Below are positions 1 through 64,000 of a stretch of DNA of 64,000 nucleotides, in pieces. Within the stretch, counting starts at the first letter, position 1. Every line of letters begins with the position of its first letter. Source of the stretch: Patescibacteria group bacterium. Its GTDB lineage: Bacteria > Patescibacteriota > Minisyncoccia > UBA6257 > JAAZHW01. The translations under genes and the position numbers were made by a program. Where the stretch lies: the NCBI GenBank assembly GCA_026415775.1, contig JAOAGL010000001.1, forward strand, positions 111,057 through 175,056, given 5' to 3'. The notes below the pieces were generated by a model. The model ran no database searches and was not told where the DNA came from. It was given only the letters and a program-made list of their open reading frames with translations.

Positions 1-368
1 TAGATATTGAGCAACAAACAGCTAATAAAGGATTATTATCAGGTATTTCTTCTGCTTGTGCCGAATCGGGTCAATGCACCTTGGTTGATTTTATGGTTGT
101 TGTAAAAAATATCTTTCTTTTATTGCGACAAATCGCTTTTTGGGCAGCGGTTGGATTTGGAATTTATGGTGGTATTACATTGATAATTTCTCAAGGCAAC
201 CCTTCAAAAATTAAAAGTGGTAAAAATATTATTTTGGCAGCTTTTGTTGGATTAATGATTGTTTATGGCGTGAGCTTAATTATAAATATAATTCTTTTGG
301 CTATAAATAAGCAACCGATTAATTTGGAGCAAATTTGGAATCCTCAAATAATATTTGTAAATGAATAA
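1..368 (+). CDS. VirB2/TrbC-like type IV secretion pilin family protein (5' partial; frame is open to the window start)
   Basis: No stop upstream of the tool-listed Met at 81 in this frame back to nt 3, so the ORF enters from outside the window. Has a Cys-x4-Cys pair (SACAESGQC), then a hydrophobic hairpin with a G-NPSKIKSGKNIIL motif that is also found in the next three ORFs. Small size fits a pilin. Confidence 0.5.
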   Translation, partial: DIEQQTANKGLLSGISSACAESGQCTLVDFMVVVKNIFLLLRQIAFWAAVGFGIYGGITLIISQGNPSKIKSGKNIILAAFVGLMIVYGVSLIINIILLAINKQPINLEQIWNPQIIFVNE

Positions 369-945
369 AAATATGATTTTTTACAAATTATTGACCAAAT
401 TTTTTATTTTTTCTATATTGTTAATAGCAGTATTTTTAACAAATTATGCGTTTGCTCAAGAAGGACTTCCTGATCCTTTGGGAGGTAAAACTCTTTTAGG
501 ATTAGCTGAAACGATTGTTAAATGGCTAATGCAGATTGCTGTGCCGTTAACTGCGATTATGACAATCTGGGGTGCAATTTTGATGATGACAGCAATGGGC
601 AATCCTCAAAAAATTAAACAAGCCCAAGGCGCTTTAACTTGGGCGGTAGCTGGATTAGTGGTAATCATTATTTTGCAAGGTTTATTTGAGTTTGGGCAGA
701 CCACTATTTCTGAAGCAGAAGGATTATCCGATTTATTAAATACTATTCAGCAATATTTACTTTTTATTGGAGGCCCATTATCAATAGTTATATTTTTATA
801 CGGCTCCTATTTATTAGGAACTGCTAAACCCGAAAATGTTAAAACAGGAAAAAATATTTTAATTTGGACTTCGGTTGCTTTGGCAATTATTAGTATTTTT
901 ACCGTCGCCAATCTTATCAATATTATTAATCAATTGGCAAAATAA
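361..945 (+). CDS. VirB2/TrbC-like T4SS pilin paralog, internally duplicated (two pilin modules fused)
   Basis: Signal peptide (MNKNMIFYKLLTKFFIFSILLIAVFLTNYAFAQE). Two copies of the TM-hairpin plus motif: GNPQKIKQAQGALTWAVAGLVVIIIL and AKPENVKTGKNILIWTSVALAIISIF. Confidence 0.55.
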   Translation: MNKNMIFYKLLTKFFIFSILLIAVFLTNYAFAQEGLPDPLGGKTLLGLAETIVKWLMQIAVPLTAIMTIWGAILMMTAMGNPQKIKQAQGALTWAVAGLVVIIILQGLFEFGQTTISEAEGLSDLLNTIQQYLLFIGGPLSIVIFLYGSYLLGTAKPENVKTGKNILIWTSVALAIISIFTVANLINIINQLAK

Positions 946-947
946 AT

Positions 948-1298
948 ATGAAGAAAAAAATTGTATTACCATTTTTAATTATTGTTGGTTTAATGCCGAC
1001 AATTTTAATAATGGCCCAAACGAATGAGGCTTTACCCACAATTCAAGTGAAAAATGTAGATGATGTAATTAAAATAATTAACAATGTTGCTGCCTGGATG
1101 TATAGAATTATTTTGGCAATAGCCGGCATTTTTGTTTTAATGGCTGCTTTCACCTTCTTTTCAGCTGGCGAAAAAACAGAAAATGTGAAAAAAGCCAGAA
1201 ATCAAATTTATTATGCGGTAGTGGCTTTAGTGGTAGCTGTTTTAGCTTTTAGTATTAAAGAAATTGTGATTAAAATTTTAACAACGACAACAAAATAA
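948..1298 (+). CDS. VirB2/TrbC-like T4SS pilin paralog
   Basis: Signal peptide, then two TM helices separated by the GEKTENVKKARNQIYYAVVALVVAVLAFSI motif. The 116-aa length and topology are typical of VirB2/TrbC pilins. Confidence 0.55.
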   Translation: MKKKIVLPFLIIVGLMPTILIMAQTNEALPTIQVKNVDDVIKIINNVAAWMYRIILAIAGIFVLMAAFTFFSAGEKTENVKKARNQIYYAVVALVVAVLAFSIKEIVIKILTTTTK

Positions 1299-1345
1299 TA
1301 AAAAATAAAAGGTCGTTTAAATAAAATAATTAAAACAAATTTAAT

Positions 1346-1708
1346 ATGAAAAAAATAAAAGAAATTGGTTTGTGGGTTATAACATTGAGCTTAGTTTTAG
1401 GTCCAGCAGTTTCAGTTTTTGCTCAAACCGTAGCTACAGCCAATACGCCACAACCCAAGGACTTAGGTACTTGGTTGGGCGTCGTAAAAACCGTCTTTCG
1501 ATGGATTTATACTATTATTTTAGTTATATCAGTTGGTCTGGGTCTTTATGCCGCATTTTTATATCTTACTTCTGGAGGAGATGCTGGTAAAGTAAAACAA
1601 GCTAGTAAATATTTGATTTATGCTATTATTGGTTTAGTAGTAGCAGTATTAGCCTTTAGTATTACAAGTATTGTAGGCAGTTTAATTAACGAGCAGATGA
1701 ATGTTTAA
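1346..1708 (+). CDS. VirB2/TrbC-like T4SS pilin paralog
   Basis: Signal peptide ending AQT. Motif GGDAGKVKQASKYLIYAIIGLVVAVLAFSI is almost identical to the preceding paralog. 120 aa. Confidence 0.55.
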   Translation: MKKIKEIGLWVITLSLVLGPAVSVFAQTVATANTPQPKDLGTWLGVVKTVFRWIYTIILVISVGLGLYAAFLYLTSGGDAGKVKQASKYLIYAIIGLVVAVLAFSITSIVGSLINEQMNV

Positions 1709-1736
1709 TAAGAAGAAATATGTCAATTTTAAATCA

Positions 1737-1762
1737 AGGCCAGTTTTTAAAACTGGCCTTGA
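1737..1762 (+). terminator. Rho-independent terminator closing the pilin array
   Basis: Hairpin aggccagtttttaaaactggcct followed by a T-run (tgattttttt). Confidence 0.5.
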
Positions 1763-1807
1763 TTTTTTTATCAAAAAATCTGTTAGAAAATTATTGTATT
1801 AATTGAG

Positions 1808-1890
1808 TGCCGAGGGAGGGATTCGAACCCTCAACCCCAAATGGGACTAGGTCCTAAGCCTAGCGCGTCTGCCAATTCCGCCACCTCGGC
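1808..1890 (-). tRNA. tRNA-Leu (anticodon TAG), class II with long variable arm
   Basis: Reverse complement reads GCCGAGGTGGCGGAATTGGCAGACGC...GGCTTAGGACC... with long variable arm ...GGTTCGAATCCCTCCCTCGGCA. Acceptor and T-arm are canonical. Anticodon loop is CTTAGGA. Confidence 0.8.
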
Positions 1891-1894
1891 CAAT

Positions 1895-2821
1895 TTATTT
1901 TATTAAAATCAAATCCAAAATTTTTTCAAATGCTTTTTGGCTGGTAGCAACAATAAAATACTCATTGTAAAAACCATAATAAAATTCATTGCCGGTTGAA
2001 AATTTAATGTACTGAGCTTTTATTGGTCCGATTTCTTTGGGTAAAAATGGTTGGGTTGGACTTCCAATATTTTCCAGATATTGAGAGGTTAATAAATCAG
2101 GATTTTGTTCAATCATTTTTTCAAAAGCTAAACCAAATTTTGATTTTAAGTTTGACAAAGCAAAAACTGATAAGCCCGAGGCATTGATTTTACTAACATA
2201 AGCGATTGATTTTTTGCTTAATTCATCGGAATAAACAATAAATGAAAAGTTAGCAAAAAACTTCGGTTGTTCACTAGAAGCTATGCCTGAAAAATTATTA
2301 TAGAGCAAACGAAGAAATTCGTCGGTTGTAATAAAATCTCCCGTGGATTTTGTAAAAATAATTTCTTGGATATTTTGAGGACCAAGCAGATGCTTTTTAA
2401 TAAGAATCTTTTCAAAGTCATCCAAGGACAAATCCATTAATTCATAAACAGACTGACCGGAGAAATTTATTAATAGCGAAACGTATTGGGCTTTTGGAGT
2501 TGGTGTAATAGAGGTTTTAGGAGTCTGGGGTTTGTGAGACAGAAAATAAATTAGGCCGACAATTACTGCTAATCCCAAAATTGTTCCGCCAATAATAAAA
2601 AGTAAATTTTTTTTCTGAGGTTTAATTTCTTGATCAGCGGTATCAGTAGGGAAAAAAGTAATAACCTGTTCCTGATTAATTTTCTGGCTTATTTCTTCAA
2701 AATCTCTTCCAAGAATTTTTCCACTAACTAATCCTCCACCACTTTTGCGAAGGTCTTCAACATCAGTTTCAAGTGTGCGGATTTTAATTTGAGATGGTGG
2801 TTTTTTAAGAATTTCCGCCAT
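1895..2821 (-). CDS. hypothetical membrane-anchored protein
   Basis: 308-aa ORF with a single TM (LLFIIGGTILGLAVIVGLIYF) after an N-terminal cytoplasmic segment. No family recognised. Confidence 0.4.
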   Translation of the reverse strand: MAEILKKPPSQIKIRTLETDVEDLRKSGGGLVSGKILGRDFEEISQKINQEQVITFFPTDTADQEIKPQKKNLLFIIGGTILGLAVIVGLIYFLSHKPQTPKTSITPTPKAQYVSLLINFSGQSVYELMDLSLDDFEKILIKKHLLGPQNIQEIIFTKSTGDFITTDEFLRLLYNNFSGIASSEQPKFFANFSFIVYSDELSKKSIAYVSKINASGLSVFALSNLKSKFGLAFEKMIEQNPDLLTSQYLENIGSPTQPFLPKEIGPIKAQYIKFSTGNEFYYGFYNEYFIVATSQKAFEKILDLILIK

Positions 2822-2851
2822 ATTTTTATTATAATTAAATTTTTCAAATAA

Positions 2852-4018
2852 TTAAAAACTGTGAATTATTTCAAAAATAGCTCCTCCAATTAAAAGAAAA
2901 ATGAGAATAATTCTTATAAATTGTGGAATTTTTATAATGTAAGGTGGAATTTGATTTCCTTTTTGTTGAGCTTTTTTATGAATGAGAAAATTTAATAAAC
3001 TTTCAATTCCTAATATAGAAGCGCCTAAAAATCCAATGACTTTAATAAAATTATGAATGCCTAATTGATAAAGAAGGAGAGGTAAGATTACAGGAACGAA
3101 CCATGCCCATTTTTTATTGATTCGGAGATCAAAAATTAGAGCATTTTTGAAGTTAAAAGCCAGAATAAAATAAGAGGTAATAATTAAAAGGAGTCCAAGC
3201 AAATCAGTCGTGATGCCCAAAATGGGATTTTTGGAAATTAGTTGAGGCACTACATCCCATTGAATATTGCCATTGCCTAATATTCCCAAAATACCTAGTG
3301 CAAAAATTAAATATAAAAAAGCGGGGACGATGCTACCTAAAATAATAGGTTTTTTAAAATTAATTTCATGGGGTGTTAGAGATTTTTTACGGAAATAATT
3401 AAAAATTTCCGGCACGGCTGAACCACCAGATAAAGCAAAAAGTAAAACGCCATAAGGCAAGAAAAAATCTTTAAAATTCATTAAAGGAACGCTTGCTAAA
3501 TTTAGATGGGGTGCCCCTAGAATAAAAAATCCAAAAATTAAAATTAAAATTAAAATAGCTCCAATAGCTTCGCCAAAACTGATAAATCTAATGCCTAGAA
3601 TTACCCCCAAAGAACCAAACAACCAGAGCAGCAAAACAGCTAAGTTTAAATCTATTGGTTGGCCAATAATATTGAAAAAATTGTAAATAAATTGACCGCC
3701 TAAAATCAAATAAGCCAAAAGACAACCTCCAACGCTAATAAAAGTGGTCAATGTGACTAATTTTTTCGCCCAAGGGCCTAAATAAATTTCTGCCAATCCA
3801 ATAAAGCGATGTTCCTCTTTTGTTCTTAGAAGAGATTCACCGAAAATTAAATGAGTAATTGTGCAGATTAGCGTTGCTAAAATGAGATAAAATAAAAAAA
3901 TTAAAATACCTGATTGTGAAAAGACATAAGGCAAAGAAAAAATTCCGGCACCTAAAATAGTGCCAGCTAAAATTGTTGAAGCGGCAAAATAAATTTCAAT
4001 CTTTTTAAATTGACTCAT
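2852..4018 (-). CDS. polytopic membrane transporter, amino-acid permease-like (Trp/Tyr permease/HAAAP-like)
   Basis: About 11 predicted TM helices. N-terminal FAASTILAGTILGAGIFSLPYVF resembles the HAAAP/aromatic amino acid permease signature. Confidence 0.45.
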   Translation of the reverse strand: MSQFKKIEIYFAASTILAGTILGAGIFSLPYVFSQSGILIFLFYLILATLICTITHLIFGESLLRTKEEHRFIGLAEIYLGPWAKKLVTLTTFISVGGCLLAYLILGGQFIYNFFNIIGQPIDLNLAVLLLWLFGSLGVILGIRFISFGEAIGAILILILIFGFFILGAPHLNLASVPLMNFKDFFLPYGVLLFALSGGSAVPEIFNYFRKKSLTPHEINFKKPIILGSIVPAFLYLIFALGILGILGNGNIQWDVVPQLISKNPILGITTDLLGLLLIITSYFILAFNFKNALIFDLRINKKWAWFVPVILPLLLYQLGIHNFIKVIGFLGASILGIESLLNFLIHKKAQQKGNQIPPYIIKIPQFIRIILIFLLIGGAIFEIIHSF

Positions 4019-4475
4019 CGGAAGATTTTTTAATTTTTCTAGTTAAACTTTTTTCGACAAAATAAAAAATAATCAAAACAATTAAAACTAGACAAGTAGC
4101 AATAATAGCTAAACTGTATAGTTTAAAACCAACAGCCATACCTATGGCTGCCGAAACCCATAAACTGGCGGCAGTGGTGATGCCATAAATTTTGGAACGA
4201 TGAAAAATAATAACGCCAGCGCCGAGGAATCCAATGCCAACAATAATTTGTGAAGCTAAGCGTGATGGATCAAAAGATAATCCATTGCCACCAATGGCTT
4301 TATACTTTAAAGCCATTGTTTCGGAGATAATAGTAAATAAAGTAGCACCTAAACAAACAAGCGAATAAGTTCTAAATCCTGCTGGTTTTTGGGCTAATTG
4401 TCTTTCTAATCCAATAAGAGAACCCAATAATAAAGATAAAAGAAGTTGTCCGAGAATGATTAAATCTCCACTCAT
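4005..4475 (-). CDS. MgtC/SapB family membrane protein
   Basis: LLGSLIGLERQ...GFRTYSLVCLGATLFTI matches the MgtC N-terminal domain consensus. Four TM helices. Confidence 0.6.
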   Translation of the reverse strand: MSGDLIILGQLLLSLLLGSLIGLERQLAQKPAGFRTYSLVCLGATLFTIISETMALKYKAIGGNGLSFDPSRLASQIIVGIGFLGAGVIIFHRSKIYGITTAASLWVSAAIGMAVGFKLYSLAIIATCLVLIVLIIFYFVEKSLTRKIKKSSDESI

Positions 4476-4497
4476 TAAAGTTGATTTTTATAAAAGG

Positions 4498-4848
4498 TTA
4501 TTCGACTAAATAAATCTCATTTCCTTCGTGTACTTTTTGAATAACTTTAATTCCAACCTCATCGCCTTTTTTGGCTTTTTTAACTGGTTCGTGTTCAATT
4601 TGCATTGAGGTAACTTCTTGTTCAAATAAATCTCCTAAATGACTGCGGAAGAGAATTTTATCACCTATAGATAAAGGGGCTTTTAATTTTAAAGCCGCTA
4701 CACTAATTTTGTCAAAATAATGTGTAACAACACCTACTAATTTTTCTTTTTTCTGGGTTTTTGCTTTGGATTTTACAATTTTGGTCTTGCTTTTAGATTT
4801 TTTGTTTGATTTTTTGCTTTTTGATGTGGTTTTGGTTTTTTTAGGCAT
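4498..4848 (-). CDS. hypothetical basic (Lys-rich) protein with C-terminal beta-barrel-like domain
   Basis: About 40-aa N-terminal K/S/T-rich tail, then a compact domain. No confident family assignment. Confidence 0.35.
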   Translation of the reverse strand: MPKKTKTTSKSKKSNKKSKSKTKIVKSKAKTQKKEKLVGVVTHYFDKISVAALKLKAPLSIGDKILFRSHLGDLFEQEVTSMQIEHEPVKKAKKGDEVGIKVIQKVHEGNEIYLVE

Positions 4849-4872
4849 TTTTTTTATTTTAAAAATCGACCT

Positions 4873-5445
4873 TTAAAAATGATTGTTTGTTTTCTTTTCT
4901 TTATGGATAGCTTCAATTAATTGTTCTACTAATTCTTTCGGGTTACTATTAAAAATTACTTTGCCGGGTCCGCGACGTGCTTTTTCAATAATTTCTTTAA
5001 GCATATCTGAAATACCACCTGTTCCTTCTAGAACTCCTGTGAGTTTGTTTTCTTCAAATGCGACAGTAAATTCGTTTAATGTACCAATACGACCGCAAAT
5101 AGTTATAACAGCATCAGCAGCGCGGGTTAAAAGTAAATTGCGTCCTGCGTATCCCGACCCAGTATAGATAATTAAATCGTGATAATCAATTGGAAGATGA
5201 TATTTTTTAACATGTTCTTGTTCGGAAATAGCAGGTGATAAACCTATAACAATTCCCCCTGCTTCTTTGGCGGCTTTAGCCACCCAATAAGGAGCACCTG
5301 TTGTGGCACCTGTTACAACAACACAATCATGTTTAACTAATTCCCGTCCCAATTCCATAGACATTTCCATTGCTTGGGGACTACAAAGACCAGTTTCGGC
5401 AGCGCCGGAAATGGCAATTTTGATTTTTGGTTTAAAAATTTCCAT
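4873..5445 (-). CDS. LOG/TIGR00725-family Rossmann-fold protein (lysine decarboxylase-like/SLOG)
   Basis: VVTGATTGAPYWVAKAAKEAGGIVIGL and CGRIGTLNEF fit the LOG/DprA-like Rossmann motifs GGGxGxM and PGGxGTxxE. Confidence 0.5.
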   Translation of the reverse strand: MEIFKPKIKIAISGAAETGLCSPQAMEMSMELGRELVKHDCVVVTGATTGAPYWVAKAAKEAGGIVIGLSPAISEQEHVKKYHLPIDYHDLIIYTGSGYAGRNLLLTRAADAVITICGRIGTLNEFTVAFEENKLTGVLEGTGGISDMLKEIIEKARRGPGKVIFNSNPKELVEQLIEAIHKEKKTNNHF

Positions 5446-5492
5446 ATAGAATAATTATAATTAAAAAATTTTAAAAATAAAAATTTAATCAG

Positions 5493-5565
5493 TCCGCCCA
5501 GCAGGACTCGAACCTGCAACCGTTTGCTTAAGAGGCAACTGCTCTGCCAATTGAGCTATGGGCGG
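5493..5565 (-). tRNA. tRNA-Lys (anticodon CTT)
   Basis: Reverse complement CCGCCCATAGCTCAATTGGCAGAGCAGTTGCCTCTTAAGCAACGGTTGCAGGTTCGAGTCCTGCTGGGCGGA folds as a cloverleaf. Anticodon loop CTCTTAA. Confidence 0.75.
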
Positions 5566-5602
5566 ATATTTATATATTAAGGAAATTTTGGATTTCTTCA
5601 AG

Positions 5603-5625
5603 AAAAAAAAGGTCCTTAAAAAAGG
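5603..5625. terminator. bidirectional hairpin terminator
   Basis: aggtcctt-aaaaa-aggacct stem-loop flanked by A-run and T-run between convergent or adjacent units. Confidence 0.4.
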
Positions 5626-6293
5626 ACCTGTTGATATGTTTTATTTGCTACTTTTGCAATTTCAGTCATTATCCGATTGGTAGCTTCAATTAAAAACTGG
5701 GGATTTTCATCAATTTCTTTTTGATTTTTTATTTCGAGTTGAAATGGTTTGCCAATTCGAATTTCTTTTTTCGCAAAGAATCCGATAACACCCTCTTTAA
5801 ATCCATAAGTGCTCGGTCCAAAACATCCGATAGGAATAATCTGACAACCACTTATTAAAGCTATTACCGCCGCCCCCCTTTTTCCTTTTTTTAAAGAGGA
5901 AAAGGGATTTCGATGGCCTTCTGGGAAAATAACCACTATATTTCCTTCGTTAATTAATTTAACAGCCTTGATTAAACTTTCGCGCGCTGCTGGCAAATAG
6001 CCAATACTATCCATTCCGAGCGTTAATATTGTGCTTATTACATGATATTTAAGAAAATTTTTCTGGAGATGCTTGGCACCAATAAAGAAAACCTTTTTCT
6101 TTTTAGGTAAAAGATACATTTTAAAGTAGGCATAAAGAGCAGCAGCTATTATTGGCGGATCATAATTATTCTGATGATTAGCAATAATTAAAAATCCTCC
6201 GTCTTTTGGTAAATTTTCCAATCCCTCAATTTTTTCTAATCTCGGTCTGATTAAGGAATAAACAAAAAAATAGAGTAGTTTATAGAATAACAT
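5616..6293 (-). CDS. plsC: 1-acyl-sn-glycerol-3-phosphate acyltransferase
   Basis: H(x4)D acyltransferase motif (IIANHQNNYDP) and FPEGHRN (FPEGTR motif). Confidence 0.75.
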   Translation of the reverse strand: MLFYKLLYFFVYSLIRPRLEKIEGLENLPKDGGFLIIANHQNNYDPPIIAAALYAYFKMYLLPKKKKVFFIGAKHLQKNFLKYHVISTILTLGMDSIGYLPAARESLIKAVKLINEGNIVVIFPEGHRNPFSSLKKGKRGAAVIALISGCQIIPIGCFGPSTYGFKEGVIGFFAKKEIRIGKPFQLEIKNQKEIDENPQFLIEATNRIMTEIAKVANKTYQQVLF

Positions 6294-6363
6294 TCTAAAC
6301 CTCCTTCTAATAAAAATTTTTAAAAACCCACTTTATTTTATTAGTTTTTTTAATTTTTTCAAT

Positions 6364-6543
6364 TGTGCCCTCGGAGGGATTCGCCTACAAGTAATCTGCC
6401 TGACGGCAGATTCTCGCAGGCCGCCCCTCGCGGTGCTCGCCTTTTCCGCTTGCGCGGAAAAACTCGCACATCGCTGCGGGCTTCGAATCCTCCACGCAAG
6501 CAAAGCAGTTTGCTTGCTCGAGGTCACTCTCGCTTTGCTCGAG
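6364..6543. repeat. GC-rich, hairpin-dense tRNA-derived element containing a degenerate copy of the tRNA-Arg 3' end
   Basis: tgccctcggagggattcg (6366-6383) matches the tRNA-Arg 3' end tgccctcgggaggattcg (6544-6561) at 16 of 18 positions. Between them is about 160 nt at roughly 60% GC with perfect hairpins: ctgcc/ggcag, ttttccgc/gcggaaaa, gcaagcaaa/tttgcttgc. It does not fold as a cloverleaf. Confidence 0.5.
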
Positions 6544-6615
6544 TGCCCTCGGGAGGATTCGAACCCCCAATTCCAGTTCCGAAGACTGGCGTGATATCCG
6601 TTTCACCACGAGGGC
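6544..6615 (-). tRNA. tRNA-Arg (anticodon TCG)
   Basis: Reverse complement GCCCTCGTGGTGAAACGGATATCACGCCAGTCTTCGGAACTGGAATTGGGGGTTCGAATCCTCCCGAGGGCA. Canonical arms, anticodon loop CTTCGGA. Confidence 0.8.
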
Positions 6616-6755
6616 TAGAAATTGCAAGTTCTTTTTTAAATTTAATACTTTTCTTTTAAAAATCAACCCCATTGCATATTAAAAGAAAAATTGAAAGAAA
6701 AAATTATGTAAGTTATAATATCCAAAATAGTCAATTTGCCCCTCCTATTCCCCTT

Positions 6756-8279
6756 ATGCGATTTACTATTAAAGATAAGCGAATAGTAATCAAGAGATTT
6801 TTTCTCACTAAAACCTCTTCTTCTTTCACCCTCATTGAACTTTTAATTGTTATCGCTATTTTAGCTGTGTTAATGTCTGTGATTGTTGTTAGCTTGAATC
6901 CCGCAGAAATGTTGAAAAGAACCAGAGATGTGAGACGCCAGGCAGATTTAAAAGCTATTAACTCAGCTTTATTAATTTATTCTGTTTCCAATCCTAATGG
7001 TTTTTTTGGTTCTTCCACCATTGTTTATATCTCCATCCCTTCTAACTATTCTAATTGTTCTGATTTGGGCTTACCGCCACTTCCCTCAGGTTGGTCTTAT
7101 CATTGTTCAAACGCTGATAATTACCGAAAAATTGATGGCAGCGGTTGGATTCCAGTTAACTTTAATTCTTTAGATGTTGGCGCTCCTATTTCTGCTTTGC
7201 CCATTGACCCCATTAATTCAACCACTTCAGGCAATTATTATACTTATGTTACCGGTGGTTCTTGGGAATTAACCGCTCTTTTTGAATCACAAAAATATCG
7301 CCAAGAAAGCGCTCCCGCTGATGGCGGAGATGTGGTGAATGGTTTTGAGGTCGGCAATAATTTAACCCTCACTCCCATTATCTTTCCTCACAACTGGATT
7401 AAAGTGCCGGGCAGTTCTCTTTACGGCACCAATGATTTCTGGGTGATGCAATTTGAAGCTAAATACTCTAAAACCGGTTCTGGCGCTGATGATGCTGGAG
7501 CTTGTTATTATACTTCTGGCTACGATACCTGGGATTGGGGCAAAACCGGAACCGACTGTCCGTCTTCTTGGTCAAACACTAATGTCGTTTCCTCTCCTTA
7601 TGGTTCGCCGATTGCCGGTGTTAGTCATAATGAAGCCAAAGCCATTTGTCAATCATTAGGCGGTCATCTGATAACTAATCAAGAATGGATGACCATTGTC
7701 AGAAATGCTGAGCAAGTGGAAGAGAATTGGTCAGGTGGTTCGGTTGGTTCTGGCTGTCTTTTTCGGGGTAATGTCGGTTCTAACGATGCCTGCGGCTATG
7801 ATGGCGCTAACCCGGAAAAGGGAATTAATCGCAATCCCAAAGCCAAATTAATTCTTTCCAATAATGAAGAAATCTGGGATATGGCGGGCAATGTTTGGGA
7901 ACATGTAATGAAAGATTTAAATGATACTCTGGTCAATAACCATCCTACCATTCTTTCCGACAACACCTGGAAGTGGTCAGAACATACAGCCAGCTGGACT
8001 AGTTATGGTGATCTTTCTTACAATGAAATCAGACCTTCCAATTCTTCTTGGAACGTCAATCAAGGAATGGGCAGGATTTATCATTATGATGGTTATTACA
8101 GCGGCCGTGTTCTGCTTCGCGGCGGGTATTGGGATGGTGGTGACAGTGCCGGGGCGTTGACGCTGTACTTGATATTGGGACGCGACGACTCAGAGCAGCC
8201 CTGTGGGGTTTCGCTGCGCCCGCTGATCCCCGTGAGATACCTCCGTATCTCACGGGGTGAAGGGGTTTTGGTAATTTAA
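6756..8279 (+). CDS. DGR target protein: N-terminal type IV pilin-like methylation motif fused to a C-terminal FGE-sulfatase/C-type-lectin-fold domain carrying the VR. The 3' end as annotated is probably frameshifted.
   Basis: SFTLIELLIVIAILAVLMSV is a prepilin-type N-terminal domain. HNEAKAICQSLGGHLITNQEWM...GNVWEHV matches the FGE/sulfatase-modifying-factor fold. The VR occupies the last codons. ATG at 6756 is the first in-frame Met (the tool's 6672 start is TTG). In the frame set by TR the protein would end ...WDATTQSSPVGFRCAR-TGA at 8226. Confidence 0.7.
   Translation: MRFTIKDKRIVIKRFFLTKTSSSFTLIELLIVIAILAVLMSVIVVSLNPAEMLKRTRDVRRQADLKAINSALLIYSVSNPNGFFGSSTIVYISIPSNYSNCSDLGLPPLPSGWSYHCSNADNYRKIDGSGWIPVNFNSLDVGAPISALPIDPINSTTSGNYYTYVTGGSWELTALFESQKYRQESAPADGGDVVNGFEVGNNLTLTPIIFPHNWIKVPGSSLYGTNDFWVMQFEAKYSKTGSGADDAGACYYTSGYDTWDWGKTGTDCPSSWSNTNVVSSPYGSPIAGVSHNEAKAICQSLGGHLITNQEWMTIVRNAEQVEENWSGGSVGSGCLFRGNVGSNDACGYDGANPEKGINRNPKAKLILSNNEEIWDMAGNVWEHVMKDLNDTLVNNHPTILSDNTWKWSEHTASWTSYGDLSYNEIRPSNSSWNVNQGMGRIYHYDGYYSGRVLLRGGYWDGGDSAGALTLYLILGRDDSEQPCGVSLRPLIPVRYLRISRGEGVLVI
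8100..8224 (+). repeat. DGR variable repeat (VR)
   Basis: Aligns to TR 8742-8865. It differs at TR positions a>t, aa>gg, a>g, t>g, a>t, a>ta (1-nt indel), a>g, a>g, a>g, aa>cc. The last 24 nt (gtggggtttcgctgcgcccgct) are identical and GC-rich, like an initiation-of-mutagenic-homing (IMH) element. Confidence 0.85.
8228..8257 (+). promoter_or_regulatory. Perfect 12-bp stem / 6-nt loop hairpin 4 nt downstream of VR (DGR homing-associated hairpin/cruciform)
   Basis: ccccgtgagata-cctccg-tatctcacgggg. The position immediately 3' of the VR/IMH mirrors the hairpin that enhances retrohoming in the Bordetella phage BPP-1 DGR. Confidence 0.6.
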
Positions 8280-8307
8280 TCTAAAATCTAAAATTTAAAA
8301 AACTTTC

Positions 8308-8667
8308 ATGTTAAACGATTTGATTGTTTTTCAAAAGACCTATGATTTTTACGTTTGGCAAAAAACTATTATTCTTCATCTAGCCAAAGTTCATAAATAT
8401 AGTTTGGGTATCCAATTAGAAAACGAAACATTAAATCTTTTAAAACAGATAGTCAAAGCAAATTTAAGCCGAACAGCCAAAAAAGAAGAAATAGAAAATT
8501 GTTTAGTATCTTTGGAAATTATTAAAGTTTTGATAAGGGTCGGCCACGAATTTAACAGAGAAGGCGGGATTAGTTTGAAAAATTATCAACTAGCATCAGA
8601 GAAACTTGCAGAAATCGGAAAATTGTTGGGTGGCTGGTTGAAAAATTTCAGCGGCCGGGCGCTTTAA
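8308..8667 (+). CDS. avd: Avd-like accessory variability determinant (four-helix-bundle protein family)
   Basis: 119 aa. LIVFQKTYDFYVWQK near the N-terminus and ISLKNYQLASEKLAEIGKLLGGWLKN at the C-terminus resemble the four-helix-bundle (23S rRNA intervening-sequence protein) family to which Avd belongs. Sits between the target and TR. Confidence 0.7.
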   Translation: MLNDLIVFQKTYDFYVWQKTIILHLAKVHKYSLGIQLENETLNLLKQIVKANLSRTAKKEEIENCLVSLEIIKVLIRVGHEFNREGGISLKNYQLASEKLAEIGKLLGGWLKNFSGRAL

Positions 8668-8741
8668 TGGCATTATAAGCCGTAGAGAATCCGGCCGCCC
8701 CGTTCTGTTTTTTACAGGACGGGCGGGGGATAAAATCAATA

Positions 8742-8865
8742 AGCGGCCGTGTTCTGCTTCGCGGCGGGAATTGGGATAATGGTGACAATGCCGGGGCGTT
8801 TACGCTGAACTTGAATTGGGACACGACGACTCAGAACAACAATGTGGGGTTTCGCTGCGCCCGCT
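8742..8865 (+). repeat. DGR template repeat (TR)
   Basis: Invariant donor copy of the VR. In the frame matching the VR it carries 8 AAY (Asn) codons (aat, aat, aat, aac, aat, aac, aac, aat) and encodes ...NNNVGFRCAR. Lies in the avd-RT intergenic region. Confidence 0.85.
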
Positions 8866-8989
8866 TCAGTGGTTATAATTTGCCAGAACTTTGCCTTTTC
8901 TTTGGAAAGGCGAAGGTGTGCTTTACAAAACCCCAGATTTTATTCCCTCCCGATATGATTTTATCATAGGGAAAATATTAGGCTTTTAC

Positions 8990-9037
8990 CCCGAGGCAGT
9001 GAAAGTAGTTAAATTATTACGAAATTTCTGCCTCGGG
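8990..9037 (+). other. 10-bp stem hairpin within the structured TR-RT spacer
   Basis: cccgaggcag...ctgcctcggg with a 28-nt loop. Additional small hairpins nearby: atgat-ttt-atcat and acgtc-ttgcgat-gacgt. DGR TR-spacer RNAs are known to be structured and needed for cDNA priming. Confidence 0.4.
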
Positions 9038-9080
9038 CCATTAAGCCCCCTTTTAATATAACGTCTTGCGATGACGTAAA

Positions 9081-9103
9081 TATAGATATAGATATAGATA
9101 TAT
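9081..9103 (+). repeat. hexanucleotide microsatellite (TATAGA/ATAGAT, about 3.5 units) abutting the RT start codon
   Basis: tatagatatagatatagatat directly precedes and overlaps the ATG at 9102. Confidence 0.6.
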
Positions 9104-10142
9104 GTTTGATAAAATCTGCTCTTTTCAAAATTTATACTCAGCTTATTTAAAAGCGCGAAAAGCCAAAAGATATCGGCCTTATATTTTAGAATTCAATTTT
9201 AATTTAGAAGAAAATTTACTGAATCTCCAAAAAGATTTATTAAACTTGACTTATCAGCCAGGACCATATCGTCAATTCACTGTTTGTGATTCTAAAAAGC
9301 GGCTCATTAAGGCGCCGGCGTTTCGTGACCGCATCATCCATCACGCTTTATGCAATGTCATTGAGCCGATTTTTGACCGAGGATTTATTTTCGACAGTTA
9401 TGCTTGCAGGAAAAATAAAGGCACCCATCGGGCAGTTAAAAGATTGGGGAATTTCATTAAATCATTAAAAACGCGTTTGGGGGAAAGTACGACCAGTGTC
9501 GAAACTTATTGCCTTAAATGCGATGTTTCCAAATATTTTGAAAATATAGACCATAATCTTTTGTTAGGTTTTATTGCAAAGAAAATTAAAGATAAGAGAG
9601 TTTTCTGGTTGATTAAACGAATTATTGAAAGCGATTCGCCGGGGATACCCATTGGCAATTTAACCAGCCAGCTTTTCGCCAATATTTATTTGAACGAATT
9701 AGACCAGTTCATAAAACATTATTTAAGAGAAAAGTATTATCTTCGCTATATGGACGATTTTTTAATTTTAGATATCAATAAAAAGCGATTGCATCAAATT
9801 AAGCGCCAAATTCAAAAATTTTTAAGAGATAAATTAAGATTAGAATTACACCCCAAAAAAGCCAATATTTTTCCGATAAATAAAGGAATTGATTTTTTGG
9901 GTTATAAAATATTTTTTAATTATCGTTTGCTGCGCAAAAATACCGTTAAACGTTTTATTAGAAGATTAAAAAAACATCAACAACAATTAAAAAATAATTT
10001 AATAAAAATTAATGATTTTAAAAAAACATTTTACTCTTGGTTGGTTTATGCTCAATTTGGAAAATCTTGGCGATTAATAAAAGATTTAAAGTTTAAAGAA
10101 AGACTTTGTTCAATACATAATGCCAGATATATATTATATTAG
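9102..10142 (+). CDS. DGR reverse transcriptase
   Basis: 346 aa. RT motifs include PGIPIGNLTSQLFANIYL (the DGR-RT-specific motif 4, as in Bordetella Brt IGNLTSQ) and the catalytic YMDD (RYMDDFLIL). Confidence 0.85.
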   Translation: MFDKICSFQNLYSAYLKARKAKRYRPYILEFNFNLEENLLNLQKDLLNLTYQPGPYRQFTVCDSKKRLIKAPAFRDRIIHHALCNVIEPIFDRGFIFDSYACRKNKGTHRAVKRLGNFIKSLKTRLGESTTSVETYCLKCDVSKYFENIDHNLLLGFIAKKIKDKRVFWLIKRIIESDSPGIPIGNLTSQLFANIYLNELDQFIKHYLREKYYLRYMDDFLILDINKKRLHQIKRQIQKFLRDKLRLELHPKKANIFPINKGIDFLGYKIFFNYRLLRKNTVKRFIRRLKKHQQQLKNNLIKINDFKKTFYSWLVYAQFGKSWRLIKDLKFKERLCSIHNARYILY

Positions 10143-10221
10143 ATTTTGTTAAACTTCAATCTCAGGGCATTTTTAATCATCGGCATTGTCAATTTAATGG
10201 ATTTAAGATAAGATAAGAAAG

Positions 10222-11712
10222 ATGAAAATTCCCCAAGAAATTTTAGCCATTATTAAAAAGTTTGAAGAAAGCCCTCAAAAATTTGAGGTTTATTTGGTTG
10301 GTGGCTGTGTGAGGGATTTGTTGCTTTCGCGCGAGCCAAAAGATTGGGATTTAACAACGAATGCCACACCTTCTGAGATCCAAAAATTATTTCCAAAAAG
10401 TTTTTATGAAAATCAATTTGGCACGGTTTCAGTGATTACTGATTCGGAAAAAGAAAGTTTAAAAATTGTTGAGATTACTCCCTTTCGTTTGGAAGGAAAA
10501 TATTCTGATAAACGCCATCCTGATGAAATTAAATTTGCTAAAACTTTGAAGGAGGATTTAGCGCGCCGCGATTTTACAATTAATGCAATGGCGCTTCAGG
10601 TTAATACTTCGACATTAAAAACAAAATTGATTGATTATTTTGGCGGCGAGAAGGATTTAAAAGATAAAATTATTCGAGCCGTAGGCGATCCAGAAAAAAG
10701 ATTTAATGAGGATGCTTTAAGGTTAATGAGGGCAGTGCGTTGCGCTGTTGAGTTAGATTTTGAAATTGAAGAAAAAACTCAAAGAGCGATTGTGGAATTA
10801 GCCAATAATTTAGCTTATATTTCTCGCGAAAGAATTCGTGATGAATTAATAAAGATTTTAATGTGCGAAAATGCAGCCAAAGGGATTCAATTGCTTTATG
10901 AATTAAAATTATTGCCTTATGTAATAAAGGAATTAGAAGAAGGAGTTAATAGTATCGGAGTAACAAAAAAACTAAAAGAGCATATTAAATACGAAAAATT
11001 AACGACCTTTGAACATTTATTAAAGACTTTAGATTATGCCGCAAAAAATAATTTTAATTTAGAGACTCGTTTAGCAGCTTTGCTCCATGATATTGCCAAA
11101 CCTCGGACTAAAGAAGGAGAAGGATTAGAAGCGACTTTTAAAGGACACGAACGATTGGGGGCAAAAATGGTAAAAGAAATTTTAATGCGATTGCATTTTT
11201 CAAATAAAGTTATTGATAAAGTAGTAAAATTAGTACGTTGGCATTTCTTCTTTTATGATGTAGACAAAGTAACGCCAGCTGGTGTAAGGCGATTGATTAG
11301 AAATGTTGGCGCAGAAAATATTGATGATTTATTAAAATTACGCGAAGCTGATCGGAGCGGATCGGGATTGCCAAAAATTTCTTCATATCGGCTCAGGCAT
11401 TTGCGTTATATGATTGAAAAAGTAAAAAAAGACCCGATTGAACCAAAAATGTTAGAAGTAAAAGGTAATGATGTAATGGAAATTTTAAATATTCCGCCAT
11501 CACCCAAAGTTGGTTGGGTTTTAAATATTCTTTTAGAAGAAGTTTTGGAAGATCCTCAAAAAAATAAAAGAGATTATTTATTAAAACGGATAGAAGAATT
11601 AAAAGAAAAAGATGAAGGGGAATTACAAAAAATGGCTGAAGAGGCAAAACGGCGGATTGAAGCAATAGAAGAAGATGTTGACCAGCAAATAAGAAAAAAA
11701 TACAATGTTTAA
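10222..11712 (+). CDS. cca: CCA-adding enzyme (tRNA nucleotidyltransferase) with HD domain
   Basis: Pol-beta head motif GGCVRDLLL...D.D and HD domain LAALLHDIAKP. C-terminal K/E-rich extension. Confidence 0.8.
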   Translation: MKIPQEILAIIKKFEESPQKFEVYLVGGCVRDLLLSREPKDWDLTTNATPSEIQKLFPKSFYENQFGTVSVITDSEKESLKIVEITPFRLEGKYSDKRHPDEIKFAKTLKEDLARRDFTINAMALQVNTSTLKTKLIDYFGGEKDLKDKIIRAVGDPEKRFNEDALRLMRAVRCAVELDFEIEEKTQRAIVELANNLAYISRERIRDELIKILMCENAAKGIQLLYELKLLPYVIKELEEGVNSIGVTKKLKEHIKYEKLTTFEHLLKTLDYAAKNNFNLETRLAALLHDIAKPRTKEGEGLEATFKGHERLGAKMVKEILMRLHFSNKVIDKVVKLVRWHFFFYDVDKVTPAGVRRLIRNVGAENIDDLLKLREADRSGSGLPKISSYRLRHLRYMIEKVKKDPIEPKMLEVKGNDVMEILNIPPSPKVGWVLNILLEEVLEDPQKNKRDYLLKRIEELKEKDEGELQKMAEEAKRRIEAIEEDVDQQIRKKYNV

Positions 11713-11715
11713 AAG

Positions 11716-11786
11716 CGGGGTGTAGTATAACGGTAGTACGCTGGGTTCGGGACTCAGTGGCCCGGGTTCAACTCCCGGCACCCCGA
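11716..11786 (+). tRNA. tRNA-Pro (anticodon CGG)
   Basis: CGGGGTGTAGTATAACGGTAGTACGCTGGGTTCGGGACTCAGTGGCCCGGGTTCAACTCCCGGCACCCCGA. Anticodon loop TTCGGGA. Confidence 0.7.
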
Positions 11787-11796
11787 CACCACAAAT

Positions 11797-12003
11797 ATGA
11801 ATTGTCAAAAAGAGAAAAATTTAAAAGATTGCCCGTGTAGTTATCCTTCTTGTCCGAGAAAGGGGATTTGTTGCGAATGTATCAGGCATCATCGGGAAAA
11901 CAATGAGTTGCCAGCTTGTTATTTTTCAGAAGAAGCAGAGAAGAGTTATGACCGCTCTATTGAAAGGTTTATTGAAGATATTAAAAAACTAGGTCATTAT
12001 TAG
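11797..12003 (+). CDS. small cysteine-rich (zinc-ribbon-like) protein
   Basis: CPCSYPSCPRKGICCECIRHH provides a dense Cys/His cluster. 68 aa. Confidence 0.4.
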   Translation: MNCQKEKNLKDCPCSYPSCPRKGICCECIRHHRENNELPACYFSEEAEKSYDRSIERFIEDIKKLGHY

Positions 12004-12011
12004 ATAATTTT

Positions 12012-12983
12012 ATGGCGGAAATTCTTAATGGTTATTCTTCAAAAAATATCAAAAAAGCTGCTCAATTATTAAAAAAAGGAGAGCCAGTAGTTTTTCCAAC
12101 GGAAACGGTTTATGGTTTGGGAGCGATTGCTTATCATAAAAAATCAGTGGCGAAAATTTTTGAAATAAAAGAAAGACCATTTTTTGACCCAATTATTGTT
12201 CATATTGCTAATTTAAAACAATTGGAAGAGGTGGCTGAGGTAAAAGATGAAAGAGTAAATATTTTAATTCAACATTTTTGGCCAGGTCCTTTAACTTTAA
12301 TTTTGCCTAAAAAGAAAAAAATTCCTTATTTAGTAACAGCAGGTTTAGAAACAGTGGGAGTAAGAATGCCACAGAATATTATGGCTTTGTCTTTGATTGA
12401 AGAAGTGGGAATGCCTATTGCAGCGCCAAGCGCTAACAAATTTTCTCAATTAAGTCCAACGCGCGCGGAACACGTTGAAAAACAAATCGGCGATAGAGTT
12501 AAAATTATTTTAGATGGCGGAAAAACAATTTTTGGCGTTGAGTCAACAATTTTATTAATGGAAGAAACGCCTGTTGTTTTGCGCGCAGGTGGATTAGCGA
12601 TTGAGGAAATTAAAAAAGTTATTGGCCCAGTTTTAATGAAAAAAAAGTTAGACGATAAAGTATTGGCGCCAGGGAATTTAAAAACGCATTACGCTCCGCA
12701 AAAGCCGCTTGTTATTGTTAATAACGAAGAAGAAATTCAGCAATTTAAAGAAAAAAGAAAAATAGGATTTTTGGCTTTTCAAAAAATAAAGAATAAAAAA
12801 TTATTTGTAGATTATAAAATTTTATCGCCAAAAGGAGATTTGAAAGAAGCAGCGAGTAATTTTTTTGATTGTCTTCATCAATTAGACGAAGGGCCGTCTG
12901 AAATAATTTTTGCTGAAAAAGTAGAAGAAGTTGGGTTGGGTAAAGCAATTATGGAAAGATTAATCAAAGCAGCCCACAAGTGA
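12012..12983 (+). CDS. L-threonylcarbamoyladenylate synthase (Sua5/YrdC/TsaC family, with Sua5 C-terminal domain)
   Basis: YrdC signature VVFPTETVYGLGA. 323 aa, consistent with the long Sua5 form. Confidence 0.8.
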   Translation: MAEILNGYSSKNIKKAAQLLKKGEPVVFPTETVYGLGAIAYHKKSVAKIFEIKERPFFDPIIVHIANLKQLEEVAEVKDERVNILIQHFWPGPLTLILPKKKKIPYLVTAGLETVGVRMPQNIMALSLIEEVGMPIAAPSANKFSQLSPTRAEHVEKQIGDRVKIILDGGKTIFGVESTILLMEETPVVLRAGGLAIEEIKKVIGPVLMKKKLDDKVLAPGNLKTHYAPQKPLVIVNNEEEIQQFKEKRKIGFLAFQKIKNKKLFVDYKILSPKGDLKEAASNFFDCLHQLDEGPSEIIFAEKVEEVGLGKAIMERLIKAAHK

Positions 12984-12984
12984 T

Positions 12985-13440
12985 ATGTTTCAATCAAAAA
13001 CAATGATTATTCTTGCTATTGTTTTAATAATTTTATTAATTATTGGCGTTTATTTTGTTTTAAAAAAAGAAGTTGTTGAAATAAATTTTGGAAAGAAAAA
13101 TTTAACAGTGAAAGCGGAGGTGGCGGAAACATTATGGGAACAAACGAGGGGGTTGATGGGAAGAAAACATTTGGGAGAATTTGAAGGAATGCTTTTTGTT
13201 TTTACTGATGAAGCGCCAAGAAGTTTTTGGATGAAAAACACTTATATTCCATTGGATTTAATTTTTATTTCTCAAGAGAAAAAAATAGTAGAAATTAAGC
13301 GGAATTTTGAGCCTTGTCAGGAAAGTAATTGTCCTGTCTATCGCTCGCAAGCTTCAGCAAAATATGTTTTGGAGGTGAATGGTGGTTTTTGTGAAAAGCA
13401 TCAGATTGAGGTTGGCGACGAATTAGATTTTTCATTTTAG
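12985..13440 (+). CDS. DUF192 (COG1430) family protein
   Basis: TRGLMGR...GMLFVF...FWMKNTYIPLDLIF matches the DUF192 consensus. N-terminal TM anchor. Confidence 0.65.
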   Translation: MFQSKTMIILAIVLIILLIIGVYFVLKKEVVEINFGKKNLTVKAEVAETLWEQTRGLMGRKHLGEFEGMLFVFTDEAPRSFWMKNTYIPLDLIFISQEKKIVEIKRNFEPCQESNCPVYRSQASAKYVLEVNGGFCEKHQIEVGDELDFSF

Positions 13441-13491
13441 AGTTTTGAAAAAATTTTTTGGAAAAATTTTTGGTAAAAAGTTATCCACATA

Positions 13492-13519
13492 TTGCATGAG
13501 GTTCAATTTGTGTTAGAAT
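13492..13519 (+). promoter_or_regulatory. sigma70-like promoter upstream of the radical SAM gene
   Basis: TTGCAT (13492-13497), 16-nt spacer, extended -10 tgtTAGAAT (13511-13519). Confidence 0.35.
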
Positions 13520-13572
13520 GAAAGTGGAAAATAAAAACGAGTATAAAAAATTTTCTAAAAAATAAGAAAGAG

Positions 13573-14505
13573 ATGCTCGCAGAAAAAATTTCAGACCACC
13601 TAAAAAAATTAGCGACAACGAGTTCAGCAATCAAGAAACAGTTTTTTATCTCGAAATGGGAACTTCATGCTAAAGAAGATAAATTAAGCTCGTCCGATCC
13701 TTTATTAGAAGATGAATATACAAAAATACGCGGCCTGATTTACAAGTATTCGGGTCGCGTTTTGATTTTATTAACGCTTTCTTGCGCTTCTTATTGCCGT
13801 TTTTGCACGCGGCGACGTTGTGTTTCAGAAATTGAGAAGGGGATTTTAACAAAAGAAGATATAAATCGAATGGCTGATTATATTCAAAAACATCAGGAAA
13901 TTAAAGAAGTTATTTTGTCTGGCGGCGATCCTTTAACAGTCCCCGAGCTTTTAAAATATGCATTAAAAGTTTTTTCGGCTTTGCCGCAAATAAAAATTAT
14001 TCGGATTGGGACGCGGGCACCAGTTTCTAATCCAAAATTAGTTAACGATTCGCTAATAAGAGTTATTAAAAAAATAAAACAACCAGTTTATATTGGAATT
14101 CATTTTGAGCACCCTGATGAATTAACCAAAGAAACAATTGAGGCTTGCGAAAAATTACGCAAAGCGGGCGCGATTTTGTATAGTCAGAGTGTTTTTCTTA
14201 AAGGCGTTAATGATTCTTATAAAGTTTTGTATGAATTGTTTTCGCGTTTGATAGAAATTGGAGTGAAACCTTATTATTTGTATCGCTGCGATCCAGTAAA
14301 AGGCATTGAACATTTTCGGGTGCCGTTTGAAAAAGAAATTAAAATTGCCACGAAGTTGAGAAAAAATTTATCGGGGTTGGCTTGGCCAACTTATGTTATT
14401 GATACGCCGAACGGCAGCGGAAAAATTCCTGTGCCTTTGGAGTTTTGGGAATTTAATAAAAAAGAATTTAGAGATTTTTTGGGGGAAAGGCATAAGGTTA
14501 TTTAA
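13573..14505 (+). CDS. KamA-family radical SAM protein (lysine 2,3-aminomutase / EpmB-like)
   Basis: CASYCRFCTRR (CxxxCxxC radical SAM cluster) and the SGGDPL motif typical of the KamA family. 310 aa. Confidence 0.7.
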   Translation: MLAEKISDHLKKLATTSSAIKKQFFISKWELHAKEDKLSSSDPLLEDEYTKIRGLIYKYSGRVLILLTLSCASYCRFCTRRRCVSEIEKGILTKEDINRMADYIQKHQEIKEVILSGGDPLTVPELLKYALKVFSALPQIKIIRIGTRAPVSNPKLVNDSLIRVIKKIKQPVYIGIHFEHPDELTKETIEACEKLRKAGAILYSQSVFLKGVNDSYKVLYELFSRLIEIGVKPYYLYRCDPVKGIEHFRVPFEKEIKIATKLRKNLSGLAWPTYVIDTPNGSGKIPVPLEFWEFNKKEFRDFLGERHKVI

Positions 14506-14530
14506 TTGCAAAGATTTTTTAGGGTAAAAA

Positions 14531-14555
14531 GCAGGCGAAGCAGAGCTTCGCCTGC
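14531..14555 (+). terminator. Rho-independent terminator
   Basis: gcaggcgaagcagagcttcgcctgc hairpin followed by aattatttt. Confidence 0.5.
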
Positions 14556-14656
14556 AATTATTTTCAAAAACCCCTTTCCTTGACAAAATATAAAAATAAA
14601 GTAGAATTTAGGCAGCTTTTTGAAAAAGAAAATTTTTTTTAAAAGGAGGTTTTACA

Positions 14657-16074
14657 TGAAAAAAAATTTAGGAGTGTTTGTGGTACTGCTGCTGCTGGCA
14701 ACAGCGGCAGCTGGGCAAGAAATTGAGTTGAAGGAGCTGGGAAGGGCTCCTTTGAGTCCATATCTCCAGTCCCCAGCGGAGGTAAGAACTCTTCTCGGTC
14801 GCGTGAATGAAGAGCTGGGCAGGGCTTTGGATTTTTTCCCTGGTGGAGGGCTCGGCGAACAAGTTTATGCCTCTCTCTATGAACAGTTGCAGAATTTGAA
14901 AATGGAAGTAGTAGATATTCATCCAAACCAAAAAATGGTTTGGATGATGTACTCGAAGGGACGTCTCCTGAAGTCGGTGGTTTGGAAAGGCAATGAGTCT
15001 TTCCAAGCGTACAAGTTCCGGCTGGAAGTGGAGGGAAAAATTTTTACATTTATAGTTCCAATTCGTTGCGGCAACATCGCGCTTCTCGAAATGCGAGAAG
15101 CGCCGGTAGCTCCACAACCACCAGCTCCAGTTCCACCGGCTCCTCAACCGCCAACTTCGCAACCACCAGCTCCTACTCCGCAGCCAATCCCAGTTCCGCA
15201 ACCGCCAGCTCCTCAGCCAACATCGGTGACTCCGGTCATGGTTCATTGGACTCCCACTATAAAAATAAAAGTGGGAGGGGGATGGGCAGGAATAAAATTT
15301 CCCGCACCAGTAGATTTTTCCAGCTCACGCGTTGACTTCTTCTCTCTTATTCCCGCTGATTCCTCCGTCTTCTATTGCGAAGACGGGGTAGCCTTCTGGT
15401 ACTACAGTCCTAGAAACTCCATTCCCTTTGCCGTCGGCCAGAGCGTACCGCTCTGGCGGCACGAGGTGGTAGAAATTCAGAAGGGAAAGAATTTTCCCTT
15501 CTACGCGCAGATAGAAATCGAGTTCGCGCGTAATTTATTCATTACCGGATCCTTTTTCGAACTCGGAAAATACTCTTCTTTCCAATACGAAGGAAAGGAG
15601 AGTATGGTATTGGACGAGGTACGTCTCCTCGGCCAATACCAGGGACAAGAAGGGCAGACCTGCCCCCCCACGTACGTCTATTACGTGGGGTTACACCGGG
15701 ACTGGCATGAAATCCTGGTCCGGGAGAACATCCGGATTCAGGAGTTTTCAGCTGGTATTTCATACCAGCTGAAGGTGGTGAGGAATGTTTTTGTCACCCC
15801 GCAGGGTGGGGTGACGTGGCAGACCCGGCGGGGTACCCGAGTGACGGATACCACTATTAGCAAGTGGTATCCGTTTAAGGAGGCCCCTCTCGAGAAAGAG
15901 AGGGTAACCGAGGTGGTGGAAAAGGTAAAATCCACCACAACCCACCCTTATGTGGGGATTGGGTTGGAAATCGGTCCCTTCTTTCTCGAAGGTCGCCGTC
16001 TGTTCGGCGACCAGCCGGGACCAATGAAAATCTCTCCCTGGCGTGTCCAGGGAGGGATCCTCCTAAAAATTTAA
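14657..16074 (+). CDS. secreted Pro-rich-linker protein with C-terminal beta-rich (barrel-like) domain, encoded in a compositionally foreign GC-rich island
   Basis: Strong SD (aaggagg) 7 nt before the ATG at 14657. Signal peptide MKKNLGVFVVLLLLATAAAGQE. APVAPQPPAPVPPAPQPP linker. C-terminal half has alternating hydrophobic beta-strand periodicity. Codon usage is GC3-rich (ctg, ggc, ccg), unlike its neighbours. Confidence 0.6.
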
Positions 16075-16083
16075 AAAAAATAA

Positions 16084-16108
16084 GCCCCGAGACCGAAGGT
16101 CGAGGGGC
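16084..16108 (+). terminator. terminator after GC-island gene
   Basis: gccccgagaccgaaggtcgaggggc imperfect GC stem followed by ttttctttttc. Confidence 0.4.
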
Positions 16109-16137
16109 TTTTCTTTTTCTTAAAATTTTTTTTCAAA

Positions 16138-16329
16138 TTATTTTTTCTCAACTTCAATGGCTTCAACTGGGCAAGATTCAATAGCTTCTTTTAATTTTTC
16201 CTCGTCAATTTTTTCAATTTTTTTAACTTCTGCTTTACCCTCATTATTTATTTCAAACATTTCTGGATAAATAAAAGTGCACGTGCCGCAACCCAAACAT
16301 TTTTTTTGATTTATTTTTATCTTTTTCAT
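16138..16329 (-). CDS. 4Fe-4S ferredoxin (single-cluster, small)
   Basis: CLGCGTC...CP motif. 63 aa. Confidence 0.65.
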   Translation of the reverse strand: MKKIKINQKKCLGCGTCTFIYPEMFEINNEGKAEVKKIEKIDEEKLKEAIESCPVEAIEVEKK

Positions 16330-16348
16330 AAGAAACTTTTTAAGCGAC

Positions 16349-17008
16349 CTATAAATTGTATTTTTCTTTGTAAAAACGAATAAGTTCTTTAACTAAAGGA
16401 AGACATTTTGAATCACCTAATCCAACTTTGGTTTTTGCTTGTACTTCTTCCAAAGTTGTAGCGCCTTCAAGAACTGCTTTTTCAATATCGCGTTCGGTAA
16501 TTTTTAAAACTTTATCAACAATGCGGCTGCCTTCTGGTTCAATTTTATCGTATTGTTTTGTTCGGCGGTAATAATCATTAATAGCATCGCGCAAAGCTTT
16601 ATCACCCAAAACTGAGCAGTGATATTTAATAGCGGGCAAACCTCCTAATTCTTTAATTATATCATCAGGCGTGATTTTGCGCGCTTCCTCAATTTTCATT
16701 CCGCCGTTTTTGGTAATCATTTCTGATAAAACCGAAGTTGAAGCAATAGCTGAAGCGCAGCCAAAAGTTCGCCAGCGGCATTTTTTAATTTTTTCTGTTT
16801 TTGGGTCAATCCATAACCAAAATTTCATTACATCGCCGCAAGCGGGACTACCCACCATTCCTAAAGCGTTATATTTAAATTTTTCTTCTTCTCCGAATTT
16901 CATAAAATTTTTTGGGCGGAGAAAATGTTGGCGAACTTTTTTGCTGTAAACCCAAGGTGCGCCGCTTAAAATATCAATTTCTTTTTTTTGTTTCTTTTTG
17001 TTTGTCAT
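16349..17008 (-). CDS. NifU/IscU-like Fe-S cluster scaffold protein
   Basis: SPACGDVM...FGCASAIAS matches the IscU/NifU N-domain cysteines. Confidence 0.75.
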   Translation of the reverse strand: MTNKKKQKKEIDILSGAPWVYSKKVRQHFLRPKNFMKFGEEEKFKYNALGMVGSPACGDVMKFWLWIDPKTEKIKKCRWRTFGCASAIASTSVLSEMITKNGGMKIEEARKITPDDIIKELGGLPAIKYHCSVLGDKALRDAINDYYRRTKQYDKIEPEGSRIVDKVLKITERDIEKAVLEGATTLEEVQAKTKVGLGDSKCLPLVKELIRFYKEKYNL

Positions 17009-18198
17009 TTTATTTGAAGAGAGAGCGGAGATAATTCTCTTAATTTTTTAACGACTTTTTCCAATGATTGAATTAGATAATCAATATCTTTTTTGGTGGT
17101 ATATTTGCCGAGTGTGATTCTAATGCTTCCATGGATGAATTCAGGAGGTAAACCAATGGCTTTTAAAACATGTGAAGGTTGAAGGCTTTTGGAATGGCAA
17201 GCTGAGCCAGTGGAAACCGCAATGCCTAATTCGTCTAATTTTAAAACCAACGCTTCGCCTTCAACATCTAAAACTGAGACATTGATATTATTCGGTAAAC
17301 GATTTTTTAAATCGCCGTTAATAATAATTTTTGGGATGCGTTTTTTTAAATTTTCAACCAGATATTTTTGTAATTTTTTGAGCCGCACGCTTTCTTTTGT
17401 TTTTTCTTTTTGAGCTAATTCTAAAGCTTTGGCAAAACCAATCAGACCAGCCACATTTTCTGTGCCAGAACGATAACCAAATTCTTGGCCGCCGCCGAAA
17501 ATAATAGGCGTTAGTTCAATACCACTTTTTTTATAAAGCATACCAGTTGCTTTTGGGCCATAAATTTTACTGCCATTTAAACTCATTAAATCCACTCCTA
17601 ATTGTTTTGGTTGAATATTTAAATAACCAGCTGCTTGGCAGGCATCGGTATGAAAAAAAGGAAAGATGGTTTTATTTTTCACGCGAAAATTTTTGAGATA
17701 TTGAGCAATTTTTTTAATTGGTTGAACAATGCCAATTTCATTGTTGGCGTACATTATAGAAATTAAAAGCGTATTTTTATTGATTTGCTTTTTTAATTTT
17801 TCTAAATCAACAATGCCGTTTGGCAAAACATTTAAGTAAGTAATTTTAATCCCATTTTTTTCAAGAAATTTTGCTGTTTCCAGCACTGCTGGATGTTCAA
17901 TTTGAGAGATAATAATTTCTGGTTGAGAGAAATTTTTTCGGTAATAATTTACAGCGCCTAAAAGAGCTAAATTAACTGATTCGCTGCCGCCATTGGTAAA
18001 AATAATTTCTTCGGGTTTAATCTTTAAAATTTGCGCAATTTTTTGACGGGCTTTTTCAAGGAAAAATTTGGCCATTCTTCCTTCATAATAAATTGCTGAA
18101 GGATTGCCAAAATATTTTTGCCAAAAAATCTCCATTTCTTTAATGACTTCTTTTCTAACTGGTGTGGTGGCGGCGTAGTCAAAATAGTAGCGTTTCAT
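17005..18198 (-). CDS. cysteine desulfurase (NifS/IscS, class V aminotransferase)
   Basis: HTDACQAAG and the PLP-lysine region SLNGSKIYGPKATG. 397 aa. 4-nt overlap with nifU. Confidence 0.75.
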   Translation of the reverse strand: MKRYYFDYAATTPVRKEVIKEMEIFWQKYFGNPSAIYYEGRMAKFFLEKARQKIAQILKIKPEEIIFTNGGSESVNLALLGAVNYYRKNFSQPEIIISQIEHPAVLETAKFLEKNGIKITYLNVLPNGIVDLEKLKKQINKNTLLISIMYANNEIGIVQPIKKIAQYLKNFRVKNKTIFPFFHTDACQAAGYLNIQPKQLGVDLMSLNGSKIYGPKATGMLYKKSGIELTPIIFGGGQEFGYRSGTENVAGLIGFAKALELAQKEKTKESVRLKKLQKYLVENLKKRIPKIIINGDLKNRLPNNINVSVLDVEGEALVLKLDELGIAVSTGSACHSKSLQPSHVLKAIGLPPEFIHGSIRITLGKYTTKKDIDYLIQSLEKVVKKLRELSPLSLQIK

Positions 18199-18199
18199 A

Positions 18200-18601
18200 T
18201 TATTTTAAAAATTGATTTAGTTTTATTTTGGCCAATTTTTTAGCTAAATCTTTGTTTAAAGTTTGCCAGCAGTTTTTAAGGGCGCATGTTTGAGAAGTAC
18301 AAAAGGGTGAGCAATAAACTAAAGAGATTGGTCCTTCAAGAGTTTCAATAATAGAAAGTAATGAAATTTGCTGAGGCGATTTTTTAAGACGATAACCGCC
18401 AGTTTTGCCTTTTTGCGATTCAATTAATCCAGCTTTGACTAATTGGCGATTGATTTTTTGAAGATGATAAAAAGAAACTCTTTTTTCATTACAAAAAGAG
18501 CGCAAATTAATAAAATCGCTTGTTTTATTTTGGGCTAAGAATAAAAGCCAGCGGAGAGCCAATTCGATTTGTTTGGAGATTTTGATACTTTTGAAATTCA
18601 T
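18200..18601 (-). CDS. Rrf2-family transcriptional regulator (IscR-like)
   Basis: N-terminal wHTH (ALRWLLFLAQNK) and a C-terminal cysteine cluster (CSPFCTSQTC). Heads the nifS-nifU-fdx operon. Confidence 0.65.
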   Translation of the reverse strand: MNFKSIKISKQIELALRWLLFLAQNKTSDFINLRSFCNEKRVSFYHLQKINRQLVKAGLIESQKGKTGGYRLKKSPQQISLLSIIETLEGPISLVYCSPFCTSQTCALKNCWQTLNKDLAKKLAKIKLNQFLK

Positions 18602-18701
18602 ACTAATGAATACTCAATTAGTATAAAAAAACAAAATTAATTGTCAACAAAAAGAAAAAAGGACCCTAAGGGCCCTTTTTTCTTAAGAAGCAAATTATTT
18701 G

Positions 18702-19208
18702 CTAGCGATGCAAGATGTAATCAACCTCCACTTTCAATCCTAAGCCAGTTTGGTCAAAGCGCATTCGGATATTAATGTCCTCTTTTGCTCTTCGAGCGTA
18801 CAAATTATAAATTTCACCGCTTGAAGTATCATTAATAATCGTCCAGTTGTTTTTGGTTAAATAGTTTTTGAAAGTAGTAATTAATTCTCCTATCGGTTTT
18901 TTAGAATAATAAGCAAGATGAGCTGTTACATCTCCACTATCTTTGTATTGGGTTTTTGTCGATTCAATTAAGCGCGTTCCGGATTCAAACGGAAAATCTT
19001 TTGGGAAAATTTCAGCTGGGATATCGCTGTAATCCCAAGTTTCTAAACTAGCTTCAGATTGAATAGAAGTAGTAACAGTTGCTTGTTGCTTAACTCCGCT
19101 CTGTTTGCCGTATAAATAGCCACCGATACCAATTAAAACCATTAGAACAATAATGATAATCCATAAAAGAGCTTTATTTGATTTTTTTGTGATGGTAATC
19201 TCAGCCAT
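18702..19208 (-). CDS. hypothetical membrane-anchored protein
   Basis: N-terminal TM (LLWIIIIVLMVLIGIGGYLY) and a 130-aa extracytoplasmic domain. A further unlisted mini-ORF of about 38 aa (MDELNQAPMQETKPKKKLTWLWIVLAIIIILAIVYFAL) lies at 19210-19329 on the minus strand. Confidence 0.4.
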   Translation of the reverse strand: MAEITITKKSNKALLWIIIIVLMVLIGIGGYLYGKQSGVKQQATVTTSIQSEASLETWDYSDIPAEIFPKDFPFESGTRLIESTKTQYKDSGDVTAHLAYYSKKPIGELITTFKNYLTKNNWTIINDTSSGEIYNLYARRAKEDINIRMRFDQTGLGLKVEVDYILHR

Positions 19209-19437
19209 ATTTTACAAAGCGAAATAAACAATCGCTAAAATAATAATAATAGCAAGAACAATCCAAAGCCAAGTTAATTTTTTCTTTGGTTTTGTTTCTT
19301 GCATTGGAGCTTGATTTAGTTCGTCCATAAAAGAATGAATGTTAAATTAAATTCGACCTTGGCACATTTTTATTATAACTCAAAAAAGGACGTCAAACAA
19401 ATTGCTTGTGGATAAAAAATAGGGTAAAATAAAAATA

Positions 19438-19971
19438 ATGAAAAATAGAGGGTATACTTTGGTGGAAATTTTAGTGGTTTTGGGAGTGACGGCTTTATTA
19501 AGCGGCCTTTTGTTTGTTTATAGTCGACAAGGTGAAAAAATCGGTGAAATTATGAGGGTGCGAGCGCAGGTTGTATCAGATATTAATCGAGTAAAAAATT
19601 TAGCTATTACAGCTGCCACTTGGCAAGGGCAATTAACTTGTGGTTATGGTATTTATTTTGATATCCCAAACAATCAATATATTATTTTTACTGATATTTC
19701 TGCTGATTGTAAATCATCGAATCATTTACGCAACCAAGCACAAACTCAGGATGTAGAAAGAATAAAAACGCCTCAGCGATTTACGTTGGTTAATACTAAT
19801 GTTCAACAAGTATTTTTTATGCCACCTCAACCATTTGTTTTTTTTGATGGTCAAGCAGCTGAGAAGCAAAGTGCAATTGAAGAAGTTGAGATTACATTTG
19901 GTTATTTGTCTGATATAGACCCAGCCTTTAAAGTTTATATTAATTCCATTGGTCAAACTTGGGCTTATTAA
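19438..19971 (+). CDS. type IV pilin / pseudopilin (prepilin-type N-terminal methylation domain)
   Basis: MKNRGYTLVEILVVLGVTALL is a class III signal peptide (G-[FY]TL[IV]E). Confidence 0.7.
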   Translation: MKNRGYTLVEILVVLGVTALLSGLLFVYSRQGEKIGEIMRVRAQVVSDINRVKNLAITAATWQGQLTCGYGIYFDIPNNQYIIFTDISADCKSSNHLRNQAQTQDVERIKTPQRFTLVNTNVQQVFFMPPQPFVFFDGQAAEKQSAIEEVEITFGYLSDIDPAFKVYINSIGQTWAY

Positions 19972-20467
19972 AATGAAAAAAAAGATTCAAACAACAAAAA
20001 ATGGTTTTAGCATTATTGAGGTAGTAGTAGCAATTGGTGTTATTTTAATTGCCTTTACAGGCATGCTCACTTTAATTAATCGTTCTTTAGCTTTTCATGA
20101 TTTGGCTTATAGTCGCCTAATTGCTTCTTATTTAGCACAGGAAGGCATAGAAATTATTAGAAATATCCGCGATAATAATATTTTGCAAAATAAAAATTGG
20201 AATGCTGGATTATCAACGGGCACTTATCAAGTGCAGTATAATGATTTAGCGTTAAGAAATTATACTGGCGAGCCATTAAAGCTGGATACAGTAAATGGTA
20301 TTTATAATTATGATTCGGGTTCGATTACGCGTTATATAAGGCAGGTTGATATAACAACCATTTCTTCTGACCATATTTTTGTTAAATCAATTGTTACATG
20401 GAAAAATCGCGGCGGCTCTTTTGATATTGTGGTCGAAGATCATTTATATAATTGGCTTGGCGATTAA
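19949..20467 (+). CDS. pseudopilin (prepilin-type N-terminal domain)
   Basis: KNGFSIIEVVVAIGVILIAF. Confidence 0.65.
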   Translation: MVKLGLIKMKKKIQTTKNGFSIIEVVVAIGVILIAFTGMLTLINRSLAFHDLAYSRLIASYLAQEGIEIIRNIRDNNILQNKNWNAGLSTGTYQVQYNDLALRNYTGEPLKLDTVNGIYNYDSGSITRYIRQVDITTISSDHIFVKSIVTWKNRGGSFDIVVEDHLYNWLGD

Positions 20468-20976
20468 TGAAAAAAAATAATCCTCAATTAACGGGTTTTA
20501 CTTTAATTGAAATATTGGTGGCTACAGCAGTGTTTTTAACGGTGATTAGCATTACAACTGCTACATTTTTAACCAGTTTGCGTACCCAGCGTTATCTTTT
20601 GGCTTCAATTAATGGTACAGCCAACCTTGCTTATGCTTTGGAAGTAATGGGACGAGAAATTCGTATGGGTAAAAGTTTTTTTGCTCCAACTGAAGACACT
20701 CTAAATTTTCTAAATGTTGATAATGATGCCATTGTTTATCGTTTGAATTCGGTTACTCAACAGATTGAAAGGTCAATCGGAGGCGGGCCATTTAAAACTT
20801 TAACGTCGCCAGATGTTCGCGTTTTATCTTTAAGATTTATTATTAGTGGCGCCGAGCGCCAAGATGGACAACAGGTAAAAGTAACGATTTTGCTAAAAGT
20901 AGCTTCATATGCTGGTCGAAGACAAATTGAAAGCAATATCCAAACAACCATCAGTAGTCGTCAACCAGAAACATAA
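20452..20976 (+). CDS. pseudopilin (GspJ/PilW-like)
   Basis: LTGFTLIEILVATAVFLTVI. Confidence 0.65.
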   Translation: MAWRLMKKNNPQLTGFTLIEILVATAVFLTVISITTATFLTSLRTQRYLLASINGTANLAYALEVMGREIRMGKSFFAPTEDTLNFLNVDNDAIVYRLNSVTQQIERSIGGGPFKTLTSPDVRVLSLRFIISGAERQDGQQVKVTILLKVASYAGRRQIESNIQTTISSRQPET

Positions 20977-20977
20977 A

Positions 20978-21319
20978 ATGAATAAAAAAATTTTAAACAA
21001 TAAAGGTCAGGCAATGCTCATTACACTTTTGATTTTGAGCGCTTCATTTTTAATTGCGATGGCTTTGGGTAGTTTGGTTTTATACGAATTAAGATCAATG
21101 ATTTTTACTGGTGAATCAATTAAAGCTTTGTATGCTGCCGAGAGTGGTTTAGAGTGGAAATTATTTGAAAATATAAAGGGTGTTTTAATTGAAGCGCCGA
21201 CAATGACTAATAATTCTTCGTTTGAAGTTTCTGTTTCTAATCCGCCTGCTGGTGGGACACTGATAAAATCAATAGGACAAAGTGGAAACAACTTTAGAGC
21301 TTTGGAAGCATCTTTTTAA
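20978..21319 (+). CDS. minor pilin-like protein (PilX-like)
   Basis: ATG at 20978 is in frame with the tool ORF. NKGQAMLITLLILSASFLIAMALG is a hydrophobic N-terminus lacking the conserved Glu5, as in PilX-type minor pilins. Confidence 0.5.
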   Translation: MNKKILNNKGQAMLITLLILSASFLIAMALGSLVLYELRSMIFTGESIKALYAAESGLEWKLFENIKGVLIEAPTMTNNSSFEVSVSNPPAGGTLIKSIGQSGNNFRALEASF

Positions 21320-21323
21320 TTAA

Positions 21324-23429
<2,106 letters not shown>

Positions 23430-23462
23430 AATTTAAGCAATTTTTGTGTTAAAATAAAAAAC

Positions 23463-23762
23463 ATGAGCGGAGAAAATCTTATTAATCAAAAGATAGTTGA
23501 CTATTTATTAGATTTGAGTCGTTTGCAAATTTCAGAAAAAGAAAAGGAGAAAATTGAAAAAGATTTAAACCTCATTCTTGATTATGTGAAACAATTACAG
23601 GAAATTAATACAGGGGGGATTGATTTAGAAAAAATACTTTTTCAAACAAAAAACTCAGACAACAAAGAAGTGGATGATGATTTGTTATTTGTGCGTGATG
23701 ATTTGTTAGATGGTTTTTATCAGAGGAAAGATAATTGGTTGGAAATTCCGCCAATTTTTTAA
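23463..23762 (+). CDS. gatC: Asp/Glu-tRNA amidotransferase subunit C
   Basis: 99 aa. LSRLQISEKEKEKIEKDLNLILDYVKQL is the GatC pattern. Immediately precedes gatA. Confidence 0.7.
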   Translation: MSGENLINQKIVDYLLDLSRLQISEKEKEKIEKDLNLILDYVKQLQEINTGGIDLEKILFQTKNSDNKEVDDDLLFVRDDLLDGFYQRKDNWLEIPPIF

Positions 23763-23769
23763 CTTTTTT

Positions 23770-25221
23770 ATGATTACTTTACATGATTTAACAATCAAAA
23801 AAATTCACAACCTTCTTTTGAACAAAGAAGTTTGTTCTTTTGATTTAACAAAAGAATTTTTTGACTATATTGAAAAAAAAGACAGAAACATTGATGCCTA
23901 TCTATCCCTTTTGAAAGAAGAAGCATTAAAACAGGCTAATGAGGTTGATAGAAAAATTGCAGCTGGTGAAAATATCCCTATTTTAGCTGGTGTGCCATTG
24001 GCTATTAAAGATAATATTTTAATTAGAGATACTATTACAACAGCTGGCTCAAAAATATTGAAAGATTATAAAGCAACATATGACGCGACGGTAATAAAAA
24101 AATTAAAAAAACAATTGGCAATTTTTTTGGGGAAGACCAATCTTGATGAGTTTGCAATGGGTTCTTCAACGGAAACATCCGCTTTTAAATTAACTAGAAA
24201 TCCTTTGGATGAAGAGCGAGTGCCAGGTGGGTCAAGTGGTGGTTCAGCTGCAGCAGTGGCAGCTCATGAAGCAGTCGCGGCTTTAGGATCTGATACTGGG
24301 GGATCTGTAAGACAACCAGCTAGTTTTTGCGGTTTGGTTGGTTTAAAACCAACTTATGGCGCGGTGTCACGATTTGGCTTAATTGCGATGGCTTCTTCGT
24401 TAGATCAGATTGGCCCTATTACTAAAAACGTTGAGGATGCCGCTCTTTTGTTAGAAGCAATTTGCGGCAAAGATAAATTTGATAACACAACGGAAAATTT
24501 TAGTTTTGACGCTCAATCAATTTATGAACGAAAAGATTTAAAAAATTTAAAAATAGGCATTATTAAAGAAATTGATTTAACTCAATTCGATGCTAATTTG
24601 GCGGAGATTTTTCAAAAAAGTCTTTCTTTATTAAAAGAATTGGGAGCAGAAATTAAAGAAATTTCTATTCCTCATGTTAATTTAAGTTTGGCGTGTTATT
24701 ATGTTTTAATGCCAGCAGAAGTAAGTAGTAATTTGGCGCGTTTTGATGGTTTGCGTTATTCTCCTTCTGAAGAAAGTGGAATATTAAAAGATTTATATTT
24801 TAAAACTCGCGGTAAATTGTTTGGTCAAGAGGTGAGGCGAAGAATTCTTTTGGGCACGTTTGTTTTATCAAGCGGTTATTATGAGGCGTATTATAAAAAA
24901 GCTCGTTTAATCCAGGCCTTAATTAAAAAAGAATTTGAGAATATTTTTAAAGAGGTTGATTTAGTTGTTTTACCGACAACTCCCACCCCTGCTTTTAAAA
25001 TCGGTGAAAAAACCAGCAATCCTTTAGAAATGTATCTTTCGGATATTTTCACAGTGCCTGCTAATATTGCTGGAATCCCAGCTATTTCTTTGCCTCTCTG
25101 GTCTTCTAAAAACAAATTACCTTATGGTCTACAATTTTTTGGAAAACATTTTGAAGAGCCATTAATCTTAAACGCCGCTTATTTATTTGAGCAAAATTCA
25201 AATTATGGAAGATTTTATTAG
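23770..25221 (+). CDS. gatA: Asp/Glu-tRNA amidotransferase subunit A
   Basis: Amidase signature GGSSGGSAAAVA. ATG at 23770 (MITLHDLTIKKIH...) is in frame with the tool ORF. Confidence 0.85.
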   Translation: MITLHDLTIKKIHNLLLNKEVCSFDLTKEFFDYIEKKDRNIDAYLSLLKEEALKQANEVDRKIAAGENIPILAGVPLAIKDNILIRDTITTAGSKILKDYKATYDATVIKKLKKQLAIFLGKTNLDEFAMGSSTETSAFKLTRNPLDEERVPGGSSGGSAAAVAAHEAVAALGSDTGGSVRQPASFCGLVGLKPTYGAVSRFGLIAMASSLDQIGPITKNVEDAALLLEAICGKDKFDNTTENFSFDAQSIYERKDLKNLKIGIIKEIDLTQFDANLAEIFQKSLSLLKELGAEIKEISIPHVNLSLACYYVLMPAEVSSNLARFDGLRYSPSEESGILKDLYFKTRGKLFGQEVRRRILLGTFVLSSGYYEAYYKKARLIQALIKKEFENIFKEVDLVVLPTTPTPAFKIGEKTSNPLEMYLSDIFTVPANIAGIPAISLPLWSSKNKLPYGLQFFGKHFEEPLILNAAYLFEQNSNYGRFY

Positions 25222-25777
25222 TGCAACTACTTCTATTATTAATACTATTGTTGGTGTTTTTCAGGCGATCATAAATGTTGCTATTTTTATCTTTAATCTG
25301 CCAATTATAAAAATATTACGTTTAATTGGAGGCATTCTCTCGCTTGTTTTGTTTATTTTCTGGATTTATTTAATTATTAAAACAAATAAAATCACTGATG
25401 TCATTGAAAAATATAAAACCATCTGGGTTGGAGGTCATTATGAAAAAAGAAGAGTGTTAAGAGCATGGAAAGAAATTCACGATTTATTAAAAGAGGATGA
25501 CATCCAATCTTATAAGCTCGCTTTTTCGTTGCTTAATGAATTGTTGGAAGAGGTGATTAATCGTTTAAATCCCAAAGGAAAAAATTTATTAGAGAAAATT
25601 AAATCTTTAAAAATTGCCGAACTAAACGAAATTGAAAAAAGCAAATTGTTGGTGGGTGTTTATGCTTATGATAAATTAAAAAGCGACCCAACTTTTAATT
25701 TAGAACCAAAAGAGGTAAAATATTTTGTAAAGCTTTATAAAGAATTCTTTGAGCGATTACATATTTTGGGTGATTAA
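25205..25777 (+). CDS. hypothetical membrane protein
   Basis: Two N-terminal TM helices. ATG at 25205. Confidence 0.4.
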   Translation: MEDFISATTSIINTIVGVFQAIINVAIFIFNLPIIKILRLIGGILSLVLFIFWIYLIIKTNKITDVIEKYKTIWVGGHYEKRRVLRAWKEIHDLLKEDDIQSYKLAFSLLNELLEEVINRLNPKGKNLLEKIKSLKIAELNEIEKSKLLVGVYAYDKLKSDPTFNLEPKEVKYFVKLYKEFFERLHILGD

Positions 25778-25780
25778 ATT

Positions 25781-27964
25781 ATGGCTAAAAAAGAAAATAA
25801 AAACAATAAAAAAACAGAACGATTGCCGAAGATGAATTTGAAAGAAGAAACGAAGCAAACGGTTATAGGAATTATCTGTTTTGGTTTGGCTATTTTATTG
25901 GTTTTAAGTTTTTTTAAATTGGCAGGTCCTTTTGGTATTTTTGTTTATGATGTTTTTCATTTTTTATTTGGTTGGATTTATTTCTTTCTGCCAATAATTT
26001 TTATTATTGCCGGCGGTATTTTTATTGGTTCGTTGAGAAAAAATATTTATTTATCAACCATTATCGGTCTTTTATTGTTTAGTTTGGGTATACTGGGTTT
26101 TTCTGATATTTTGAAACCGTTTTCAGGGGGATGGTTGGGTGATAAGGTTGGATTGGTTGATAAGGTGTTTGGTTTTTGGGGTGGTTTAGTTTTTTGTTTA
26201 ATTTTAATTTTTGTTGGTTTGGTAATTGTTTTTGAGTGGTCTTTGAAAAAACCCAAAGAAGAAGAAAAAGAAATAAAATCAATCATTGAACCGACGCCAA
26301 TAAAGGAAGTTAAAATTAAAACCAATGGCGCTGAAAAAGAAACAAGCGTTGTTAAGGAAAAAATTAAAAACGTTATTGAAGAAGAATTGGAAAAGGTAGA
26401 GAAGAAAAAAACTGAAAAAAAGACGTGGCAGAAAGAGAGAATTGTGACTAATTGGAATTTCCCACCTTTGGATTTATTGGAAAAAGAATCTGGCAAACCA
26501 ACAAGTGGAGATATTAAAGCCAATGTAAATATTATTCAGAGGACATTGGCTAATTTTGGAATTCCTGTCGAGATGGGTGAGGTTTATGTTGGTCCAACAG
26601 TTACCCGATACACTTTAAAACCAGCTGAGGGCGTCAAATTATCAAAAATTGTTGCTTTGCAAAATGATTTATCTTTAGCTTTGGCAGCTCACCCCATCCG
26701 CATTGAAGCTCCAATTCCCGGTCAATCGCTTGTTGGCATTGAAGTACCTAACAAACAAAAAATGACCGTTCGTTTAAGAAACATGATTGAACTTGATAAA
26801 TTTTTAGAAAGCGATTTATTAACTTTTCCTTTAGGACGCGACGTGGCGGGCGAACCGGTTTTTGCTGATTTGGCTAAAATGCCTCATTTACTAATTGCTG
26901 GCAGCACGGGTTCAGGGAAATCAATAACCATTCATTCTATTTTGTGCAGTTTGCTTTATAAGAATACTCCGGAAACATTGCGTTTCATTTTAATTGATCC
27001 AAAAAGAGTTGAATTATCGGCTTATAATCGTTTACCCCATTTAATTTCCGAAGTGATAATTAATCCTAAAAAAACAATTCTAGCTTTGCGATGGGCGGTC
27101 AATGAAATGGATGAGCGCTACAATCGTTTATTAGCTGCGAATGCGCGCGATATTAATAGTTTCAACCAAAAAATGATGAAAGAGGGCAAACCATTAATGC
27201 CGTTTATAGTCATTGTAATTGATGAATTGGCCGATTTAATGGTGGCCTATGGACGAGAAATTGAAGCGGCAATTGTGCGATTGGCGCAGATGGCAAGAGC
27301 TACAGGTTTACATTTAATTGTTTCTACGCAAAGGCCATCGGTGGAAGTTGTGACAGGATTAATTAAAGCTAATATTACTTCGCGCATTGCTTTGCAGGTA
27401 GCTAGTCAAGTTGATTCAAGAACAATTTTGGATATGGCTGGCGCAGAAAGATTATTAGGTAGGGGTGATATGCTTTATTTGGCAGGAGACACATTCAAAC
27501 CAAAAAGAATCCAGGGTATTTATATTTCTGAACCAGAAGTTCAAAAGATTATTAAATATATTATAGAAGAAAACAAAGATTATGAGATTTCTGGCGAAGA
27601 AGAAATGGATTTTGAAAAAGAATTAGAGAAACAAATGCAAGAAATTTCGTTGGATAGCGCTGGGTCTTTTGAAAATTTAGATGCTGATGAATTGTATCCA
27701 GAAGCTTATAAAATAGTAGTTCAAACCGGTAAAGCTTCAGCGTCATTTTTGCAAAGAAGGTTGCGGGTAGGTTATGCGAGGGCAGCGCGACTCCTGGATT
27801 TATTGGAAGAAAGGGGGATAATTGGGCCAGCAGATGGCGCCAAACCCCGAGAAGTTTTGGTAAAAGGAGATAATATAAATAATGAAAATGGAGATATAAA
27901 TGTGGAGGATGAAAATATTGAAAAGGATAATATTTTAACCGAGGAAGAAATTGAGCGGGAATAA
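25781..27964 (+). CDS. ftsK: DNA translocase FtsK/SpoIIIE
   Basis: N-terminal TM domain. Walker A LIAGSTGSGKS. C-terminal gamma wHTH domain (VVQTGKASASFLQRRLRVGYARAARLLDLLE). Confidence 0.9.
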   Translation: MAKKENKNNKKTERLPKMNLKEETKQTVIGIICFGLAILLVLSFFKLAGPFGIFVYDVFHFLFGWIYFFLPIIFIIAGGIFIGSLRKNIYLSTIIGLLLFSLGILGFSDILKPFSGGWLGDKVGLVDKVFGFWGGLVFCLILIFVGLVIVFEWSLKKPKEEEKEIKSIIEPTPIKEVKIKTNGAEKETSVVKEKIKNVIEEELEKVEKKKTEKKTWQKERIVTNWNFPPLDLLEKESGKPTSGDIKANVNIIQRTLANFGIPVEMGEVYVGPTVTRYTLKPAEGVKLSKIVALQNDLSLALAAHPIRIEAPIPGQSLVGIEVPNKQKMTVRLRNMIELDKFLESDLLTFPLGRDVAGEPVFADLAKMPHLLIAGSTGSGKSITIHSILCSLLYKNTPETLRFILIDPKRVELSAYNRLPHLISEVIINPKKTILALRWAVNEMDERYNRLLAANARDINSFNQKMMKEGKPLMPFIVIVIDELADLMVAYGREIEAAIVRLAQMARATGLHLIVSTQRPSVEVVTGLIKANITSRIALQVASQVDSRTILDMAGAERLLGRGDMLYLAGDTFKPKRIQGIYISEPEVQKIIKYIIEENKDYEISGEEEMDFEKELEKQMQEISLDSAGSFENLDADELYPEAYKIVVQTGKASASFLQRRLRVGYARAARLLDLLEERGIIGPADGAKPREVLVKGDNINNENGDINVEDENIEKDNILTEEEIERE

Positions 27965-27972
27965 TAAATATT

Positions 27973-28746
27973 ATGTTTCAAGAATATTTCAATCAAAGAA
28001 TGGATGATAAAAATTTTACCGCTGAAGATATTGAGCGGTTAACAAAAGTGCCATTGAAAAATATTATCGCTTTAAAAGAAGGCAAATTTGAGCAGTTGCC
28101 AGCCAATGTTTTCGTAAAAGGATATTTACAAAAAATTGCTAAAATTTTGGATATTGATTTTGAAGAGTTTTGGAACATGTATCTTGAAGAATACAATTTG
28201 AGAATGCCACCAAAACCAGATTTATTGCCATCAAATCGTTTTGAATCAAACAAAGAAATTACTCACCACATTCTAAAAATTTTACGTTACATTCCCATTG
28301 TGGCAATTATTATTACCGCTATTGGTTTTATTCTTTTTCAAAGCAAAAATCTTTTTGGTGAACCAAAATTAAAGATAATTAGTCCAGCTTTCGAGACGAT
28401 TGAAACTTCAGAAAATCCATTTGTAATCGAGGGTGAAGGTCAGCCTCATAGTTACATCACCATTAATAATAAAGAAATTTATCTTGGAGATGATGGAAAA
28501 TTTAGTGAAGCGATTAATTTAAGGGAAGGATTAAACGAAATTATTATTGAGTCAGTTAATCGAACAGGCAAAAAGAAGACCATTGAAAGAAAGATATATT
28601 TTAATAACCCAACCCAAGTTTCTTCTACACCGACCCCAATTAAGACACCGTCAGTCTCTATCACGCCGAAAATTTTAAATTCTTCGCCAAATTCTTCTTT
28701 AGAAATTAATACTCCCACTCCAACTTTGCCTATAATAAACTATTGA
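27973..28746 (+). CDS. HTH (XRE-like) membrane protein, RodZ-like
   Basis: N-terminal HTH (LTKVPLKNIIALKEG...), a central TM and a Ser/Thr/Pro-rich C-terminus. Confidence 0.45.
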   Translation: MFQEYFNQRMDDKNFTAEDIERLTKVPLKNIIALKEGKFEQLPANVFVKGYLQKIAKILDIDFEEFWNMYLEEYNLRMPPKPDLLPSNRFESNKEITHHILKILRYIPIVAIIITAIGFILFQSKNLFGEPKLKIISPAFETIETSENPFVIEGEGQPHSYITINNKEIYLGDDGKFSEAINLREGLNEIIIESVNRTGKKKTIERKIYFNNPTQVSSTPTPIKTPSVSITPKILNSSPNSSLEINTPTPTLPIINY

Positions 28747-28782
28747 TTTTTTTGAAAATCAAAGTAAAATCTTTAACAGTTT

Positions 28783-29175
28783 CTTCAATAAGTAGGCAAC
28801 TGCTGTTAATGCTTTGAGATTTTTTCAATAATAAGCATTAACAGAGGAAAGTCCGAACACCCTGCTGTTTTCTTTTGAAGACAGTAGAAGCAGGAAGTTG
28901 CTAACAGCAACCGGTCACATTAACTGTGATTAGGGAAAGTGCCACAGAAACTATACCGGCCGTCTTTTAAGGCGACCAAGGGTGAAAAGAGTGGAGGTAA
29001 GAGCTCCCAACTCTAATTGGTGACAATTAGAGGTGGCAAACCCTTCCTGGTGCAAGATCAAGTTGTCGCGCAAGCGACAGGTAGATCGCTCTGAACTTGG
29101 TAGCAATACCAAGTCAAGATAAATAGTTGCCGCCCATTTTTAATGGGTACAGAATTCGGCTTATTCTTATTGAAG
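28783..29175 (+). ncRNA. rnpB: RNase P RNA (bacterial type A)
   Basis: P1 pairing cttcaataag/cttattgaag. Conserved AGAGGAAAGTCCGAACAC (P4), AGGGTGAAAAGAGTGGAGGTAAGAGCTCCC, and 3' ACAGAATTCGGCTTA. Confidence 0.85.
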
Positions 29176-29183
29176 AAACAAGA

Positions 29184-29219
29184 ATCAGAAAATCCTGCCC
29201 AACGGCAGGGTTTTCTGAT
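29184..29219 (+). terminator. Rho-independent terminator after rnpB
   Basis: atcagaaaatcctgcc-caac-ggcagggttttctgat, 16-bp stem. Confidence 0.6.
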
Positions 29220-29270
29220 TTAATAGTGACTCTTTTATTTTTTTAAAAATTGAGTTAGAATAAAAATACC

Positions 29271-29852
29271 ATGAGTAAAAACACAAAATTAATAATTATT
29301 ATTGTTATTTTAATTATTTTAGTTGTTGGTGGTTTAATTTTTATTTTAAAGATTAATAAGTCAGGAGAGCAAACACCAACTATTGTTAAAGAGGTGAAAA
29401 CTGGCAGCAATGAGTTAGTTTCTTTGATAGAAAAAAACCAAAACAATCTCAAAGCCGCCAAAGAAAAATATGACCAGAAACAATTAAAAGAAGCGCTTGA
29501 TATTGCTATTGTGATTAGTAATGATATTCCAAAAATTTCTGATGAATTGCTTAAATTATCCGAACAAATTAAACAACTTTTAACGCGCAATGATAGCTTA
29601 GCTGGTGACCAAAAGGCGATTATTTTACAATTAGCCCAATATCAAATTAATGCTTTGAATAATTTGAAAGATTATTGTACTTATGCGGATTTATTAAAAC
29701 AGGGTATTGCGGCAGAGTATGAGGCGGAATTAGACAAAAAAGGAATTGATTTAAATATTAATCCTGCTGGTTTACTTCAAGAGATGGAAAATAATCTAAC
29801 TTTGGCAAAGCAAAATTTAACCGAAGCAGATAAGATAATGGCAGATTTGTAA
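29271..29852 (+). CDS. hypothetical membrane-anchored coiled-coil protein
   Basis: N-terminal TM (LIIIIVILIILVVGGLIFIL) and an alpha-helical remainder. Confidence 0.4.
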   Translation: MSKNTKLIIIIVILIILVVGGLIFILKINKSGEQTPTIVKEVKTGSNELVSLIEKNQNNLKAAKEKYDQKQLKEALDIAIVISNDIPKISDELLKLSEQIKQLLTRNDSLAGDQKAIILQLAQYQINALNNLKDYCTYADLLKQGIAAEYEAELDKKGIDLNINPAGLLQEMENNLTLAKQNLTEADKIMADL

Positions 29853-29855
29853 TTT

Positions 29856-31442
29856 ATGAGAAAAAATTTAGTCTTAATTATTTTAGATGGCTGGGGGATT
29901 GGAGCTCGAGATGATTCCAATCCCATTTATAAAGTAAAACCAGAAATTATTGAGAATTTTAAATACAACTATCCGGCGACTTCTTTGCAAGCCAGCGGCA
30001 TTGCTGTTGGTTTGCCGTGGGGAGAAGCGGGTAATAGTGAAGTTGGTCATTTAACAATGGGCATTGGAAAAATCATCTATCAGTATTATCCGCGCATTAG
30101 TTTGGAAATTCGCAATGGTAATTTTTATAAAAATGAAGCAATAAATAAAGCTTTTGATTTTGCTTTAAAAAATAATTCAACCCTTCATTGTCTTGGATTA
30201 TTATCAGAATCTCACGCCCACAGTGCGTATGAACATATTTTAGCGTTATTACAATTTGCCGCAAAGAAACAATTAAAAAAAATAATTTTTCATTTTTTTA
30301 CTGATGGTCGCGATAGTCGGCCAAAATCAGGAAAGGAATTAGTAGAAAGATTTTTGACTGATGCCCAAAAAATTGGAGTGGGTAAATTGGGTAGTTTATC
30401 CGGGCGTTATTATGCGTTAGATCGTTCAAAAAACTGGGATTTAACTGCTCGCGTTTATAATTTGTTAGTTAATGGTGAAGGGCGGAAAGCAAAAAATTAT
30501 CAGGAAGTTTTTGATTATTTTTATAATGAAAAAAAATTGAGCGATCCATACATTGAACCAACGATAATTATTGAAGAAAATTCTCAAGATTTACCCCTTA
30601 TTAAGGATGGCGATAGTATAATCTTTTTTGATTTTCGCGAAGACAGCGTTCGACAATTGAGCAGCGCTTTCGCTCTTTCAGAATTTAGTTTTTTCCCAAG
30701 AAAGAAATTGAATATTCACGTTACAACAATGACTCAATATGATAAAAATTTTAAAGTTGATGTTGCTTATTATCCAGAAAAAATAGAAACATCTTTAACA
30801 GCTGAATTAAGCAGACACAACTTGAAGCAATTAAAAATTGCCGAGACAGAAAAATATTACCATCTAACCTACTTTTTTAATGGTTTAACAGATAAAGTTT
30901 TCCCTGATGAATTTAGAGTTTTAATTCCTTCTAAAGAAATACCACATCCGGATGAATATCCAGCCATGCGCGCGCCAGAAATTACTGAAAGATTAATCGC
31001 GGCTATGATGGAAGGGGTTTATGATTTTATTGCCGTAAATTATGCTAATCCAGATACTATCGCCCATACGGGGAATTATAATGCAGTGATGGAGGCTATT
31101 AAAGTTTTAAATCAACAATTAACAAAAGTTTATGAAGTCGCTCAAAAAATTGGCGCTACTTTAATTGTTACTTCTGATCATGGCAACGCAGAGAGATTAT
31201 ATGATCCCTTAACTGGCGAAAAAGAGACACACCACGATAGCAATCCCGTACCATTTTATTTAATTGATGAAAGATTTAAGTTAAAAATTCCCAGAACCGA
31301 AGAGCAGATTAAAGAAATGGAGGGTATGACGACAGGTTCATTGTGTGATATTGCGCCGACAATTTTGGAATTGATGGGGTTGCCAATTCCGATAGAGATG
31401 AGCGGTGTTAGTTTGTTAACCAACTTGATTTCTTATCAATAA
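29856..31442 (+). CDS. gpmI: 2,3-bisphosphoglycerate-independent phosphoglycerate mutase
   Basis: LVLIILDGWGIG...SEVGHLTMG matches the iPGM N-terminus. 528 aa. Confidence 0.85.
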   Translation: MRKNLVLIILDGWGIGARDDSNPIYKVKPEIIENFKYNYPATSLQASGIAVGLPWGEAGNSEVGHLTMGIGKIIYQYYPRISLEIRNGNFYKNEAINKAFDFALKNNSTLHCLGLLSESHAHSAYEHILALLQFAAKKQLKKIIFHFFTDGRDSRPKSGKELVERFLTDAQKIGVGKLGSLSGRYYALDRSKNWDLTARVYNLLVNGEGRKAKNYQEVFDYFYNEKKLSDPYIEPTIIIEENSQDLPLIKDGDSIIFFDFREDSVRQLSSAFALSEFSFFPRKKLNIHVTTMTQYDKNFKVDVAYYPEKIETSLTAELSRHNLKQLKIAETEKYYHLTYFFNGLTDKVFPDEFRVLIPSKEIPHPDEYPAMRAPEITERLIAAMMEGVYDFIAVNYANPDTIAHTGNYNAVMEAIKVLNQQLTKVYEVAQKIGATLIVTSDHGNAERLYDPLTGEKETHHDSNPVPFYLIDERFKLKIPRTEEQIKEMEGMTTGSLCDIAPTILELMGLPIPIEMSGVSLLTNLISYQ

Positions 31443-31488
31443 ATTTTATACTTTTTTATAATAGTCATTAAACTTTTATTTTGTAAGT

Positions 31489-33924
31489 ATGAAAGTTTTT
31501 AAATATCCTTTTCAAAAAATTGAGAATAAATGGTTAAAAAATTGGGAAAGAAAAAATTTTAAAACTTATCAGGTAAGTGATTATCCCAAAAAGAAATTTT
31601 ATGTTTTAGATATGTTTCCATATCCTTCTGGTCAAGGATTGCATTTGGGACATGTTGAAAATTATACGGCGAGTGATATTTATGCGCGATATAAAAAGAT
31701 GCAAGGATATGAAGTGCTTCATCCAATGGGGTGGGATGCTTTTGGTTTGCCAGCCGAAAATTACGCTATTAAAGTAAAAAAACATCCAGCTGAAATTGTA
31801 GCAAAAAATATCAAAATTTTTAAAAAACAATTATTAAGAATGGGGTTTGCTTATGATTGGAAGCGTGAAATTAATACAACAGACCCGAAATATTATAAAT
31901 GGACACAGTGGATATTTTTAAAACTTTTTGAAAAAGGTTTGGCTTATGAAAAAGAAGCACCAATTAATTTTTGTCCTTCTTGTAAAACAGGTCTTGCTAA
32001 TGAAGAGGTAACAGCGGAGGGGAATTGTGATCGGTGTGGTGCTCCCGTTCAAAGAAAAATGCTTCGTCAGTGGTGGCTTAAAATTACTACCTATGCTGAA
32101 AAATTATTAAAAGATATTCCATTACTTGATTGGCCTGAAGATATAAAAGAAATGCAAAAAAATTGGATAGGAAAATCTGTTGGTCATCAAATTAAATTTG
32201 TATTAAAAGATAAAAATAATTACAAAATTGGAGAGATTGAAGTTTTTACTACTCGCATTGATACCTTATTTGGTGCTACTTATTTGGTTGTCGCACCAGA
32301 ACATTCAATAATTAATGAATTAAAAGATTACATTGAGAATGTTTATGAAGTTGAAAAATATATTCAAGATGCAATGCAAAAATCAGAATTAGAGCGAACA
32401 GATTTAGCAAAGACAAAAACGGGTGTTGAGTTAAAAGGTATTTGGGCAATTAATCCAACAAATCAAAAATTAATTCCTGTTTGGATTTCGGATTATGTTT
32501 TAATTCATTATGGCACAGGAGCAATTATGGCTGTGCCAGCTCACGATGAAAGAGATTTTGAGTTTGCTAAAAAATTTAAACTTGAAATTGTAGAAGTCAT
32601 TAGTTCTGATGGGAGTGAACATAATTTAGAAAATGCTTATACCGGAGATGGCTATTTAATTAACTCCGGACCATTTAATGGCTTGGATAATCGTAGCGCT
32701 CAGGAGAAAATTGCTAATTATGTTGGCGCGAAAAAAGTAACGAATTACAAAATGCGAGATTGGATTTTTTCTCGTCAGCGTTACTGGGGTGAACCTATTC
32801 CAATTGTTCATTGTCAAAAGTGTGGTATTGTTCCAATTCCAGAAAAAGATTTACCTTTAACTCTGCCCAAAGTGAAATCATATGAACCAACTGGCACTGG
32901 TGAATCTCCTTTAGCGGCTATTGAAAATTGGGTAAATACGAAATGTCCAAAATGCGGTGGACCAGCTAAAAGAGAAACCAACACCATGCCTCAGTGGGCT
33001 GGTTCTTGTTGGTATTATTTGCGTTATATTGATCCAAAAAATTCTAAAAGGTTTGTTGATTTGAAAAAAGAAAAAAAATGGATGCCAGTTGATTTGTATA
33101 TTGGCGGGAAAGAACATGCAGTTTTACATTTGCTTTATGCTCGTTTTTGGCACAAGTTTCTTTATGATTTAGGTTTAGTTTCTACCCCCGAGCCATTTAA
33201 AAAACTTGTTAATCAAGGTATTATTTTGGGATCTGATAATCGGAAAATGTCTAAATCTTTTGGAAATGTTGTTAATCCTGATGATATTGTAAAACAATAC
33301 GGCGCTGATACTTTACGAATGTATCTTATGTTTATGGGGCCACTTGAAGATATGAAGCCATGGAATTCAGAGGGCATCAATGGCATTTTCCGATTTATTA
33401 ATCGCATTTGGAATTTTTATCAAAATCAAATGCGATTAAAAATGAAAGAGACAAAAGATAATGAGATTGAAACAATCATTCATCGCACAATTAAGAAAGT
33501 AACAGAAGATATCGAAGTTTTGCGGTATAATACGGCAATTAGTGCATTGATGGAATGTTTGAATAAAATGCAGGATAAAAATATTAAACTTTCTAAAAAG
33601 CATCTGGAAATTTATATAAAACTTGTGGCACCATTTGCGCCATTTATAGCAGAAGAAATCTGGCAATTACTTGGACATAAAAATTCTGTTCATGATGAAA
33701 AATGGCCAAAGTATGAGGAGGGATATTTACAACAAAAGCAATTTGAATTATTAGTGCAAATCAATGGTAAATTAAGAGCAAAAATTACTGTTCCATTTAA
33801 TATTTCTCAACGCGAAGCAGAAAAAATTGTTTTAGCCAATGATAAAATTGCCGAATTTTTGAAGGGCAGTAAAATTAAAAAGATAATTTTTGTCCCCAAT
33901 CGTTTGATTAATGTGGTAATATAG
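31489..33924 (+). CDS. leuS: leucyl-tRNA synthetase
   Basis: HLGH (HIGH) and KMSKS motifs, CP1 editing domain. 811 aa. Confidence 0.9.
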   Translation: MKVFKYPFQKIENKWLKNWERKNFKTYQVSDYPKKKFYVLDMFPYPSGQGLHLGHVENYTASDIYARYKKMQGYEVLHPMGWDAFGLPAENYAIKVKKHPAEIVAKNIKIFKKQLLRMGFAYDWKREINTTDPKYYKWTQWIFLKLFEKGLAYEKEAPINFCPSCKTGLANEEVTAEGNCDRCGAPVQRKMLRQWWLKITTYAEKLLKDIPLLDWPEDIKEMQKNWIGKSVGHQIKFVLKDKNNYKIGEIEVFTTRIDTLFGATYLVVAPEHSIINELKDYIENVYEVEKYIQDAMQKSELERTDLAKTKTGVELKGIWAINPTNQKLIPVWISDYVLIHYGTGAIMAVPAHDERDFEFAKKFKLEIVEVISSDGSEHNLENAYTGDGYLINSGPFNGLDNRSAQEKIANYVGAKKVTNYKMRDWIFSRQRYWGEPIPIVHCQKCGIVPIPEKDLPLTLPKVKSYEPTGTGESPLAAIENWVNTKCPKCGGPAKRETNTMPQWAGSCWYYLRYIDPKNSKRFVDLKKEKKWMPVDLYIGGKEHAVLHLLYARFWHKFLYDLGLVSTPEPFKKLVNQGIILGSDNRKMSKSFGNVVNPDDIVKQYGADTLRMYLMFMGPLEDMKPWNSEGINGIFRFINRIWNFYQNQMRLKMKETKDNEIETIIHRTIKKVTEDIEVLRYNTAISALMECLNKMQDKNIKLSKKHLEIYIKLVAPFAPFIAEEIWQLLGHKNSVHDEKWPKYEEGYLQQKQFELLVQINGKLRAKITVPFNISQREAEKIVLANDKIAEFLKGSKIKKIIFVPNRLINVVI

Positions 33925-34005
33925 AAATATAAAAATTTTCTCTTTTCCCAATTTAAATTGGTTTTTTTGAAGATATGGTCGATTAAAAATCATAAATTTT
34001 AAAAA

Positions 34006-34557
34006 ATGACAAACAATCAAAATCTACAAAAACTGCCAAAAAGAAAAAAATTTTTATTAATCATCTCAATAAGTTTATTAATGATTATTTTGATTTTATT
34101 TGCACTTGGCGGTGGATTCGGTTTATTGCGAGAGAGAATCCAATTAGTTATTGATACATATCGCTTTAGAAAAGCTTCGGAACAATTTTATCAAGGGTTA
34201 GAACAATATTATCAAGCATTTCGAGAAGATACTTATGGCGGGAAAACACCTCAAGAAACATTAAATATGTTTATTGAGGCATTAGAAAAAGGTGATATAG
34301 AATTAGCTTCTAAATATTTTGCTATGGATGATAATTTAAGTCGGGAAAAGTGGGAGAATGGTTTAAGACAAGCACAAACAGAAGGGAGAATATCAGAAAT
34401 AATTGCTTTGTGTTATCAATTTAAGCCTGACCGAATACAATCGTGGGATACTACAACGTATGATTTTGTTATTATTGGCGATGATAATTTAGTTCAGCAT
34501 ACTTTAAGAATGAAATTTAATGAATATTCTGGTGTTTGGAAAATAGTTAGTATGTAA
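34006..34557 (+). CDS. hypothetical membrane-anchored protein
   Basis: Single TM after the basic N-terminus. Confidence 0.4.
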   Translation: MTNNQNLQKLPKRKKFLLIISISLLMIILILFALGGGFGLLRERIQLVIDTYRFRKASEQFYQGLEQYYQAFREDTYGGKTPQETLNMFIEALEKGDIELASKYFAMDDNLSREKWENGLRQAQTEGRISEIIALCYQFKPDRIQSWDTTTYDFVIIGDDNLVQHTLRMKFNEYSGVWKIVSM

Positions 34558-34597
34558 AATAAAAAAAATTCAAAGTCGTTTTTTAAACTTTTTAAAT

Positions 34598-37500
34598 ATG
34601 TTTAAAAAAAGATTTTGGATTATTTTATTTTTACTAATTTTTCCTTTTAAATCATTTGCTTATGATAATTTAACTACTCATCCAGCCCTAACTTCAGAAA
34701 TTGTAAAATTTTATAATAATTTTTATACCCCAAAAATAAATGAAGAAGAAAGAAATTGGTTAATAAATGGAAGTACAAAAGAAGATGAACCCATTTCAAG
34801 AACATTAAATCATTTTTTTGACCCAGTTTACAATAGAGGTTTAAACAATGAAATTAATGCCGGCGCCTTAGCGCCATTTTTAAGAATTTTAAAGCCCTTT
34901 ATTCAAACCGCCAAAGAATGGGCGCAAAATTCTTATAAGCAAGCCATGTTTTTAGGAGAAGCTTACAAAAATGCCGCTTTAAATCCATATGCTCAATTAA
35001 CCAAAAGCGCAGTAGAAATTTTAAGTGTTCATACTTGGGAAAAGGCTATTTATAACTATATTATTGGTAATAAAAAACAAGCTTTTGAGGATTTAGGACA
35101 TGTTTTGCATCTATTGGAAGATATGGGTGTGCCAGCGCATACGCGGAATGATCATCATTTAAGAGGTGATGATTATGAAAAATATACTTCGCAATTTACA
35201 AAAGAAAATATTAATATTATCTCTCAATTAAAAGATAAAAAACCTTTAGTATTTAATAAGTTAAATGATTACTTTAATGATCTAGCTTCATATACTAATA
35301 GTCATTTTTATAGCCAAGATACTATTGGTATTCAAAGTGGTTATAATCAACCAGAATGGAATTATTTAGAAACAAAGAGTATAAACAATAAAATATATAG
35401 TTTCTCTGAAGACGAATTTGGTTTTTATTATCTATTAAGAAAAGATATAAATCAAGGAATTATTATCTCAACCCAGCCCACTTTAATTTTAGATGCACTA
35501 ATCCACGAATCCTACTGGTCTCATTTATCAAAAAAAATAGTTTTATCGGGCGCCGGCGTTTTAAGATTATTTTTTGAGGAAGTAGAAAAATATCGTGATG
35601 ATCAAGAATTTTTGAAAAAAATGCGAAAAACGTTATTTGCGATAATGATTGATAATTTTAAAAAGAATTTGGGTTTAATTAATGAGGATGAGCAAAATTT
35701 TAATCAAAATGAGAATCAGACAAAAGTAGGTTTATCAATAGAATCTGATTTATCGCCAACAACTCAAGAAATCTCACAACCCGTTATTTTATCATCACCA
35801 GTACCACAAAATCAGGAACAATTTCAAGAAATTGAGATTTTGCAAAATCAAATTACACCAAGCCCAATTATTACGCCAACCCCAATCGTTACTCCTTCGC
35901 CTACTTTTCCTCTTTCAATCACACCAACTCCTTTTTCTAATTCAGTAAGCCAAATAATTTCTGCAAATTCAACTATTATTGCTTCTTCAGAAACACCATC
36001 TCCATCACCTTCTTCATCTCCCTTCTTAACACCAACCATTACCCCCTCTCCTACTCCACCTTCAAAAATTTTAATTTCCGAAATTTTATATGATGCGGGT
36101 CATGGAGATGAGGGTAAAGAATTTATTGAATTATATAATCCCAATGATTTTGCGGTAGATTTGAGTGGGTGGTCACTGAGGATTATTAAAAATAATAGCA
36201 CAAGTTCAAATTCACTGGCTACTATTAAAACAACAGATAAAAATAATACTATTCCAGCCAGAGGTTTTTATTTAATTGGCTTAAACGATTATGACGCAAC
36301 AAATTATAATGGAGTAGTTGCTGATATTATTCGTTCTTATAGTTTGCCCGATGCATCAGATGATAACGTTTATACTATTTATTTAATTAAAGATAATGAA
36401 ATAATAGATTCAATTACTTATGATAAAAATATGGCTGTACCAAGCAAAAGCTTAGAAAGAAAAGCAAAAGAAAATTCTACGTCAGAATCAATGAGTATCG
36501 GGGAGGATAAATTTTTAGGTAATGGCTATGATAGTGATTCAATGGATGATTTTGTTATTCGTGATCCTCAACCACAAAATTCTTTAAATCTATCTGAACC
36601 ACGTTCAAAACCTACATCCCCAAAACCTATTGAGAATAAAAACAACATTGTTTTTTATGAGACTCAAACTAACAGTTTAATATTTCAATGGCTACCATCT
36701 TACGATGCAAAAAATTCATCAGAAGGAATTATTTACAGCATTTTTGTAAAAAAAGAAGACAATTTTTTGCTTTTAACTTCCACTTCTGCTTTAGAGTTTA
36801 TTTATCCTCTGAATAATGAAGAAGAAAAAACTTTTGATTTTAAAATGATAGCATATGACAGAGACCAATTGGCATCAGATCCAATTTATTTTAGCGCAAA
36901 TATAGAAGGATTAATTTTTGTGCAGGATGTTGATTCTGAACAATCTATGGCCAGTTGGTATTCTGATAATTGGTATCGTTTAGGACGAGGCTTTTCCGGC
37001 ATTCTTAAATCTTTAACTTTGAAAGGATATGTTAATGATAATGAGCCATATGAATCAATTATTACTTTGAAAGAATTTGAGGATGAAAATTATACTATTG
37101 AGTTGGCTTCATATTTAATTTTATCAGATGGAATATCTTTTGCTTCAACAGCAAAAGAAGTGAAAATTAATAATCTAAACATTCCCTTAAATCCTTATTC
37201 TTATTATCGTTTAGATGTTTACCAAAGTCGACAAAATCGAAGCGTGATTTTATTAGGCACAACAGCAACGGGCACTGCAATGTATAATGATCATGTATTT
37301 GGAGTAGGCAAAAAAGAATTTATTTATGTATTTTATCCTTTTATAAAAATGGAGGGAATTTTAGGATCAAAGGTTGACTTTTCTATACCCCAACCTCCAA
37401 CGATGCCGGAATTGAAATCTGTTAGCTTTGATAATCTAGCTGAAACTATTTATCTTGAATGGTCATCATCAACCGATCTTGATTCATTGGATTCAGAAAT

Positions 37501-38176
37501 TGTTTATGAGTATAATGTTAGTTTGAAAGATTCTGATTTTGATGAGACAAAATGGCGATCTGTTGGGAAAAATTTAAACGCAATTATTCCCGTGAAATTC
37601 CCTAATCAATATAAAATTGGCGTGAGAGCAGTAGATAATTTTGGGATGCATTCGGATGTAAGAATTCTTGAATGGCAATTTCCGTCAGATTTTGTCATTA
37701 TTCAAGAACAGCGCGAGATGGAAGATAAAGAATTTAACCCCAATCCTTATGTTTTAGCTCAGATTTTTGTAGCTAATCAATCGGGTTATGTAAAAGGTTT
37801 AAAATTATTTGCTCAACAATTTTTTGGTCAATCAACAGGAGATATGCAGGTGTTTTTGTATAATACTGATAATTATGAAAATATTTCAGAGAATAATTTG
37901 ATTGCATCATCTGATAAGATTGTATTATATGGCGGTCAGCAAGGAGGCGAGATAATAGTTAGGTTTAATCAGTCACCATTTTTAGAAAAGGATCATAAAT
38001 ATTTATGGGCAGTTTATTTTAATAAAGTAACTTCTAATTTTAAAGGAACATGTACTGATAATTTATCAGAAGGTTTTGCTTCGGCAAGATTCGGAAGCAA
38101 TAACTGGGTTGTAGGTGATTGCTATGTGGCTCCATTAGATTATTATTTTGTCTTAATTGGTTCAACAAATGAATAA
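34598..38176 (+). CDS. large secreted multidomain surface protein (Zn-dependent phospholipase C/S1-P1-nuclease-like N-domain, P/S/T-rich linker, lamin-tail domain, FN3-like repeats)
   Basis: Signal peptide. W..H...GHVLHLLEDMGVPAHTRNDHH (Zn-PLC-like His/Asp ligands). TPSPIITPTPIVTPSP linker. ILISEILYDAGHGDEGKEFIELYNPNDFAVDLSGWSL is a lamin-tail (LTD) signature. Confidence 0.5.
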   Translation: MFKKRFWIILFLLIFPFKSFAYDNLTTHPALTSEIVKFYNNFYTPKINEEERNWLINGSTKEDEPISRTLNHFFDPVYNRGLNNEINAGALAPFLRILKPFIQTAKEWAQNSYKQAMFLGEAYKNAALNPYAQLTKSAVEILSVHTWEKAIYNYIIGNKKQAFEDLGHVLHLLEDMGVPAHTRNDHHLRGDDYEKYTSQFTKENINIISQLKDKKPLVFNKLNDYFNDLASYTNSHFYSQDTIGIQSGYNQPEWNYLETKSINNKIYSFSEDEFGFYYLLRKDINQGIIISTQPTLILDALIHESYWSHLSKKIVLSGAGVLRLFFEEVEKYRDDQEFLKKMRKTLFAIMIDNFKKNLGLINEDEQNFNQNENQTKVGLSIESDLSPTTQEISQPVILSSPVPQNQEQFQEIEILQNQITPSPIITPTPIVTPSPTFPLSITPTPFSNSVSQIISANSTIIASSETPSPSPSSSPFLTPTITPSPTPPSKILISEILYDAGHGDEGKEFIELYNPNDFAVDLSGWSLRIIKNNSTSSNSLATIKTTDKNNTIPARGFYLIGLNDYDATNYNGVVADIIRSYSLPDASDDNVYTIYLIKDNEIIDSITYDKNMAVPSKSLERKAKENSTSESMSIGEDKFLGNGYDSDSMDDFVIRDPQPQNSLNLSEPRSKPTSPKPIENKNNIVFYETQTNSLIFQWLPSYDAKNSSEGIIYSIFVKKEDNFLLLTSTSALEFIYPLNNEEEKTFDFKMIAYDRDQLASDPIYFSANIEGLIFVQDVDSEQSMASWYSDNWYRLGRGFSGILKSLTLKGYVNDNEPYESIITLKEFEDENYTIELASYLILSDGISFASTAKEVKINNLNIPLNPYSYYRLDVYQSRQNRSVILLGTTATGTAMYNDHVFGVGKKEFIYVFYPFIKMEGILGSKVDFSIPQPPTMPELKSVSFDNLAETIYLEWSSSTDLDSLDSEIVYEYNVSLKDSDFDETKWRSVGKNLNAIIPVKFPNQYKIGVRAVDNFGMHSDVRILEWQFPSDFVIIQEQREMEDKEFNPNPYVLAQIFVANQSGYVKGLKLFAQQFFGQSTGDMQVFLYNTDNYENISENNLIASSDKIVLYGGQQGGEIIVRFNQSPFLEKDHKYLWAVYFNKVTSNFKGTCTDNLSEGFASARFGSNNWVVGDCYVAPLDYYFVLIGSTNE

Positions 38177-38193
38177 TTTTAGATGAAAAAAAT

Positions 38194-38220
38194 AAAATCC
38201 CTGGCGTAAGCCGGGGATTT
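38194..38220 (+). terminator. Rho-independent terminator
   Basis: aaatccctggcgtaagccggggattt hairpin followed by ttattgttttttt. Confidence 0.45.
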
Positions 38221-38299
38221 TTATTGTTTTTTTGGTAAGAATATGCTAAAATGAATATCACTAATTTAATAATCAAAAGGTAATTAAATTAAAATCACT

Positions 38300-40120
38300 A
38301 TGAAAAACTTATTCAAAAACTTAGCTTTAGGCATTATTATTTTTTTGCTTTTAAGTTCGATTTTTTCCTATTTGTTTAGCGGTGGTATTACGGTTAAAGA
38401 AAAAAAAGTTTCTTTAAATGAGTTGGCTTCTAAAATCCAAAAAGAAGAAATAAAAGAAATAACGGTGCAGAGTAATGAGATAATAGCTAAAAGTATTAAT
38501 GATGAGATTTTTAAGACGAATAAAGAGGAGGGAGTAAGCATTGTTGAAACATTAAAAAATCTCGGCGTAAATAGTGAGCAATTAGCCAAGGTAAATATCA
38601 ATATTAAAACTTCTTCTGATTGGTTATTTTGGGGGGCATTGCTGCTTCAAACGATTTTGCCACTTGGTTTAATTTTGCTCTTTTTCCTTTGGATGAACAA
38701 ACAGGCTCAAAAAGGAGTTGGGCAAGCTTTTTCTTTTGGAAGAGTTAATTTGAAAATTTCTTCGCCAAAAGATAAAGTAACTTTTAAGGATGTTGCGGGC
38801 TTGGAAGAAGCAAAACAAGAATTAAAAGAAGTTGTTGAATTTTTAAAAAATCCTAAAAAATTTTTGGATTTAGGCGCTAAAATTCCGCGCGGGGTTTTAT
38901 TGATGGGTCCTCCAGGCTCTGGTAAAACTTTATTGGCGCGGGCAGTGGCTGGTGAAGCTAATGTTCCTTTTTTCCATATTTCTGGTGCTGAGTTTGTGGA
39001 GCTTTTTGTTGGTGTTGGTGCCAGTCGAGTGCGCGATGCTTTTGCTACTGCTAAAAAAGCCGCTCCTTCTATTTTGTTTATTGATGAGATTGATGCGGTT
39101 GGCCGTGAGCGGGGAGCTGGTTTGGGTGGCGGCCATGATGAACGAGAGCAAACTTTAAATCAAATTCTTGTTGAAATGGACGGCTTTGATAGAGATACAA
39201 ATGTAATTGTAATAGCCGCGACTAATAGACCCGATATTCTAGACCCAGCTCTTTTGAGACCTGGTCGATTTGATCGCCGAATTGTTTTAGATTTGCCTGA
39301 TTTAAAAGAAAGAGAAGAAATTCTAAAAATTCATTGTCGGGACAAAATTTTAGGTAAAGATGTATTTTTACGAAGGATTGCTGAAAGAACTCCCGGATTT
39401 TCTGGCGCTGATCTGGCTAATTTAGTAAATGAAGCAGCAATTTTAGCAGCGCGAAGAAATAAAAAAGAAATTACCCAAAGTGAACTTTTAGAATCAATTG
39501 AAAAAGTTGTTTTGGGGCCAGAAAGAAGGAGTAGAGTTATTTCAGAAAAAGAGAAACAAATTATTGCTTACCATGAAGCAGGTCATGCTTTGGTGACTTA
39601 TCATTTGCCCGACGCTGATCCAGTTCAAAAAATTTCAATTATTGCGCGTGGCCAAGCGGGTGGTTATACATTAAAAATGCCATTGGAAGATAGGAGATTA
39701 CAAACAAAAAAACAATTTTTGGCTGAATTAGGAGTATTGATGGGAGGATATGTTGCTGAGAAAATTTATTTAGGTGATATTTCAACGGGAGCAGCCAATG
39801 ATTTAAGAGAAGCTTCTGAATTAGCTAGAAAAATGATTGTTAAATTTGGGATGTCTGAGAAGTTAGGCCCGATTACTTTTGGGAAAACTGAGGAATTAAT
39901 CTTTTTGGGTCGGGAAATTACTGCCGAAAAGAATTATTCGGAAAAAACAGCTGTTGAAATTGATAATGAAGTTAAAAGATTGATTAATGAAGCGGTTAAA
40001 CAAGCAGAAAAAATAATAAAAACTCATAAAAAACAGATGGATGTTCTAGTGAAAACCTTATTAGAAAAAGAAATCATAGAGAAAGAAGAGTTTGAGGAAT
40101 TAATGAAAAACTCAAAATAA
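38300..40120 (+). CDS. ftsH: ATP-dependent zinc metalloprotease FtsH
   Basis: GPPGSGKT Walker A, SRH region, HEAGHAL zinc site. N-terminal two-TM region. Confidence 0.9.
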
Positions 40121-40183
40121 CACAGTTTGAAAAAAATTAAAAAATAAATAAACTAAAAAGAGATATTAATTCTTTTTAGTTTG

Positions 40184-40256
40184 GGGCGCATAGCTCAGCG
40201 GTTAGAGCACAGACCTTATAAGTCTGGGGTCGATGGTTCGAATCCATCTGCGCCCA
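40184..40256 (+). tRNA. tRNA-Ile with UAU anticodon (AUA decoder)
   Basis: GGGCGCATAGCTCAGCGGTTAGAGCACAGACCTTATAAGTCTGGGGTCGATGGTTCGAATCCATCTGCGCCCA. Anticodon loop CTTATAA, so positions 34-36 read TAT. Confidence 0.7.
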
Positions 40257-40382
40257 CACTTTTTTTATTTTTTTATTGTTTTATAATCAATAAAAGAACC
40301 GCCTAAAACTTTGGCGGAAGACTCTTGCAAATTTTTAGTTTTTCTGGTATAATTAAAGTGTTGTCGATAAACAATAAAAAAT

Positions 40383-41684
40383 ATGGCTAATAAATTTGAA
40401 AAAATGGAACAATCCATTTCCCAAGAAATGGCAGAGGCGCAGAAAAAATTAATAGAAAAATCATTTAGCAAACGACCAGTTGAAATTAATCTACTTCAAG
40501 TTTTAACCAATGACAGCAAACCGATATTTGAAAAGTTAACGGATAAGGCAAAGGATATTGCAAGAAAAACTTATGAAAAAATTTATAATACAGAGGGCGT
40601 CAATCGTTTAGCTGGAAAATTAGAAACCGCTTTAAGCCAAAAAAGAGTTAATGTTTATGAAGAAAAATTGTTAACCTTTAAAAACGCTATTGACCAGATT
40701 GATTATCGCATCAATTTATTTAATCAAGCTGAAAAGGAATTAACAGATTACAAAGAAAATTTTTTGAAAAGCAATATACCAGGATTAGAAGGAATTGATA
40801 ATCAATTAAAGAAAATCAGAGAAGAAAGGGAAAAGCTTTTGAATAAAAAAGATAAAATTGCTTCAAAATTTGAAATTGAAAAAAACAAAAGAGATGTTTA
40901 TGTTGAAAAAAGAAATATTATTGCTCAAAGACTAATAGATTATTATAACCAGAAAATTAAACCGTTTGAGCAGAAAATGGAAATTTTGAATCAACGCAAG
41001 AATGATTTAGAAAACAAATGGAAGGAAACAACCAAGCAGTACGAAGAGCGAATAATGGTTTTGGAGAAGCAAAAAAATGATTTATATCAAATTTTGACAA
41101 AAATTGGTTTGTCAGAAAGAAAAATTAATAATGATTCTACAATAAAAACTTTGGAAAAATTAATTAACGATACAAAGAAGCAATTAAATTCTCAAAGAAT
41201 TGCCATAGAAAAGCAAATCTTAGAAGCAGAAAAAAGAATAGAAAAAATAAATAATAGAATGCGACCGCAAGTAGAAAAGAGAAATGAATTTTTAAGAATA
41301 ATTGAGCGAGCGCCCTTAGATGTTTCAATTAATAAAGAAGAAGATAATAAAGAAGAAGAAAAAGAAGAAAAAAAGGAAGAAGTCGTTAAAATGGAAGAGA
41401 CAGAAGAAAAAGAAAAAGCAATAGAAATGAGAATAGAAGAATTTCTTAAATACTGGGATAATTATTTAAAAGCGAGTTCTCGTAAGGATTTCGAAAATTA
41501 TCAATTTTCCGAAAAACAATTTATTGAAAAATTTAATATTTCGCCTAAAAAACCAATGGATATTAAGAATTTTGTTGTATTGTTAAAAAATTTTTATGAT
41601 GATTATCCCAAAAATCAACAAGACAGGGTTAGAATGCTCATTGACGATTTTATTATTCAATTACCCAAAGAAAAAGGCGAGTAA
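40383..41684 (+). CDS. hypothetical coiled-coil protein
   Basis: 433 aa, K/E-rich heptad-like repeats throughout. Confidence 0.4.
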   Translation: MANKFEKMEQSISQEMAEAQKKLIEKSFSKRPVEINLLQVLTNDSKPIFEKLTDKAKDIARKTYEKIYNTEGVNRLAGKLETALSQKRVNVYEEKLLTFKNAIDQIDYRINLFNQAEKELTDYKENFLKSNIPGLEGIDNQLKKIREEREKLLNKKDKIASKFEIEKNKRDVYVEKRNIIAQRLIDYYNQKIKPFEQKMEILNQRKNDLENKWKETTKQYEERIMVLEKQKNDLYQILTKIGLSERKINNDSTIKTLEKLINDTKKQLNSQRIAIEKQILEAEKRIEKINNRMRPQVEKRNEFLRIIERAPLDVSINKEEDNKEEEKEEKKEEVVKMEETEEKEKAIEMRIEEFLKYWDNYLKASSRKDFENYQFSEKQFIEKFNISPKKPMDIKNFVVLLKNFYDDYPKNQQDRVRMLIDDFIIQLPKEKGE

Positions 41685-41698
41685 TAAATTTTAAAAAT

Positions 41699-41968
41699 AT
41701 GACCAATTATAACGACGAGCAAGTTCAAAATAAAAAAAAGGAGATTGAAGAAATTGCTCAAAAAACCAAAGAAGAAATTAAAAAAATCAGCGAAAATTAT
41801 AAAGAAATTCAAAAAGGTTTTGAAAAACTAATTAAGGATCTTGATGAAATGTTAAAAGATTCTGAGAGGGAGGAAAGAGAAATTGGTAAAGCCGAAAGCG
41901 ATTTTGAGGAAGAACTTGATAAGTTAATTTTACAAAACGCTCAAGACGAAGCCGAAGAGGCGGAATAA
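41699..41968 (+). CDS. hypothetical small acidic coiled-coil protein
   Basis: 89 aa, E/K-rich. Confidence 0.35.
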   Translation: MTNYNDEQVQNKKKEIEEIAQKTKEEIKKISENYKEIQKGFEKLIKDLDEMLKDSEREEREIGKAESDFEEELDKLILQNAQDEAEEAE

Positions 41969-42097
41969 AATTTTTCGAAAACTTTTAACTGAGAATCGCT
42001 AAAAATTGTCGAGTTAAATAAACTTGATAAAATTTAAATTTTTAGTATAATTAAATAAATCAAGGGATTGTGCGGTCCTTTTTTATTTATTAAAGAT

Positions 42098-43090
42098 ATG
42101 ATTACTTTAATTCGTCATTTGCCATTATTAAAGCCAAAGAGGTTGAGAAGAGGAGATAAGGTTATTGTTGTCTCTCCTTCTCAGCCCATAACCAATGAGA
42201 AACATTTTAAAAGAGGGCTTAAAACCTTAGAAAGCCTTGGTTTTGTGGTTGAAACTTCGAAAAACGTAGATATGGTTTATGGTATGTATAAAGCAGGTAC
42301 GCCAGAAGAAAGAGCGCAGGATTTAAATGAAGCGTTTGCCAGAAAGGATATAAAGGCAATTTTTATGAGTGTTGGTGGTTATCTTGCTAATCAAGTTTTG
42401 CCGTTGCTGGATTATAATTTGATTCGTAAAAACCCTAAAATTTTAATTGGTTTTTCTGATGGAACAACTTTATTAAATGCGATTTATCGCCGAAGTAGAA
42501 TTGTAACCTTTCATGGTTTTAATATCGAACACTTTTTTATGAAGGCAAATAGTTACACAATTAATTCTTTTAAAAATATTTGTTTTGAAGGAGGAACTAC
42601 TTTTTTAAGAAGAAGCAAATGGCAAGTATTAAAGCCTGGTCGAGCGCGTGGTAAGTTAGTTGGTGGTAATTTAATTAGTTTTGCAAATTTATTGGGTACT
42701 CGTTATTTCCCCGATGTTTCCAATAGTATTTTATTTTTTGAAGAACATGGTGATTATTCTGAAGACGTTGAATGCGCATTAACTCGTTTAATTAACGCAG
42801 GATTATTCGTAGAAGGTGGCGTTAGAGGAATTATTTTTGGGAAAATGATAAATGTAACTGTGGGTTCAGCCGATAAAGAATTGGAGAAAAAATTCGGCCG
42901 TCCAAAATATTTTACGCTCAATACTATTTTTAAGGAGATTTTGAAACCATATAAAATTCCGGTGGTAACTAATGTTGATTTCGGTGATATTTATTATCCG
43001 ATGACTATCCCCATTGGCGTAGAGGCGGAATTAGACGCAACAAAAAGAGGGGAAGTAATAATTCGTTTATTAGAGCCAGCAGTTCGATAG
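42098..43090 (+). CDS. LD-carboxypeptidase (peptidase S66, LdcA-like)
   Basis: GDKVIVVSPS N-terminus and the catalytic Ser motif GFSDGT. ATG at 42098 (the tool's 42068 is TTG). Confidence 0.65.
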   Translation: MITLIRHLPLLKPKRLRRGDKVIVVSPSQPITNEKHFKRGLKTLESLGFVVETSKNVDMVYGMYKAGTPEERAQDLNEAFARKDIKAIFMSVGGYLANQVLPLLDYNLIRKNPKILIGFSDGTTLLNAIYRRSRIVTFHGFNIEHFFMKANSYTINSFKNICFEGGTTFLRRSKWQVLKPGRARGKLVGGNLISFANLLGTRYFPDVSNSILFFEEHGDYSEDVECALTRLINAGLFVEGGVRGIIFGKMINVTVGSADKELEKKFGRPKYFTLNTIFKEILKPYKIPVVTNVDFGDIYYPMTIPIGVEAELDATKRGEVIIRLLEPAVR

Positions 43091-43139
43091 TAAAAACTTG
43101 GCTAAATTTTAAATTTGAATTAAAGTATTTAAAGAAGGA

Positions 43140-43212
43140 GCGCCTGTAGCTTAACGGATAAAGCGTCGGCCTCCGGAGCCGAAGACTGCGCGTTCGATTC
43201 GCGCCAGGCGCA
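43140..43212 (+). tRNA. tRNA-Arg (anticodon CCG)
   Basis: GCGCCTGTAGCTTAACGGATAAAGCGTCGGCCTCCGGAGCCGAAGACTGCGCGTTCGATTCGCGCCAGGCGCA. Anticodon loop CTCCGGA. Confidence 0.75.
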
Positions 43213-43217
43213 CTTAT

Positions 43218-44795
43218 ATGCTTTCTCCAGAGTTATATTATCTTAAAATAGGCAAAGCAGATGAATTATCTAATAGAACAGAAAAAACAATATTTCGCTT
43301 TTTTGAAATTTTTCCGGGTTTGTTGTCATGGATAACTTTAATTTTAGTTTTTATTGTGGCGTGGCGATTACCGGTTGTGGCCGCTATTTTTATTATTGTT
43401 TTTGATGTTTTTTGGTTAATAAAAACAATTTATTTTAGTATTCACGCTTTTTATAGTTTTAAAATTCTCAGAAAAAATTTAGCAAAAAATTGGTTGGTTG
43501 AATTGAAAAATTTACCAAAGGAAAATTATCAACTAAACATCAGTGATTGGCGAGAAATATATCATTTAGTAATTTTACCGATGGTAAGTGAATCTTATGA
43601 AATTATATCTTCCACTTTAAATGCATTATCTAATGTTAATTATCCAACTGATCGTTTAATTGTAGTTTTAGCGACAGAAGAAAGAGTTCAAGAACAAATT
43701 CAAGAGACTATCACAAAGGTTAAAGAACAATTTGGGAATGTTTTTAAATATTTTTTAATAACGGTTCATCCTAAAGATATTGAAGGAGAAATTGCTGGTA
43801 AGGGCGCAAATGCAACATGGGCAGCGCGAGAAGCGAAAAAAAATATAATTGATCCTCTACATATTCCTTATGAAAATATTTTAGTTTCTAATTTTGATAT
43901 TGATACCGTTATACCAGCAGATTATTTTGGTTGTCTTACATACCATTTTTTAACAGCTAACAAGCCTTTAAATTCTAGTTATCAACCTGTGCCACTTTTT
44001 ACTAATAATATCTGGGAGGCGCCGGCATTAGCGAGAGTCATTTCTTTTTCGGCAACTTTTTTTCAATTAATTCAACAAGCTCGACCAGAACGAATGACAA
44101 CTTTTTCCTCCCATTCAATGCCATTTAAGGCTTTGGTTGATATTGATTTTTGGCAAACTAATGTTGTTTCGGAGGATTCACGAATTTTTTGGCAATGTTT
44201 TTTGTATTATGATGGCAATTGGGAAATTGTGCCGTTATTTTATCCTGTTTCAATGGATGCAAATGTGGACGCTAAATTTATTAAAACAATGATTAATCAA
44301 TATAAACAACAAAGACGTTGGGCTTATGGCGTTTTTGATATTGCTTATGCCTTTTTTGGTTTTTTAAAGAACAAAAAAATTCCTTTAAAAAAGAAATTAA
44401 CCTATGGGTTTTTCCTTTTTGATGGATTTTATTCGTGGGCGACAACCAGTTTAATAATTTTCTTTTTGGGGTGGCTGCCTTTGGTTTTGGGAGGACCAAA
44501 ATTTAATTTTACCATCCTCTCATTTTATTTACCGAAGATGACATCATATATTCTAACGGTTGCGAATATAGGTATTATTACTTGTGCGATTTTAAATTTT
44601 TGGTTCTTGCCGCCACGCCCACCATATTATGGCAAGTGGCGTTATGTTTATTTTGTTTTACAATGGTTTTTAACTCCAATAAATTTAATTTTCTTTGGGA
44701 GCATACCAGCGTTAGACGCTCAAACAAGATTAATGATTAAGAAATATATGGGTTTTTGGGTGACACCAAAACATCGTAAGCTCAAAATCAATTAA
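43218..44795 (+). CDS. family-2 processive glycosyltransferase, polytopic (cellulose/chitin-synthase-like)
   Basis: QQRRW motif (QxxRW), cytoplasmic GT-A region between the N- and C-terminal TM bundles. Confidence 0.6.
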   Translation: MLSPELYYLKIGKADELSNRTEKTIFRFFEIFPGLLSWITLILVFIVAWRLPVVAAIFIIVFDVFWLIKTIYFSIHAFYSFKILRKNLAKNWLVELKNLPKENYQLNISDWREIYHLVILPMVSESYEIISSTLNALSNVNYPTDRLIVVLATEERVQEQIQETITKVKEQFGNVFKYFLITVHPKDIEGEIAGKGANATWAAREAKKNIIDPLHIPYENILVSNFDIDTVIPADYFGCLTYHFLTANKPLNSSYQPVPLFTNNIWEAPALARVISFSATFFQLIQQARPERMTTFSSHSMPFKALVDIDFWQTNVVSEDSRIFWQCFLYYDGNWEIVPLFYPVSMDANVDAKFIKTMINQYKQQRRWAYGVFDIAYAFFGFLKNKKIPLKKKLTYGFFLFDGFYSWATTSLIIFFLGWLPLVLGGPKFNFTILSFYLPKMTSYILTVANIGIITCAILNFWFLPPRPPYYGKWRYVYFVLQWFLTPINLIFFGSIPALDAQTRLMIKKYMGFWVTPKHRKLKIN

Positions 44796-44836
44796 TTTTT
44801 AATTTCTAAAAATAAAGTTATAATAAAAATGTTTTT

Positions 44837-46276
44837 ATGAATAAAAACGATTTTATTAAAATTAAAGATTATTTGTGGGAGATTCCAAAAACATTCAGAG
44901 ATGATATGCGTGTTTCTGCAAGAGTTTATGCGAGTGAAAAATTAATTGATGAATCAATGCGCGATCGTTCTATTCATCAATTAATCAATGTGGCAACCTT
45001 GCCGGGAATTATTAATTATAGTTTAGCAATGCCTGATATTCACGAAGGTTACGGTTTTCCTATTGGGGGTGTTGCGGCTATTGATGCAAAAGAAGGCGTA
45101 ATTTCACCCGGTGGAGTCGGTTATGATATTAATTGTGGGATGCGTATTTTATTGTCTGATTATTCAAAAATTGATTTAGAACCATATTTAGATAGATTAG
45201 CAACAGCCATTGCTAAGGCAGTACCGTCAGGTCTTGGGAGAGGACATAAAGAAGGATTAAGCATTATAGATTTGGATAAAATTTTAAATGGCGGCGCAAA
45301 AAAATTAGTGGCAGATGGATATGGAGAGAAGGAGGATATTGAACTTTGTGAATCAAATGGATGTTTGGATTTTGCCGATGCAAAACTAGTTTCGTATAAA
45401 GCTAAAGATCGAGGTAGAGATCAGCTAGGAACTTTAGGGAGCGGGAATCATTTTTTAGAAATTCTTAAGGTAGCAGAAATTTTTGATGAGAGGCTTGCTC
45501 AAGTAATGGGATTTTTTCATGATCAAGTAGTTGTTATGATTCATACTGGTTCAAGAGGGCTGGGGCATCAGGTGGCAACCGATTATATTCAACAAATGAT
45601 GAAGTCAATGAAAAAATATAATATAAATGTTCCTGATAGAGAATTGGTTTGCGCGCCATTCCAAAGTGAGGAAGGACAAAGTTATTTTAGAGCAATGAGT
45701 GCGGCTGCCAATTTTGCTTGGGCTAATCGCCAAATGATTACTTTTTATATTCGGGAGGCTTGGGAGAAAATTTTGGGTAGAGATAAAAAATTAAAAATGT
45801 TGTATGATGTGGCGCATAACATTGCTAAATTAGAGGAGTATGAAATAGAAGGAGAAAAAAAGAAACTTCTAATTCATCGCAAAGGTTCAACGCGTGCTTT
45901 TCCGCCATTTCATCCAGAAATTCCCAAAAAATATCAAGCCATTGGTCAACCGGTATTGATTCCGGGCAGTATGGGGACAGCTTCATATATTTTGGTTGGG
46001 ACAGAAAAAGGATTAGAAAGTTGGTATTCCACTTGTCATGGTGCTGGTCGAAGGATGTCGCGTATGGCAGCAGTTAAAAATCTTTCTCCGAAAGAAATTA
46101 TTAAATATTTAGAAAATAAAGGGATTTTAGTTAAATGTGAAAGTTTGAAGGGTTTAGCCGAAGAAGCCCCAGAGGCATATAAAGACATAAATGAAGTGGT
46201 TAATATTGTTCACCAGAGCGATTTATCATTAAAAGTGGCTAAACTAGTGCCTTTGTCGGTAATAAAAGGAGAGTGA
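44837..46276 (+). CDS. rtcB: RNA ligase RtcB
   Basis: PDIHEGYGFPIGG, GYDINCG, GSGNHF and CHGAGR motifs. Confidence 0.9.
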   Translation: MNKNDFIKIKDYLWEIPKTFRDDMRVSARVYASEKLIDESMRDRSIHQLINVATLPGIINYSLAMPDIHEGYGFPIGGVAAIDAKEGVISPGGVGYDINCGMRILLSDYSKIDLEPYLDRLATAIAKAVPSGLGRGHKEGLSIIDLDKILNGGAKKLVADGYGEKEDIELCESNGCLDFADAKLVSYKAKDRGRDQLGTLGSGNHFLEILKVAEIFDERLAQVMGFFHDQVVVMIHTGSRGLGHQVATDYIQQMMKSMKKYNINVPDRELVCAPFQSEEGQSYFRAMSAAANFAWANRQMITFYIREAWEKILGRDKKLKMLYDVAHNIAKLEEYEIEGEKKKLLIHRKGSTRAFPPFHPEIPKKYQAIGQPVLIPGSMGTASYILVGTEKGLESWYSTCHGAGRRMSRMAAVKNLSPKEIIKYLENKGILVKCESLKGLAEEAPEAYKDINEVVNIVHQSDLSLKVAKLVPLSVIKGE

Positions 46277-46731
46277 TTATGAAAATTTTAGCCAAAAATA
46301 GCAAAGCGGAATTTAATTATGAAATTTTAGAAAGAATTGAAGCAGGAATCCAATTGCTTGGATGTGAGGTTAAATCTGTAAAAAATGGCAATGTTAATTT
46401 AACTGGTTCATTTGCCCAAATTTATGGTAATGAAATTTATTTAATCAATGCTAAAATTCCAGCTTGGCAGCCCCAAAATGCCCCTTTTAACTATCAAGAT
46501 GATCGGAGCCGCAAGTTATTGCTTCATAGAGAAGAAATTAAGCGATTAATTGGCAAAATGAAAACCGAGCGTTTATTGCTTATTCCCCTGGCGGTTTACT
46601 TGAAAAAAAATAAAATTAAAGTAGAATTAGGACTTGGTAGAAGCAGACATAAAATTGATAAAAGAGATATAATAAAACAACGCGAAGTAGAAAGAGAGAT
46701 AGCCCGCAACTTTAAAAATTATCAATTTTAG
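46273..46731 (+). CDS. smpB: SsrA-binding protein
   Basis: 152 aa, C-terminal basic tail. Immediately upstream of tmRNA. Confidence 0.85.
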   Translation: MIMKILAKNSKAEFNYEILERIEAGIQLLGCEVKSVKNGNVNLTGSFAQIYGNEIYLINAKIPAWQPQNAPFNYQDDRSRKLLLHREEIKRLIGKMKTERLLLIPLAVYLKKNKIKVELGLGRSRHKIDKRDIIKQREVEREIARNFKNYQF

Positions 46732-46738
46732 TCAAAAG

Positions 46739-47085
46739 GGGGATGATCGGCCTCGAGACGGAAAAGCATTTTCGAGTCAGGCCGAGGAGCCGTTACCTCG
46801 TAAATCAACGGGAAACAAAAAACTGCCAATTTTAGCAGAAATTTGGCTTTTGCTTTAGCATAAGCCCATCCAATTAGCTGATGCTCGATAGGCTAAAAGG
46901 GTGTCAAATTATCGAGCTTGGCTCTTTCTAGGCGTCTTTGGCTAGAAGAGCAACCTAACTCCAAAGACAGGGACTAATAATTTTGCCGATTTTAGATATT
47001 AGTCCTTAAGAAAAATCGGCTGATTGTCTGGAAAGCTCGAAAATCAACTTTTTCGTCCACGCGGGTTCGATTCCCGCCATCTCCA
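46739..47085 (+). ncRNA. ssrA: tmRNA (SsrA)
   Basis: 5' GGGGATG pairs with 3' CATCTCC. T-arm GCGGGTTCGATTCCCGC. Internal tag reading frame GCC AAT TTT AGC AGA AAT TTG GCT TTT GCT TTA GCA TAA gives ANFSRNLAFALA. Confidence 0.85.
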
Positions 47086-47122
47086 CTAAATTATCCGGTC
47101 GGTCGATTTTTAAAATTCTAAG

Positions 47123-47623
47123 ATAAAAAGATTTAACATCAACAACCAAATAAGAGCGAGAGAAGTTAGAGTAATTGATGAGAATGGTCAAAATTTGGGG
47201 GTAATGTCATTGGAAGAAGCTTTACGTTTGGCGCAGTCAAGAAATTTAGATGTGGTTGAAATTACAAGCAAAGCTAATCCTGTCGTGGTGAAAATTTGCG
47301 ATTTTGGCAAATTTTTATATCAACAAGAGAAAGAAGAAAGGAAAAAGAGGATGAAAGAACGCAGTGATGAAATGAAGCATGTTCGATTGGGTTTTAATAT
47401 TGGCAGACATGATATGGAAGTAAAAGCGCGGCAAGCTGAGGAATTTTTGAAGGATGGTTTAAAAATCCAAATTGAACTCATACTTAGAGGTCGAGAAAAA
47501 AGCCATAAGGATTTAGCGGAGAAGAAATTAAAAGAATTTTTGACTTTTATTAATCATCCATATAAAATCATTCAAGATATAAAAAGCGCTCCGCGAGGGT
47601 TAATTATAACAATCTCTTCTTAA
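47123..47623 (+). CDS. infC: translation initiation factor IF-3, probable non-AUG (ATA/ATC) start
   Basis: The tool ORF (47195) begins mid-domain. The in-frame upstream codons IKRFNINNQIRAREVRVIDENGQNLGVMSLEEALRLA are the conserved IF-3 N-terminus. The frame is closed by TAA at 47111 with no ATG before 47195. infC classically uses AUU/AUA starts. Confidence 0.7.
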   Translation: MKRFNINNQIRAREVRVIDENGQNLGVMSLEEALRLAQSRNLDVVEITSKANPVVVKICDFGKFLYQQEKEERKKRMKERSDEMKHVRLGFNIGRHDMEVKARQAEEFLKDGLKIQIELILRGREKSHKDLAEKKLKEFLTFINHPYKIIQDIKSAPRGLIITISS

Positions 47624-47633
47624 AATAAAAAAT

Positions 47634-47831
47634 ATGCTAAAAACAAAAAAGGCTGTTCAAAAAAGAATAAAAATTACCAAAAACAAAAAATCACTTCACC
47701 GTCCAATAAAACAGAATCACTTTAAATCAAAATTAACAGGTCGAGATAATCAAAAAAAGAGACATTATAAAGGTTTTTATAAGGCGGATGAAAAGGTAAT
47801 TAAAAAATTTTTGCCTTATAATATCAAATAA
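47634..47831 (+). CDS. rpmI: 50S ribosomal protein L35
   Basis: 65 aa, very basic, MLKTKKAVQKRIKITKNKK. Positioned between infC and rplT. Confidence 0.7.
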   Translation: MLKTKKAVQKRIKITKNKKSLHRPIKQNHFKSKLTGRDNQKKRHYKGFYKADEKVIKKFLPYNIK

Positions 47832-47906
47832 AAATTTTTATTAAGGTTTCTGTTTAATTTTTTATAAAAATTAAATGGAAACTATTTTTTATAAATTTTT
47901 AAAACT

Positions 47907-48251
47907 ATGGTCAGAGTCAAAAGAGGAAAAATTGCTCATAAGAAAAGAGAAAAAATTTTACGTTATACAAAAGGATTTAAATGGGGTCGCAAATCAAAAG
48001 AGCGATTGGCTAAAGAAGCTCTTCTTCATGCGTGGACCCATGCTTTTGAGGGAAGAAAATTAAAAAAGCGTGATTTTCGTCGTCTTTGGCAAACTAAAAT
48101 TAAGGCTGCGGTTAATCAGGGTGGATTGAAGTATAACGAGTTTATTAACTTATTAAAGAAAAATAATGTAAAAATTAATAGAAAAATCCTTGCTCAATTA
48201 GCCGAATTTTATCCGGAAGTTTTCAGCCAAATTGTTTCAGCGGTCAAATAA
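47907..48251 (+). CDS. rplT: 50S ribosomal protein L20
   Basis: MVRVKRGKIAHKKREKILRYTKGFKWGRKS...KKRDFRRLW. Confidence 0.9.
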   Translation: MVRVKRGKIAHKKREKILRYTKGFKWGRKSKERLAKEALLHAWTHAFEGRKLKKRDFRRLWQTKIKAAVNQGGLKYNEFINLLKKNNVKINRKILAQLAEFYPEVFSQIVSAVK

Positions 48252-48262
48252 AAAATTTCACT

Positions 48263-48655
48263 ATGATTATTTTTAAACGAAAAAAATACGATAAGAAAAT
48301 TTTGAAAGAGTTAAAAGAATTATTGGATAAAGAAAAAAAGGAACTTCAAGAAAAAGTAGAAGAATTGAACTTAAAAGAGAAAGACATGGCAATAAAAATG
48401 CCCGATTTTATGGCATCCGAAGATGCTTCAATTGAAGCTGATGAAGTAGAAGAATTAAACAACCTTCTTTCCTTAAAAATGGAATGGGAAAACGAAATTG
48501 ATAGAATTAATCAAGCATTAGAAAGAATGGAAAAGGGGAGTTATGGCATTTGTGCTGAATGCGGTAATTTAATTGAAATTGCGCGTTTAAAAATTGAACC
48601 GACAGCGCAAATTTGTATGACTTGCGTTAAGAAAAAAAATCGTCAAACACCTTAA
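48263..48655 (+). CDS. DksA/TraR-family C4 zinc-finger protein
   Basis: Coiled-coil N-terminus and CAECGNLIEIARLKIEPTAQICMTC. Confidence 0.65.
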   Translation: MIIFKRKKYDKKILKELKELLDKEKKELQEKVEELNLKEKDMAIKMPDFMASEDASIEADEVEELNNLLSLKMEWENEIDRINQALERMEKGSYGICAECGNLIEIARLKIEPTAQICMTCVKKKNRQTP

Positions 48656-48675
48656 TTATAAAATATTTCTTTACA

Positions 48676-50211
48676 ATGACTGCCAAAGTTTTTTCTTCGG
48701 CTGTTGTTGGAATAAAAGCTCAAATAATTGAAGTAGAAGTTGATTTAGCACCTGGTCTTCATGCTTTTAATATTGTGGGTTTGGCTGATAAAGCTGTTAG
48801 TGAGGCAAGGGACAGAGTTTCGTCGGCTATAAAAAATAGTGGCGCTGTGGCGCCTCAACGCTTAAATAAAAGAATCACTGTTAATTTAGCGCCGGCTGAT
48901 TTAAAAAAAGAGGGTTCGGCTTATGATTTGGCTATTGCGGTTGGTTGTCTTTTAGCCTCCAAACAAATCAAAATTTTTAATACTCAAAATAAAATTTTTT
49001 TAGGTGAATTAGCGTTGGATGGTAGTTTAAGGCCTGTGGCTGGTGTTTTACCAATTGTTTTAATGGCCAAAAAATTTTCTTTTGAAGAAGTAATTATTCC
49101 CAAACAGAATGTTAATGAAGCAGGTCTGGTTGAGGGATTAAAAGTGGTTGGTTGTGAAAATTTAGCAGAAGTAATCGATTATTTAGAAGGAAGAAAGGAT
49201 ATATCTTTTATAAGCAAAGGAGATTTTAATCGGCAAAAATTAAATGATTATTCTGTAGACTTTTCTGATATTAAAGGTCAATATCAAGCAAAAAGAGCTT
49301 TAGAAATAGCAGCGGCTGGCGGACACAATGTGTTAATGATTGGATCGCCCGGGGCTGGTAAAAGTATGTTAGCTAAGGCGTTACCTTCGATTTTACCACC
49401 TTTATCTTTAGAAGAAGCTTTGGATGTAAGTAAAATTTATAGTGTTTGCGGTTTGCTTTCCAATGAAAATCCTTTGATAACTACAAGACCATTTCGCTCG
49501 CCCCATCATACAGCTTCAAAAATTGCTTTAGTTGGGGGAGGATCCTGGCCAAAACCCGGTGAAATTAGTTTGGCTCATCGTGGAGTTTTGTTTATGGATG
49601 AAATTCCTGAATTCGCCCGTGATGTTTTAGAAAGTTTAAGGCAACCATTGGAAGATGGCGAAATTACCGTTAGTCGTGTTCAGGGAAGTTTAACTTTTCC
49701 AGCGCGATTTATTTTGGTGGCTGCTATGAATCCCTGTCCGTGTGGTTATTATGGCGATTCAGAAAAAGAATGCCGTTGTTCACCTTCGGAAATTTTAAGA
49801 TATCAAAAGAAAATCTCTGGTCCTTTACTTGACCGTATTGATTTACAAATTGAAGTGCCAAGAGTTAAATATGAGGAGCTCAAGCAGGAAAAAAATGGTG
49901 ATTCATCAGAGGTAATTAGAAAACGAATTGAAAAAGCACGCGAGATTCAAAAACAAAGATTTGCTCAGTTGGAAAGAAATATTTTCACCAATGCGGAAAT
50001 GACTTCTAAAGATGTTGAAAAGTTTTGCCGATTGGAAGAGGCAGCAGAAAAATTATTAAAACAAGCCATTGAAAATTGGTATTTATCAGCCAGAAGTTAT
50101 TATCGGATTCTTAAAGTTGCCCGCACAATTGCTGATTTATCAGAATCAGAAGTGATAAAAAATGAACATATAGCTGAAGCTTTAAGGTATCGGATTAAGA
50201 ACGAAAATTAA
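48676..50211 (+). CDS. Mg-chelatase-like AAA+ ATPase YifB/ComM
   Basis: Lon-like N-domain, Walker A MIGSPGAGKSML, CxxC pair (CPCGYYGDSEKECRC). Confidence 0.85.
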   Translation: MTAKVFSSAVVGIKAQIIEVEVDLAPGLHAFNIVGLADKAVSEARDRVSSAIKNSGAVAPQRLNKRITVNLAPADLKKEGSAYDLAIAVGCLLASKQIKIFNTQNKIFLGELALDGSLRPVAGVLPIVLMAKKFSFEEVIIPKQNVNEAGLVEGLKVVGCENLAEVIDYLEGRKDISFISKGDFNRQKLNDYSVDFSDIKGQYQAKRALEIAAAGGHNVLMIGSPGAGKSMLAKALPSILPPLSLEEALDVSKIYSVCGLLSNENPLITTRPFRSPHHTASKIALVGGGSWPKPGEISLAHRGVLFMDEIPEFARDVLESLRQPLEDGEITVSRVQGSLTFPARFILVAAMNPCPCGYYGDSEKECRCSPSEILRYQKKISGPLLDRIDLQIEVPRVKYEELKQEKNGDSSEVIRKRIEKAREIQKQRFAQLERNIFTNAEMTSKDVEKFCRLEEAAEKLLKQAIENWYLSARSYYRILKVARTIADLSESEVIKNEHIAEALRYRIKNEN

Positions 50212-50230
50212 AGAAAAAGATAAAACAAAA

Positions 50231-50250
50231 AATCGAGTTAAAACTCGATT
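50231..50250. terminator. bidirectional terminator between convergent genes
   Basis: aatcgagtt-aa-aactcgatt perfect 9-bp stem flanked by A-run and T-run. Confidence 0.55.
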
Positions 50251-50277
50251 TTTTGTTTTTGGATAAGATTGTAAACT

Positions 50278-51438
50278 TTATCTGGCAAAGGGATTTTTAG
50301 CGCCGCGGACTTCAAAATGAAGATGACACCCTGGCGAACCGATAACATAACCGCTATTGCCCATTAATCCGATTAATTGTCCCTGCATCACATAATCGCC
50401 TTCTTTAACTTGAACTTGATTTAAGTGAGCGTATAGGGTTTCAGTATTGTTGGGATGTTGAATTTTTATATATTTGCCGTAGCTATTGTCATAAGATGCC
50501 GTTTCTACCAATCCCTCGGCCGCTGCTAAAACCGGAGTATCGCAGCGATTAGCAATATCAACAGCATTTACATTGTGGAGAATGCCCCAATTAAAACCAG
50601 CGACGGGGATGATGTAGTAATATGGATATTCAGGCAAAGAAGAGGTTGCAGCGAATACTTTATAAGTTCTGGGCATTCGGCCATCGGGTATAATAATTTT
50701 TTGTCCTGGTATTAAAGAAGAGCTAGTTAAATTATTGTAAGCAATAATTTTGTCAGTTGCGACAGAGTATAATTCCGCAATTTTTTCTATTGTGTCACCG
50801 GGTTTGATTTCATGCAGAACGCCAGATACTGGTAAAATAATTAATTCTTCGCCGGGAGTGATTCTTTCACTTTTCAAATTATTAGCCCATTTTATAGTAT
50901 CCAAACTTATACCAAATTCAGAGGCAAGACTTAATAACGTATCACCCTTTTGAACTTTATAAATCAAGACACCATTTTTATCCGTTTTAATACTTGTAAG
51001 AATGGGGCTGGGATTTTGTAAGCTATTGTTGTCAATAAGATAATAAATATTGGAGTCGGCGATAGATGAAAACCCCAAACCTTTATTTTCATTAAAACTC
51101 TGATTAACGGCGAGAGCAAAAACGGCTGTATTGTTATTATTTGATGCTAAATTTGTGGTAATTAATTTTGGACCGCCTAAAATTCCTCTGTCCGACTCTT
51201 TGTAAGCTAAAAGTTTATTTTCGTTTGTGTAATTAATGACTATTAAAACAATTCCTAAAATAAACAAAAAGACAACCGTTGGGAGTGGCTGTCTAAAGAA
51301 AAAGAACTTCTCTTTTAACGAAAAGAGGTTTTTTGAATTAAAAATGATAACTTTCAGTTCAATCGTGATCTTTCGAATCAATCGCTTAAAATTGGTGAAA
51401 AGCGTACAAATAAGCTTGTTTAATTGTTTTCTCCTCAA
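50278..51438 (-). CDS. LysM-domain M23 family peptidase
   Basis: Two LysM repeats (YKVQKGDTLLSLASEFGISLDTIKWAN, HEIKPGDTIEKIAELYSV). M23 HxH region GNSGYVIGSPGCHLHFEV. Confidence 0.75.
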   Translation of the reverse strand: MRRKQLNKLICTLFTNFKRLIRKITIELKVIIFNSKNLFSLKEKFFFFRQPLPTVVFLFILGIVLIVINYTNENKLLAYKESDRGILGGPKLITTNLASNNNNTAVFALAVNQSFNENKGLGFSSIADSNIYYLIDNNSLQNPSPILTSIKTDKNGVLIYKVQKGDTLLSLASEFGISLDTIKWANNLKSERITPGEELIILPVSGVLHEIKPGDTIEKIAELYSVATDKIIAYNNLTSSSLIPGQKIIIPDGRMPRTYKVFAATSSLPEYPYYYIIPVAGFNWGILHNVNAVDIANRCDTPVLAAAEGLVETASYDNSYGKYIKIQHPNNTETLYAHLNQVQVKEGDYVMQGQLIGLMGNSGYVIGSPGCHLHFEVRGAKNPFAR

Positions 51439-51591
51439 AAGACAGGGGTCTTTTTAAGGATTACTCTAAATTATAAACAAAGAGGAAAACAAGTCAAGTT
51501 TTTGTTAATCGAGAAAAAATCAGTTTAAAAATCTAAAAATTATAATAATTTTTGCTGGAAAAAACGAAGAAAAAATGTTAAACTTAGTTTT

Positions 51592-53562
51592 ATGATTGAT
51601 AAGTTTGAAATTCTGGAGAATTTAAATGAGGATCAGAAAGAGGCGGTGCTTTTTACAGAAGGGCCGCTTTTAATTGTGGCTGGTGCTGGGTCGGGCAAAA
51701 CGAAAACTTTATCTCATCGGGTGGCCTATCTTTTGGCTACTGGTATAAAACCCGAAAATATTTTAGCTATTACTTTTACTAATAAAGCTGCCGAAGAGAT
51801 GCGTGAACGAATTAAAAAAATTTTGGGCGCTAATAATTTTTCTCATAAACTTTTTATAGGGACTTTTCATAAATTAGGCTTAAATATTCTAAAGGATTTA
51901 TTAAGAATAGTGCGCCGCAATAAAAATTTTGTAATTTTTGATGAAGACGATTCATTAAAAATTATTAAAGATTGTTTACGAGAACTAAATTTGCCGAAAG
52001 AACAATTTTTACCAAGTATTGTTCGCAATGAAATTTCTCGAGCCAAGAGTGAATTAATTGATGTGATTAACTATGAAAAAAACGTTGAAAATTTTTTTCA
52101 AGAAAAAGTAGCAAAAGTTTATCGATTATATGAGGAAAAATTAATTCAAAACAATGCTTTTGATTTTGACGATTTGATTAAATTGCCAGTAGAAATTTTT
52201 CAAAAAAATCCAGAAATTTTGGAAAAATATCAAAACAAATGGAAATATATTTTAGTTGATGAATATCAGGATACAAACACTTCCCAATATCAATTAATAA
52301 AACTTCTTGCTTCGAAATATCGCAATTTATGTGTGGTGGGCGATGAAGACCAGTCAATTTATACTTGGCGACAAGCTGATTTTCGCAATTTTTTAAATTT
52401 TGAAAAAGATTGGCCAGATGCAAAGGTGGTAGTATTGCGAACCAGTTATCGGTTAACAAAGAATATTTTGAGAGCAGCCCAAGAGATAATAAAAAACAAT
52501 AGATTGCGTCGAGAAAAAGAATTGATATCGGTTAACAAAGAAGGAAAGCCAGTTTTTGTTGTGAGGACACTTGATGAAATTGAAGAAGCAGAATTTGTAG
52601 CCTCGATGATTTTAAATTTAATCGAACAATATCATTATCAATATAAAAATTTCGCTGTGCTTTATAGAATCAATGCCCAATCCCGTGTTTTGGAGGAGGT
52701 TTTTTTAAAAGCAGGCATCCCTTATCAAATTTTTGCTGGCATTAAATTTTATCAAAGAAAAGAAATAAAAGATATTATTGCTTATTTAAGGATTTTAGTT
52801 AATCCAAAAGATTTGGCTAGTTTAGAGCGGATTATTAATATTCCGCCGCGCCAAATTGGAGCAAAGAAAACGGCAATTATTTTTCAAGAGGATAATTATG
52901 AAAAAGTTTGGGAAAATATTAAAAAAATTGCCGAAGCAAAAAATTTTTTAAAAATTTATAATGAATTAAAGAATTTAGTTGATAAAATTCCAATAGCCCA
53001 ATTATTGCGAGAATTATTAAATAGAATTAATTATGAGCAGTATCTGAAGGAAACAGTTAAAGATCCTATAGAAAAATGGCAAAATGTTTTGGAGTTGGTG
53101 CGATTAGCAGAGGATTTTGATGCTTATGAAAAAGGCACATTGACAGAATTTTTAGAAAAAATCACTTTATTTCAGGAGGGTGATGAAAAAACAGAGGATA
53201 GAAACTATGTTTCTTTAATGACTTTACATAGCGCTAAAGGATTAGAATTTGATGTTGTTTTTATTGTCGGGGCGGAAGAAGGAATTTTGCCGCATATTCA
53301 GTCTCAGTATTCAGAAGAAGAACTTGAGGAGGAGAGGAGATTAATGTATGTTGGGATGACGCGAGCTAAAGAAGAGGTTTATTTGATCTGGTCATCGCGA
53401 CGCAAAATGTTTGGTCAATTGAAAATCAGTGAGAGCTCTCGTTTTGTTGAAGAAATTCCAAAAGAGCTAAAAGAAGAAATAGAATTAGAACCATATAAAG
53501 AAATAATTGATCCGGATTATCCAGAAATCGAATTAATTGATGATGATAATTATGAAATATAA
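51592..53562 (+). CDS. pcrA: ATP-dependent DNA helicase PcrA/UvrD
   Basis: Walker A AGAGSGKTKTL, motif II VDEYQDTN, motif VI. Confidence 0.9.
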   Translation: MIDKFEILENLNEDQKEAVLFTEGPLLIVAGAGSGKTKTLSHRVAYLLATGIKPENILAITFTNKAAEEMRERIKKILGANNFSHKLFIGTFHKLGLNILKDLLRIVRRNKNFVIFDEDDSLKIIKDCLRELNLPKEQFLPSIVRNEISRAKSELIDVINYEKNVENFFQEKVAKVYRLYEEKLIQNNAFDFDDLIKLPVEIFQKNPEILEKYQNKWKYILVDEYQDTNTSQYQLIKLLASKYRNLCVVGDEDQSIYTWRQADFRNFLNFEKDWPDAKVVVLRTSYRLTKNILRAAQEIIKNNRLRREKELISVNKEGKPVFVVRTLDEIEEAEFVASMILNLIEQYHYQYKNFAVLYRINAQSRVLEEVFLKAGIPYQIFAGIKFYQRKEIKDIIAYLRILVNPKDLASLERIINIPPRQIGAKKTAIIFQEDNYEKVWENIKKIAEAKNFLKIYNELKNLVDKIPIAQLLRELLNRINYEQYLKETVKDPIEKWQNVLELVRLAEDFDAYEKGTLTEFLEKITLFQEGDEKTEDRNYVSLMTLHSAKGLEFDVVFIVGAEEGILPHIQSQYSEEELEEERRLMYVGMTRAKEEVYLIWSSRRKMFGQLKISESSRFVEEIPKELKEEIELEPYKEIIDPDYPEIELIDDDNYEI

Positions 53563-54331
53563 AAAAAGATTAGGACAAAATTTTTTGATTAATAAATCAG
53601 CATTAAAAAAAATTGTCGATGCTTTGGAAATTAAAAAAGATGATATTGTTGTTGAAATTGGCGCTGGCAGTGGCAATTTAACCAGTGAGATTTTTAGAAA
53701 AACTCCTTTTGTTATTGCGGTTGAAAAAGATAAAGAATGGATTGAAATTCTAAAAAAACGTTTAGGAGTTTTTAAAAATGAATGGCCGAAAATTATTGAA
53801 GCAGATATTCGTGATGTTTTAGAAGAAATTTCAAAAACTTATAAAAATTATAAAATCATTGGTAATATCCCTTATTACTTGACTGGTCAACTTTTGCGCA
53901 TTTTTCAGAAATTAAGAAACCCACCCCAATTAATTGTTTTGATGCTCCAAAAAGAAGTGGCTCAAAAAATTTTGGCCAGCCCACCAAACGCTAATTTATT
54001 ATCGAATATAGTTAATCTTTGGTCTAAACCCCGATTGGTTTTTAATTTAAAATCAAAAGATTTTTATCCGCCGCCTAAAGTGTCATCAGCGGTAATTAAA
54101 TTGGAAGTTTTGTCTACTGGTAAAAGATTAAAAAATGAGGAAGAAATAATAGAATTATTAAAAATTGCTTTTAAACAACCACGAAAAACGCTTTTGAATA
54201 ATTTGTCAAGTAAATTTGATAAAGAAAAAATTAGAAAAATCTTAGCGGAATTAAATTTGTCTGAAAAATTAAGACCTTCTGAATTATCGCTTCAATTGTG
54301 GATAACTTTGGCAGAAAAACTTAATAAATAA
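53552..54331 (+). CDS. rsmA: 16S rRNA (adenine1518/1519-N6)-dimethyltransferase
   Basis: KKRLGQNFLIN and VVEIGAGSGNLT SAM motif. ATG at 53552 overlaps the pcrA stop by 11 nt. Confidence 0.85.
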   Translation: MKYKKRLGQNFLINKSALKKIVDALEIKKDDIVVEIGAGSGNLTSEIFRKTPFVIAVEKDKEWIEILKKRLGVFKNEWPKIIEADIRDVLEEISKTYKNYKIIGNIPYYLTGQLLRIFQKLRNPPQLIVLMLQKEVAQKILASPPNANLLSNIVNLWSKPRLVFNLKSKDFYPPPKVSSAVIKLEVLSTGKRLKNEEEIIELLKIAFKQPRKTLLNNLSSKFDKEKIRKILAELNLSEKLRPSELSLQLWITLAEKLNK

Positions 54332-54374
54332 TAATTTTTGCAGTATAATATTAAAGAAGCAAAGAATTTTTAAT

Positions 54375-55193
54375 ATGAAGAGCAAATATTTACAATTAAG
54401 CATAGGAATTTTTATCTTTGCGATTTTTATTTCTTTTTTGATTTTGCAAAACAATAAAACAAATAGTTTAAATGAAAACAACTTAGCTGTGGTTAATTCA
54501 GCTAAAATTAATGCCCCTTCTTCTTTTTCGTTGGAAAAATTAAATCAAAAATTAGCAGCGGATATAGAATCGTTGGATATTAAAGATGAAGATAACCTAA
54601 CTTTAAAAGTGGCTAATGAACTAGCCTCACAAATTATTTCTTTAAACGCCAATAACGATTTGTCCTCGGGAGAATTAATGGTGCCGAACGAGGAATTATT
54701 TAGCGCTGAAATGATTGAGAAATACAAGAATTATTTTTTGGAAAACTTACCTATTACCACTTTTGCTGAATTAAAATTTATCTCAAATGAACAGCCGCCA
54801 TTCACCTCTTTTAAATATTTTGTTGAAACAATAAAAATTTTATATGACAACAAATTAACTGATGATATCTTCCAAGAAAAAATCCAGAGTTTTCTTGATA
54901 ATGAAAATCCAACCTTTTTTAGCGACACAATTAATGATTTAAATTTAGCAATTACCGATTTGAAAAACTTGCCTATTCCCACCTCTTATGCCAATTTGCA
55001 TTTGGACTTGATTAATCTTTTAAACACAAAACTTTCAATACTAAAGGCGCTTTATAATTACCAAAAGGATCCAGTGAGCGCCTTGGTTGCCTCTCAACTG
55101 CTTGAGGATTTGGATACTGCCTATCAGCAATGGATGGCGGCAATGATGCGGAAAATGGAAAGCGATGGTTCGATTAAATATTTTAAGTTTTAA
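54375..55193 (+). CDS. hypothetical membrane-anchored protein
   Basis: N-terminal TM and extracytoplasmic domain. Starts the T4SS-like cluster. Confidence 0.4.
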   Translation: MKSKYLQLSIGIFIFAIFISFLILQNNKTNSLNENNLAVVNSAKINAPSSFSLEKLNQKLAADIESLDIKDEDNLTLKVANELASQIISLNANNDLSSGELMVPNEELFSAEMIEKYKNYFLENLPITTFAELKFISNEQPPFTSFKYFVETIKILYDNKLTDDIFQEKIQSFLDNENPTFFSDTINDLNLAITDLKNLPIPTSYANLHLDLINLLNTKLSILKALYNYQKDPVSALVASQLLEDLDTAYQQWMAAMMRKMESDGSIKYFKF

Positions 55194-56741
55194 ATGAGCA
55201 AAAAAACATTTGCCATTATCACTTTAATTGCTATTTTACTCCTTAATTTAGAAGGGGTTATTGAGGTTAAAAAGGCCAATGCCCAAGTTTCCCTTCCTAC
55301 TGTTGAAAGATCTCTGCCCCCCATACAAGATATGGAACCAGTTATAGAATCAGCACCAGAAGTATACGATGCCGAAAATTGGGGCGAGGTGATGGTTTGT
55401 TCCACGGGGATTTACCAGAGGATTAGTAGTTGGATAAATACCGCATTATCAGTTGTTCTTAATCCAGTTTGTCAGATGTTGGGTCGCGCTTTTAGTTTTT
55501 TGGGGATTGGGGGTACAGCTGTTTCAGGAGAGTGTATTATAAATACTGGTGGCGCTGATACAACCCAGCAATGTAAAGAATGGGTAGCGAAAAAGAAAGC
55601 TTCTTTAAAGGCGAAAATGGCAGAAATGACAAAGTTGTTGTTAAGAATTACGGTTAAAACATTTATGGATCGTCTAGTTTCTAATGCTGTTGACTGGATT
55701 AGCGGTAGAACAACAGGAGATCCTCAGTTTGTTACCAATTGGAGACAATTTTTTAGTGATGTAGTTAATGAAGCATTTGGATTCTTCATTGAAAACTCCC
55801 CATTTTCTCAATTATGCGAACCATTTCGTTATACAGTGCGAGTTGGGACTACTTTGCCTGGTAAGCCACCATTCCCAACTTGTACTTTATCTAGAGTGGT
55901 AAGCAATATTGAATCTTTTTATGATAATTTTTCTAATGGCGGATGGTTGGCGTTTGAGGAATCGTTTTATCCTTGGAATAATGCTTTTGGGGCATACTTG
56001 ATGACCCAAGAATCTTTAAATGCGGAATTGACCGAGGCTCGCGAAGAAGCAGAGAAAAAGACACAAAGCGGATATAAGCCGACTGAGTGGTGTATTAAAA
56101 CCAAAAAAGATCCTGCTACTGGGCAAGAGATATGTGTAGAAAAAGTGGTAAGTATTCCTGGCGAAGCAAAATCCGATGTAACCTCAAAAGTTTTAACCAA
56201 TCAACTTGATAAAGCAGATACATATTTCTTAACCTCAGCTGATCTTAAAGGTTATGCTGAAATGATTGCCCAAGCCATAATGAGTCGTTTGATAAAATCA
56301 GCTAAAGAATTATTGATTGGTGGCAAATGGTATGGTAAGGGGTTATTGAATTTGCCGGAAAAGGGTGATTCAGGTCCATCTTTAAATTTGCGTTATGCGT
56401 GTAAAACATATGGAGGTTCAAAGGTTTGTGAGATTGATGCAGATGGGCCCTATTTTTCCAAGGAGAGTTGTGAAGCGGTTTGTAGTGGTTCATCAATACG
56501 ATTTAAATGCGACGCCCAATTACAAATTTGTGTAGCTGATCCAAACGGCAATTATAGTGATTATGATTCTTGTAATCGAGTTTGTTATCCTACAATAACT
56601 ACCCCTCCGCCATCAGAAAATCGTTATAGCTGTAATGAAACCGAAGGGCTTTGCGAATTAGACCCCAATGGTGATTTTACCAGCCTGACTAGTTGTCAAA
56701 AATATTGTGGTAGCGAACCACCTCCACCGCCGCAGTATTAA
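55194..56741 (+). CDS. secreted cysteine-rich protein with three tandem C-terminal Cys4 modules and a poly-Pro tail
   Basis: Signal peptide. C-terminal YACKTYGGSKVCEIDADGPYFSKESCEAVC, FKCDAQLQICVADPNGNYSDYDSCNRVC, YSCNETEGLCELDPNGDFTSLTSCQKYC. Ends EPPPPPQY. Confidence 0.5.
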   Translation: MSKKTFAIITLIAILLLNLEGVIEVKKANAQVSLPTVERSLPPIQDMEPVIESAPEVYDAENWGEVMVCSTGIYQRISSWINTALSVVLNPVCQMLGRAFSFLGIGGTAVSGECIINTGGADTTQQCKEWVAKKKASLKAKMAEMTKLLLRITVKTFMDRLVSNAVDWISGRTTGDPQFVTNWRQFFSDVVNEAFGFFIENSPFSQLCEPFRYTVRVGTTLPGKPPFPTCTLSRVVSNIESFYDNFSNGGWLAFEESFYPWNNAFGAYLMTQESLNAELTEAREEAEKKTQSGYKPTEWCIKTKKDPATGQEICVEKVVSIPGEAKSDVTSKVLTNQLDKADTYFLTSADLKGYAEMIAQAIMSRLIKSAKELLIGGKWYGKGLLNLPEKGDSGPSLNLRYACKTYGGSKVCEIDADGPYFSKESCEAVCSGSSIRFKCDAQLQICVADPNGNYSDYDSCNRVCYPTITTPPPSENRYSCNETEGLCELDPNGDFTSLTSCQKYCGSEPPPPPQY

Positions 56742-56754
56742 AATTTACTGAAAT

Positions 56755-58707
56755 ATGCTAAGAAAGATAAAAAATATACTTAAAAAAATTAAATTGAGAA
56801 AATTGTCTTTGACTCAAGGGGTGGTTTTGGGTTTGTTTATAAATTTTATAGCAGTTTTTAAAACCCATGCACAAACCTCCTATATTACTTCAAAAGTCAT
56901 TTATGGTATTTTTAGTTGGATTTCACATCTAATTGCTATTATTGCTTCTCAAATCATTATTTTAGAAGCAAAACTCTTGGCTTTAATTATTAATGCTTCC
57001 GTCTTTACAAAAATGCCCGTTGTTCAAACAGGATGGCGAATCGCGCGCGATTTCACCAACATCTTATTTATAATAATTTTAATTTACATTGCTTTTTCTT
57101 ATATTTTGAGAGTGCAATCAAGAGCAACAAAAGGTTTATTGGTCAAAATGATTATTATGGCTATTTTGATTAATTTTAGTTTGATGATTGGCGGAGTTAT
57201 TATAGATTTTTCAAATATGTTTTTCAGATATTTTATTTTCGGTTCTTTGGGCGGAGATTCGAGTGGTTTAAGTGGTGTCAGATTTACTAATGCACTAGCT
57301 GATGCTTTATCATTGCAAACATTTATGAAAAGTCAGTCTGTTCAAGAACCTACAGCTACCTCTACACCAGCAGAGTGGCAAACATGGGTAGAATCACAAA
57401 TGGCGGGTGCTCAAGAAAAAACTGCTTTGATGGGGATTGCAAAATTAATGTTTACCATTATCTTTAGCTTTTTAATGATTATAATTTTTGGCGCTCTCGT
57501 GGGTATTTTATTTGTTCGTCTTTTCTGGTTGTGGATTTTATTAATTTTTGCTCCTCTGGCGTGGGTGATATCGTTAATTTCAATTCCCGGCACGCCGGGC
57601 AATATTGCTAAGCAGTGGTGGGATAAATTTTTGCAGTGGTGTTTTGTAGCTCCAGTAATGGGATTTTTCATTTATTTAGCTTTAGAGACAGCGGGTCATG
57701 TTAAACAACTGACCATTCCTGATAGAATAGTAACTGGAATGAGTTCTGTAATGTATAACCTTCAAGAAATAATGCAAATGTTTTTAGTGGCTGGTTTTAT
57801 TGTTGCGGGGTTGATAGCAGGGGAGAAAATGGGAGCAAAAATTGCTGCTAAGGCGCATGGTATTGTAACCTCGGCTGGCAATAAAGTAAAAGGAGCTGTT
57901 AAAAATAAAGCTTCTTTATGGGCATTGCGAGCTGCTAATGCTCCGGCCACTGGTTTGGAAAAAGCCGCTAGTAAATCCGATGTAGCAAAAGCGCTAATCG
58001 GAATCACTGGATTGGGCATGGCTAGTCGTTATGTTTCCCGCAAAGCCGAGGAGGCTGAAAGTAAGGATTGGAATGAGAGAAAGAAGAAGTACGAATCTGT
58101 TGGCGTTGATCAATTAAAGAAAATGGCTAATTCAGCTTTGATGCCGGCCGAAAGAGCGGCAATGTTCTCGGTTTTAGCTCAAAAAGGAGGAATTGATGAT
58201 TCTAACAAAGATCAAGCTATATCATTGTTAAATAGGTATGATAAAGATTCTTATAAGAAAGTTTTAAGTGAACACCCTGAATGGCATCCTGCTGTTCAAA
58301 CAGCGGTCAAGAGTAATGATATACAACAAGTAAAAAATGTTATTAAATCAAATTCTGACATTGATATAAATAAATTTAATATTAGCAAAATTAAAGATGA
58401 AACTATTCTTTCAGCTGTTGTTGAGCTAAAGATTGATTTGGATCCAGAAAAAGCAGCATTAGAATTAAGAAATCTTGATTTAGATTTGTTAAATAAATTA
58501 ACCACGCATATTAAGGAAAGATTCAAAGGTTTAGATATTGAAAGCAAAAAAGAATTTGCCAAAAAGATGAAAAGTGGTTATACCGGTCGACAATGGTTTA
58601 ATGCAAATTTAAACGCTGATTTAGAAGCAGCATTAGAAGAAGAAGCATTAAAAGAACAAAAACAAAAAGAAGAAAAAGAAGAACCGAAAGTTAAATTGTA
58701 TAAATAA
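56755..58707 (+). CDS. polytopic membrane protein, possible VirB6/TrbL-like T4SS channel component
   Basis: At least 8 TM helices in the N-terminal two-thirds, then a hydrophilic K/E-rich C-terminal domain. Sits in a cluster with a VirB4 ATPase. Confidence 0.4.
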   Translation: MLRKIKNILKKIKLRKLSLTQGVVLGLFINFIAVFKTHAQTSYITSKVIYGIFSWISHLIAIIASQIIILEAKLLALIINASVFTKMPVVQTGWRIARDFTNILFIIILIYIAFSYILRVQSRATKGLLVKMIIMAILINFSLMIGGVIIDFSNMFFRYFIFGSLGGDSSGLSGVRFTNALADALSLQTFMKSQSVQEPTATSTPAEWQTWVESQMAGAQEKTALMGIAKLMFTIIFSFLMIIIFGALVGILFVRLFWLWILLIFAPLAWVISLISIPGTPGNIAKQWWDKFLQWCFVAPVMGFFIYLALETAGHVKQLTIPDRIVTGMSSVMYNLQEIMQMFLVAGFIVAGLIAGEKMGAKIAAKAHGIVTSAGNKVKGAVKNKASLWALRAANAPATGLEKAASKSDVAKALIGITGLGMASRYVSRKAEEAESKDWNERKKKYESVGVDQLKKMANSALMPAERAAMFSVLAQKGGIDDSNKDQAISLLNRYDKDSYKKVLSEHPEWHPAVQTAVKSNDIQQVKNVIKSNSDIDINKFNISKIKDETILSAVVELKIDLDPEKAALELRNLDLDLLNKLTTHIKERFKGLDIESKKEFAKKMKSGYTGRQWFNANLNADLEAALEEEALKEQKQKEEKEEPKVKLYK

Positions 58708-58743
58708 AATAAAAAACAGAAAATTTTTTAAACAAATAAAATT

Positions 58744-59919
58744 ATGAATAATAATACATTAATTAATTCAGAAGAAACAATAGAAAATATTAGAAAAAGA
58801 ATGGATAAATTACCTGATAACATTCAGAAGATTCTTATTAGTAATGAGTTGGCCGATTATTTTTTAGAATTAGATCGTCAAAACTATTTGACGATGGAAC
58901 AATTTGATGTAATGGTAGAGACAACACATCAAGTTTTTTTGGGCATGATTAATCCGAGTGTTTTTCTCCCGTTATTGTCCGGCAAATTAATAGATAAAGG
59001 ACTTCATCCTGTCATTGCCAAGGAAATTGCTCAAAAAATCGAAAGTAAACTCATTGCTCCAATAAGAGATGATTTAGAAAAAATTTATCATCGTTTTTCA
59101 GCGATGGAAAAATTAGAAGGAAAAACCCAAGAAGAAGTCCAAAAACAAAAAGAAGAAATATCGAAACCTTTAGAAGCGCAAGAAACACCCCCCACCTCAT
59201 TAATTATTGAAAGTCAAAAATTGCCACAAGAAACTTCTGGGGGAGAGATTAAGTCAATGGACACGATTATTAAGCCCAAATCAGAAGAAATTGCTCCACC
59301 CATTCAACCATCAGAAGAGAAGCCAAGGCGTTCCTTTTTGTCATTTTTGAAATTCAAACAACCAACTGAAGAAAAACCTGCGGAAAAAGTAATTATTGGG
59401 AAAGAAGAAGAATCCAAACCAGTTTTGGAGGAATCTTCACCATGGCGAATTAGCTTTGAGGATGTTCAACCAGCCAAAGAAAAAGTAGTTTCAGAAATTG
59501 AGTTAAAACACGAGGAAGAAATTAAACCAATTGGAAAGATAGAAAAACCAGTTTTTGAAAAAGAGGAAATAATTCAGAAAGAAGGAACTCCCACCATACC
59601 CGCTGAAACCATACCAGCAATGCAAGCAGCCGCACCTCCCCTAGAGAAAAAGTTAGAACCCCCCATTCCTGAAATGAAAACAGCCGAACCAATGATAGAA
59701 AAAGAAATTTTCCCAAGCGCTAAGCCGCTATCAGAACCCCCAGAGATAAAACATGAAACAATAAACTTAACACAAAATAAACCTTCGTTAGAAGAGCAAG
59801 CGCCAGAATCGGCCACGATTAAGGAATCCCCCAAAGAAGAACCAGAAAAGATTAAAGAAGGAGATTCACAGAATGTTCCCGCTGAGAATGTAATTGATTT
59901 AAGAAAACTGAAATTCTAA
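58744..59919 (+). CDS. hypothetical E/K/P-rich protein
   Basis: Low-complexity acidic or proline-rich C-terminal half. Confidence 0.35.
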   Translation: MNNNTLINSEETIENIRKRMDKLPDNIQKILISNELADYFLELDRQNYLTMEQFDVMVETTHQVFLGMINPSVFLPLLSGKLIDKGLHPVIAKEIAQKIESKLIAPIRDDLEKIYHRFSAMEKLEGKTQEEVQKQKEEISKPLEAQETPPTSLIIESQKLPQETSGGEIKSMDTIIKPKSEEIAPPIQPSEEKPRRSFLSFLKFKQPTEEKPAEKVIIGKEEESKPVLEESSPWRISFEDVQPAKEKVVSEIELKHEEEIKPIGKIEKPVFEKEEIIQKEGTPTIPAETIPAMQAAAPPLEKKLEPPIPEMKTAEPMIEKEIFPSAKPLSEPPEIKHETINLTQNKPSLEEQAPESATIKESPKEEPEKIKEGDSQNVPAENVIDLRKLKF

Positions 59920-59931
59920 AAATTAAATAAT

Positions 59932-60336
59932 ATGCCGACAACACAAGTTCCACAATTTATTAATTTAGAAAGCAAAATTGTTGGGCCGTTAACCCTTCGT
60001 CAATTTTTATTTCTGGGGGGCGGAGGAGTTTTAATTTTTATTTTAAATTCTATTTTAACAACAGGTCTATGGATTTTAGTAAGCATTGTTATTGGTTTAA
60101 TTTCAATTGCTTTGGCTTTTGTGAAAATTAACGAGCAGCCGCTTCATAAAATCCTAATCAACGCTTTAAAATTTTATATTAATCCTCGTTTATATACTTG
60201 GAAAAAACCACAAGCAACAAAGCCATTATTAAAAGAAACAAAACCAATTGTTGCTAAAAAAGAAGAAAAAAAGCGATTAACCGTCGAAGAATTAGAAGCA
60301 ATAGCTAAACAATTAGAAGAAAAAAATAATCAATAA
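59932..60336 (+). CDS. PrgI/VirB3-like small membrane protein
   Basis: 134 aa. INLESKIVGPLTLRQFLFLGGGGVLIFIL then a second TM. Directly upstream of the VirB4-like ATPase cluster, as in Gram-positive PrgI-PrgJ arrangements. Confidence 0.5.
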   Translation: MPTTQVPQFINLESKIVGPLTLRQFLFLGGGGVLIFILNSILTTGLWILVSIVIGLISIALAFVKINEQPLHKILINALKFYINPRLYTWKKPQATKPLLKETKPIVAKKEEKKRLTVEELEAIAKQLEEKNNQ

Positions 60337-60338
60337 TT

Positions 60339-61043
60339 ATGATAGGAGGCGCTTCTACAGAAAAATTCATAGATATTGAGACAATCAAAGACGATTGCGT
60401 TATTTTAAAAGACGGCTCTTTAAGGGCGGTTTTAATGGTTTCTGGCATTAACTTTGATTTATTGTCGGAAACTGAACAAGAGATAGTGTTAAATGCTTAC
60501 CAGAATTTATTAAATTCTTTAGATTTTCCACTGCAAATTCTTGTTCATTCTCGAAAAATCAATCTTGATAATTATTTGCAAAAGATTAAAGAAATTGAAA
60601 AAAACGAGCAGAACGAACTTTTGAAATTGCAAATTCAAGAATACCGCAATTTTATCGATGAATTAATAAAAAGCACCAATATTATGACAAAAAGATTTTA
60701 TGTTGTTATTCCTTATTCGCCATCACTTATTTCCGCAAGTAGCTCGGCTAATCCATTAACGCAAATTTTTCAAAAATTACCTTTTGGCAAGCAAAAAGCA
60801 AATATTCAACAACAAGAAATTGATGCCGAAACACAATTTGTTAATAATAAAATGCAATTATATCATCGCGTCAGCGCTGTTATTTCTGCTTTGAAGCCAA
60901 TGGGTTTAAATGCCATCCGTCTTAAAACGCCGGAGTTAATTGAATTATATTACAACTTTTATAATCCCGAAAAACAAGAAAGGGTCGGTTTGGCTATTAC
61001 AGCCGAACTAGAACAATTAGAAGAAGAACCATTAATAGAGTAA
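60339..61043 (+). CDS. hypothetical protein in T4SS-like cluster
   Basis: 234 aa, no TM. Start overlaps the upstream stop closely, suggesting translational coupling. Confidence 0.35.
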   Translation: MIGGASTEKFIDIETIKDDCVILKDGSLRAVLMVSGINFDLLSETEQEIVLNAYQNLLNSLDFPLQILVHSRKINLDNYLQKIKEIEKNEQNELLKLQIQEYRNFIDELIKSTNIMTKRFYVVIPYSPSLISASSSANPLTQIFQKLPFGKQKANIQQQEIDAETQFVNNKMQLYHRVSAVISALKPMGLNAIRLKTPELIELYYNFYNPEKQERVGLAITAELEQLEEEPLIE

Positions 61044-61047
61044 AAAT

Positions 61048-62850
61048 ATGCCATTTTTACCTTTTTCATCAAAAAAAGACGAAGAAATAAAAATTCCGAA
61101 ACCATCGCGAACGGGCTTGCAAACCATTAGAGAAATTTTAACCCCACCCGCTTTGGAGATAGAGTCAACATATGTACGCCTGGGCGATTTGTATACCAAA
61201 ACTTACTATATTATTTCGTATCCGCGCTATCTTACTTCTGGTTGGTTTTCGCCTGTCCTCAATATTGACCAAACAGTTGATGTTTCTATTTTTGTTCAGC
61301 CAGTTGATACAGGAGTAGCCTTAAAACAATTACGAAGAAAAGTAGCTCAAGTAGAAGCTCAACTTTTAGAAAGAGAAGAAAAGGGATTGGTGAGAGATCC
61401 AGTGTTAGAAACCGCTTATCAAGATTTAGAAAACTTACGTGACGCCTTGCAGCAAGCAAGAGAAAAACTTTTTGAAGTCGGTGTTTATATTGCTATTTAC
61501 GCCTCTAATCTCAAAGAATTGGAAGAAATTGAGCAGAAAATTATAAGTTTCTTGGAGGGGAGAATGGTCTATATAAAACCAGCACTTTTTCAACAATCGG
61601 AGGGGTTATTATCTTGCTTTCCTTTGAATAAGGATTATTTGAGCGTTCATTCAACATTGAATTCTTCGCCTGTTTCTACTTTTTTCCCTTTTATTTCTTT
61701 GGATTTAACTTCAGATAAAGGAATTTTTTACGGCATTAATCGACATAATAATAGTTTGATTATTTTTGATAGGTTCTCTTTAGAAAATGGTAATATGGTA
61801 ATTTTTGCTAAATCCGGTAGCGGTAAATCTTATTTTTGTAAATTGGAGGTTTTGCGTTCTTTAATGATGGGAACCGATGTAATTATTATTGATCCCGAGA
61901 AAGAATACCAGCATTTAGCAGAAACAGTTGGAGGTTCATTTATAAATATTTCTTTAACTTCAGAGCACCATATTAATCCTTTTGATTTGCCACCGCCTCG
62001 TCCTGATGAAAAACCCGAAGAGGTTTTGAAATCAAACATTTTAAATCTTACGGGTTTATTAAGAATTATGCTTGGTGAATTAACTTCTGAACAAATTGGA
62101 ATTTTGGATAGAGCGATTGCTGAAACTTATGCCTCCCGCGATATTACTCCAGAAAGCGATTTTACCAAATTAACTCCCCCATTAATGGAGGATTTGCAAG
62201 CGGTGTTGGAAAATATGGAGGGTGGTGCTGAATTGGCTGATAGATTATTTAAATTTACGCGAGGCACTTTCGCTGGTTTTCTCAATAAACCCACTAATGT
62301 TGATATTGATAATCGTTTGGTTGTTTTTGCCATTCGTGATTTAGAAGATGAGCTGCGGCCAATTGCAATGTATATGGTTTTGAATTTTATTTGGAATTTA
62401 ATTCGTTCGCAACTAAAAAGAAGAATTTTGATTGTTGATGAAGCATGGTGGATGATGAAATATCCAGCAGGCGCAGATTTCTTGTTTGGATTAGTAAAGC
62501 GTTGTCGAAAATATCATATGGGCGTGACAACAATTACCCAAGATGTTGAAGATTTTATAAGAACGCCGCAAGGGAAACCAATTATCACAAATTCCGCGTT
62601 GCAATTGCTTTTAAAGCAATCGCCTGCTTCTATTGAGGTGGTAGCCGAAACATTTAATTTAACTGAAGCAGAGAAACAATTGCTTTTAAGCGCTAATGTA
62701 GGAGAGGGGATATTTTTTGCGGGTGCAAAACATGTGGCTATTAAAGTAATTGCCTCTTATACCGAGGATCAGATAATTACTACCAATCCAGCTCAAATGC
62801 TTCAAATTGAAAAAGCCAAAGAAATGTTTGATAAAAGCTTTGGGGCATAG
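61048..62850 (+). CDS. VirB4/TraE/PrgJ-family type IV secretion ATPase
   Basis: Walker A FAKSGSGKSYFCK and Walker B ILIVDEAWWMM. About 600-aa size and domain order match the VirB4 C-terminal ATPase. Confidence 0.75.
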   Translation: MPFLPFSSKKDEEIKIPKPSRTGLQTIREILTPPALEIESTYVRLGDLYTKTYYIISYPRYLTSGWFSPVLNIDQTVDVSIFVQPVDTGVALKQLRRKVAQVEAQLLEREEKGLVRDPVLETAYQDLENLRDALQQAREKLFEVGVYIAIYASNLKELEEIEQKIISFLEGRMVYIKPALFQQSEGLLSCFPLNKDYLSVHSTLNSSPVSTFFPFISLDLTSDKGIFYGINRHNNSLIIFDRFSLENGNMVIFAKSGSGKSYFCKLEVLRSLMMGTDVIIIDPEKEYQHLAETVGGSFINISLTSEHHINPFDLPPPRPDEKPEEVLKSNILNLTGLLRIMLGELTSEQIGILDRAIAETYASRDITPESDFTKLTPPLMEDLQAVLENMEGGAELADRLFKFTRGTFAGFLNKPTNVDIDNRLVVFAIRDLEDELRPIAMYMVLNFIWNLIRSQLKRRILIVDEAWWMMKYPAGADFLFGLVKRCRKYHMGVTTITQDVEDFIRTPQGKPIITNSALQLLLKQSPASIEVVAETFNLTEAEKQLLLSANVGEGIFFAGAKHVAIKVIASYTEDQIITTNPAQMLQIEKAKEMFDKSFGA

Positions 62851-62884
62851 CTTAATTTTTTAATAAAATTTATTTATAATATAT

Positions 62885-63376
62885 ATGGAGCAAGAAAATG
62901 AAGATTTACAATTGAATCAAGAAGAAGAGGATACAGAATTAAAAGAAGAAGCTGAAGAAACTCCGGCGGGGCCTAAAATTTCTTCAATTGAATTTTTTAT
63001 TTGGCCTTTACCTGCGGCGGTTTTATCTGATTTGGTTGATTTACTTCAGTTAACGGGGGTTGGTGTGATTATTAGCTGGGCAGTTAATATTTTGTGCGGC
63101 GGTTCATTGACATTATGGTTATTTATGAAAGGGCTGAGGGGGGAATTTATGTTGCTGGGTAGTGTTATCGATATGATTCCCGTTGTAGGTTCATTACCGA
63201 CAAAAACAACTATAATGATTTGGATATATGTTCAACAGAAACATCCAGAGAAATTAAAGATGGCGGCAAAAGGATTAGAGGTTGCTGGGAAAGTAAAACC
63301 TGAATTGGCTGCTGCTGGCAAAGCATTAGAAGCGGCGAATAATATGACCTCACAAAAAAATGAAGAATCTCAATAA
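62885..63376 (+). CDS. hypothetical membrane protein
   Basis: Acidic N-terminus, 3 TM helices. Confidence 0.35.
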   Translation: MEQENEDLQLNQEEEDTELKEEAEETPAGPKISSIEFFIWPLPAAVLSDLVDLLQLTGVGVIISWAVNILCGGSLTLWLFMKGLRGEFMLLGSVIDMIPVVGSLPTKTTIMIWIYVQQKHPEKLKMAAKGLEVAGKVKPELAAAGKALEAANNMTSQKNEESQ

Positions 63377-64000
63377 ACAAAAAATTTTAGTTCTTTTGAT
63401 AATGACACTTTTGATAATTAAAGGAGATTTTGTGTTTGGGCAAACTTTGAAAAACCCCGAAAGTTTTCTTTATTTAACTTGGGAGAGCGATGGAATGATT
63501 CCGATTGAATATCAAGGCAAGGCATTGCCAGCGCGTTTCGCGGTAATAAAGGTTTCGGTTCAACCTCTAATTTATTCTGCAAAAAATGGTAATTATTTAA
63601 ATTCCGATCAGTGGAGTTATCGCTGGTATGTAAACGATAATTTAATAAATGAAGGAGTAGGATTAAAATCAATTAGATTTCGACCAAAAGATTTCAATAA
63701 AAATTCTTATAATGTAAAAGTTTCAATTTTAACATCCGCATCAAGTCAGCCCGTTGAAAAAACCATAACAATTAATTTGGCTCAGCCAGCCGTATTTTTC
63801 CGAATATTCGGGGAAAAGAAAATTGTTCAAGGTCAGTATTCGAGTAGTGGATCATTATTGCAATTAGAAGCAGTTCCATTTTTCTTTGGCGGCGACGACC
63901 CAAAACAACTTCATTATATGTGGCGAATTAATAATGAAAGGGTAAGTAATCTGGATAATGAACGCATATTGATATTGCCTAAAGCCGAGGAGGGAGAAAA
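63360..64000 (+). CDS. secreted hypothetical protein (3' partial, runs off the window)
   Basis: ATG at 63360. Signal peptide MKNLNKQKILVLLIMTLLIIKGDFVFGQ. Stop-free by manual translation to nt 64000. Not in the ORF track because it is unterminated. Confidence 0.5.
   Translation, partial: MKNLNKQKILVLLIMTLLIIKGDFVFGQTLKNPESFLYLTWESDGMIPIEYQGKALPARFAVIKVSVQPLIYSAKNGNYLNSDQWSYRWYVNDNLINEGVGLKSIRFRPKDFNKNSYNVKVSILTSASSQPVEKTITINLAQPAVFFRIFGEKKIVQGQYSSSGSLLQLEAVPFFFGGDDPKQLHYMWRINNERVSNLDNERILILPKAEEGE

Follow-up and report, generated by a model that had tools for sequence, protein, structure and literature searches.

The 64-kb window, by which we mean the whole stretch of DNA analysed, carries a genuine DGR cassette at 6756–10142, with its features on the + strand and arranged as a complete DGR in the order pilin-like CLec target gene, variable repeat (VR), hairpin, avd, template repeat (TR) and reverse transcriptase (RT). 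The target gene as assembled occupies 6756–8279 and its product carries a prepilin-type methylation motif at the N-terminus and an FGE-sulfatase/C-type-lectin fold at the C-terminus. Its start, ATG 6756, is also the one called for this gene in sister contigs; the mechanical ORF opens with TTG at 6672, and upstream lies a σ70-like promoter candidate (6691–6719, TTGAAA-17-TATAAT) called by consensus match only, with 11 of 12 matching positions. The gene avd (accessory variability determinant) is located at 8308–8667; the bAvd match of its product and the FGE-sulfatase match of the target are both above the Pfam cut-offs, and the DivGenRetAVD score of the avd product is 72.4 bits, just under the cut-off of 80. 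CDS 9102–10142 encodes the DGR reverse transcriptase (Pfam RVT_1, 9.2e-22), with IGNLTSQ and YMDD in the translation; the [ILV]GxxxSQ motif is known as DGR-specific. The spacer between TR and RT holds a putative structured RNA at 8870–9037, which matches Rfam RT-14 below threshold (36.1 bits against a gathering score of 48.1). The locus therefore combines a DGR-type RT, an A-biased TR/VR pair, a VR at the C-terminal end of a CLec/FGE-sulfatase target, and avd. GC skew is positive on the + strand over the whole window and the majority of the genes are on +, indicating that the target gene is probably co-directional with replication, a deduction from skew that is confounded by the gene-strand bias; this is the orientation favoured in the E. 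coli reconstitution of a DGR (PMC12875486).

The VR (8100–8224, 125 nt) and the TR (8742–8865, 124 nt with 25 adenines) differ by ten A-to-N substitutions, one T-to-G at 8159 and one inserted base, so that 10 of the 12 differences in the window are at TR adenines. The extra base lies at approximately 8173, where TR reads TTGAATTGGG and VR TTGATATTGGG, and it puts the final 17 codons out of frame; the ORF as assembled consequently reads through the hairpin to 8279. In the canonical frame the target gene would end in VGFRCAR with a TGA stop at 8224–8226, 1 nt before the hairpin. Among five sister assemblies, found by exact-protein look-ups, four are in frame and one (L161) has a -1 instead. The +1 may be an assembly artefact caused by a mixed VR population. 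All four indels in the five alleles are located at TR adenine runs, one allele has a compensating -1/+1 pair, and the pattern fits the real DGR-made indels reported by Wu et al. (PMC5758913).

The sister cassettes are nearly identical to that of the window, with a background divergence of 0.3–0.7%, and over the six assemblies 28% of the columns in the variable part of VR are variable against 0.3–1.6% elsewhere in the cassette. The VR changes across the five alleles comprise 54 A-to-N substitutions, 6 non-A substitutions and the 4 indels already mentioned, and TR SNPs private to the window or to L162 reappear in the VR of the strain concerned. Sister VRs that differ mainly at TR adenines, together with strain-specific TR SNPs that recur in the strain's own VR, show by comparison of alleles that the DGR is active and that in natural populations sequence passes from TR to VR with errors specific to adenines. 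The sequence-only reading had argued for activity from the mere presence of the hairpin; that argument is not valid, the activity being shown independently by the sister assemblies, and the VR allele of the window is itself frameshifted. The hairpin is identical at 30 of 30 positions in all five sister assemblies, but with about 99.5% identity over the entire cassette this invariance is uninformative on selection.

The 3' end of VR is an adenine-free block at 8203–8224, gtggggtttcgctgcgcccgct, which codes for VGFRCAR and has 73% GC in a genome of 33.7% GC. It had been described as the final 24 nt of VR, GC-rich and identical in TR; both properties hold, and the length is 22 nt. The block has no variable column across the six assemblies and marks the 3' limit of the A-to-N changes, as expected of an IMH, and we regard it as IMH-like, the counterpart of the (GC)14 stretch in the BPP-1 IMH. 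It is built from rare codons, with a joint codon probability of 2.5e-5 under the window's own usage, and the tail looks constrained at the nucleotide level. After the block VR continues GA-[hairpin]-TGAAGGGGTTTT and TR continues TCAGTGGTTAT, the latter at 8866–8876, IMH*-like and conserved 3' of TR in L004 and L007. A short related block thus follows the hairpin on the VR side (AGGGGTT, 8261–8267, against AGTGGTT in TR, 8868–8874). The longer AGGGGTTTT block at 8261–8269 is the VR counterpart of TR AGTGGTTAT; the likeness is short and rests mainly on L083, L008, L007 and L004. In L083 and L008 the counterpart of this block is within perfect VR=TR homology; the window has the hairpin between it and the GC-rich block. 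By this alignment the hairpin is apparently an insertion confined to VR, with the GC-rich block on its 5' side and, on its 3' side, an AGGGGTT block that is also present in TR.

Since the GC-rich block is the same in TR and VR, VR-specific information must lie 3' of it, in the hairpin, AGGGGTTTT and the 7-nt repeats that follow. These tandem repeats span 8271–8298, with AATCTAA twice at 8278–8291 and degenerate copies on both sides, and their copy number varies between sister strains, with 3 copies in L162. Tandem short repeats are enriched as a class after the VRs of related DGRs by a k-mer recurrence measure, which performed better than simple autocorrelation (Mann-Whitney p 9e-15 overall, with poor discrimination at fixed thresholds). 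In multi-target DGRs each VR is followed by periodic repeats, as it is in a permuted cassette, and the repeats are absent from TR flanks; this distribution and the variable copy number suggest that they may be a cis element for target recognition, possibly bound by Avd-RT or by a host factor. A role of the AATCTAA repeats as the avd promoter only was rejected, as the motif also lies 3' of VR in L004, whose target is downstream of RT-TR, and repeats follow both VRs of multi-target loci.

The hairpin itself, at 8228–8257, reads ccccgtgagata-cctccg-tatctcacgggg. It begins at the fourth base after 8224, the last base identical between VR and TR, with the 3-nt spacer GAT, in agreement with the earlier placement 4 nt downstream of VR, and it is missing from the TR flank. 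The sequence-only reading had called it a perfect 12-bp hairpin; the hairpin is real and its sequence as stated, but DNA and RNA folding both add a C8240:G8245 pair, giving a perfect 13-bp stem with arms at 8228–8240 and 8245–8257 and a 4-nt loop CTCC at 8241–8244. Eight of the 13 pairs are G:C (62% GC). Structure prediction, proposed earlier as a check, thus gives a very stable stem in both forms, with a dG of -14.4 kcal/mol for DNA and -23.6 kcal/mol for RNA. No shuffled sequence out of 200 folds equally well (z about -6.7), and first-order Markov simulations of the window predict 0.1 perfect hairpins of at least 12 bp per 64 kb, where 7 are observed. Beyond its status as a single locus nothing speaks for the inverted repeat being a chance feature of the sequence, and this explanation is effectively refuted. 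No Rfam family covering the hairpin was found.

Related DGRs were collected by an RT-based scan of genome and metagenome contigs, which gave 160 relatives, none above 64% identity and with VR flanks that are not alignable across the stem. A strong perfect hairpin is present within 100 nt after VR in 38 of 92 (41%) non-redundant VR flanks, against 63 of 1071 (6%) other ORF ends by the same measure (Fisher p 1e-19) and 15 of 90 TR flanks; compared with the remaining gene ends on these contigs, hairpins are 7-fold more frequent in VR flanks. The loops are 3–4 nt long in 35 of the 38 VR hairpins, and sense-strand G..A loops outnumber T..C loops by 16 to 2, a bias that points to a strand-specific hairpin, as judged from loop sequences. 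In viral contigs the pattern stop-[15–45 nt]-AGGGGTTT gave only chance matches inside GC-rich phage genes.

The hairpin might instead be mainly an RNA element of the target transcript, either a weak intrinsic terminator or attenuator or a 3'-end stabiliser, that separates strong transcription of the target from the promoter candidate at 6691–6719 from a low expression of avd-TR-RT. The very stable RNA stem would suit such a role, as would the canonical stop codon that ends 1 nt before it, an outer 6-bp helix (GCCCGCU/AGGGGU) that can extend the stem and is directly followed by UUU, and the lack of any promoter-like site called by the promoter scan between the hairpin and avd. Long T-runs also follow the hairpins of some relatives, for instance both VRs of L080, and the terminator-like nature of VR hairpins has been remarked by Guo et al. 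(PMC3240598). An intrinsic terminator is, however, a GC-rich stem-loop with a U-run immediately after it, as seen with a T-run directly after the stem in the bona fide terminators of the window (1731–1765 and 50222–50259), whereas 8228–8257 was not called by the terminator scan and has only TTTT at 8266–8269, 8 nt past the stem, a run that had been given earlier as a T-rich tract at 8265–8270. Only 5 of the 38 VR hairpins in the RT clade are followed by a T-run, hairpins are enriched in VR flanks as compared to other gene ends, and evidence for terminators was found in a minority of DGRs only (Wu et al., PMC5758913). We consider it unlikely that the hairpin is mainly such an element, a function that would in any case be compatible with a DGR target-site role.

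The sequence-only reading had held that a lack of stem conservation in homologous DGRs would count against its proposal, and this is partly what is seen. In the five RT relatives nearest to the window (60–64% identity) the 100 nt next to VR contain no hairpin, and among the 30 nearest a strong VR hairpin occurs in only 8. None of these eight has a G..A loop, a type found in 16 of 29 strong hairpins of more distant relatives. The closest relatives indicate that the hairpin is dispensable in this subclade, in agreement with the presence of GC-rich inverted repeats after the IMH in 34% of 372 DGRs (Wu et al. 2018, PMC5758913). Among the eight hairpin-bearing close relatives only L004 has its hairpin at the same position, with an unrelated 11-bp stem between the same flanks (GCGCCCGCT-stop ... 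AGGGGTTTTAATCTAAAATCT) and with a permuted cassette order. For the BPP-1 type, efficient retrohoming calls for the structure of the stem and not for its sequence, and for the window hairpin the L004 stem is the only indirect indication on this point. L080 has two VRs with different stems and the same GAA loop. Structure that is kept while the stem sequence changes, as in these two loci, is counted as support for a target-site role, as far as sequence comparison allows.

The same relatives bear on the possibility that the hairpin is a functionally neutral palindrome, inserted as a small mobile element or through slippage and tolerated between the stop codon and AGGGGTT. The window has about 33 extra bases compared to L083, L007 and L008, with TGA repeated directly at both ends (cgcTGA-t-[hairpin]-TGA-aggggtt), and an accident of this kind would agree with the closest relatives being devoid of any hairpin and with a loop outside the functional consensus. 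A second copy of the hairpin sequence was not found in the 64-kb window even with up to 3 mismatches allowed, however, and the unrelated palindrome at exactly the same spot in L004 and the strong enrichment of hairpins after VRs argue for selection of the structure and not for an accident. A neutral insertion is therefore improbable.

We favour, with moderate confidence and largely by analogy, the reading of 8228–8257 as a target-site stem-loop of an active chromosomal DGR, probably of a Patescibacteria/CPR bacterium, and a hairpin after VR is by itself an expected feature and a known kind of target-site signal. By analogy to BPP-1 (PMC3240598) and the E. coli reconstitution (PMC12875486), RT-Avd should make adenine-mutagenised cDNA from the TR RNA, and this cDNA would pair with the sense strand of VR, which should be the lagging-strand template if replication and target-gene transcription run in the same direction. 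The 13-bp hairpin or cruciform could then form beside the GC-rich block when the strand is single-stranded or the duplex negatively supercoiled, marking VR and not TR as the recipient and keeping the site open; integration of the cDNA would become more efficient, its position not being fixed by the structure. The CTCC loop, the long stem and the five closest relatives that have no hairpin count against this role.

More tentatively, the VR 3' flank in a large DGR clade (CPR, DPANN and others) might constitute an undescribed composite target-site module with four parts, a wider proposal that we regard as rather doubtful. The parts may be an adenine-free GC-rich block, a GGGGTT-type block shared with TR, 2–6 tandem pyrimidine-rich units of 7–8 nt (AATCTAA, NNATCTG, CCTTTAA or CTTTTAC), and a stem-loop located before the repeats (the window and L004) or after them (most relatives). 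In such a module the window hairpin may be a VR-only insertion that splits a bipartite IMH, and its folding would rejoin the two halves, giving a structural discrimination between VR and TR. Of the steps of the DGR mechanism, the one by which mutagenised cDNA locates VR and takes its place is still the least understood (PMC12875486), and what is known of target-site stem-loops comes almost wholly from one phage element. The locus described here is a natural active chromosomal DGR with a stem-loop that breaks the BPP-1 rules by the length of its stem, the sequence of its loop and its place within the IMH-like region, and together with its close relatives lacking the stem-loop it makes a useful comparison set for the contribution of this structure.

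BPP-1 and other phage DGRs have a hairpin or cruciform downstream of VR (Guo et al. 2011, PMC3240598), a feature confirmed by the E. coli reconstitution (2026, PMC12875486), and the window hairpin lies, as was proposed from the sequence alone, at the position of these known stem-loops. The BPP-1 hairpin had also been credited with setting both directionality and efficiency of retrohoming; it affects the efficiency but neither the site nor the direction of integration (PMC3240598), the direction of transfer being set by IMH versus IMH*. As in BPP-1, the inverted repeat of the window is perfect and restricted to the VR side, a few bases past the VR/TR homology and adjoining a GC-rich adenine-free block common to TR and VR; its loop has 4 nt, and the cassette order is target-avd-TR-RT. 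The inverted repeat also lies within the 4–34 bp downstream of VR, with no counterpart in the TR flank, that the MyDGR rule specifies together with a 7–10 bp stem and a 4-nt GRNA loop (PMC6602519). The window stem is by contrast 13 bp long with 62% GC, where those of BPP-1 and MyDGR are GC-rich and of 7–10 bp, and is more stable than the described stems, and its loop is CTCC (GGAG on the antisense strand) and not GRNA, so that it would not be called by the MyDGR rule; in BPP-1 homing is nearly abolished by a CTTT loop or by a loop 2 nt longer (PMC3240598). Its neighbours are the GC-rich block on one side and the AGGGGTT block on the other, where the BPP-1 hairpin follows a 21-bp IMH, and it belongs to a DGR in an AT-rich chromosomal genome with a pilin-like target. 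The repeats of Wu et al. (PMC5758913) share its position and its optional nature, the frequency in our RT clade being the 41% of VR flanks given above.

The GC-rich VR 3' segment resembles the IMH/IMH* pair of BPP-1 in being identical to TR and then partly diverged (VR GA...AGGGGTTTT, TR TCAGTGGTTAT), but it is 22 nt long where BPP-1 has a 14-bp GC-only run, contains T's, codes for VGFRCAR, and has its diverged part interrupted by the hairpin. The hairpin also recalls a Rho-independent terminator, being a stable stem-loop that directly follows a stop codon and has a short T-run close by; unlike such a terminator, it has no T-run directly after the stem, and the terminator scan did not call it. 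Group IIC introns recognise terminator stem-loops as ssDNA (discussed in PMC3240598), and the window DGR resembles them as a retroelement with a one-strand DNA stem-loop as a presumptive part of its target, which the G..A loop bias of the clade fits; the DGR, however, has no intron or ribozyme and proceeds by homology-guided replacement of VR and not by insertion.

A complete diversity-generating retroelement (DGR) lies on the + strand of the window, which has a GC content of 33.7%. The target gene starts with ATG at 6756 (mechanical ORF 6672–8279), shows a prepilin-type methylation motif at its N-terminus and an FGE-sulfatase/C-type-lectin domain at its C-terminus, and contains the variable repeat (VR) at 8100–8224. 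Then follow, also on the + strand, the accessory variability determinant gene avd at 8308–8667 (Pfam bAvd, NCBIfam DivGenRetAVD), the template repeat (TR) at 8742–8865, a structured spacer at 8870–9037, and the reverse transcriptase (RT) gene at 9102–10142 with IGNLTSQ and YMDD motifs. The spacer matches Rfam RT-14 below threshold (36.1 bits vs a gathering score of 48.1, E 0.0056), contains a stem at 8889–8915 that is flagged by the terminator scan, and is presumably the DGR spacer RNA recruiting RT-Avd. Relative to the TR, the VR has 10 A-to-N changes, one T-to-G change and one inserted nucleotide, and since the 22-mer GTGGGGTTTCGCTGCGCCCGCT is found exactly twice in the 64 kb there is a single VR in the window. 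The target (6756–8226) joins a GspG/ComGC-like N-terminus to a CLec variable domain, and its predicted product is a hypervariable pilin-like surface protein. Located 5' of the gene, at 6691–6719, is a near-consensus promoter.

The inverted repeat just 3' of the VR, at 8228–8257, has exactly the sequence and position given in the sequence-only reading. Folding adds the pair C8240:G8245, giving a perfect 13-bp stem with a 4-nt CTCC loop, whose dG is -14.4 kcal/mol for DNA and -23.6 kcal/mol for RNA (z about -6.7); 0 of 200 shuffles fold equally well. The hairpin is unique in the window, and a first-order Markov model predicts 0.1 perfect hairpins of at least 12 bp per 64 kb. As also read before, it starts at the fourth base past 8224, the last base identical in VR and TR. 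The invariant VR tail measures 22 nt and not the 24 nt claimed; it has 73% GC and no adenine, which by itself accounts for its lack of variation. The joint probability of the seven tail codons GTG GGG TTT CGC TGC GCC CGC is 2.5e-5 with the window's own codon usage, which argues for constraint on the tail at the nucleotide level, as would be the case for an IMH-like (initiation of mutagenic homing) element.

It is possible that the hairpin acts as a weak attenuator or 3'-end stabiliser, which would be compatible with a DGR role. An outer helix GCCCGCU/AGGGGU can lengthen the RNA structure, which is then followed by UUU, and a strong promoter-like site is present 5' of the target gene with none found by the scan between the hairpin and avd. 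However, the consensus terminator scan made no call at 8228–8257, and the clear terminators of the window (1731–1765 and 50222–50259) have a T-run directly 3' of the stem, whereas the TTTT here is found eight bases 3' of it, at 8266–8269, a position that had been read slightly wrong.

The VR as assembled has one extra base at window 8173 (TR TTGAATTGGG, VR TTGATATTGGG). The peptide in the TR frame ends ...NWDTTTQNNNVGFRCARF, and the VR translates ...LYLILGRDDSEQPCGVSLRPLIPVRYLRISRGEGVLVI* with an ORF that passes through the hairpin, ends at 8279 and is without the conserved ...WDxTTQxxxVGFRCAR* end. The canonical frame 3' of the insertion reads WDATTQSSPVGFRCAR* with TGA at 8224–8226, so that the hairpin of the intact gene starts one base past the stop codon. 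Five sister-strain assemblies (L161–L165) were obtained by exact-protein look-ups of Avd and RT. The VR of L161 is -1 with its ORF stop at TGA 8258–8260, those of L163 and L164 carry a compensating -1/+1 pair, and those of L162 and L165 are in frame. The out-of-frame alleles of the window and L161 could also be chimeric consensus sequences; VR indels and frameshifts opposite TR adenines have been reported earlier (PMC5758913).

The cassette is about 99.5% identical between the window and the five sister assemblies. Among the six sequences, variable columns make up 0.3–1.6% of the cassette, 28% (29/104) of the variable part of the VR and 12% of the 220 bases past the RT gene. When each of the five distinct VR alleles is set against the TR of its own strain, there are together 54 A-to-N and 6 non-adenine substitutions and 4 indels, all four at TR adenine runs. 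Most telling are two TR SNPs: a T in GACAATGCC that is private to the window's TR (C in the other strains) is found in its own VR, and a T in AGAATAAC private to the TR of L162 likewise recurs in the L162 VR, so that TR-to-VR transfer has taken place since these strains diverged. This direct population evidence, read from the genomes, indicates that the DGR is active. The earlier step from the presence of the hairpin to activity does not hold, as this conclusion does not depend on the hairpin, which on its own would not have been enough to reach it; the evidence is the VR/TR comparison in the sister strains. In the alignment with L161, L162 and L165, the cassette outside the VR (6672–10142) is far less variable than 10143–10362 (0.3–1.6% vs 12%), which suggests that the cassette has recently spread or been replaced, or else is under unusually strong constraint.

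The VR and TR flanks of the window were aligned with those of four DGR loci from RT searches (L004, L083, L007 and L008). An (A/G)G(G/T)GGTT block is present in every aligned TR and VR, two bases past the GCxCG(C/T)T end; the block falls within perfect VR=TR homology in L083 and L008, and in the window, L004 and L007 it reads AGTGGTT in the TR vs AGGGGTT or GGGGGTT in the VR. Only in the window and L004, of the five aligned loci, and there only in the VR copy, is a palindrome inserted between the stop codon and this block, and the hairpin is thus located within the IMH-like region and not 3' of it. The two stems are unrelated (CCCCGTGAGATAC/GTATCTCACGGGG and TTTGTTGACCC/GGGTCAACAAA) and their flanks are the same (GCGCCCGCT-stop ... 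AGGGGTTTT..AATCTAAAATCT). The L004 cassette is permuted (RT, TR, a 117-aa ORF, then the target), and the shared flank is therefore to be assigned to the VR rather than to an avd promoter. Judged from this alignment, of the VR-specific features by which recipient and donor could be told apart, the hairpin is the largest.

Pyrimidine-rich tandem repeats of 7–8 nt (AATCTAA, NNATCTG, CCTTTAA, CTTTTAC) are found 3' of VRs across the RT clade, usually between the VR and a GC hairpin (L003, L004, L005, L007, L008, L025, L026, L028, L046, L092, L098, L102, L106, L134 and L158 among others); the window copy is at 8271–8298. Multi-target loci have them 3' of every VR, the permuted L004 has them 3' of its VR, and there are three copies in L162 vs two. 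Stretches of 70 nt in which one 5-mer occurs at least three times are present in 36% of VR flanks; the share among other ORF ends is 9.7% and among TR flanks 2% (Fisher p 2e-10). The copies are mostly 7–8 nt apart. No description of these repeats was found in the literature searched, and together with the split IMH-like arrangement they are more unusual than the hairpin itself. Elsewhere in the window, a GC island at 14620–16074 (45–52% GC vs 33.7% for the genome) has eight perfect hairpins of at least 9 bp between 14919 and 15874, and is spanned by a 484-aa ORF with a TTG start. The ORF has no Pfam match and the island no meaningful Rfam match; a large structured RNA and an orphan gene are both possible.

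Hairpins after VRs were surveyed in 160 related loci with an RT identity of 39–64%, mostly from Patescibacteria/CPR and DPANN in genome and metagenome collections. TR/VR pairs were called by self-BLAST with at least 70% of the mismatches at adenines of one copy, and 92 VR 3' flanks were kept after removal of redundancy. A strong perfect hairpin is found within 100 nt in 38 of these (41%), in 63 of 1071 other ORF ends on the same contigs (6%; odds ratio 11, Fisher p 1e-19) and in 15 of 90 TR flanks (17%). The loops of 35 of the 38 VR hairpins are 3–4 nt, on the sense strand 16 are of the type G..A vs 2 of T..C, showing a strand bias, and a T-run comes after only five of them. These results are in line with Guo et al., who described GC-rich 7–10-bp stems with GRNA loops 4–34 bp 3' of the VR (PMC3240598), and with Wu et al., who found inverted repeats in 34% of DGRs and terminator evidence for only a minority (PMC5758913). 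Among the nearest relatives the pattern is weaker: the five closest by RT (60–64% identity) have no hairpin within 100 nt of the VR, and of the 30 nearest only 8 have a strong one, none with a G..A loop. In L080, one DGR with two VRs (5430–5555 and 7977–8097, + about 50 nt), each VR is followed by a hairpin with a different stem (ACCGCC/GGCGGT and TCCCGACC/GGTCGGGA) and a common GAA loop and CG(A)TTTTTTTT tail; here the structure is kept within one genome while the sequence has changed, and the hairpin there is also terminator-like. The DPANN-type loci L036, L042, L045, L051, L077, L114, L130 and L154 have a conserved GGTAC(G)(T), often GGTACGTCG, directly 3' of the VR; a short GC stem bearing a C-GNA-G triloop usually comes next.

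What the sequences show is the cassette, its activity, the hairpin and its position specific to the VR. In the proposed mechanism, cDNA made by RT-Avd from TR RNA would pair with the VR sense strand (inferred from PMC3240598 and PMC12875486). The GC skew of the + strand is positive through the whole window and the majority of the genes are on this strand, so the target is probably co-directional with replication; the sense strand would then be the lagging-strand template. The co-directional orientation is the favoured one in an E. coli reconstitution (PMC12875486). By analogy, a hairpin on the VR sense strand would keep the site open, mark the VR and raise efficiency, and the strand bias of the G..A loops in the clade is more in line with a hairpin on the sense strand than with a symmetric cruciform. 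The first interpretation as a DGR target-site hairpin is retained as the most likely one, apart from its use as evidence of activity, and on the analogy with known DGRs we lean slightly towards a target-site stem-loop that is atypical in some features. The CTCC loop of the window departs from the G..A loop rule of the clade; this subclade has a different loop requirement, or else the structure adds little in this element.

Follow-up and report, generated by a model that had tools for sequence, protein, structure and literature searches.

How does a single GC-rich gene, preceded by a Shine-Dalgarno (SD) sequence of a strength rare among its neighbours, come to stand in the AT-rich genome of a Paceibacteria (CPR) bacterium? 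A first-pass annotation of the window (the whole 64,000-nucleotide stretch of DNA analysed here) had described a compositionally foreign island encoding a secreted, beta-barrel-like protein, and had proposed either recent horizontal acquisition from a high-GC diderm or a chimeric assembly join as the likely explanation.

Composition and expression signals of the locus

The GC-rich gene occupies positions 14656..16074 and encodes 472 amino acids plus a stop codon; it and all features described below are read on the forward (+) strand. The first-pass annotation had its end right but its start one base off, at 14657, in a frame with 29 stop codons. The GC content of the gene is 0.512 (0.59, 0.41 and 0.53 at first, second and third codon positions), and the other 56 ORFs of the window have a mean GC3 of 0.253 (sd 0.036, maximum 0.37), which places the gene at z=7.7 for GC3 and z=6.1 for GC, as atypical in GC3 as a recently acquired genomic island should be. 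In 150-nt windows, GC goes from 0.31-0.33 upstream up to 0.43-0.61 within 14625-16124 and back to 0.25-0.33 downstream, so the island is real and sharp-edged. CTC and CTG make up 63% of leucine codons versus 5% in the background, TTC 52% versus 11% of phenylalanine codons and TAC 61% versus 13% of tyrosine codons, and C-ending and G-ending codons are both enriched; the GC-rich third codon positions and foreign-looking composition that had been claimed are thus genuine. The adjacent ferredoxin gene has a GC3 of 0.22, and putatively highly expressed native genes (ribosomal-protein-sized ORFs at 47.9-48.7 kb) have an ordinary GC3 of about 0.25. The immediate neighbours encode Sua5, DUF192, radical SAM (rSAM), ferredoxin, NifU, NifS and Rrf2 proteins, with no integrase, transposase or adjacent tRNA among them; the nearest tRNA gene (Pro, 11716-11787) lies at a distance of 2.9 kb, beyond three other genes, and the GC-rich gene itself has nothing but terminator hairpins at its sides. 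Self-BLAST of the gene found no silent cassettes or paralogs of a vls-like system in the window. Involvement of a DGR was considered and rejected, because its TR (8742-8865) matches solely a VR (8100-8224) inside the 6672-8279 gene.

The gene forms a monocistronic unit: its promoter is of the consensus type, its SD is strong as few in the window are, and its terminator is strong too, in agreement with the earlier reading of an autonomous expression unit. A GC-rich hairpin (14531..14555; 11-bp stem, 3-nt loop) that is terminator-like on both strands separates it from the rSAM gene, and an equivalent hairpin lies upstream of the gene in orthologs. Next come a sigma-70-type promoter, TTGACA-16-TAGAAT (14580..14607; 11 of 12 consensus matches), of which the -35 TTGACA is kept in all orthologs, AT-rich L064 and distant L063 included, and a putative small stem-loop, CTTTT-TGA-AAAAG (14616..14628), at the predicted 5' end of the mRNA, with equivalents of different sequence in orthologs (TCCTT/AAGGA in L013, CCTT/AAGG in L002 and L005). 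The SD, AGGAGG (14644..14649), lies 6 nt 5' of the ATG; AAGGAGGT is conserved in all examined orthologs in the same syntenic slot, including L064, and L063 carries AAGGAGAT. Just 2 of 48 genes in the window have an SD-like motif of any kind. Between the gene and the convergent ferredoxin gene, a bidirectional terminator (16074..16118) consists of a GC-rich stem (GCCCCGAGACC/GGTCGAGGGGC) followed by a T-run, and is retained in orthologs with variant stems. Both the rarity of the AGGAGG sequence and the terminator hairpins on the two sides had been noticed correctly in the first pass.

An old, vertically inherited gene

The sharp change of composition at both borders, which coincides with hairpins and low-complexity A/T runs, is what would be seen if a GC-rich segment of another organism had been mis-joined into a Paceibacteria contig. 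However, independent assembly of four sequencing runs (SRR31392928, SRR16606022, SRR31366472 and SRR31392930) gave contigs whose locus is 100% identical, with the same gene between the same flanks; assemblies of many samples in NCBI, JGI, ENA and Logan contain orthologs in the same context; and from ortholog to ortholog, the promoter, SD and terminators vary together with the gene. A chimeric join is therefore vanishingly improbable.

The other proposal, that the gene was acquired recently from a high-GC diderm and is still unameliorated to its AT-rich host, draws on a composition that is atypical at all three codon positions, on an SD and promoter that look foreign in an SD-less genome, on the nearest non-CPR architectural relatives, which are native to high-GC diderm-type contigs, and on two relatives (L016 and L032) in which the rSAM and ferredoxin genes are adjacent with no gene between them. 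Against it, homologs are found in the same slot, with the rSAM gene on one side and the ferredoxin/NifU/NifS/Rrf2 cluster on the other, in L001, L002, L005-8, L013-15, L057, L058 and L064, and also in L065 (which carries protein P0028), where the flanking proteins are just 63-71% identical (rSAM 71%, NifU 66%, NifS 63%) and the protein itself 24%. Every relative that has an rSAM protein at least 80% identical and retains the rSAM-ferredoxin locus has a homolog in the slot; L030 (rSAM 86%) has other downstream genes and no homolog. The identity matrices of the gene and of rSAM are congruent and the gene tree broadly agrees with that of the neighbouring gene, so that neither the absence from relatives nor the patchy, incongruent distribution of a recent island is observed. 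The idea that the empty site of L016 and L032 is ancestral, implying a clade-level insertion, was dropped because L065 fills the slot at equal or greater distance: relative to the window genome, L016 (rSAM 69%) is at least as distant as L065 (71%) and L032 is only slightly closer (77%, partial rSAM), and since both empty loci are also rearranged, loss is more likely. Most homologs have a GC3 of 0.40-0.62 versus a flank GC of 0.31-0.38; lower values occur in L073 (0.36) and L075 and L076 (0.32), and L064 is host-like at 0.24. Searches of 5.8 billion clusters and of 1.84 billion representatives gave no close homolog that is both GC-rich and from outside CPR, and the lack of flanking mobility genes points the same way.

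The synonymous substitutions of the gene likewise speak against recent acquisition. Parsimony counts, which are biased at dS of about 0.8 with the bias controlled by a simple HKY simulation only, give 115 S>W versus 132 W>S changes and a GC3* of 0.59 under a lax rule, and 28 versus 47 changes and a GC3* of 0.73 under a strict rule; GC3* of the adjacent rSAM gene is 0.31. Under a simulated amelioration null, GC3* is 0.44-0.49 (lax) or 0.33-0.37 (strict) and the ratio of S>W to W>S is 1.7-3.6. The changes in the gene are instead balanced or biased toward W>S, without the GC>AT excess of ongoing amelioration, and the simulated model is rejected: the high GC content is at substitutional equilibrium, not decaying. 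With homologs in the same slot down to 24% identity, congruent trees and GC at equilibrium, recent acquisition is already largely refuted and can be regarded as very improbable; the slot has been held since a deep Paceibacteria ancestor by a gene that is old, syntenic and vertically inherited. The pertinent comparison is with classical compositional genomic islands and the amelioration model of Lawrence and Ochman. Like such islands, the gene is atypical in GC content and codon usage, with borders sharp at the edges of a single gene; unlike them, it is old, syntenic, vertical, unaccompanied by mobility genes and at equilibrium.

The predicted barrel and its diderm relatives

The product of the gene is an envelope protein specific to one lineage, a clade of Paceibacteria (CPR). 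Its Sec-type signal peptide (residues 1-22; 14656..14721), recognized from the sequence and modelled as a low-confidence helix, has no lipobox Cys, and the cleavage context is MKKNLGVFVVLLLLATAAA/GQE. It is followed by an N-terminal domain (residues 23-148; 14722..15099) of three helices and a six-stranded sheet, which has no known fold match and is common to diderm proteins, and by a Pro-rich linker (residues 149-197; 15100..15246) that is variable in length and modelled with pLDDT below 50. For the C-terminal domain (residues 198-472; 15247..16071), which ends in ...SPWRVQGGILLKI, a high-confidence prediction gives an OmpA-like beta-barrel of the outer-membrane type, with 8 strands and extensions. 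The predicted fold is closed, antiparallel and up-and-down, and the combination of a Sec signal peptide with a C-terminal beta-signal is that of outer-membrane barrels: the C-terminus reads ...SPWRVQGGILLK[I/F] in all orthologs and LKLVI, IKILF, LKLTF or similar in distant family members. The signal peptide, Pro-rich linker and beta-rich C-terminal part (about 275 residues) of the first-pass annotation are all present, its barrel is borne out by the structural prediction, and such a barrel is, as it remarked, odd for a CPR bacterium.

Searches of Pfam, NCBIfam and PDB sequences with the window protein gave no match at threshold, and a 15-member profile of the C-terminal domain found nothing relevant among PDB sequences; four of the 15 family members match PF13505 below threshold (best E 1.4e-4, 21.9 bits versus a cut-off of 28.7). 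Compared with small 8-stranded outer-membrane barrels (the OmpA N-domain, OprF-N, OmpW, OmpX/NspA, PagL, Thermus TtoA and the PF13505 OMP_b-brl clan), the window protein reaches no sequence-model threshold; its barrel domain of about 275 residues is roughly 120 longer than a minimal barrel and includes, ahead of the barrel proper, a conserved segment (residues 198-262) with the motif FYCEDG.A.WYY; the soluble domain precedes the barrel, in the opposite order to OmpA; and the host is a CPR bacterium presumed to have neither outer membrane nor BAM. At secondary-structure positions of the barrel, conservation of at least 90% is seen for 16 of 44 strongly polar residues versus 8 of 58 strongly hydrophobic ones, the reverse of the trend in the soluble N-domain; the corresponding contrast in conservation entropy has p=0.17 (MWU) and is less clear than the counts. 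From these conservation patterns, the barrel would have an outward hydrophobic belt.

Described CPR bacteria are monoderm (PMC8871954), the literature searched holds no precedent for OMP barrels in CPR, and no Omp85, POTRA, Lpt or other BAM or outer-membrane biogenesis genes are among the annotated ORFs of the 64-kb window, which is part of the genome. The barrel might insert into a lipid layer, either the membrane of a host or an unrecognized outer layer of the cell itself, or it might act as a barrel for hydrophobic ligands. It is unlikely, though worth keeping in view, that the C-terminal domain is in this organism a soluble or cell-wall-associated 8-stranded barrel and not a membrane barrel, for example a carrier of host-scavenged lipids or hydrophobic ligands that is tethered by the linker and N-domain.

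Just 16 relatives of the barrel are detectable in 1.84 billion representatives; those that are full-length have the architecture of the window protein, and those traced to a source (P0020, P0025, P0028 and the P0032 cluster) come from Paceibacterota or low-GC contigs. The N-domain has a different distribution: homologs with Pro-rich linkers are native to high-GC diderm-like contigs (P0017-P0019 and P0034-P0064, one labelled Vicinamibacterales; E 1e-19 to 1e-34), and a second search with a word index found mostly fragments from high-GC soil organisms. The diderm and CPR N-domains have G, WM, W.G and P..CGN..L invariant, and the diderm proteins have the same order of signal peptide, N-domain, Pro-rich linker and C-terminal barrel, ending in F or W. 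Three of the diderm homologs are full-length with C-terminal barrel-type domains, of which only that of P0018 is a bona fide PF13505 match, unlike the window protein. Their barrels are shorter than the CPR barrel, with no sequence similarity to it detectable, and their genes match the composition of their own genomes without excess mRNA structure, whereas the CPR gene differs on both counts. Thus, of the high-GC diderm source suggested in the first pass, diderm ancestry of the architecture is plausible and recent acquisition is not; the architecture may have been captured long ago from a diderm, to which proteins with N-domain, linker and barrel are native. The OmpM/SLH-type outer-membrane tethers of Terrabacteria diderms have an analogous layout, with a periplasmic domain at the N-terminus, a barrel at the C-terminus and an extended linker between them. 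By analogy, the diderm relatives may serve in envelope tethering, although the window protein lacks both an SLH domain and a coiled coil, and its N-domain matches no known fold.

Conserved intragenic hairpins and the upkeep of GC

The coding sequence contains at least 12 strong local hairpins, each of -12 to -22 kcal/mol. H0 (14718..14765), H1 (14919..14947; 12-bp perfect stem) and H2 (15079..15103; 10-bp perfect stem) are followed by H3 (15437..15457; 9-bp perfect stem), H4 (15479..15502; 10-bp perfect stem), H5 (15570..15605; 14-bp stem with five pairs changed on both sides), H6 (15605..15641; 15-bp stem, 93% complementary) and H7 (15666..15690; 9-bp stem with synonymous double compensations), and then by H8 (15747..15773; 12-bp perfect stem, 3-nt loop), H9 (15796..15834; the least conserved of the set, with 62% of cells paired), H10 (15844..15874; 12-bp perfect stem) and H11 (16030..16058; 12-bp stem with one G.U pair and three compensated pairs). 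The summed MFE is -897 versus -706±16 for whole-gene synonymous shuffles (z=-11.8); local-block shuffles give z=-9.7, and dinucleotide shuffles give window z-scores down to -6.2. The neighbouring genes, which have no comparable palindromes, and another GC-richer gene have z of about 0 to -3.5; orthologs have z=-3.2 to -12.9, except that AT-rich L064 lacks excess hairpin structure (-0.9), and diderm homologs have +0.1 to -2.4. Across orthologs, 83.6% of stem cells are paired versus 42-46% with slid partners, and 22 pairs have changed on both sides, versus 5-11 with slid partners and 13.4±2.2 in shuffles (0 of 500). Compensation extends to the protein: H1 is kept in L001 by coupled changes that alter amino acids (N92G and V96I), and H10 is kept in L013 by ACC>ACA paired with TGG>TTG (W404L); H3 in L057 and L058 has compensatory G-C to A-U changes. 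At least 12 hairpins of the coding sequence are thus conserved by compensatory substitutions, some of them coupled to amino-acid changes. Rfam covariance models have no match in 14.5-16.1 kb at gathering thresholds, the sole matches in the window being RNase P, tmRNA and tRNAs. No precedent for hairpin-dense coding regions was found in the literature searched, and to our knowledge no bacterial gene with such a density of intragenic hairpins has been described.

Pairing accounts for part of the GC content. GC3* is 0.66 in stems and 0.64 at MFE-paired sites versus 0.48 at unpaired sites, and the S>W rate in stems (0.124) is about half that at unpaired sites (0.241), which indicates purifying selection on pairing. 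Outside the 12 stems, GC3* is still 0.57, so structure is not the full explanation; clade B combines a high GC3 (0.45-0.48) with only a weak excess of structure (z=-1 to -4), and L075 and L076 are strongly structured at a GC3 of 0.32. Confinement of the GC excess to paired bases was rejected as evidence because the contrast is nearly reproduced by shuffled sequences and is mostly inherent to MFE prediction. Selection for translational accuracy was also rejected, since an Akashi-type test found GC-ending codons unassociated with conserved residues (MH-OR about 1) and the putatively highly expressed native genes are ordinary in GC3.

Evolution of the gene is several times as fast as that of its neighbours, with purifying selection prevailing overall: dS is 0.74-0.83 versus 0.17-0.44 in rSAM, and dN/dS is 0.17-0.20 versus 0.02-0.06. 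Its alleles are exchanged between strains as a mosaic, such that L001 differs from the window in the gene (79.5% identity) between flanks that are 96-100% nucleotide-identical, and L061 has an rSAM-gene-ferredoxin block that is 100% identical beside neighbours at 73-89%. If this hypervariable allele is exchanged by homologous recombination through its conserved flanks, repair of mismatch-rich heteroduplexes toward G/C would fix W>S changes only inside the polymorphic gene, and GC-biased gene conversion (gBGC) could keep GC high with no need for selection. The mosaic blocks are as expected under gBGC, as are a dS about four times that of the adjacent gene (fitting old alleles being shuffled), a W>S rate per site that is three times that of rSAM, the enrichment of both C-ending and G-ending codons, their lack of association with conserved residues and the GC3* outside the mapped stems. 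However, the linker, which is the most variable segment, has the lowest GC3 in every ortholog (0.25-0.47 versus 0.44-0.60 in the domains; 0.33, near the host level, in the window gene), opposite to the simple prediction; the ferredoxin gene and the 3' end of rSAM are unenriched, though recombination tracts cross them; the hairpin excess and covariation are left unexplained; and the required effect of +0.28 in GC3 is far above the bacterial gBGC that Lassalle et al. in 2015 reportedly found. gBGC in place of selection is therefore rather improbable.

The palindromes could also be a phenomenon of DNA and not selected mRNA structure, produced by quasi-palindrome template-switch mutagenesis, in which case apparent compensatory changes would be single mutational events, or maintained as single-stranded DNA hairpins that function in uptake or replication. 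CPR bacteria are thought to rely on DNA uptake, and many stems keep perfect Watson-Crick pairing even where nonsynonymous changes have occurred; in the window and in L058 the two strands fold equally well, but control genes show the same bias of sense versus antisense MFE and this comparison is uninformative. An origin at the level of DNA does not fit the conserved sense-strand G.U pairs (G.U:A.C is 99:51 in stems versus about 1.18:1 in slid controls), the conservation of stem positions over dS of about 0.8-1.8 with 22 covarying pairs, the lack of comparable palindromes in neighbouring genes under the same replication regime, or the halved S>W rate in stems, and has a small probability.

The best explanation, and a fairly probable one, is an old envelope barrel protein of Paceibacteria, derived from a diderm, whose GC content is kept partly by selection for structured mRNA. 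Judging by its expression signals, the protein is probably highly expressed and its mRNA appears to be stable. The protein may be abundant and surface-exposed, and possible contacts with a host or phages would account for its fast evolution; the GC-rich composition would be kept by selection, in part so that the mRNA stays extensively paired and, presumably, long-lived, and a cell poor in ribosomes and without SDs could thereby obtain a high protein yield from a small number of transcripts. Stem-loops that stabilize the mRNAs of abundant envelope proteins include the ompA 5'-UTR hairpin and the leaders of S-layer genes. Structured coding regions under synonymous selection have been described as well (for example, PMC1242210). 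The gene resembles ompA and S-layer genes in that an envelope protein, probably an abundant one, is encoded between a strong promoter with a putative 5'-terminal hairpin and a strong terminator, and it resembles structured coding regions in that its synonymous sites are under selection for pairing; unlike those leaders, its structure lies inside the coding region, where covariation drags amino-acid changes along.

A GC anomaly confined to one gene and tied to selected intragenic RNA structure runs counter to the usual inference that atypical GC content with private expression signals means recent horizontal transfer, and composition-based island callers would misdate this gene. It is a rare and testable bacterial case of RNA structure constraining protein evolution, and a hint of how ribosome-poor, SD-less, ultra-small cells might raise the output of one key protein. 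It is conceivable, if doubtful, that a presumed-monoderm CPR clade has long kept a genuine OMP barrel with an intact beta-signal as a major, fast-evolving component of its envelope, with GC held by selected mRNA structure. If so, some Paceibacteria would have an unrecognized outer lipid layer, or deliver the barrel into the membrane of a host cell; a dozen covarying in-frame hairpins would be strong enough to constrain the choice of amino acids; and an undescribed, gene-specific maintenance of composition would be able to mimic the scar of horizontal transfer. The family, with its N-domain of no known fold, linker and barrel, is absent from Pfam and is a specific candidate for experimental study, and the conservation of an OMP-type barrel and beta-signal in a Paceibacteria clade bears on the architecture of the CPR envelope and on the contact of episymbionts with their hosts.

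The GC-rich gene, its signals and its predicted product

The window is AT-rich overall (GC about 0.33), and GC reaches 0.43-0.61 over one sharply bounded stretch, at about 14625-16124. The first-pass annotation had recognized a GC-rich gene there, correctly except that its start, 14657, misses the reading frame by one base; a protein of 472 amino acids is encoded by the + strand ORF at 14656-16074. The GC-rich third positions it described are also evident, as GC3 is 0.53 compared to a mean of 0.253 (standard deviation 0.036, maximum 0.37; z=7.7) for the 56 other ORFs of the window, with z=4.0 for GC1 and z=1.9 for GC2, and this gene (hereafter the target) is an extreme compositional outlier among them. 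Codon usage is tilted to C- and G-ending codons alike: 63% of leucine codons are CTC or CTG versus 5% in the background, with corresponding values of 52% versus 11% for TTC (Phe), 61% versus 13% for TAC (Tyr) and 59% versus 20% for CAG (Gln). GC is also raised, more mildly, at 7-9 kb, which is accounted for by a complete diversity-generating retroelement (6672-10142), consisting of its own target gene (6672-8279; pilin-like N-terminus and FGE-sulfatase/C-type-lectin fold), bAvd (8308-8667) and a reverse transcriptase (9102-10142); its VR (8100-8224) and TR (8742-8865) are 90-92% identical, nearly all mismatches falling at TR adenines, and the element is present in some and absent from other, otherwise syntenic relatives. 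A 433-aa ORF (40383-41684) directly after tRNA-Ile(TAT) has very low GC2 (0.20) and no Pfam match, and AT skew is strongly positive (0.24-0.33) across 40-42 kb.

The target is preceded by a GC-rich hairpin (14531-14555), a near-consensus promoter (TTGACA-16-TAGAAT, 14580-14607) and, 6 nt 5' of its ATG on the + strand, the Shine-Dalgarno motif AGGAGG, and is followed by a hairpin with a T-run (16074-16118). The flanking hairpins had been anticipated, as had the rarity of the motif; just 2/48 window genes, the target included, have anything SD-like. Among the 48 gene starts checked in this essentially SD-less genome, AGGAGG lies upstream only of the target and an acyltransferase gene (5616-6293, - strand). 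Promoter, small 5' hairpin, SD, structured GC-rich coding sequence and terminator are kept in orthologs. In clade B of the homologs (L005, 9351-10000; L014, 6934-7583), a 650-bp non-coding gap separates the target from the upstream radical-SAM gene, versus 129-206 bp elsewhere.

The signal peptide, proline-rich linker and C-terminal domain of roughly 300 residues described from the sequence were all recovered in the ortholog alignment, which reads signal peptide, conserved domain of ~125 aa, variable Pro-rich linker and conserved domain of ~275 aa, the last ending in SPWRVQGGILLK followed by I or F. The window protein had no match among curated families or solved-structure sequences. Barrel orientation was inferred from the conservation of polar versus hydrophobic positions. 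In the C-terminal domain, 16/44 strongly polar positions are ≥90% conserved (including K203, K205, E287, E289, E321, R323, R348, E352, E363, K423, E438 and R447) versus 8/58 strongly hydrophobic positions, and the soluble N-terminal domain shows the reverse (7/24 versus 11/30). Indirectly, this is the pattern expected if the domain forms a small barrel in a membrane, its lumen charged and its outer face turned to lipid. A barrel profile search returned just 16 relatives among 1.84 billion representatives, and the full-length distant relatives retain the whole architecture. The recurrent weak matches are to outer-membrane barrel families alone (PF13505, Autotransporter, DUF481 and OmpA_membrane), with PF13505 below threshold in 4/15 family members; the target resembles the OmpA/OmpW class in predicted structure but not by sequence membership. 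Its bearer being a presumed monoderm, the predicted barrel may sit in a host membrane or in an unrecognized outer layer, or may be a non-membrane ligand-binding barrel.

The N-terminal domain is modeled with a pLDDT of 94.6 and has no fold match in the PDB or in a viral fold comparison, and it is homologous to N-terminal domains of proteins on high-GC diderm-type contigs, one labelled Vicinamibacterales. These proteins share the order of N-domain, Pro-linker and barrel, ending in F or W, but, unlike the target, their genes match their own genomes in composition. This makes it plausible that the architecture was captured from a diderm in the distant past. One such contig (L009) carries tandem paralogs (212-1450 and 1557-2228) that share the N-domain (E 1e-41 and 6e-37), which indicates that the family was duplicated there. 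Elsewhere in the window, a 1192-aa protein (34598-38176) whose sole Pfam match is the Lamin Tail Domain is probably another large surface protein, and ORFs of 515 and 650 aa (55194-58707 and 61048-62850) with no Pfam match, just 5' of a TraG/VirB4-like P-loop ATPase (PF19044), may mark a type IV secretion or conjugation-like module.

Residence and divergence of the locus

Two origins had been proposed for the GC-rich island, a chimeric assembly join and a recent horizontal acquisition. The first is argued against by contigs from four different sequencing runs that carry the exact protein in the same context, two of them 100% nucleotide-identical to the window over the whole locus. The second is contradicted by a homolog of 24% identity in the same slot and by substitutions at equilibrium (see below); of the four features that define a recently acquired island, three are lacking. 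There are about 16 close homologs, the source-labelled ones all called Paceibacteria, and wherever flanks are available the target has the radical-SAM gene on one side, itself preceded by Sua5 and DUF192, and on the other a convergent cluster of ferredoxin, NifU, NifS and Rrf2. Groupings drawn from the identity matrix are the same for the target as for the adjacent radical-SAM gene. Two loci in which the radical-SAM gene adjoins ferredoxin (L016, L032) were considered as the ancestral empty site, but this was dropped because the 24% homolog (P0028) holds the slot in a genome with flanking proteins 63-71% identical to those of the window, which puts it at the distance of L016 (69%) and beyond L032 (77%). 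As L016 and L032 also carry a different gene after ferredoxin, secondary loss in their lineages is the simpler reading.

The target evolves much faster than its neighbors: NifU is 98.6%, 91% and 80-82% identical where the target is 79%, 61% and 45-48% identical, dN/dS is 0.17-0.20 versus 0.02-0.06 for the radical-SAM gene, and dS is about four times higher. Relative to the window, locus L001 has flanks of 96-100% nucleotide identity around a target of 79.5%, and L061 has radical-SAM, target and ferredoxin genes of 100% between flanking genes of 73-89%. Over 12012-23429, L061/L062 alternate between blocks of 100% (radical-SAM, target and ferredoxin; hyp168 and pilin) and of 73-89% (Sua5, DUF192, NifU, NifS, Rrf2, LigA). 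Such mosaic identity suggests that alleles of a hypervariable surface protein are exchanged here, although strain mixing in some (Logan) assemblies could produce such blocks.

Intragenic hairpins and maintenance of GC content

Homologs mostly have GC3 of 0.40-0.62 with flank GC of 0.31-0.38, including the very divergent L065 (0.62) and L063 (0.49), which lies in a different gene context; values are lower in L073 (0.36) and L075/L076 (0.32), and host-like (0.24) in L064, a same-slot ortholog. Between clades dS is >2 or undefined, and such saturation of synonymous sites rules out an un-ameliorated residue as the source of GC. Synonymous third-position changes, polarized by parsimony within the closest clade, comprise 115 from G/C to A/T (S>W) and 132 in reverse (W>S) in the target, versus 56 and 65 in the radical-SAM gene. 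The S>W rates per site are nearly equal (0.177 and 0.173), whereas the W>S rates are 0.255 and 0.079, so that the implied equilibrium GC3 (GC3*) is 0.59 for the target (current 0.56) and 0.31 for the radical-SAM gene. Since parsimony is biased at such divergence, both histories were simulated as controls under lax and strict rules. Amelioration (true equilibrium 0.28, root GC3 0.70-0.80) gave GC3* of 0.44-0.49 (lax) and 0.33-0.37 (strict) with S>W:W>S of 1.7-3.6; equilibrium at 0.56 gave 0.56 under both rules with a ratio of about 1.1; the target gave 0.59 and 0.73 with ratios of 0.87 and 0.60. Amelioration is rejected, the target fits equilibrium, and its GC anomaly is a maintained trait of the family.

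The coding sequence is far more structured than its own synonymous-codon shuffles: summed MFE in 150-nt windows is -897 versus -706±16 for whole-gene shuffles (z=-11.8), with z=-9.7 for shuffles within 50-codon blocks and z as low as -6.2 for window-by-window dinucleotide shuffles, compared to about 0 to -3.5 for the radical-SAM, NifS and GC-richer retroelement target genes. It contains at least 12 discrete hairpins (H0-H11) with stems of 9-15 bp, several perfect; three perfect 12-bp short-loop stems were observed where about 5e-4 are expected in 1.4 kb. Their positions are shared by alleles differing at 20-40% of nucleotides, with pairing kept by compensatory changes, some of which drag amino-acid changes along: AAAC/GTTT to AGGT/ATCT in H1 (N92G, V96I), joint changes of both H5 arms with S/L and K/R replacements, and, in L013, ACC>ACA matched by TGG>TTG (W404L) in H10. 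In a seven-sequence alignment, pairing is kept in 83.6% of 1001 pair-cells versus 42-46% with slid partners, and 22 pairs show double-sided change versus 5-11 slid and 13.4±2.2 shuffled (0/500 reach the observed number). G.U pairs outnumber A.C pairs 99:51 in stems versus about 1.18:1 in controls, which would favor action in sense RNA over single-stranded DNA; when sense and antisense strands were folded for comparison, control genes showed the same bias. Excess structure (z=-3.2 to -12.9) occurs in clade A, L013, L066, L067, L065 and L075/L076, with z of -1 to -4 in clade B, -0.9 in AT-rich L064 and +0.1 to -2.4 in diderm homologs. The strongest is in L075/L076 (CDS 1501-2901 and 349-1749; 38% identity; z=-12.9 and -9.3), which have GC of only 0.38 and GC3 of 0.32, so structure and GC can be uncoupled. 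A literature search found no precedent for such a density of covarying hairpins in a bacterial reading frame.

Pairing is part, but not the whole, of GC maintenance. It contributes because GC3* is graded by pairing (mapped stems 0.66, MFE-paired 0.64, outside the 12 stems 0.57, unpaired 0.48) and S>W changes are half as frequent per site in stems as at unpaired sites (0.124 versus 0.241); it is not sufficient because clade B combines high GC with little excess structure, L075/L076 are the opposite, and the raw GC contrast between paired and unpaired sites is for the most part produced by MFE prediction itself. Selection for translational accuracy was unsupported when tested. GC-biased gene conversion is possible for a locus that is hypervariable and recombines, but the linker, where GC3 is lowest, and the adjacent ferredoxin gene, which is not enriched in GC, fit it poorly.

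The reading we regard as reasonably probable is that the target is an old, lineage-specific envelope protein of diderm outer-membrane ancestry, probably abundant, and that selection holds its composition, partly for a stable, heavily paired mRNA. It would be expressed from an optimized monocistronic cassette of consensus promoter, small 5' hairpin, rare strong SD, structured GC-rich coding sequence and strong terminator. The case is unusually instructive for composition-based inference of horizontal transfer, and the fast protein evolution and apparent allele exchange would fit an exposed role at a host or phage interface.

What the first reader, a model, noticed from the sequence alone, without database searches (positions are those of the whole stretch)
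54375..64000. T4SS-like gene cluster centred on a VirB4-family ATPase with VirB3/PrgI-like and polytopic VirB6-like partners
Nine co-directional, tightly packed genes. They include a PrgI/VirB3-like two-TM protein (59932-60336) and a 600-aa VirB4/TraE ATPase with clear Walker A/B motifs (61048-62850). Others are a 650-aa polytopic membrane protein, several secreted or anchored hypothetical proteins and a Cys-rich secreted protein. No relaxase or VirD4 coupling protein is seen in the window. This may therefore be the minimal T4SS-like apparatus described in CPR bacteria, proposed for DNA uptake or host attachment, rather than a conjugative element. It is plausibly the machinery that assembles the VirB2-like pilins encoded at 1-1708.
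Basis: partly seen in the sequence, partly recalled or inferred. Interest (0 to 1): 0.6.

Follow-up and report, generated by a model that had tools for sequence, protein, structure and literature searches.

The report
Chromosomal pilus-type T4SS of a Paceibacterium

Summary

Three corrections:
- The 234-aa gene at 60339-61043 is not an anonymous hypothetical. It is the TrsD-type N-terminal domain of VirB4, which here is a separate gene (present in 70 of 71 related species loci).
- The operon has 11 genes and runs about 2.2 kb past the window end. The extra genes include its own VirB2-type pilin, and a hairpin terminator follows the last gene.
- The whole array sits in one fixed chromosomal slot (ksgA | array | jag-yidC-rnpA-rpmH) across dozens of Paceibacteria species.

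I found no relaxase, VirD4 or integrase in about 80 kb examined. All of this matches the Patescibacteria T4SS published in 2023-2025.

The added value is modest. One unannotated subunit, p515, belongs to a very large family with no Pfam, NCBIfam or PDB match. Relatives in the same slot carry variable carbohydrate-binding or glycosidase C-terminal modules.

The parts
54375..55193 (+). p272: N-terminally anchored extracytoplasmic protein and first gene of the operon. Its function is unknown. 12 of 36 orthologues carry bacterial TSP3 (Ca-binding) repeats; the window copy has no hit.
   Evidence: One hydrophobic helix at residues 6-24. No Pfam, NCBIfam or PDB match. TSP3_bac in 12 of 36 family members. 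Present in 34 of 42 eligible loci. The best + strand promoter-like hexamers lie at 54308-54349, though the overall count is at chance level.
55194..56741 (+). p515: secreted or anchored protein with 20 Cys. It has a strongly conserved core (about residues 135-370) followed by three short Cys-rich repeats. It belongs to a very large family that has no model.
   Evidence: Alignments A4 and A7 show invariant Cys, Trp, Pro and Gly residues. 5,170 cluster representatives at E<=1e-3. No Pfam, NCBIfam or PDB match. A 20%-identical homologue occupies the same array slot. Relatives in that slot carry C-terminal GH5 cellulase, discoidin/galactose-binding, Ig-like or beta-helix modules. The AF2 model is unusable, pLDDT 45.
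56755..58707 (+). p650: extended VirB6-like polytopic channel subunit. It has a helical membrane domain (about residues 17-365), a disordered linker, and a helical hydrophilic C-terminal domain (about residues 430-640).
58744..59919 (+). p391: predicted cytoplasmic protein with a conserved helical N-terminal domain of about 110 aa followed by a long E/K/P-rich low-complexity tail. Function unknown.
   Evidence: No hydrophobic helix. No Pfam, NCBIfam or family-wide hit. Only the N-terminal domain is conserved. Present in 54 of 61 eligible loci.
59932..60336 (+). PrgI/VirB3-like small membrane protein, the membrane anchor partner of VirB4.
   Evidence: PF12666 PrgI, E 3.5e-11, above the cut-off; TcpE, E 1.2e-4. 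It aligns to the VirB3-like N-terminal part of the Mycoplasma VirB3-VirB4 fusion model. Present in 69 of 70 eligible loci.
60339..61043 (+). TrsD/TraD-type protein: the N-terminal domain of VirB4, encoded as a separate gene.
   Evidence: NCBIfam matches: VirB4_plasma positions 103-263 (E 1.4e-13), TrsD (E 1.9e-11), TIGR00929 VirB4_CagE positions 5-179 (E 2.2e-8), CD1110 positions 4-140. Precomputed Pfam: TraC-like and VirB4_TrbE_N. The family HMM hits pSK41 TrsD at 17.4 bits. It is a separate ORF in 70 of 71 eligible loci. It lies in a different reading frame from VirB4, which starts 4 nt after its stop.
61048..62850 (+). VirB4 ATPase: the middle and C-terminal P-loop part of the protein.
   Evidence: NF045971 CD1110 VirB4, E 2.8e-112, 376 bits against a cut-off of 325, covering positions 179-734 of 752. 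Pfam P-loop_TraG and AAA_10. PDB 4ag5 VirB4, E 1.5e-46, and TrwK, E 8.7e-7. About 60% identical across 80 Patescibacteria genomes.
62885..63376 (+). p163: small membrane protein with an acidic N-terminus and a hydrophobic core. Function unknown.
   Evidence: Hydrophobic segments at residues 45-79. No family match. Present in 55 of 76 eligible loci.
63360..64000 (+). p241 (cut by the window end; the full gene would end at window-equivalent 64085): anchored or secreted protein built of Ig/PKD-like repeats.
   Evidence: The full sequence comes from L003, which is 100% identical to window 58733-64000. Family members hit BiPBP_C, PKD, Ig_3 and Big domains. Present in 63 of 68 eligible loci. Beyond the window lie a 252-aa VirB2-type pilin with a Cys-rich tail (equivalent 64121-64879; the 97% variant's orthologue hits T4SS_pilin at E 5e-8), an anchored beta-propeller protein p426 (equivalent 64884-66164; PD40/DPPIV_N hits in the family), and a 12-bp hairpin terminator (equivalent 66177-66203).
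81..1708 (+). Array of four VirB2-type pilin genes, about 53 kb upstream of the operon. These are probable substrates of the machine. The first gene is cut by the window start.
   Evidence: PF18895 T4SS_pilin hits with E 1e-4 to 2e-16, and TrbC/VirB2 at 1.4e-4. They are homologous to the in-operon pilin, jackhmmer E 1e-18 to 1e-28. The first gene is 149 aa in the strain-variant contig.
50278..51438 (-). LysM + M23 peptidoglycan peptidase, divergently placed 3 kb upstream. It is a possible stand-in for the missing VirB1-type wall hydrolase. Membership in the system is uncertain.
   Evidence: Peptidase_M23, E 1e-27, and LysM, E 7e-24. It holds the same position in distant loci L087 and L093. The literature notes M23/LysM-containing VirB1-like proteins in Patescibacteria (PMC12102498). 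Its conserved position may simply reflect housekeeping synteny.

Best explanation
This is the chromosomally fixed, vertically inherited type IV secretion system of a Paceibacteria (Parcubacteria, CPR/Patescibacteria) bacterium. It derives from the monoderm MPF-FATA conjugation machinery but is no longer part of a mobile element.

Shown here:
- An 11-gene operon encodes a cytoplasmic-membrane engine made of VirB6-like p650, PrgI/VirB3, and a VirB4 ATPase split into TrsD (N-domain) and a 600-aa ATPase.
- It also encodes a VirB2-type pilin, and four more pilin genes lie 53 kb away.
- It further encodes extracytoplasmic accessory proteins: p272, p515, Ig-like p241 and beta-propeller p426.

Inferred:
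- The VirB4 hexamer, held at the membrane by VirB3 and docked on the VirB6 platform, uses ATP to extract VirB2-type pilins from the membrane. It polymerises them into a conjugative-type pilus or short conduit through the wall.
- The surface proteins form or decorate the distal part.
- The p515 slot protein has lineage-variable sugar-binding or glycosidase modules in relatives, so it is the best candidate for the part that engages the host cell envelope.
- With no coupling protein or relaxase, the system most likely serves contact with a host cell, or exchange of proteins or other molecules with it, rather than conjugative DNA transfer.
For: The operon structure and its true end come.

The gene order Ksg-272-515-650-391-B3-TrsD-B4-163-241-pilin-426-jag/yidC/rnpA is conserved across 80 species-level genomes, with VirB4 about 60% identical. 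Presence ratios are TrsD 70/71, PrgI 69/70, p650 47/51, pilin 57/62 and YidC 49/51.

The window and both 10-kb flanks hold only housekeeping genes, plus RNase P RNA, tmRNA and tRNAs. No relaxase, VirD4 or integrase is present.

The closest curated families are monoderm types: CD1110, the Mycoplasma ICE VirB4 and the Thermoanaerobacter VirB4 structure. pSK41 has the same TrsC-TrsD-TrsE order.

Published work describes exactly this system. Patescibacteria VirB4 forms a clade nested in MPF-FATA, with TrsD, PrgI, VirB6 and VirB2 arrays, no relaxase, and a position next to ksgA, rnpA and rpmH (PMC12102498). The homologous cluster and its pilin array are essential for epibiotic growth of Southlakia epibionticum (PMC10633639; PMC12857230).

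The surface role of p515 rests on its signal or anchor sequence, its 20 Cys, and the variable C-terminal GH5, discoidin, Ig-like and beta-helix modules of same-slot relatives.
Against: No experiment exists for any Paceibacteria system; the essentiality data are from Saccharibacteria, whose accessory genes differ.

I found no VirB8-like or VirB1-like subunit in the operon. The wall-spanning part is therefore unexplained.

The in-operon 'pilin' is 252 aa with a Cys-rich tail, which is unlike a canonical polymerising VirB2.

I examined only about 80 kb of a contig of at least 242 kb. The literature reports VirD4-like genes far from virB4 in most Patescibacteria genomes, so a distant coupling protein is not excluded.

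I did not run a VirB4 phylogeny. The p515 structure could not be modelled.
Confidence: 0.82

Rival explanations
1. The cluster is the mating-pair-formation module of an integrated conjugative element or plasmid, and it transfers DNA by conjugation.
For: VirB4, TrsD, VirB3 and VirB6 are homologous to conjugation proteins of Gram-positive plasmids such as pSK41 and pCF10. A VirD4-like gene could lie elsewhere in the genome, as the literature reports for many Patescibacteria.
Against: About 80 kb examined holds no relaxase, T4CP, integrase or recombinase. The array sits in the same slot between ksgA and jag-yidC-rnpA in dozens of species whose VirB4 is only about 60% identical. That pattern indicates vertical inheritance, not mobility. 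GC content matches the surrounding sequence.
Confidence: 0.03
2. The machine imports DNA or nucleotides from the environment or the host, as the ComB T4SS of Helicobacter or the archaeal Ced system do. This would feed a cell that cannot make nucleotides.
For: The system lacks a relaxase and a T4CP, as DNA-uptake T4SSs do. VirB4 gives weak partial hits to the archaeal DNA-import ATPases CedB (E 4e-11) and CedD. The organism is a reduced CPR bacterium.
Against: The CedB score is 42 bits against a cut-off of 700, and the hit covers only the P-loop. In Saccharibacteria, competence depends on type IV pili and ComEC. A comEC deletion is viable while the T4SS is essential, so essentiality does not arise from ComEC-dependent DNA uptake (PMC12857230). 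No ComEC or ComF gene lies in or beside this operon.
Confidence: 0.1
3. The machine is mainly an effector translocator. It injects proteins or enzymes into the host bacterium, and the pilins form the conduit rather than an adhesive filament.
For: Some T4SSs that lack a T4CP still secrete proteins, for example Ptl and Brucella VirB (PMC12102498). Wang et al. suggest protein export as one option. The cytoplasmic p391, with its long disordered tail, could be an adaptor or a substrate.
Against: No candidate effector, chaperone or secretion signal was identified. All the other accessory proteins have Sec-type signals or anchors, so they do not need the T4SS channel for export. This rival overlaps with the best explanation rather than excluding it.
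Confidence: 0.2

Closest known systems
Patescibacteria-clade T4SS as surveyed by Quinonero-Coronel et al. 2025 (PMC12102498), Paceibacteria/Microgenomatia genomic context
   Same: VirB4 has a separate TrsD gene next to it. The locus has a PrgI-type VirB3, a VirB6-like protein, VirB2-type pilins both near virB4 and in a separate array, and no relaxase or nearby T4CP. It is chromosomal and lies next to ksgA, rnpA and rpmH.
   Different: Nothing essential differs. This report adds fold-level support for VirB6 in a class where sequence profiles mostly fail. It defines a fixed 11-gene order. It also describes the unannotated p515, p272, p241, p426, p391 and p163 families.
T4SS of Southlakia epibionticum ML1, SEML1_0006-0019 (Wang et al. 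2023, PMC10633639), the only experimentally probed Patescibacteria T4SS
   Same: The core order VirB6 ... PrgI - TrsD-like - VirB4 is the same. Both have an array of VirB2-type pilins, and neither has a recognisable relaxase or coupling protein in the cluster.
   Different: The Saccharibacteria cluster has a phage-tail-lysozyme/glucosaminidase (0006), an NTF2-like VirB8-type protein (0012) and two proteins of about 1,000-1,100 aa (0007, 0011). Its VirB6 is 1,088 aa and its six pilins sit beside the cluster. The window's cluster instead has p272, p515, p391, p163, Ig-like p241, one long pilin and beta-propeller p426, and its pilin array lies 53 kb away. Essentiality has been shown only for the Saccharibacteria system.
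pGO1/pSK41/pIP501 subclass of MPF-FATA conjugative T4SSs of Firmicutes
   Same: The order TrsC (VirB3-like) - TrsD - TrsE (VirB4 without its N-domain) is identical. pSK41 also has a TrbL-family VirB6-like protein (TrsL) and a small CagC/VirB2-like protein (TrsB).
   Different: pSK41 is a plasmid with a relaxase, a VirD4-like TrsK, a CHAP/SLT hydrolase TrsG and a topoisomerase. None of these is in the window's operon. The six accessory families here have no detectable counterpart in pSK41 or pCF10.
VirB6/TrwI of plasmid R388 and DotA of Legionella Dot/Icm (solved T4SS channel/platform subunits)
   Different: Sequence identity is 8-15% and there is no significant sequence-profile match. p650 has an extra helical hydrophilic C-terminal domain of about 210 residues, making it an 'extended VirB6'. 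No VirB5 partner was found.

Membership tests
Type IV secretion system (VirB4-based), generic | VirB4-family ATPase with Walker A and B motifs | tested here: met
   NF045971, 376 bits against a cut-off of 325. PDB VirB4 4ag5, E 1.5e-46. Walker A is AKSGSGKS and Walker B is ILIVDE.
Type IV secretion system (VirB4-based), generic | VirB3-like small membrane partner next to VirB4 | tested here: met
   PF12666 PrgI, 43.9 bits against a cut-off of 27.
Type IV secretion system (VirB4-based), generic | VirB6-like polytopic membrane subunit | tested here: met
Type IV secretion system (VirB4-based), generic | VirB8-like bitopic NTF2-fold subunit | tested here: inconclusive
   The bitopic candidates p272 and p241 show no VirB8, TcpC, PrgL or NTF2 signal in profile-to-PDB, member-wise Pfam or HMM searches against pCF10/pSK41.
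Type IV secretion system (VirB4-based), generic | VirB1-like peptidoglycan hydrolase | tested here: inconclusive
   The operon has none. A LysM-M23 peptidase sits 3 kb upstream and is syntenic in distant loci, but a functional link is unproven.
Patescibacteria-clade chromosomal T4SS (PMC12102498; PMC10633639) | VirB4 belongs to the monophyletic Patescibacteria clade nested in MPF-FATA | tested here: inconclusive
   I built no tree. Two proxies agree. The best 80 genome hits are Patescibacteria-type MAGs by record title, many named Paceibacterota or Parcubacteria lineages, at 58-85% identity. The best curated families are the MPF-FATA types CD1110 and the Mycoplasma ICE VirB4.
Patescibacteria-clade chromosomal T4SS (PMC12102498; PMC10633639) | Separate TrsD (VirB4 N-domain) gene adjacent to virB4 | tested here: met
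   Present in 70 of 71 related loci.
Patescibacteria-clade chromosomal T4SS (PMC12102498; PMC10633639) | VirB2-type pilin genes near virB4 and/or in tandem arrays | tested here: met
   The in-operon pilin hits PF18895 at E 5e-8, and a four-gene array lies at 81-1708.
Patescibacteria-clade chromosomal T4SS (PMC12102498; PMC10633639) | No relaxase and no coupling protein near virB4; chromosomal position near ksgA, rnpA and rpmH | tested here: met
   Searches cover about 80 kb. The rest of the genome was not available.
Conjugative element (plasmid/ICE) with MPF-FATA T4SS | Relaxase and VirD4/TcpA-type coupling protein | tested here: not met
   About 80 kb holds none. The only FtsK-like protein is the housekeeping FtsK, with its alpha and gamma domains.
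Conjugative element (plasmid/ICE) with MPF-FATA T4SS | Integrase/excision module and variable insertion site | tested here: not met
   No integrase is present. The chromosomal slot is identical across dozens of species.
DNA-import T4SS-like systems (archaeal Ced, Helicobacter ComB) | ATPase is an equivalog of CedB/CedD or ComB4, with the cognate partners | tested here: not met
   CedB scores 42 bits against a cut-off of 700, and CedD 21 bits against 600. No Ced or ComB partners were detected.

The most novel reading that the evidence does not exclude
The p515 slot protein may define a new, widespread T4SS subunit family: 5,170 cluster representatives and no Pfam, NCBIfam or PDB relative. Its conserved Cys-bearing core would dock on the machine or pilus. 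Its lineage-variable C-terminal modules (GH5 cellulase, discoidin/galactose-binding, Ig-like, beta-helix; three Cys-rich repeats in this window) would bind or cut host-envelope polysaccharide. On this reading it is a host-range-determining tip or adhesin, taking the roles held by VirB5 or VirB1 in classical systems. Together with p272, Ig-like p241 and beta-propeller p426, it would form a Paceibacteria-specific extracellular module with no counterpart in any described T4SS.
Probability: 0.35. Interest if true: 0.55.

Novelty: new member of a known kind. Interest (0 to 1): 0.3.

Why it matters
Patescibacteria make up a large share of uncultured bacteria. In the one tractable species their T4SS is essential for growth on the host, yet what it transports and how it spans the envelope remain unknown.

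This locus adds no new kind of system. It does provide a clean, complete and highly conserved 11-gene Paceibacteria version, with fold-level identification of the VirB6 subunit. It also points to a large uncharacterised subunit family (p515) whose modular sugar-binding or glycosidase tails make it a concrete candidate for the host-contact part. That hypothesis could be tested by structure prediction with deep alignments, or by genetics in cultivable relatives.

Tried and rejected
- AF2 model of p515 from a 25-sequence alignment: mean pLDDT was 45, so I ran no fold search on it.
- Sequence profiles of p650, p272, p241 and p515 (narrow and broad) against all PDB sequences: only coiled-coil or low-complexity noise.
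- HHalign of family alignments against single pSK41/pCF10 proteins: no power, since even the PrgI-against-PrgI control failed. I replaced it with HMM searches. Only TrsD to TrsD, and weakly p650 to TrsL, were meaningful.
- A possible lytic-transglycosylase-like motif in p515 ('EES..P.NN..GA.LM.Q', read by eye): not supported. There is no SLT or lysozyme hit in Pfam, NCBIfam or PDB, the Glu is not conserved in distant members, and there is no match to TrsG or PrgK.
- The idea that the 1,112-aa family member P0197 is the Saccharibacteria SEML1_0007 orthologue: rejected. The relatives of P0197 that carry a source name are Paceibacteria. Whether p515 has a Saccharibacteria counterpart remains open.
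- The four small genes beyond RNase Y as a second pilin array: not pilins by jackhmmer.
- PF19590, precomputed on some p650 homologues, could not be checked because it is absent from the local Pfam copy.
- The first comparison of L001 with the window was a script error. BLAST then showed L001 is a 97% strain variant and L003 is the identical continuation.

Full report
**Observation.** The gaps between the eleven genes of the full operon are 0, 13, 36, 12, 2, 4, 34, -17, 35 and 4 nt. The window is ordinary chromosome at about 33% GC. It carries RNase P RNA, tmRNA and six tRNAs, and housekeeping genes including DNA ligase, LeuRS, FtsH, FtsK, RtcB, UvrD and KsgA.

**Identities of the recognisable genes.**
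- 59932-60336 is a PrgI/VirB3-family protein: PF12666, E 3.5e-11, above Pfam's cut-off.
- 61048-62850 is a VirB4 ATPase. It passes the NCBIfam equivalog cut-off for the CD1110 VirB4 family (376 against 325 bits). It also matches the Mycoplasma ICE VirB4, F-type TraC and TIGR00929 models. Its best solved relative is the Thermoanaerobacter VirB4 (4ag5, E 1.5e-46), ahead of TrwK. It is not FtsK/HerA; a standard FtsK with alpha and gamma domains lies at 25781-27964.
- The 600-aa protein covers only positions 179-734 of the 752-position CD1110 model. The missing N-terminal domain is the preceding 234-aa gene, 60339-61043. That gene matches positions 103-263 of the Mycoplasma VirB3-VirB4 fusion model (E 1.4e-13), the TrsD/TraD family (E 1.9e-11) and positions 5-179 of TIGR00929. 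It also carries the precomputed Pfam domains TraC-like and VirB4_TrbE_N.
- The split is not an assembly artefact. TrsD is a separate ORF in 70 of 71 related species loci. The staphylococcal plasmid pSK41 has the same TrsC-TrsD-TrsE order.

**The true extent of the cluster.** An exact-protein look-up recovered four contigs. L003 is 100% identical to window 58733-64000, and L001 (242 kb) is a 97% strain variant. The ninth gene (p241, starting at 63360) ends at window-equivalent 64085. It is followed by a 252-aa protein with a VirB2-type pilin domain; the L001 orthologue hits PF18895 at E 5e-8. Next come a 426-aa anchored beta-propeller protein and a 12-bp G+C-rich hairpin. After that lie convergent jag-yidC-rnpA-rpmH, then a sigma factor, HU and RNase Y. 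The 10 kb upstream of the window start holds RecG, GyrA and similar genes. In about 80 kb there is no relaxase, VirD4/TcpA-type coupling protein, integrase or recombinase.

**Conservation.** A scan of one genome per species returned 538 relatives, of which I kept the best 80. They are Patescibacteria-type MAGs by record title, many named as Paceibacterota or Parcubacteria lineages such as Azam-, Wolfe-, Jorgensen-, Terry-, Taylor-, Kaiser- and Nomurabacteria. VirB4 is 58-85% identical to the window's protein. Iterative searches with every operon protein show the order (UvrD) KsgA - p272 - p515 - p650 - p391 - VirB3 - TrsD - VirB4 - p163 - p241 - pilin - p426 - jag/yidC/rnpA in most loci.

Presence among loci with enough flanking sequence:

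| Component | Present / eligible |
|---|---|
| TrsD | 70/71 |
| PrgI | 69/70 |
| p650 | 47/51 |
| p391 | 54/61 |
| p515 | 34/45 |
| p272 | 34/42 |
| p163 | 55/76 |
| p241 | 63/68 |
| pilin | 57/62 |
| p426 | 51/55 |
| YidC | 49/51 |
| RnpA | 47/49 |

A fixed slot across such divergent genomes indicates vertical inheritance, not a mobile element.

**The unannotated accessory genes.**
- p272 is N-terminally anchored. A third of its orthologues carry bacterial TSP3 calcium-binding repeats.
- p241 relatives hit Ig, PKD and BiPBP_C domains.
- p426 relatives hit PD40 and DPPIV_N beta-propeller models.
- p391 has no hydrophobic helix. It has a conserved N-terminal domain of about 110 aa and a long low-complexity tail.
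- p163 is a small membrane protein.
- None of these resembles any pSK41 Trs or pCF10 Prg/Pcf protein.
- I found no VirB8-like or VirB1-like subunit in the operon. A LysM-M23 peptidase 3 kb upstream keeps its position in distant loci and might supply wall remodelling, but that is conjecture.

**p515.** This 515-aa protein has 20 Cys. Its core is strongly conserved, with invariant Cys, Trp, Pro and Gly residues, and is followed by three short Cys-rich repeats.
- It has no Pfam, NCBIfam or PDB relative, and its AF2 model failed at pLDDT 45.
- An exhaustive profile search finds 5,170 cluster representatives at E <= 1e-3 and 1,775 at E <= 1e-30. The shared region is profile positions of about 135-370.
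- A homologue only 20% identical occupies the same slot of the same array.
- Other members keep the core but carry different C-terminal modules: GH5 cellulase, discoidin/galactose-binding plus surface Ig-like, right-handed beta-helix, TIG, SdrD-B and InlB B-repeat. Two of these were confirmed to sit in the same slot, between the p272-like gene and the next gene of the array, which is the VirB6-like gene where the contig extends that far.
- A conserved docking core with swappable glycan-binding or glycan-cutting tails is what one expects of a surface-exposed, target-recognising part. That reading is inference.

**Mechanism.**
- Shown: the gene content, order, conservation and context described above.
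- From established knowledge of T4SSs: VirB4 hexamers are tethered by VirB3 and sit on the VirB6 platform. VirB4 is the ATPase that drives pilus biogenesis (stated in PMC12102498).
- Inferred here: the machine polymerises the VirB2-type pilins, meaning the in-operon one and the four at 81-1708. Those five are mutually homologous. The Sec-exported accessory proteins build or decorate the extracellular part. The function is host contact or exchange, not conjugation.
- Support comes from Saccharibacteria. There the homologous cluster and its pilin array are essential for epibiotic growth, and it has no recognisable relaxase or coupling protein (PMC10633639). Its essentiality does not run through ComEC-dependent DNA uptake (PMC12857230).

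**Comparison with the literature and novelty.** Quinonero-Coronel et al. 2025 (PMC12102498) surveyed 3,035 Patescibacteria genomes. They describe the same picture:
- a VirB4 clade nested in MPF-FATA;
- TrsD as the most abundant partner;
- PrgI-type VirB3;
- scarce VirB6, VirB8 and VirB1 by sequence;
- VirB2 pilins near virB4 and in arrays of 2-11 genes;
- almost no relaxases;
- location near KsgA, RnpA and RpmH in Paceibacteria and Microgenomatia.

The finding is therefore a new member of a known kind. What this analysis adds is the corrected gene model (split VirB4, 11 genes, its own pilin, a terminator) and fold-level evidence for VirB6. It also adds numbers for the fixed Paceibacteria gene order, and the recognition of p515 as a large family without any model whose tails are modular.

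**Limits.** I built no VirB4 tree. Only about 80 kb of the genome was examined. No structures were obtained for p272, p241, p426, p391 or p163. Nothing here is experimental.

Noticed in passing
window 6672-10142: A complete diversity-generating retroelement. The target gene (6672-8279) has a type IV pilin-like N_methyl N-terminus and an FGE-sulfatase/C-type-lectin domain. The variable repeat is at 8100-8224 and the template repeat at 8742-8865. They are 90-92% identical, and nearly all mismatches fall at template adenines. The bAvd accessory gene is at 8308-8667 and the reverse transcriptase at 9102-10142.
   Followed up: yes
window 81-1708: A tandem array of four sequence-divergent VirB2-type pilin genes. 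One of them (361-945) contains two pilin domains. The first is cut by the window start and is 149 aa in the strain-variant contig.
   Followed up: partly
window 50278-51438 (- strand): A LysM + M23 peptidoglycan peptidase sits divergently upstream of uvrD-ksgA and the T4SS operon. It holds the same position in distantly related loci (L087, L093). It is a possible wall-remodelling partner for the T4SS, or the shared position may just reflect conserved housekeeping synteny.
   Followed up: partly
window 14001-16100: A local G+C island (45.7% against about 33% elsewhere). It contains a 484-aa TTG-start ORF (14620-16074) with no Pfam hit and long antisense ORFs. No Rfam family was found there. It could be an unrecognised RNA gene or foreign DNA.
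   Followed up: no
window 34598-38176: A 1,192-aa protein whose only recognisable domain is a lamin-tail domain (LTD). It is probably a giant surface protein.
   Followed up: no
window 40184-40257: A tRNA-Ile with a TAT anticodon, which is unusual for bacteria. Most bacteria read AUA with a lysidine-modified CAT tRNA.
   Followed up: no
alignment A6 (p391 family; window 58744-59919): Most p391 orthologues end in a conserved C-terminal 'DPYRE' motif after the disordered Pro-rich tail. The window's copy ends differently (...IDLRKLKF). This might be a short docking peptide.
   Followed up: no
P0003; L093 6443-7117: A p650 homologue 76% identical to the window's protein is labelled 'Candidatus Aenigmatarchaeota archaeon' in NCBI, most likely from a mis-binned contig. 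In L093 an IS200-like Y1 transposase gene is inserted between uvrD and ksgA, just upstream of the array.
   Followed up: no
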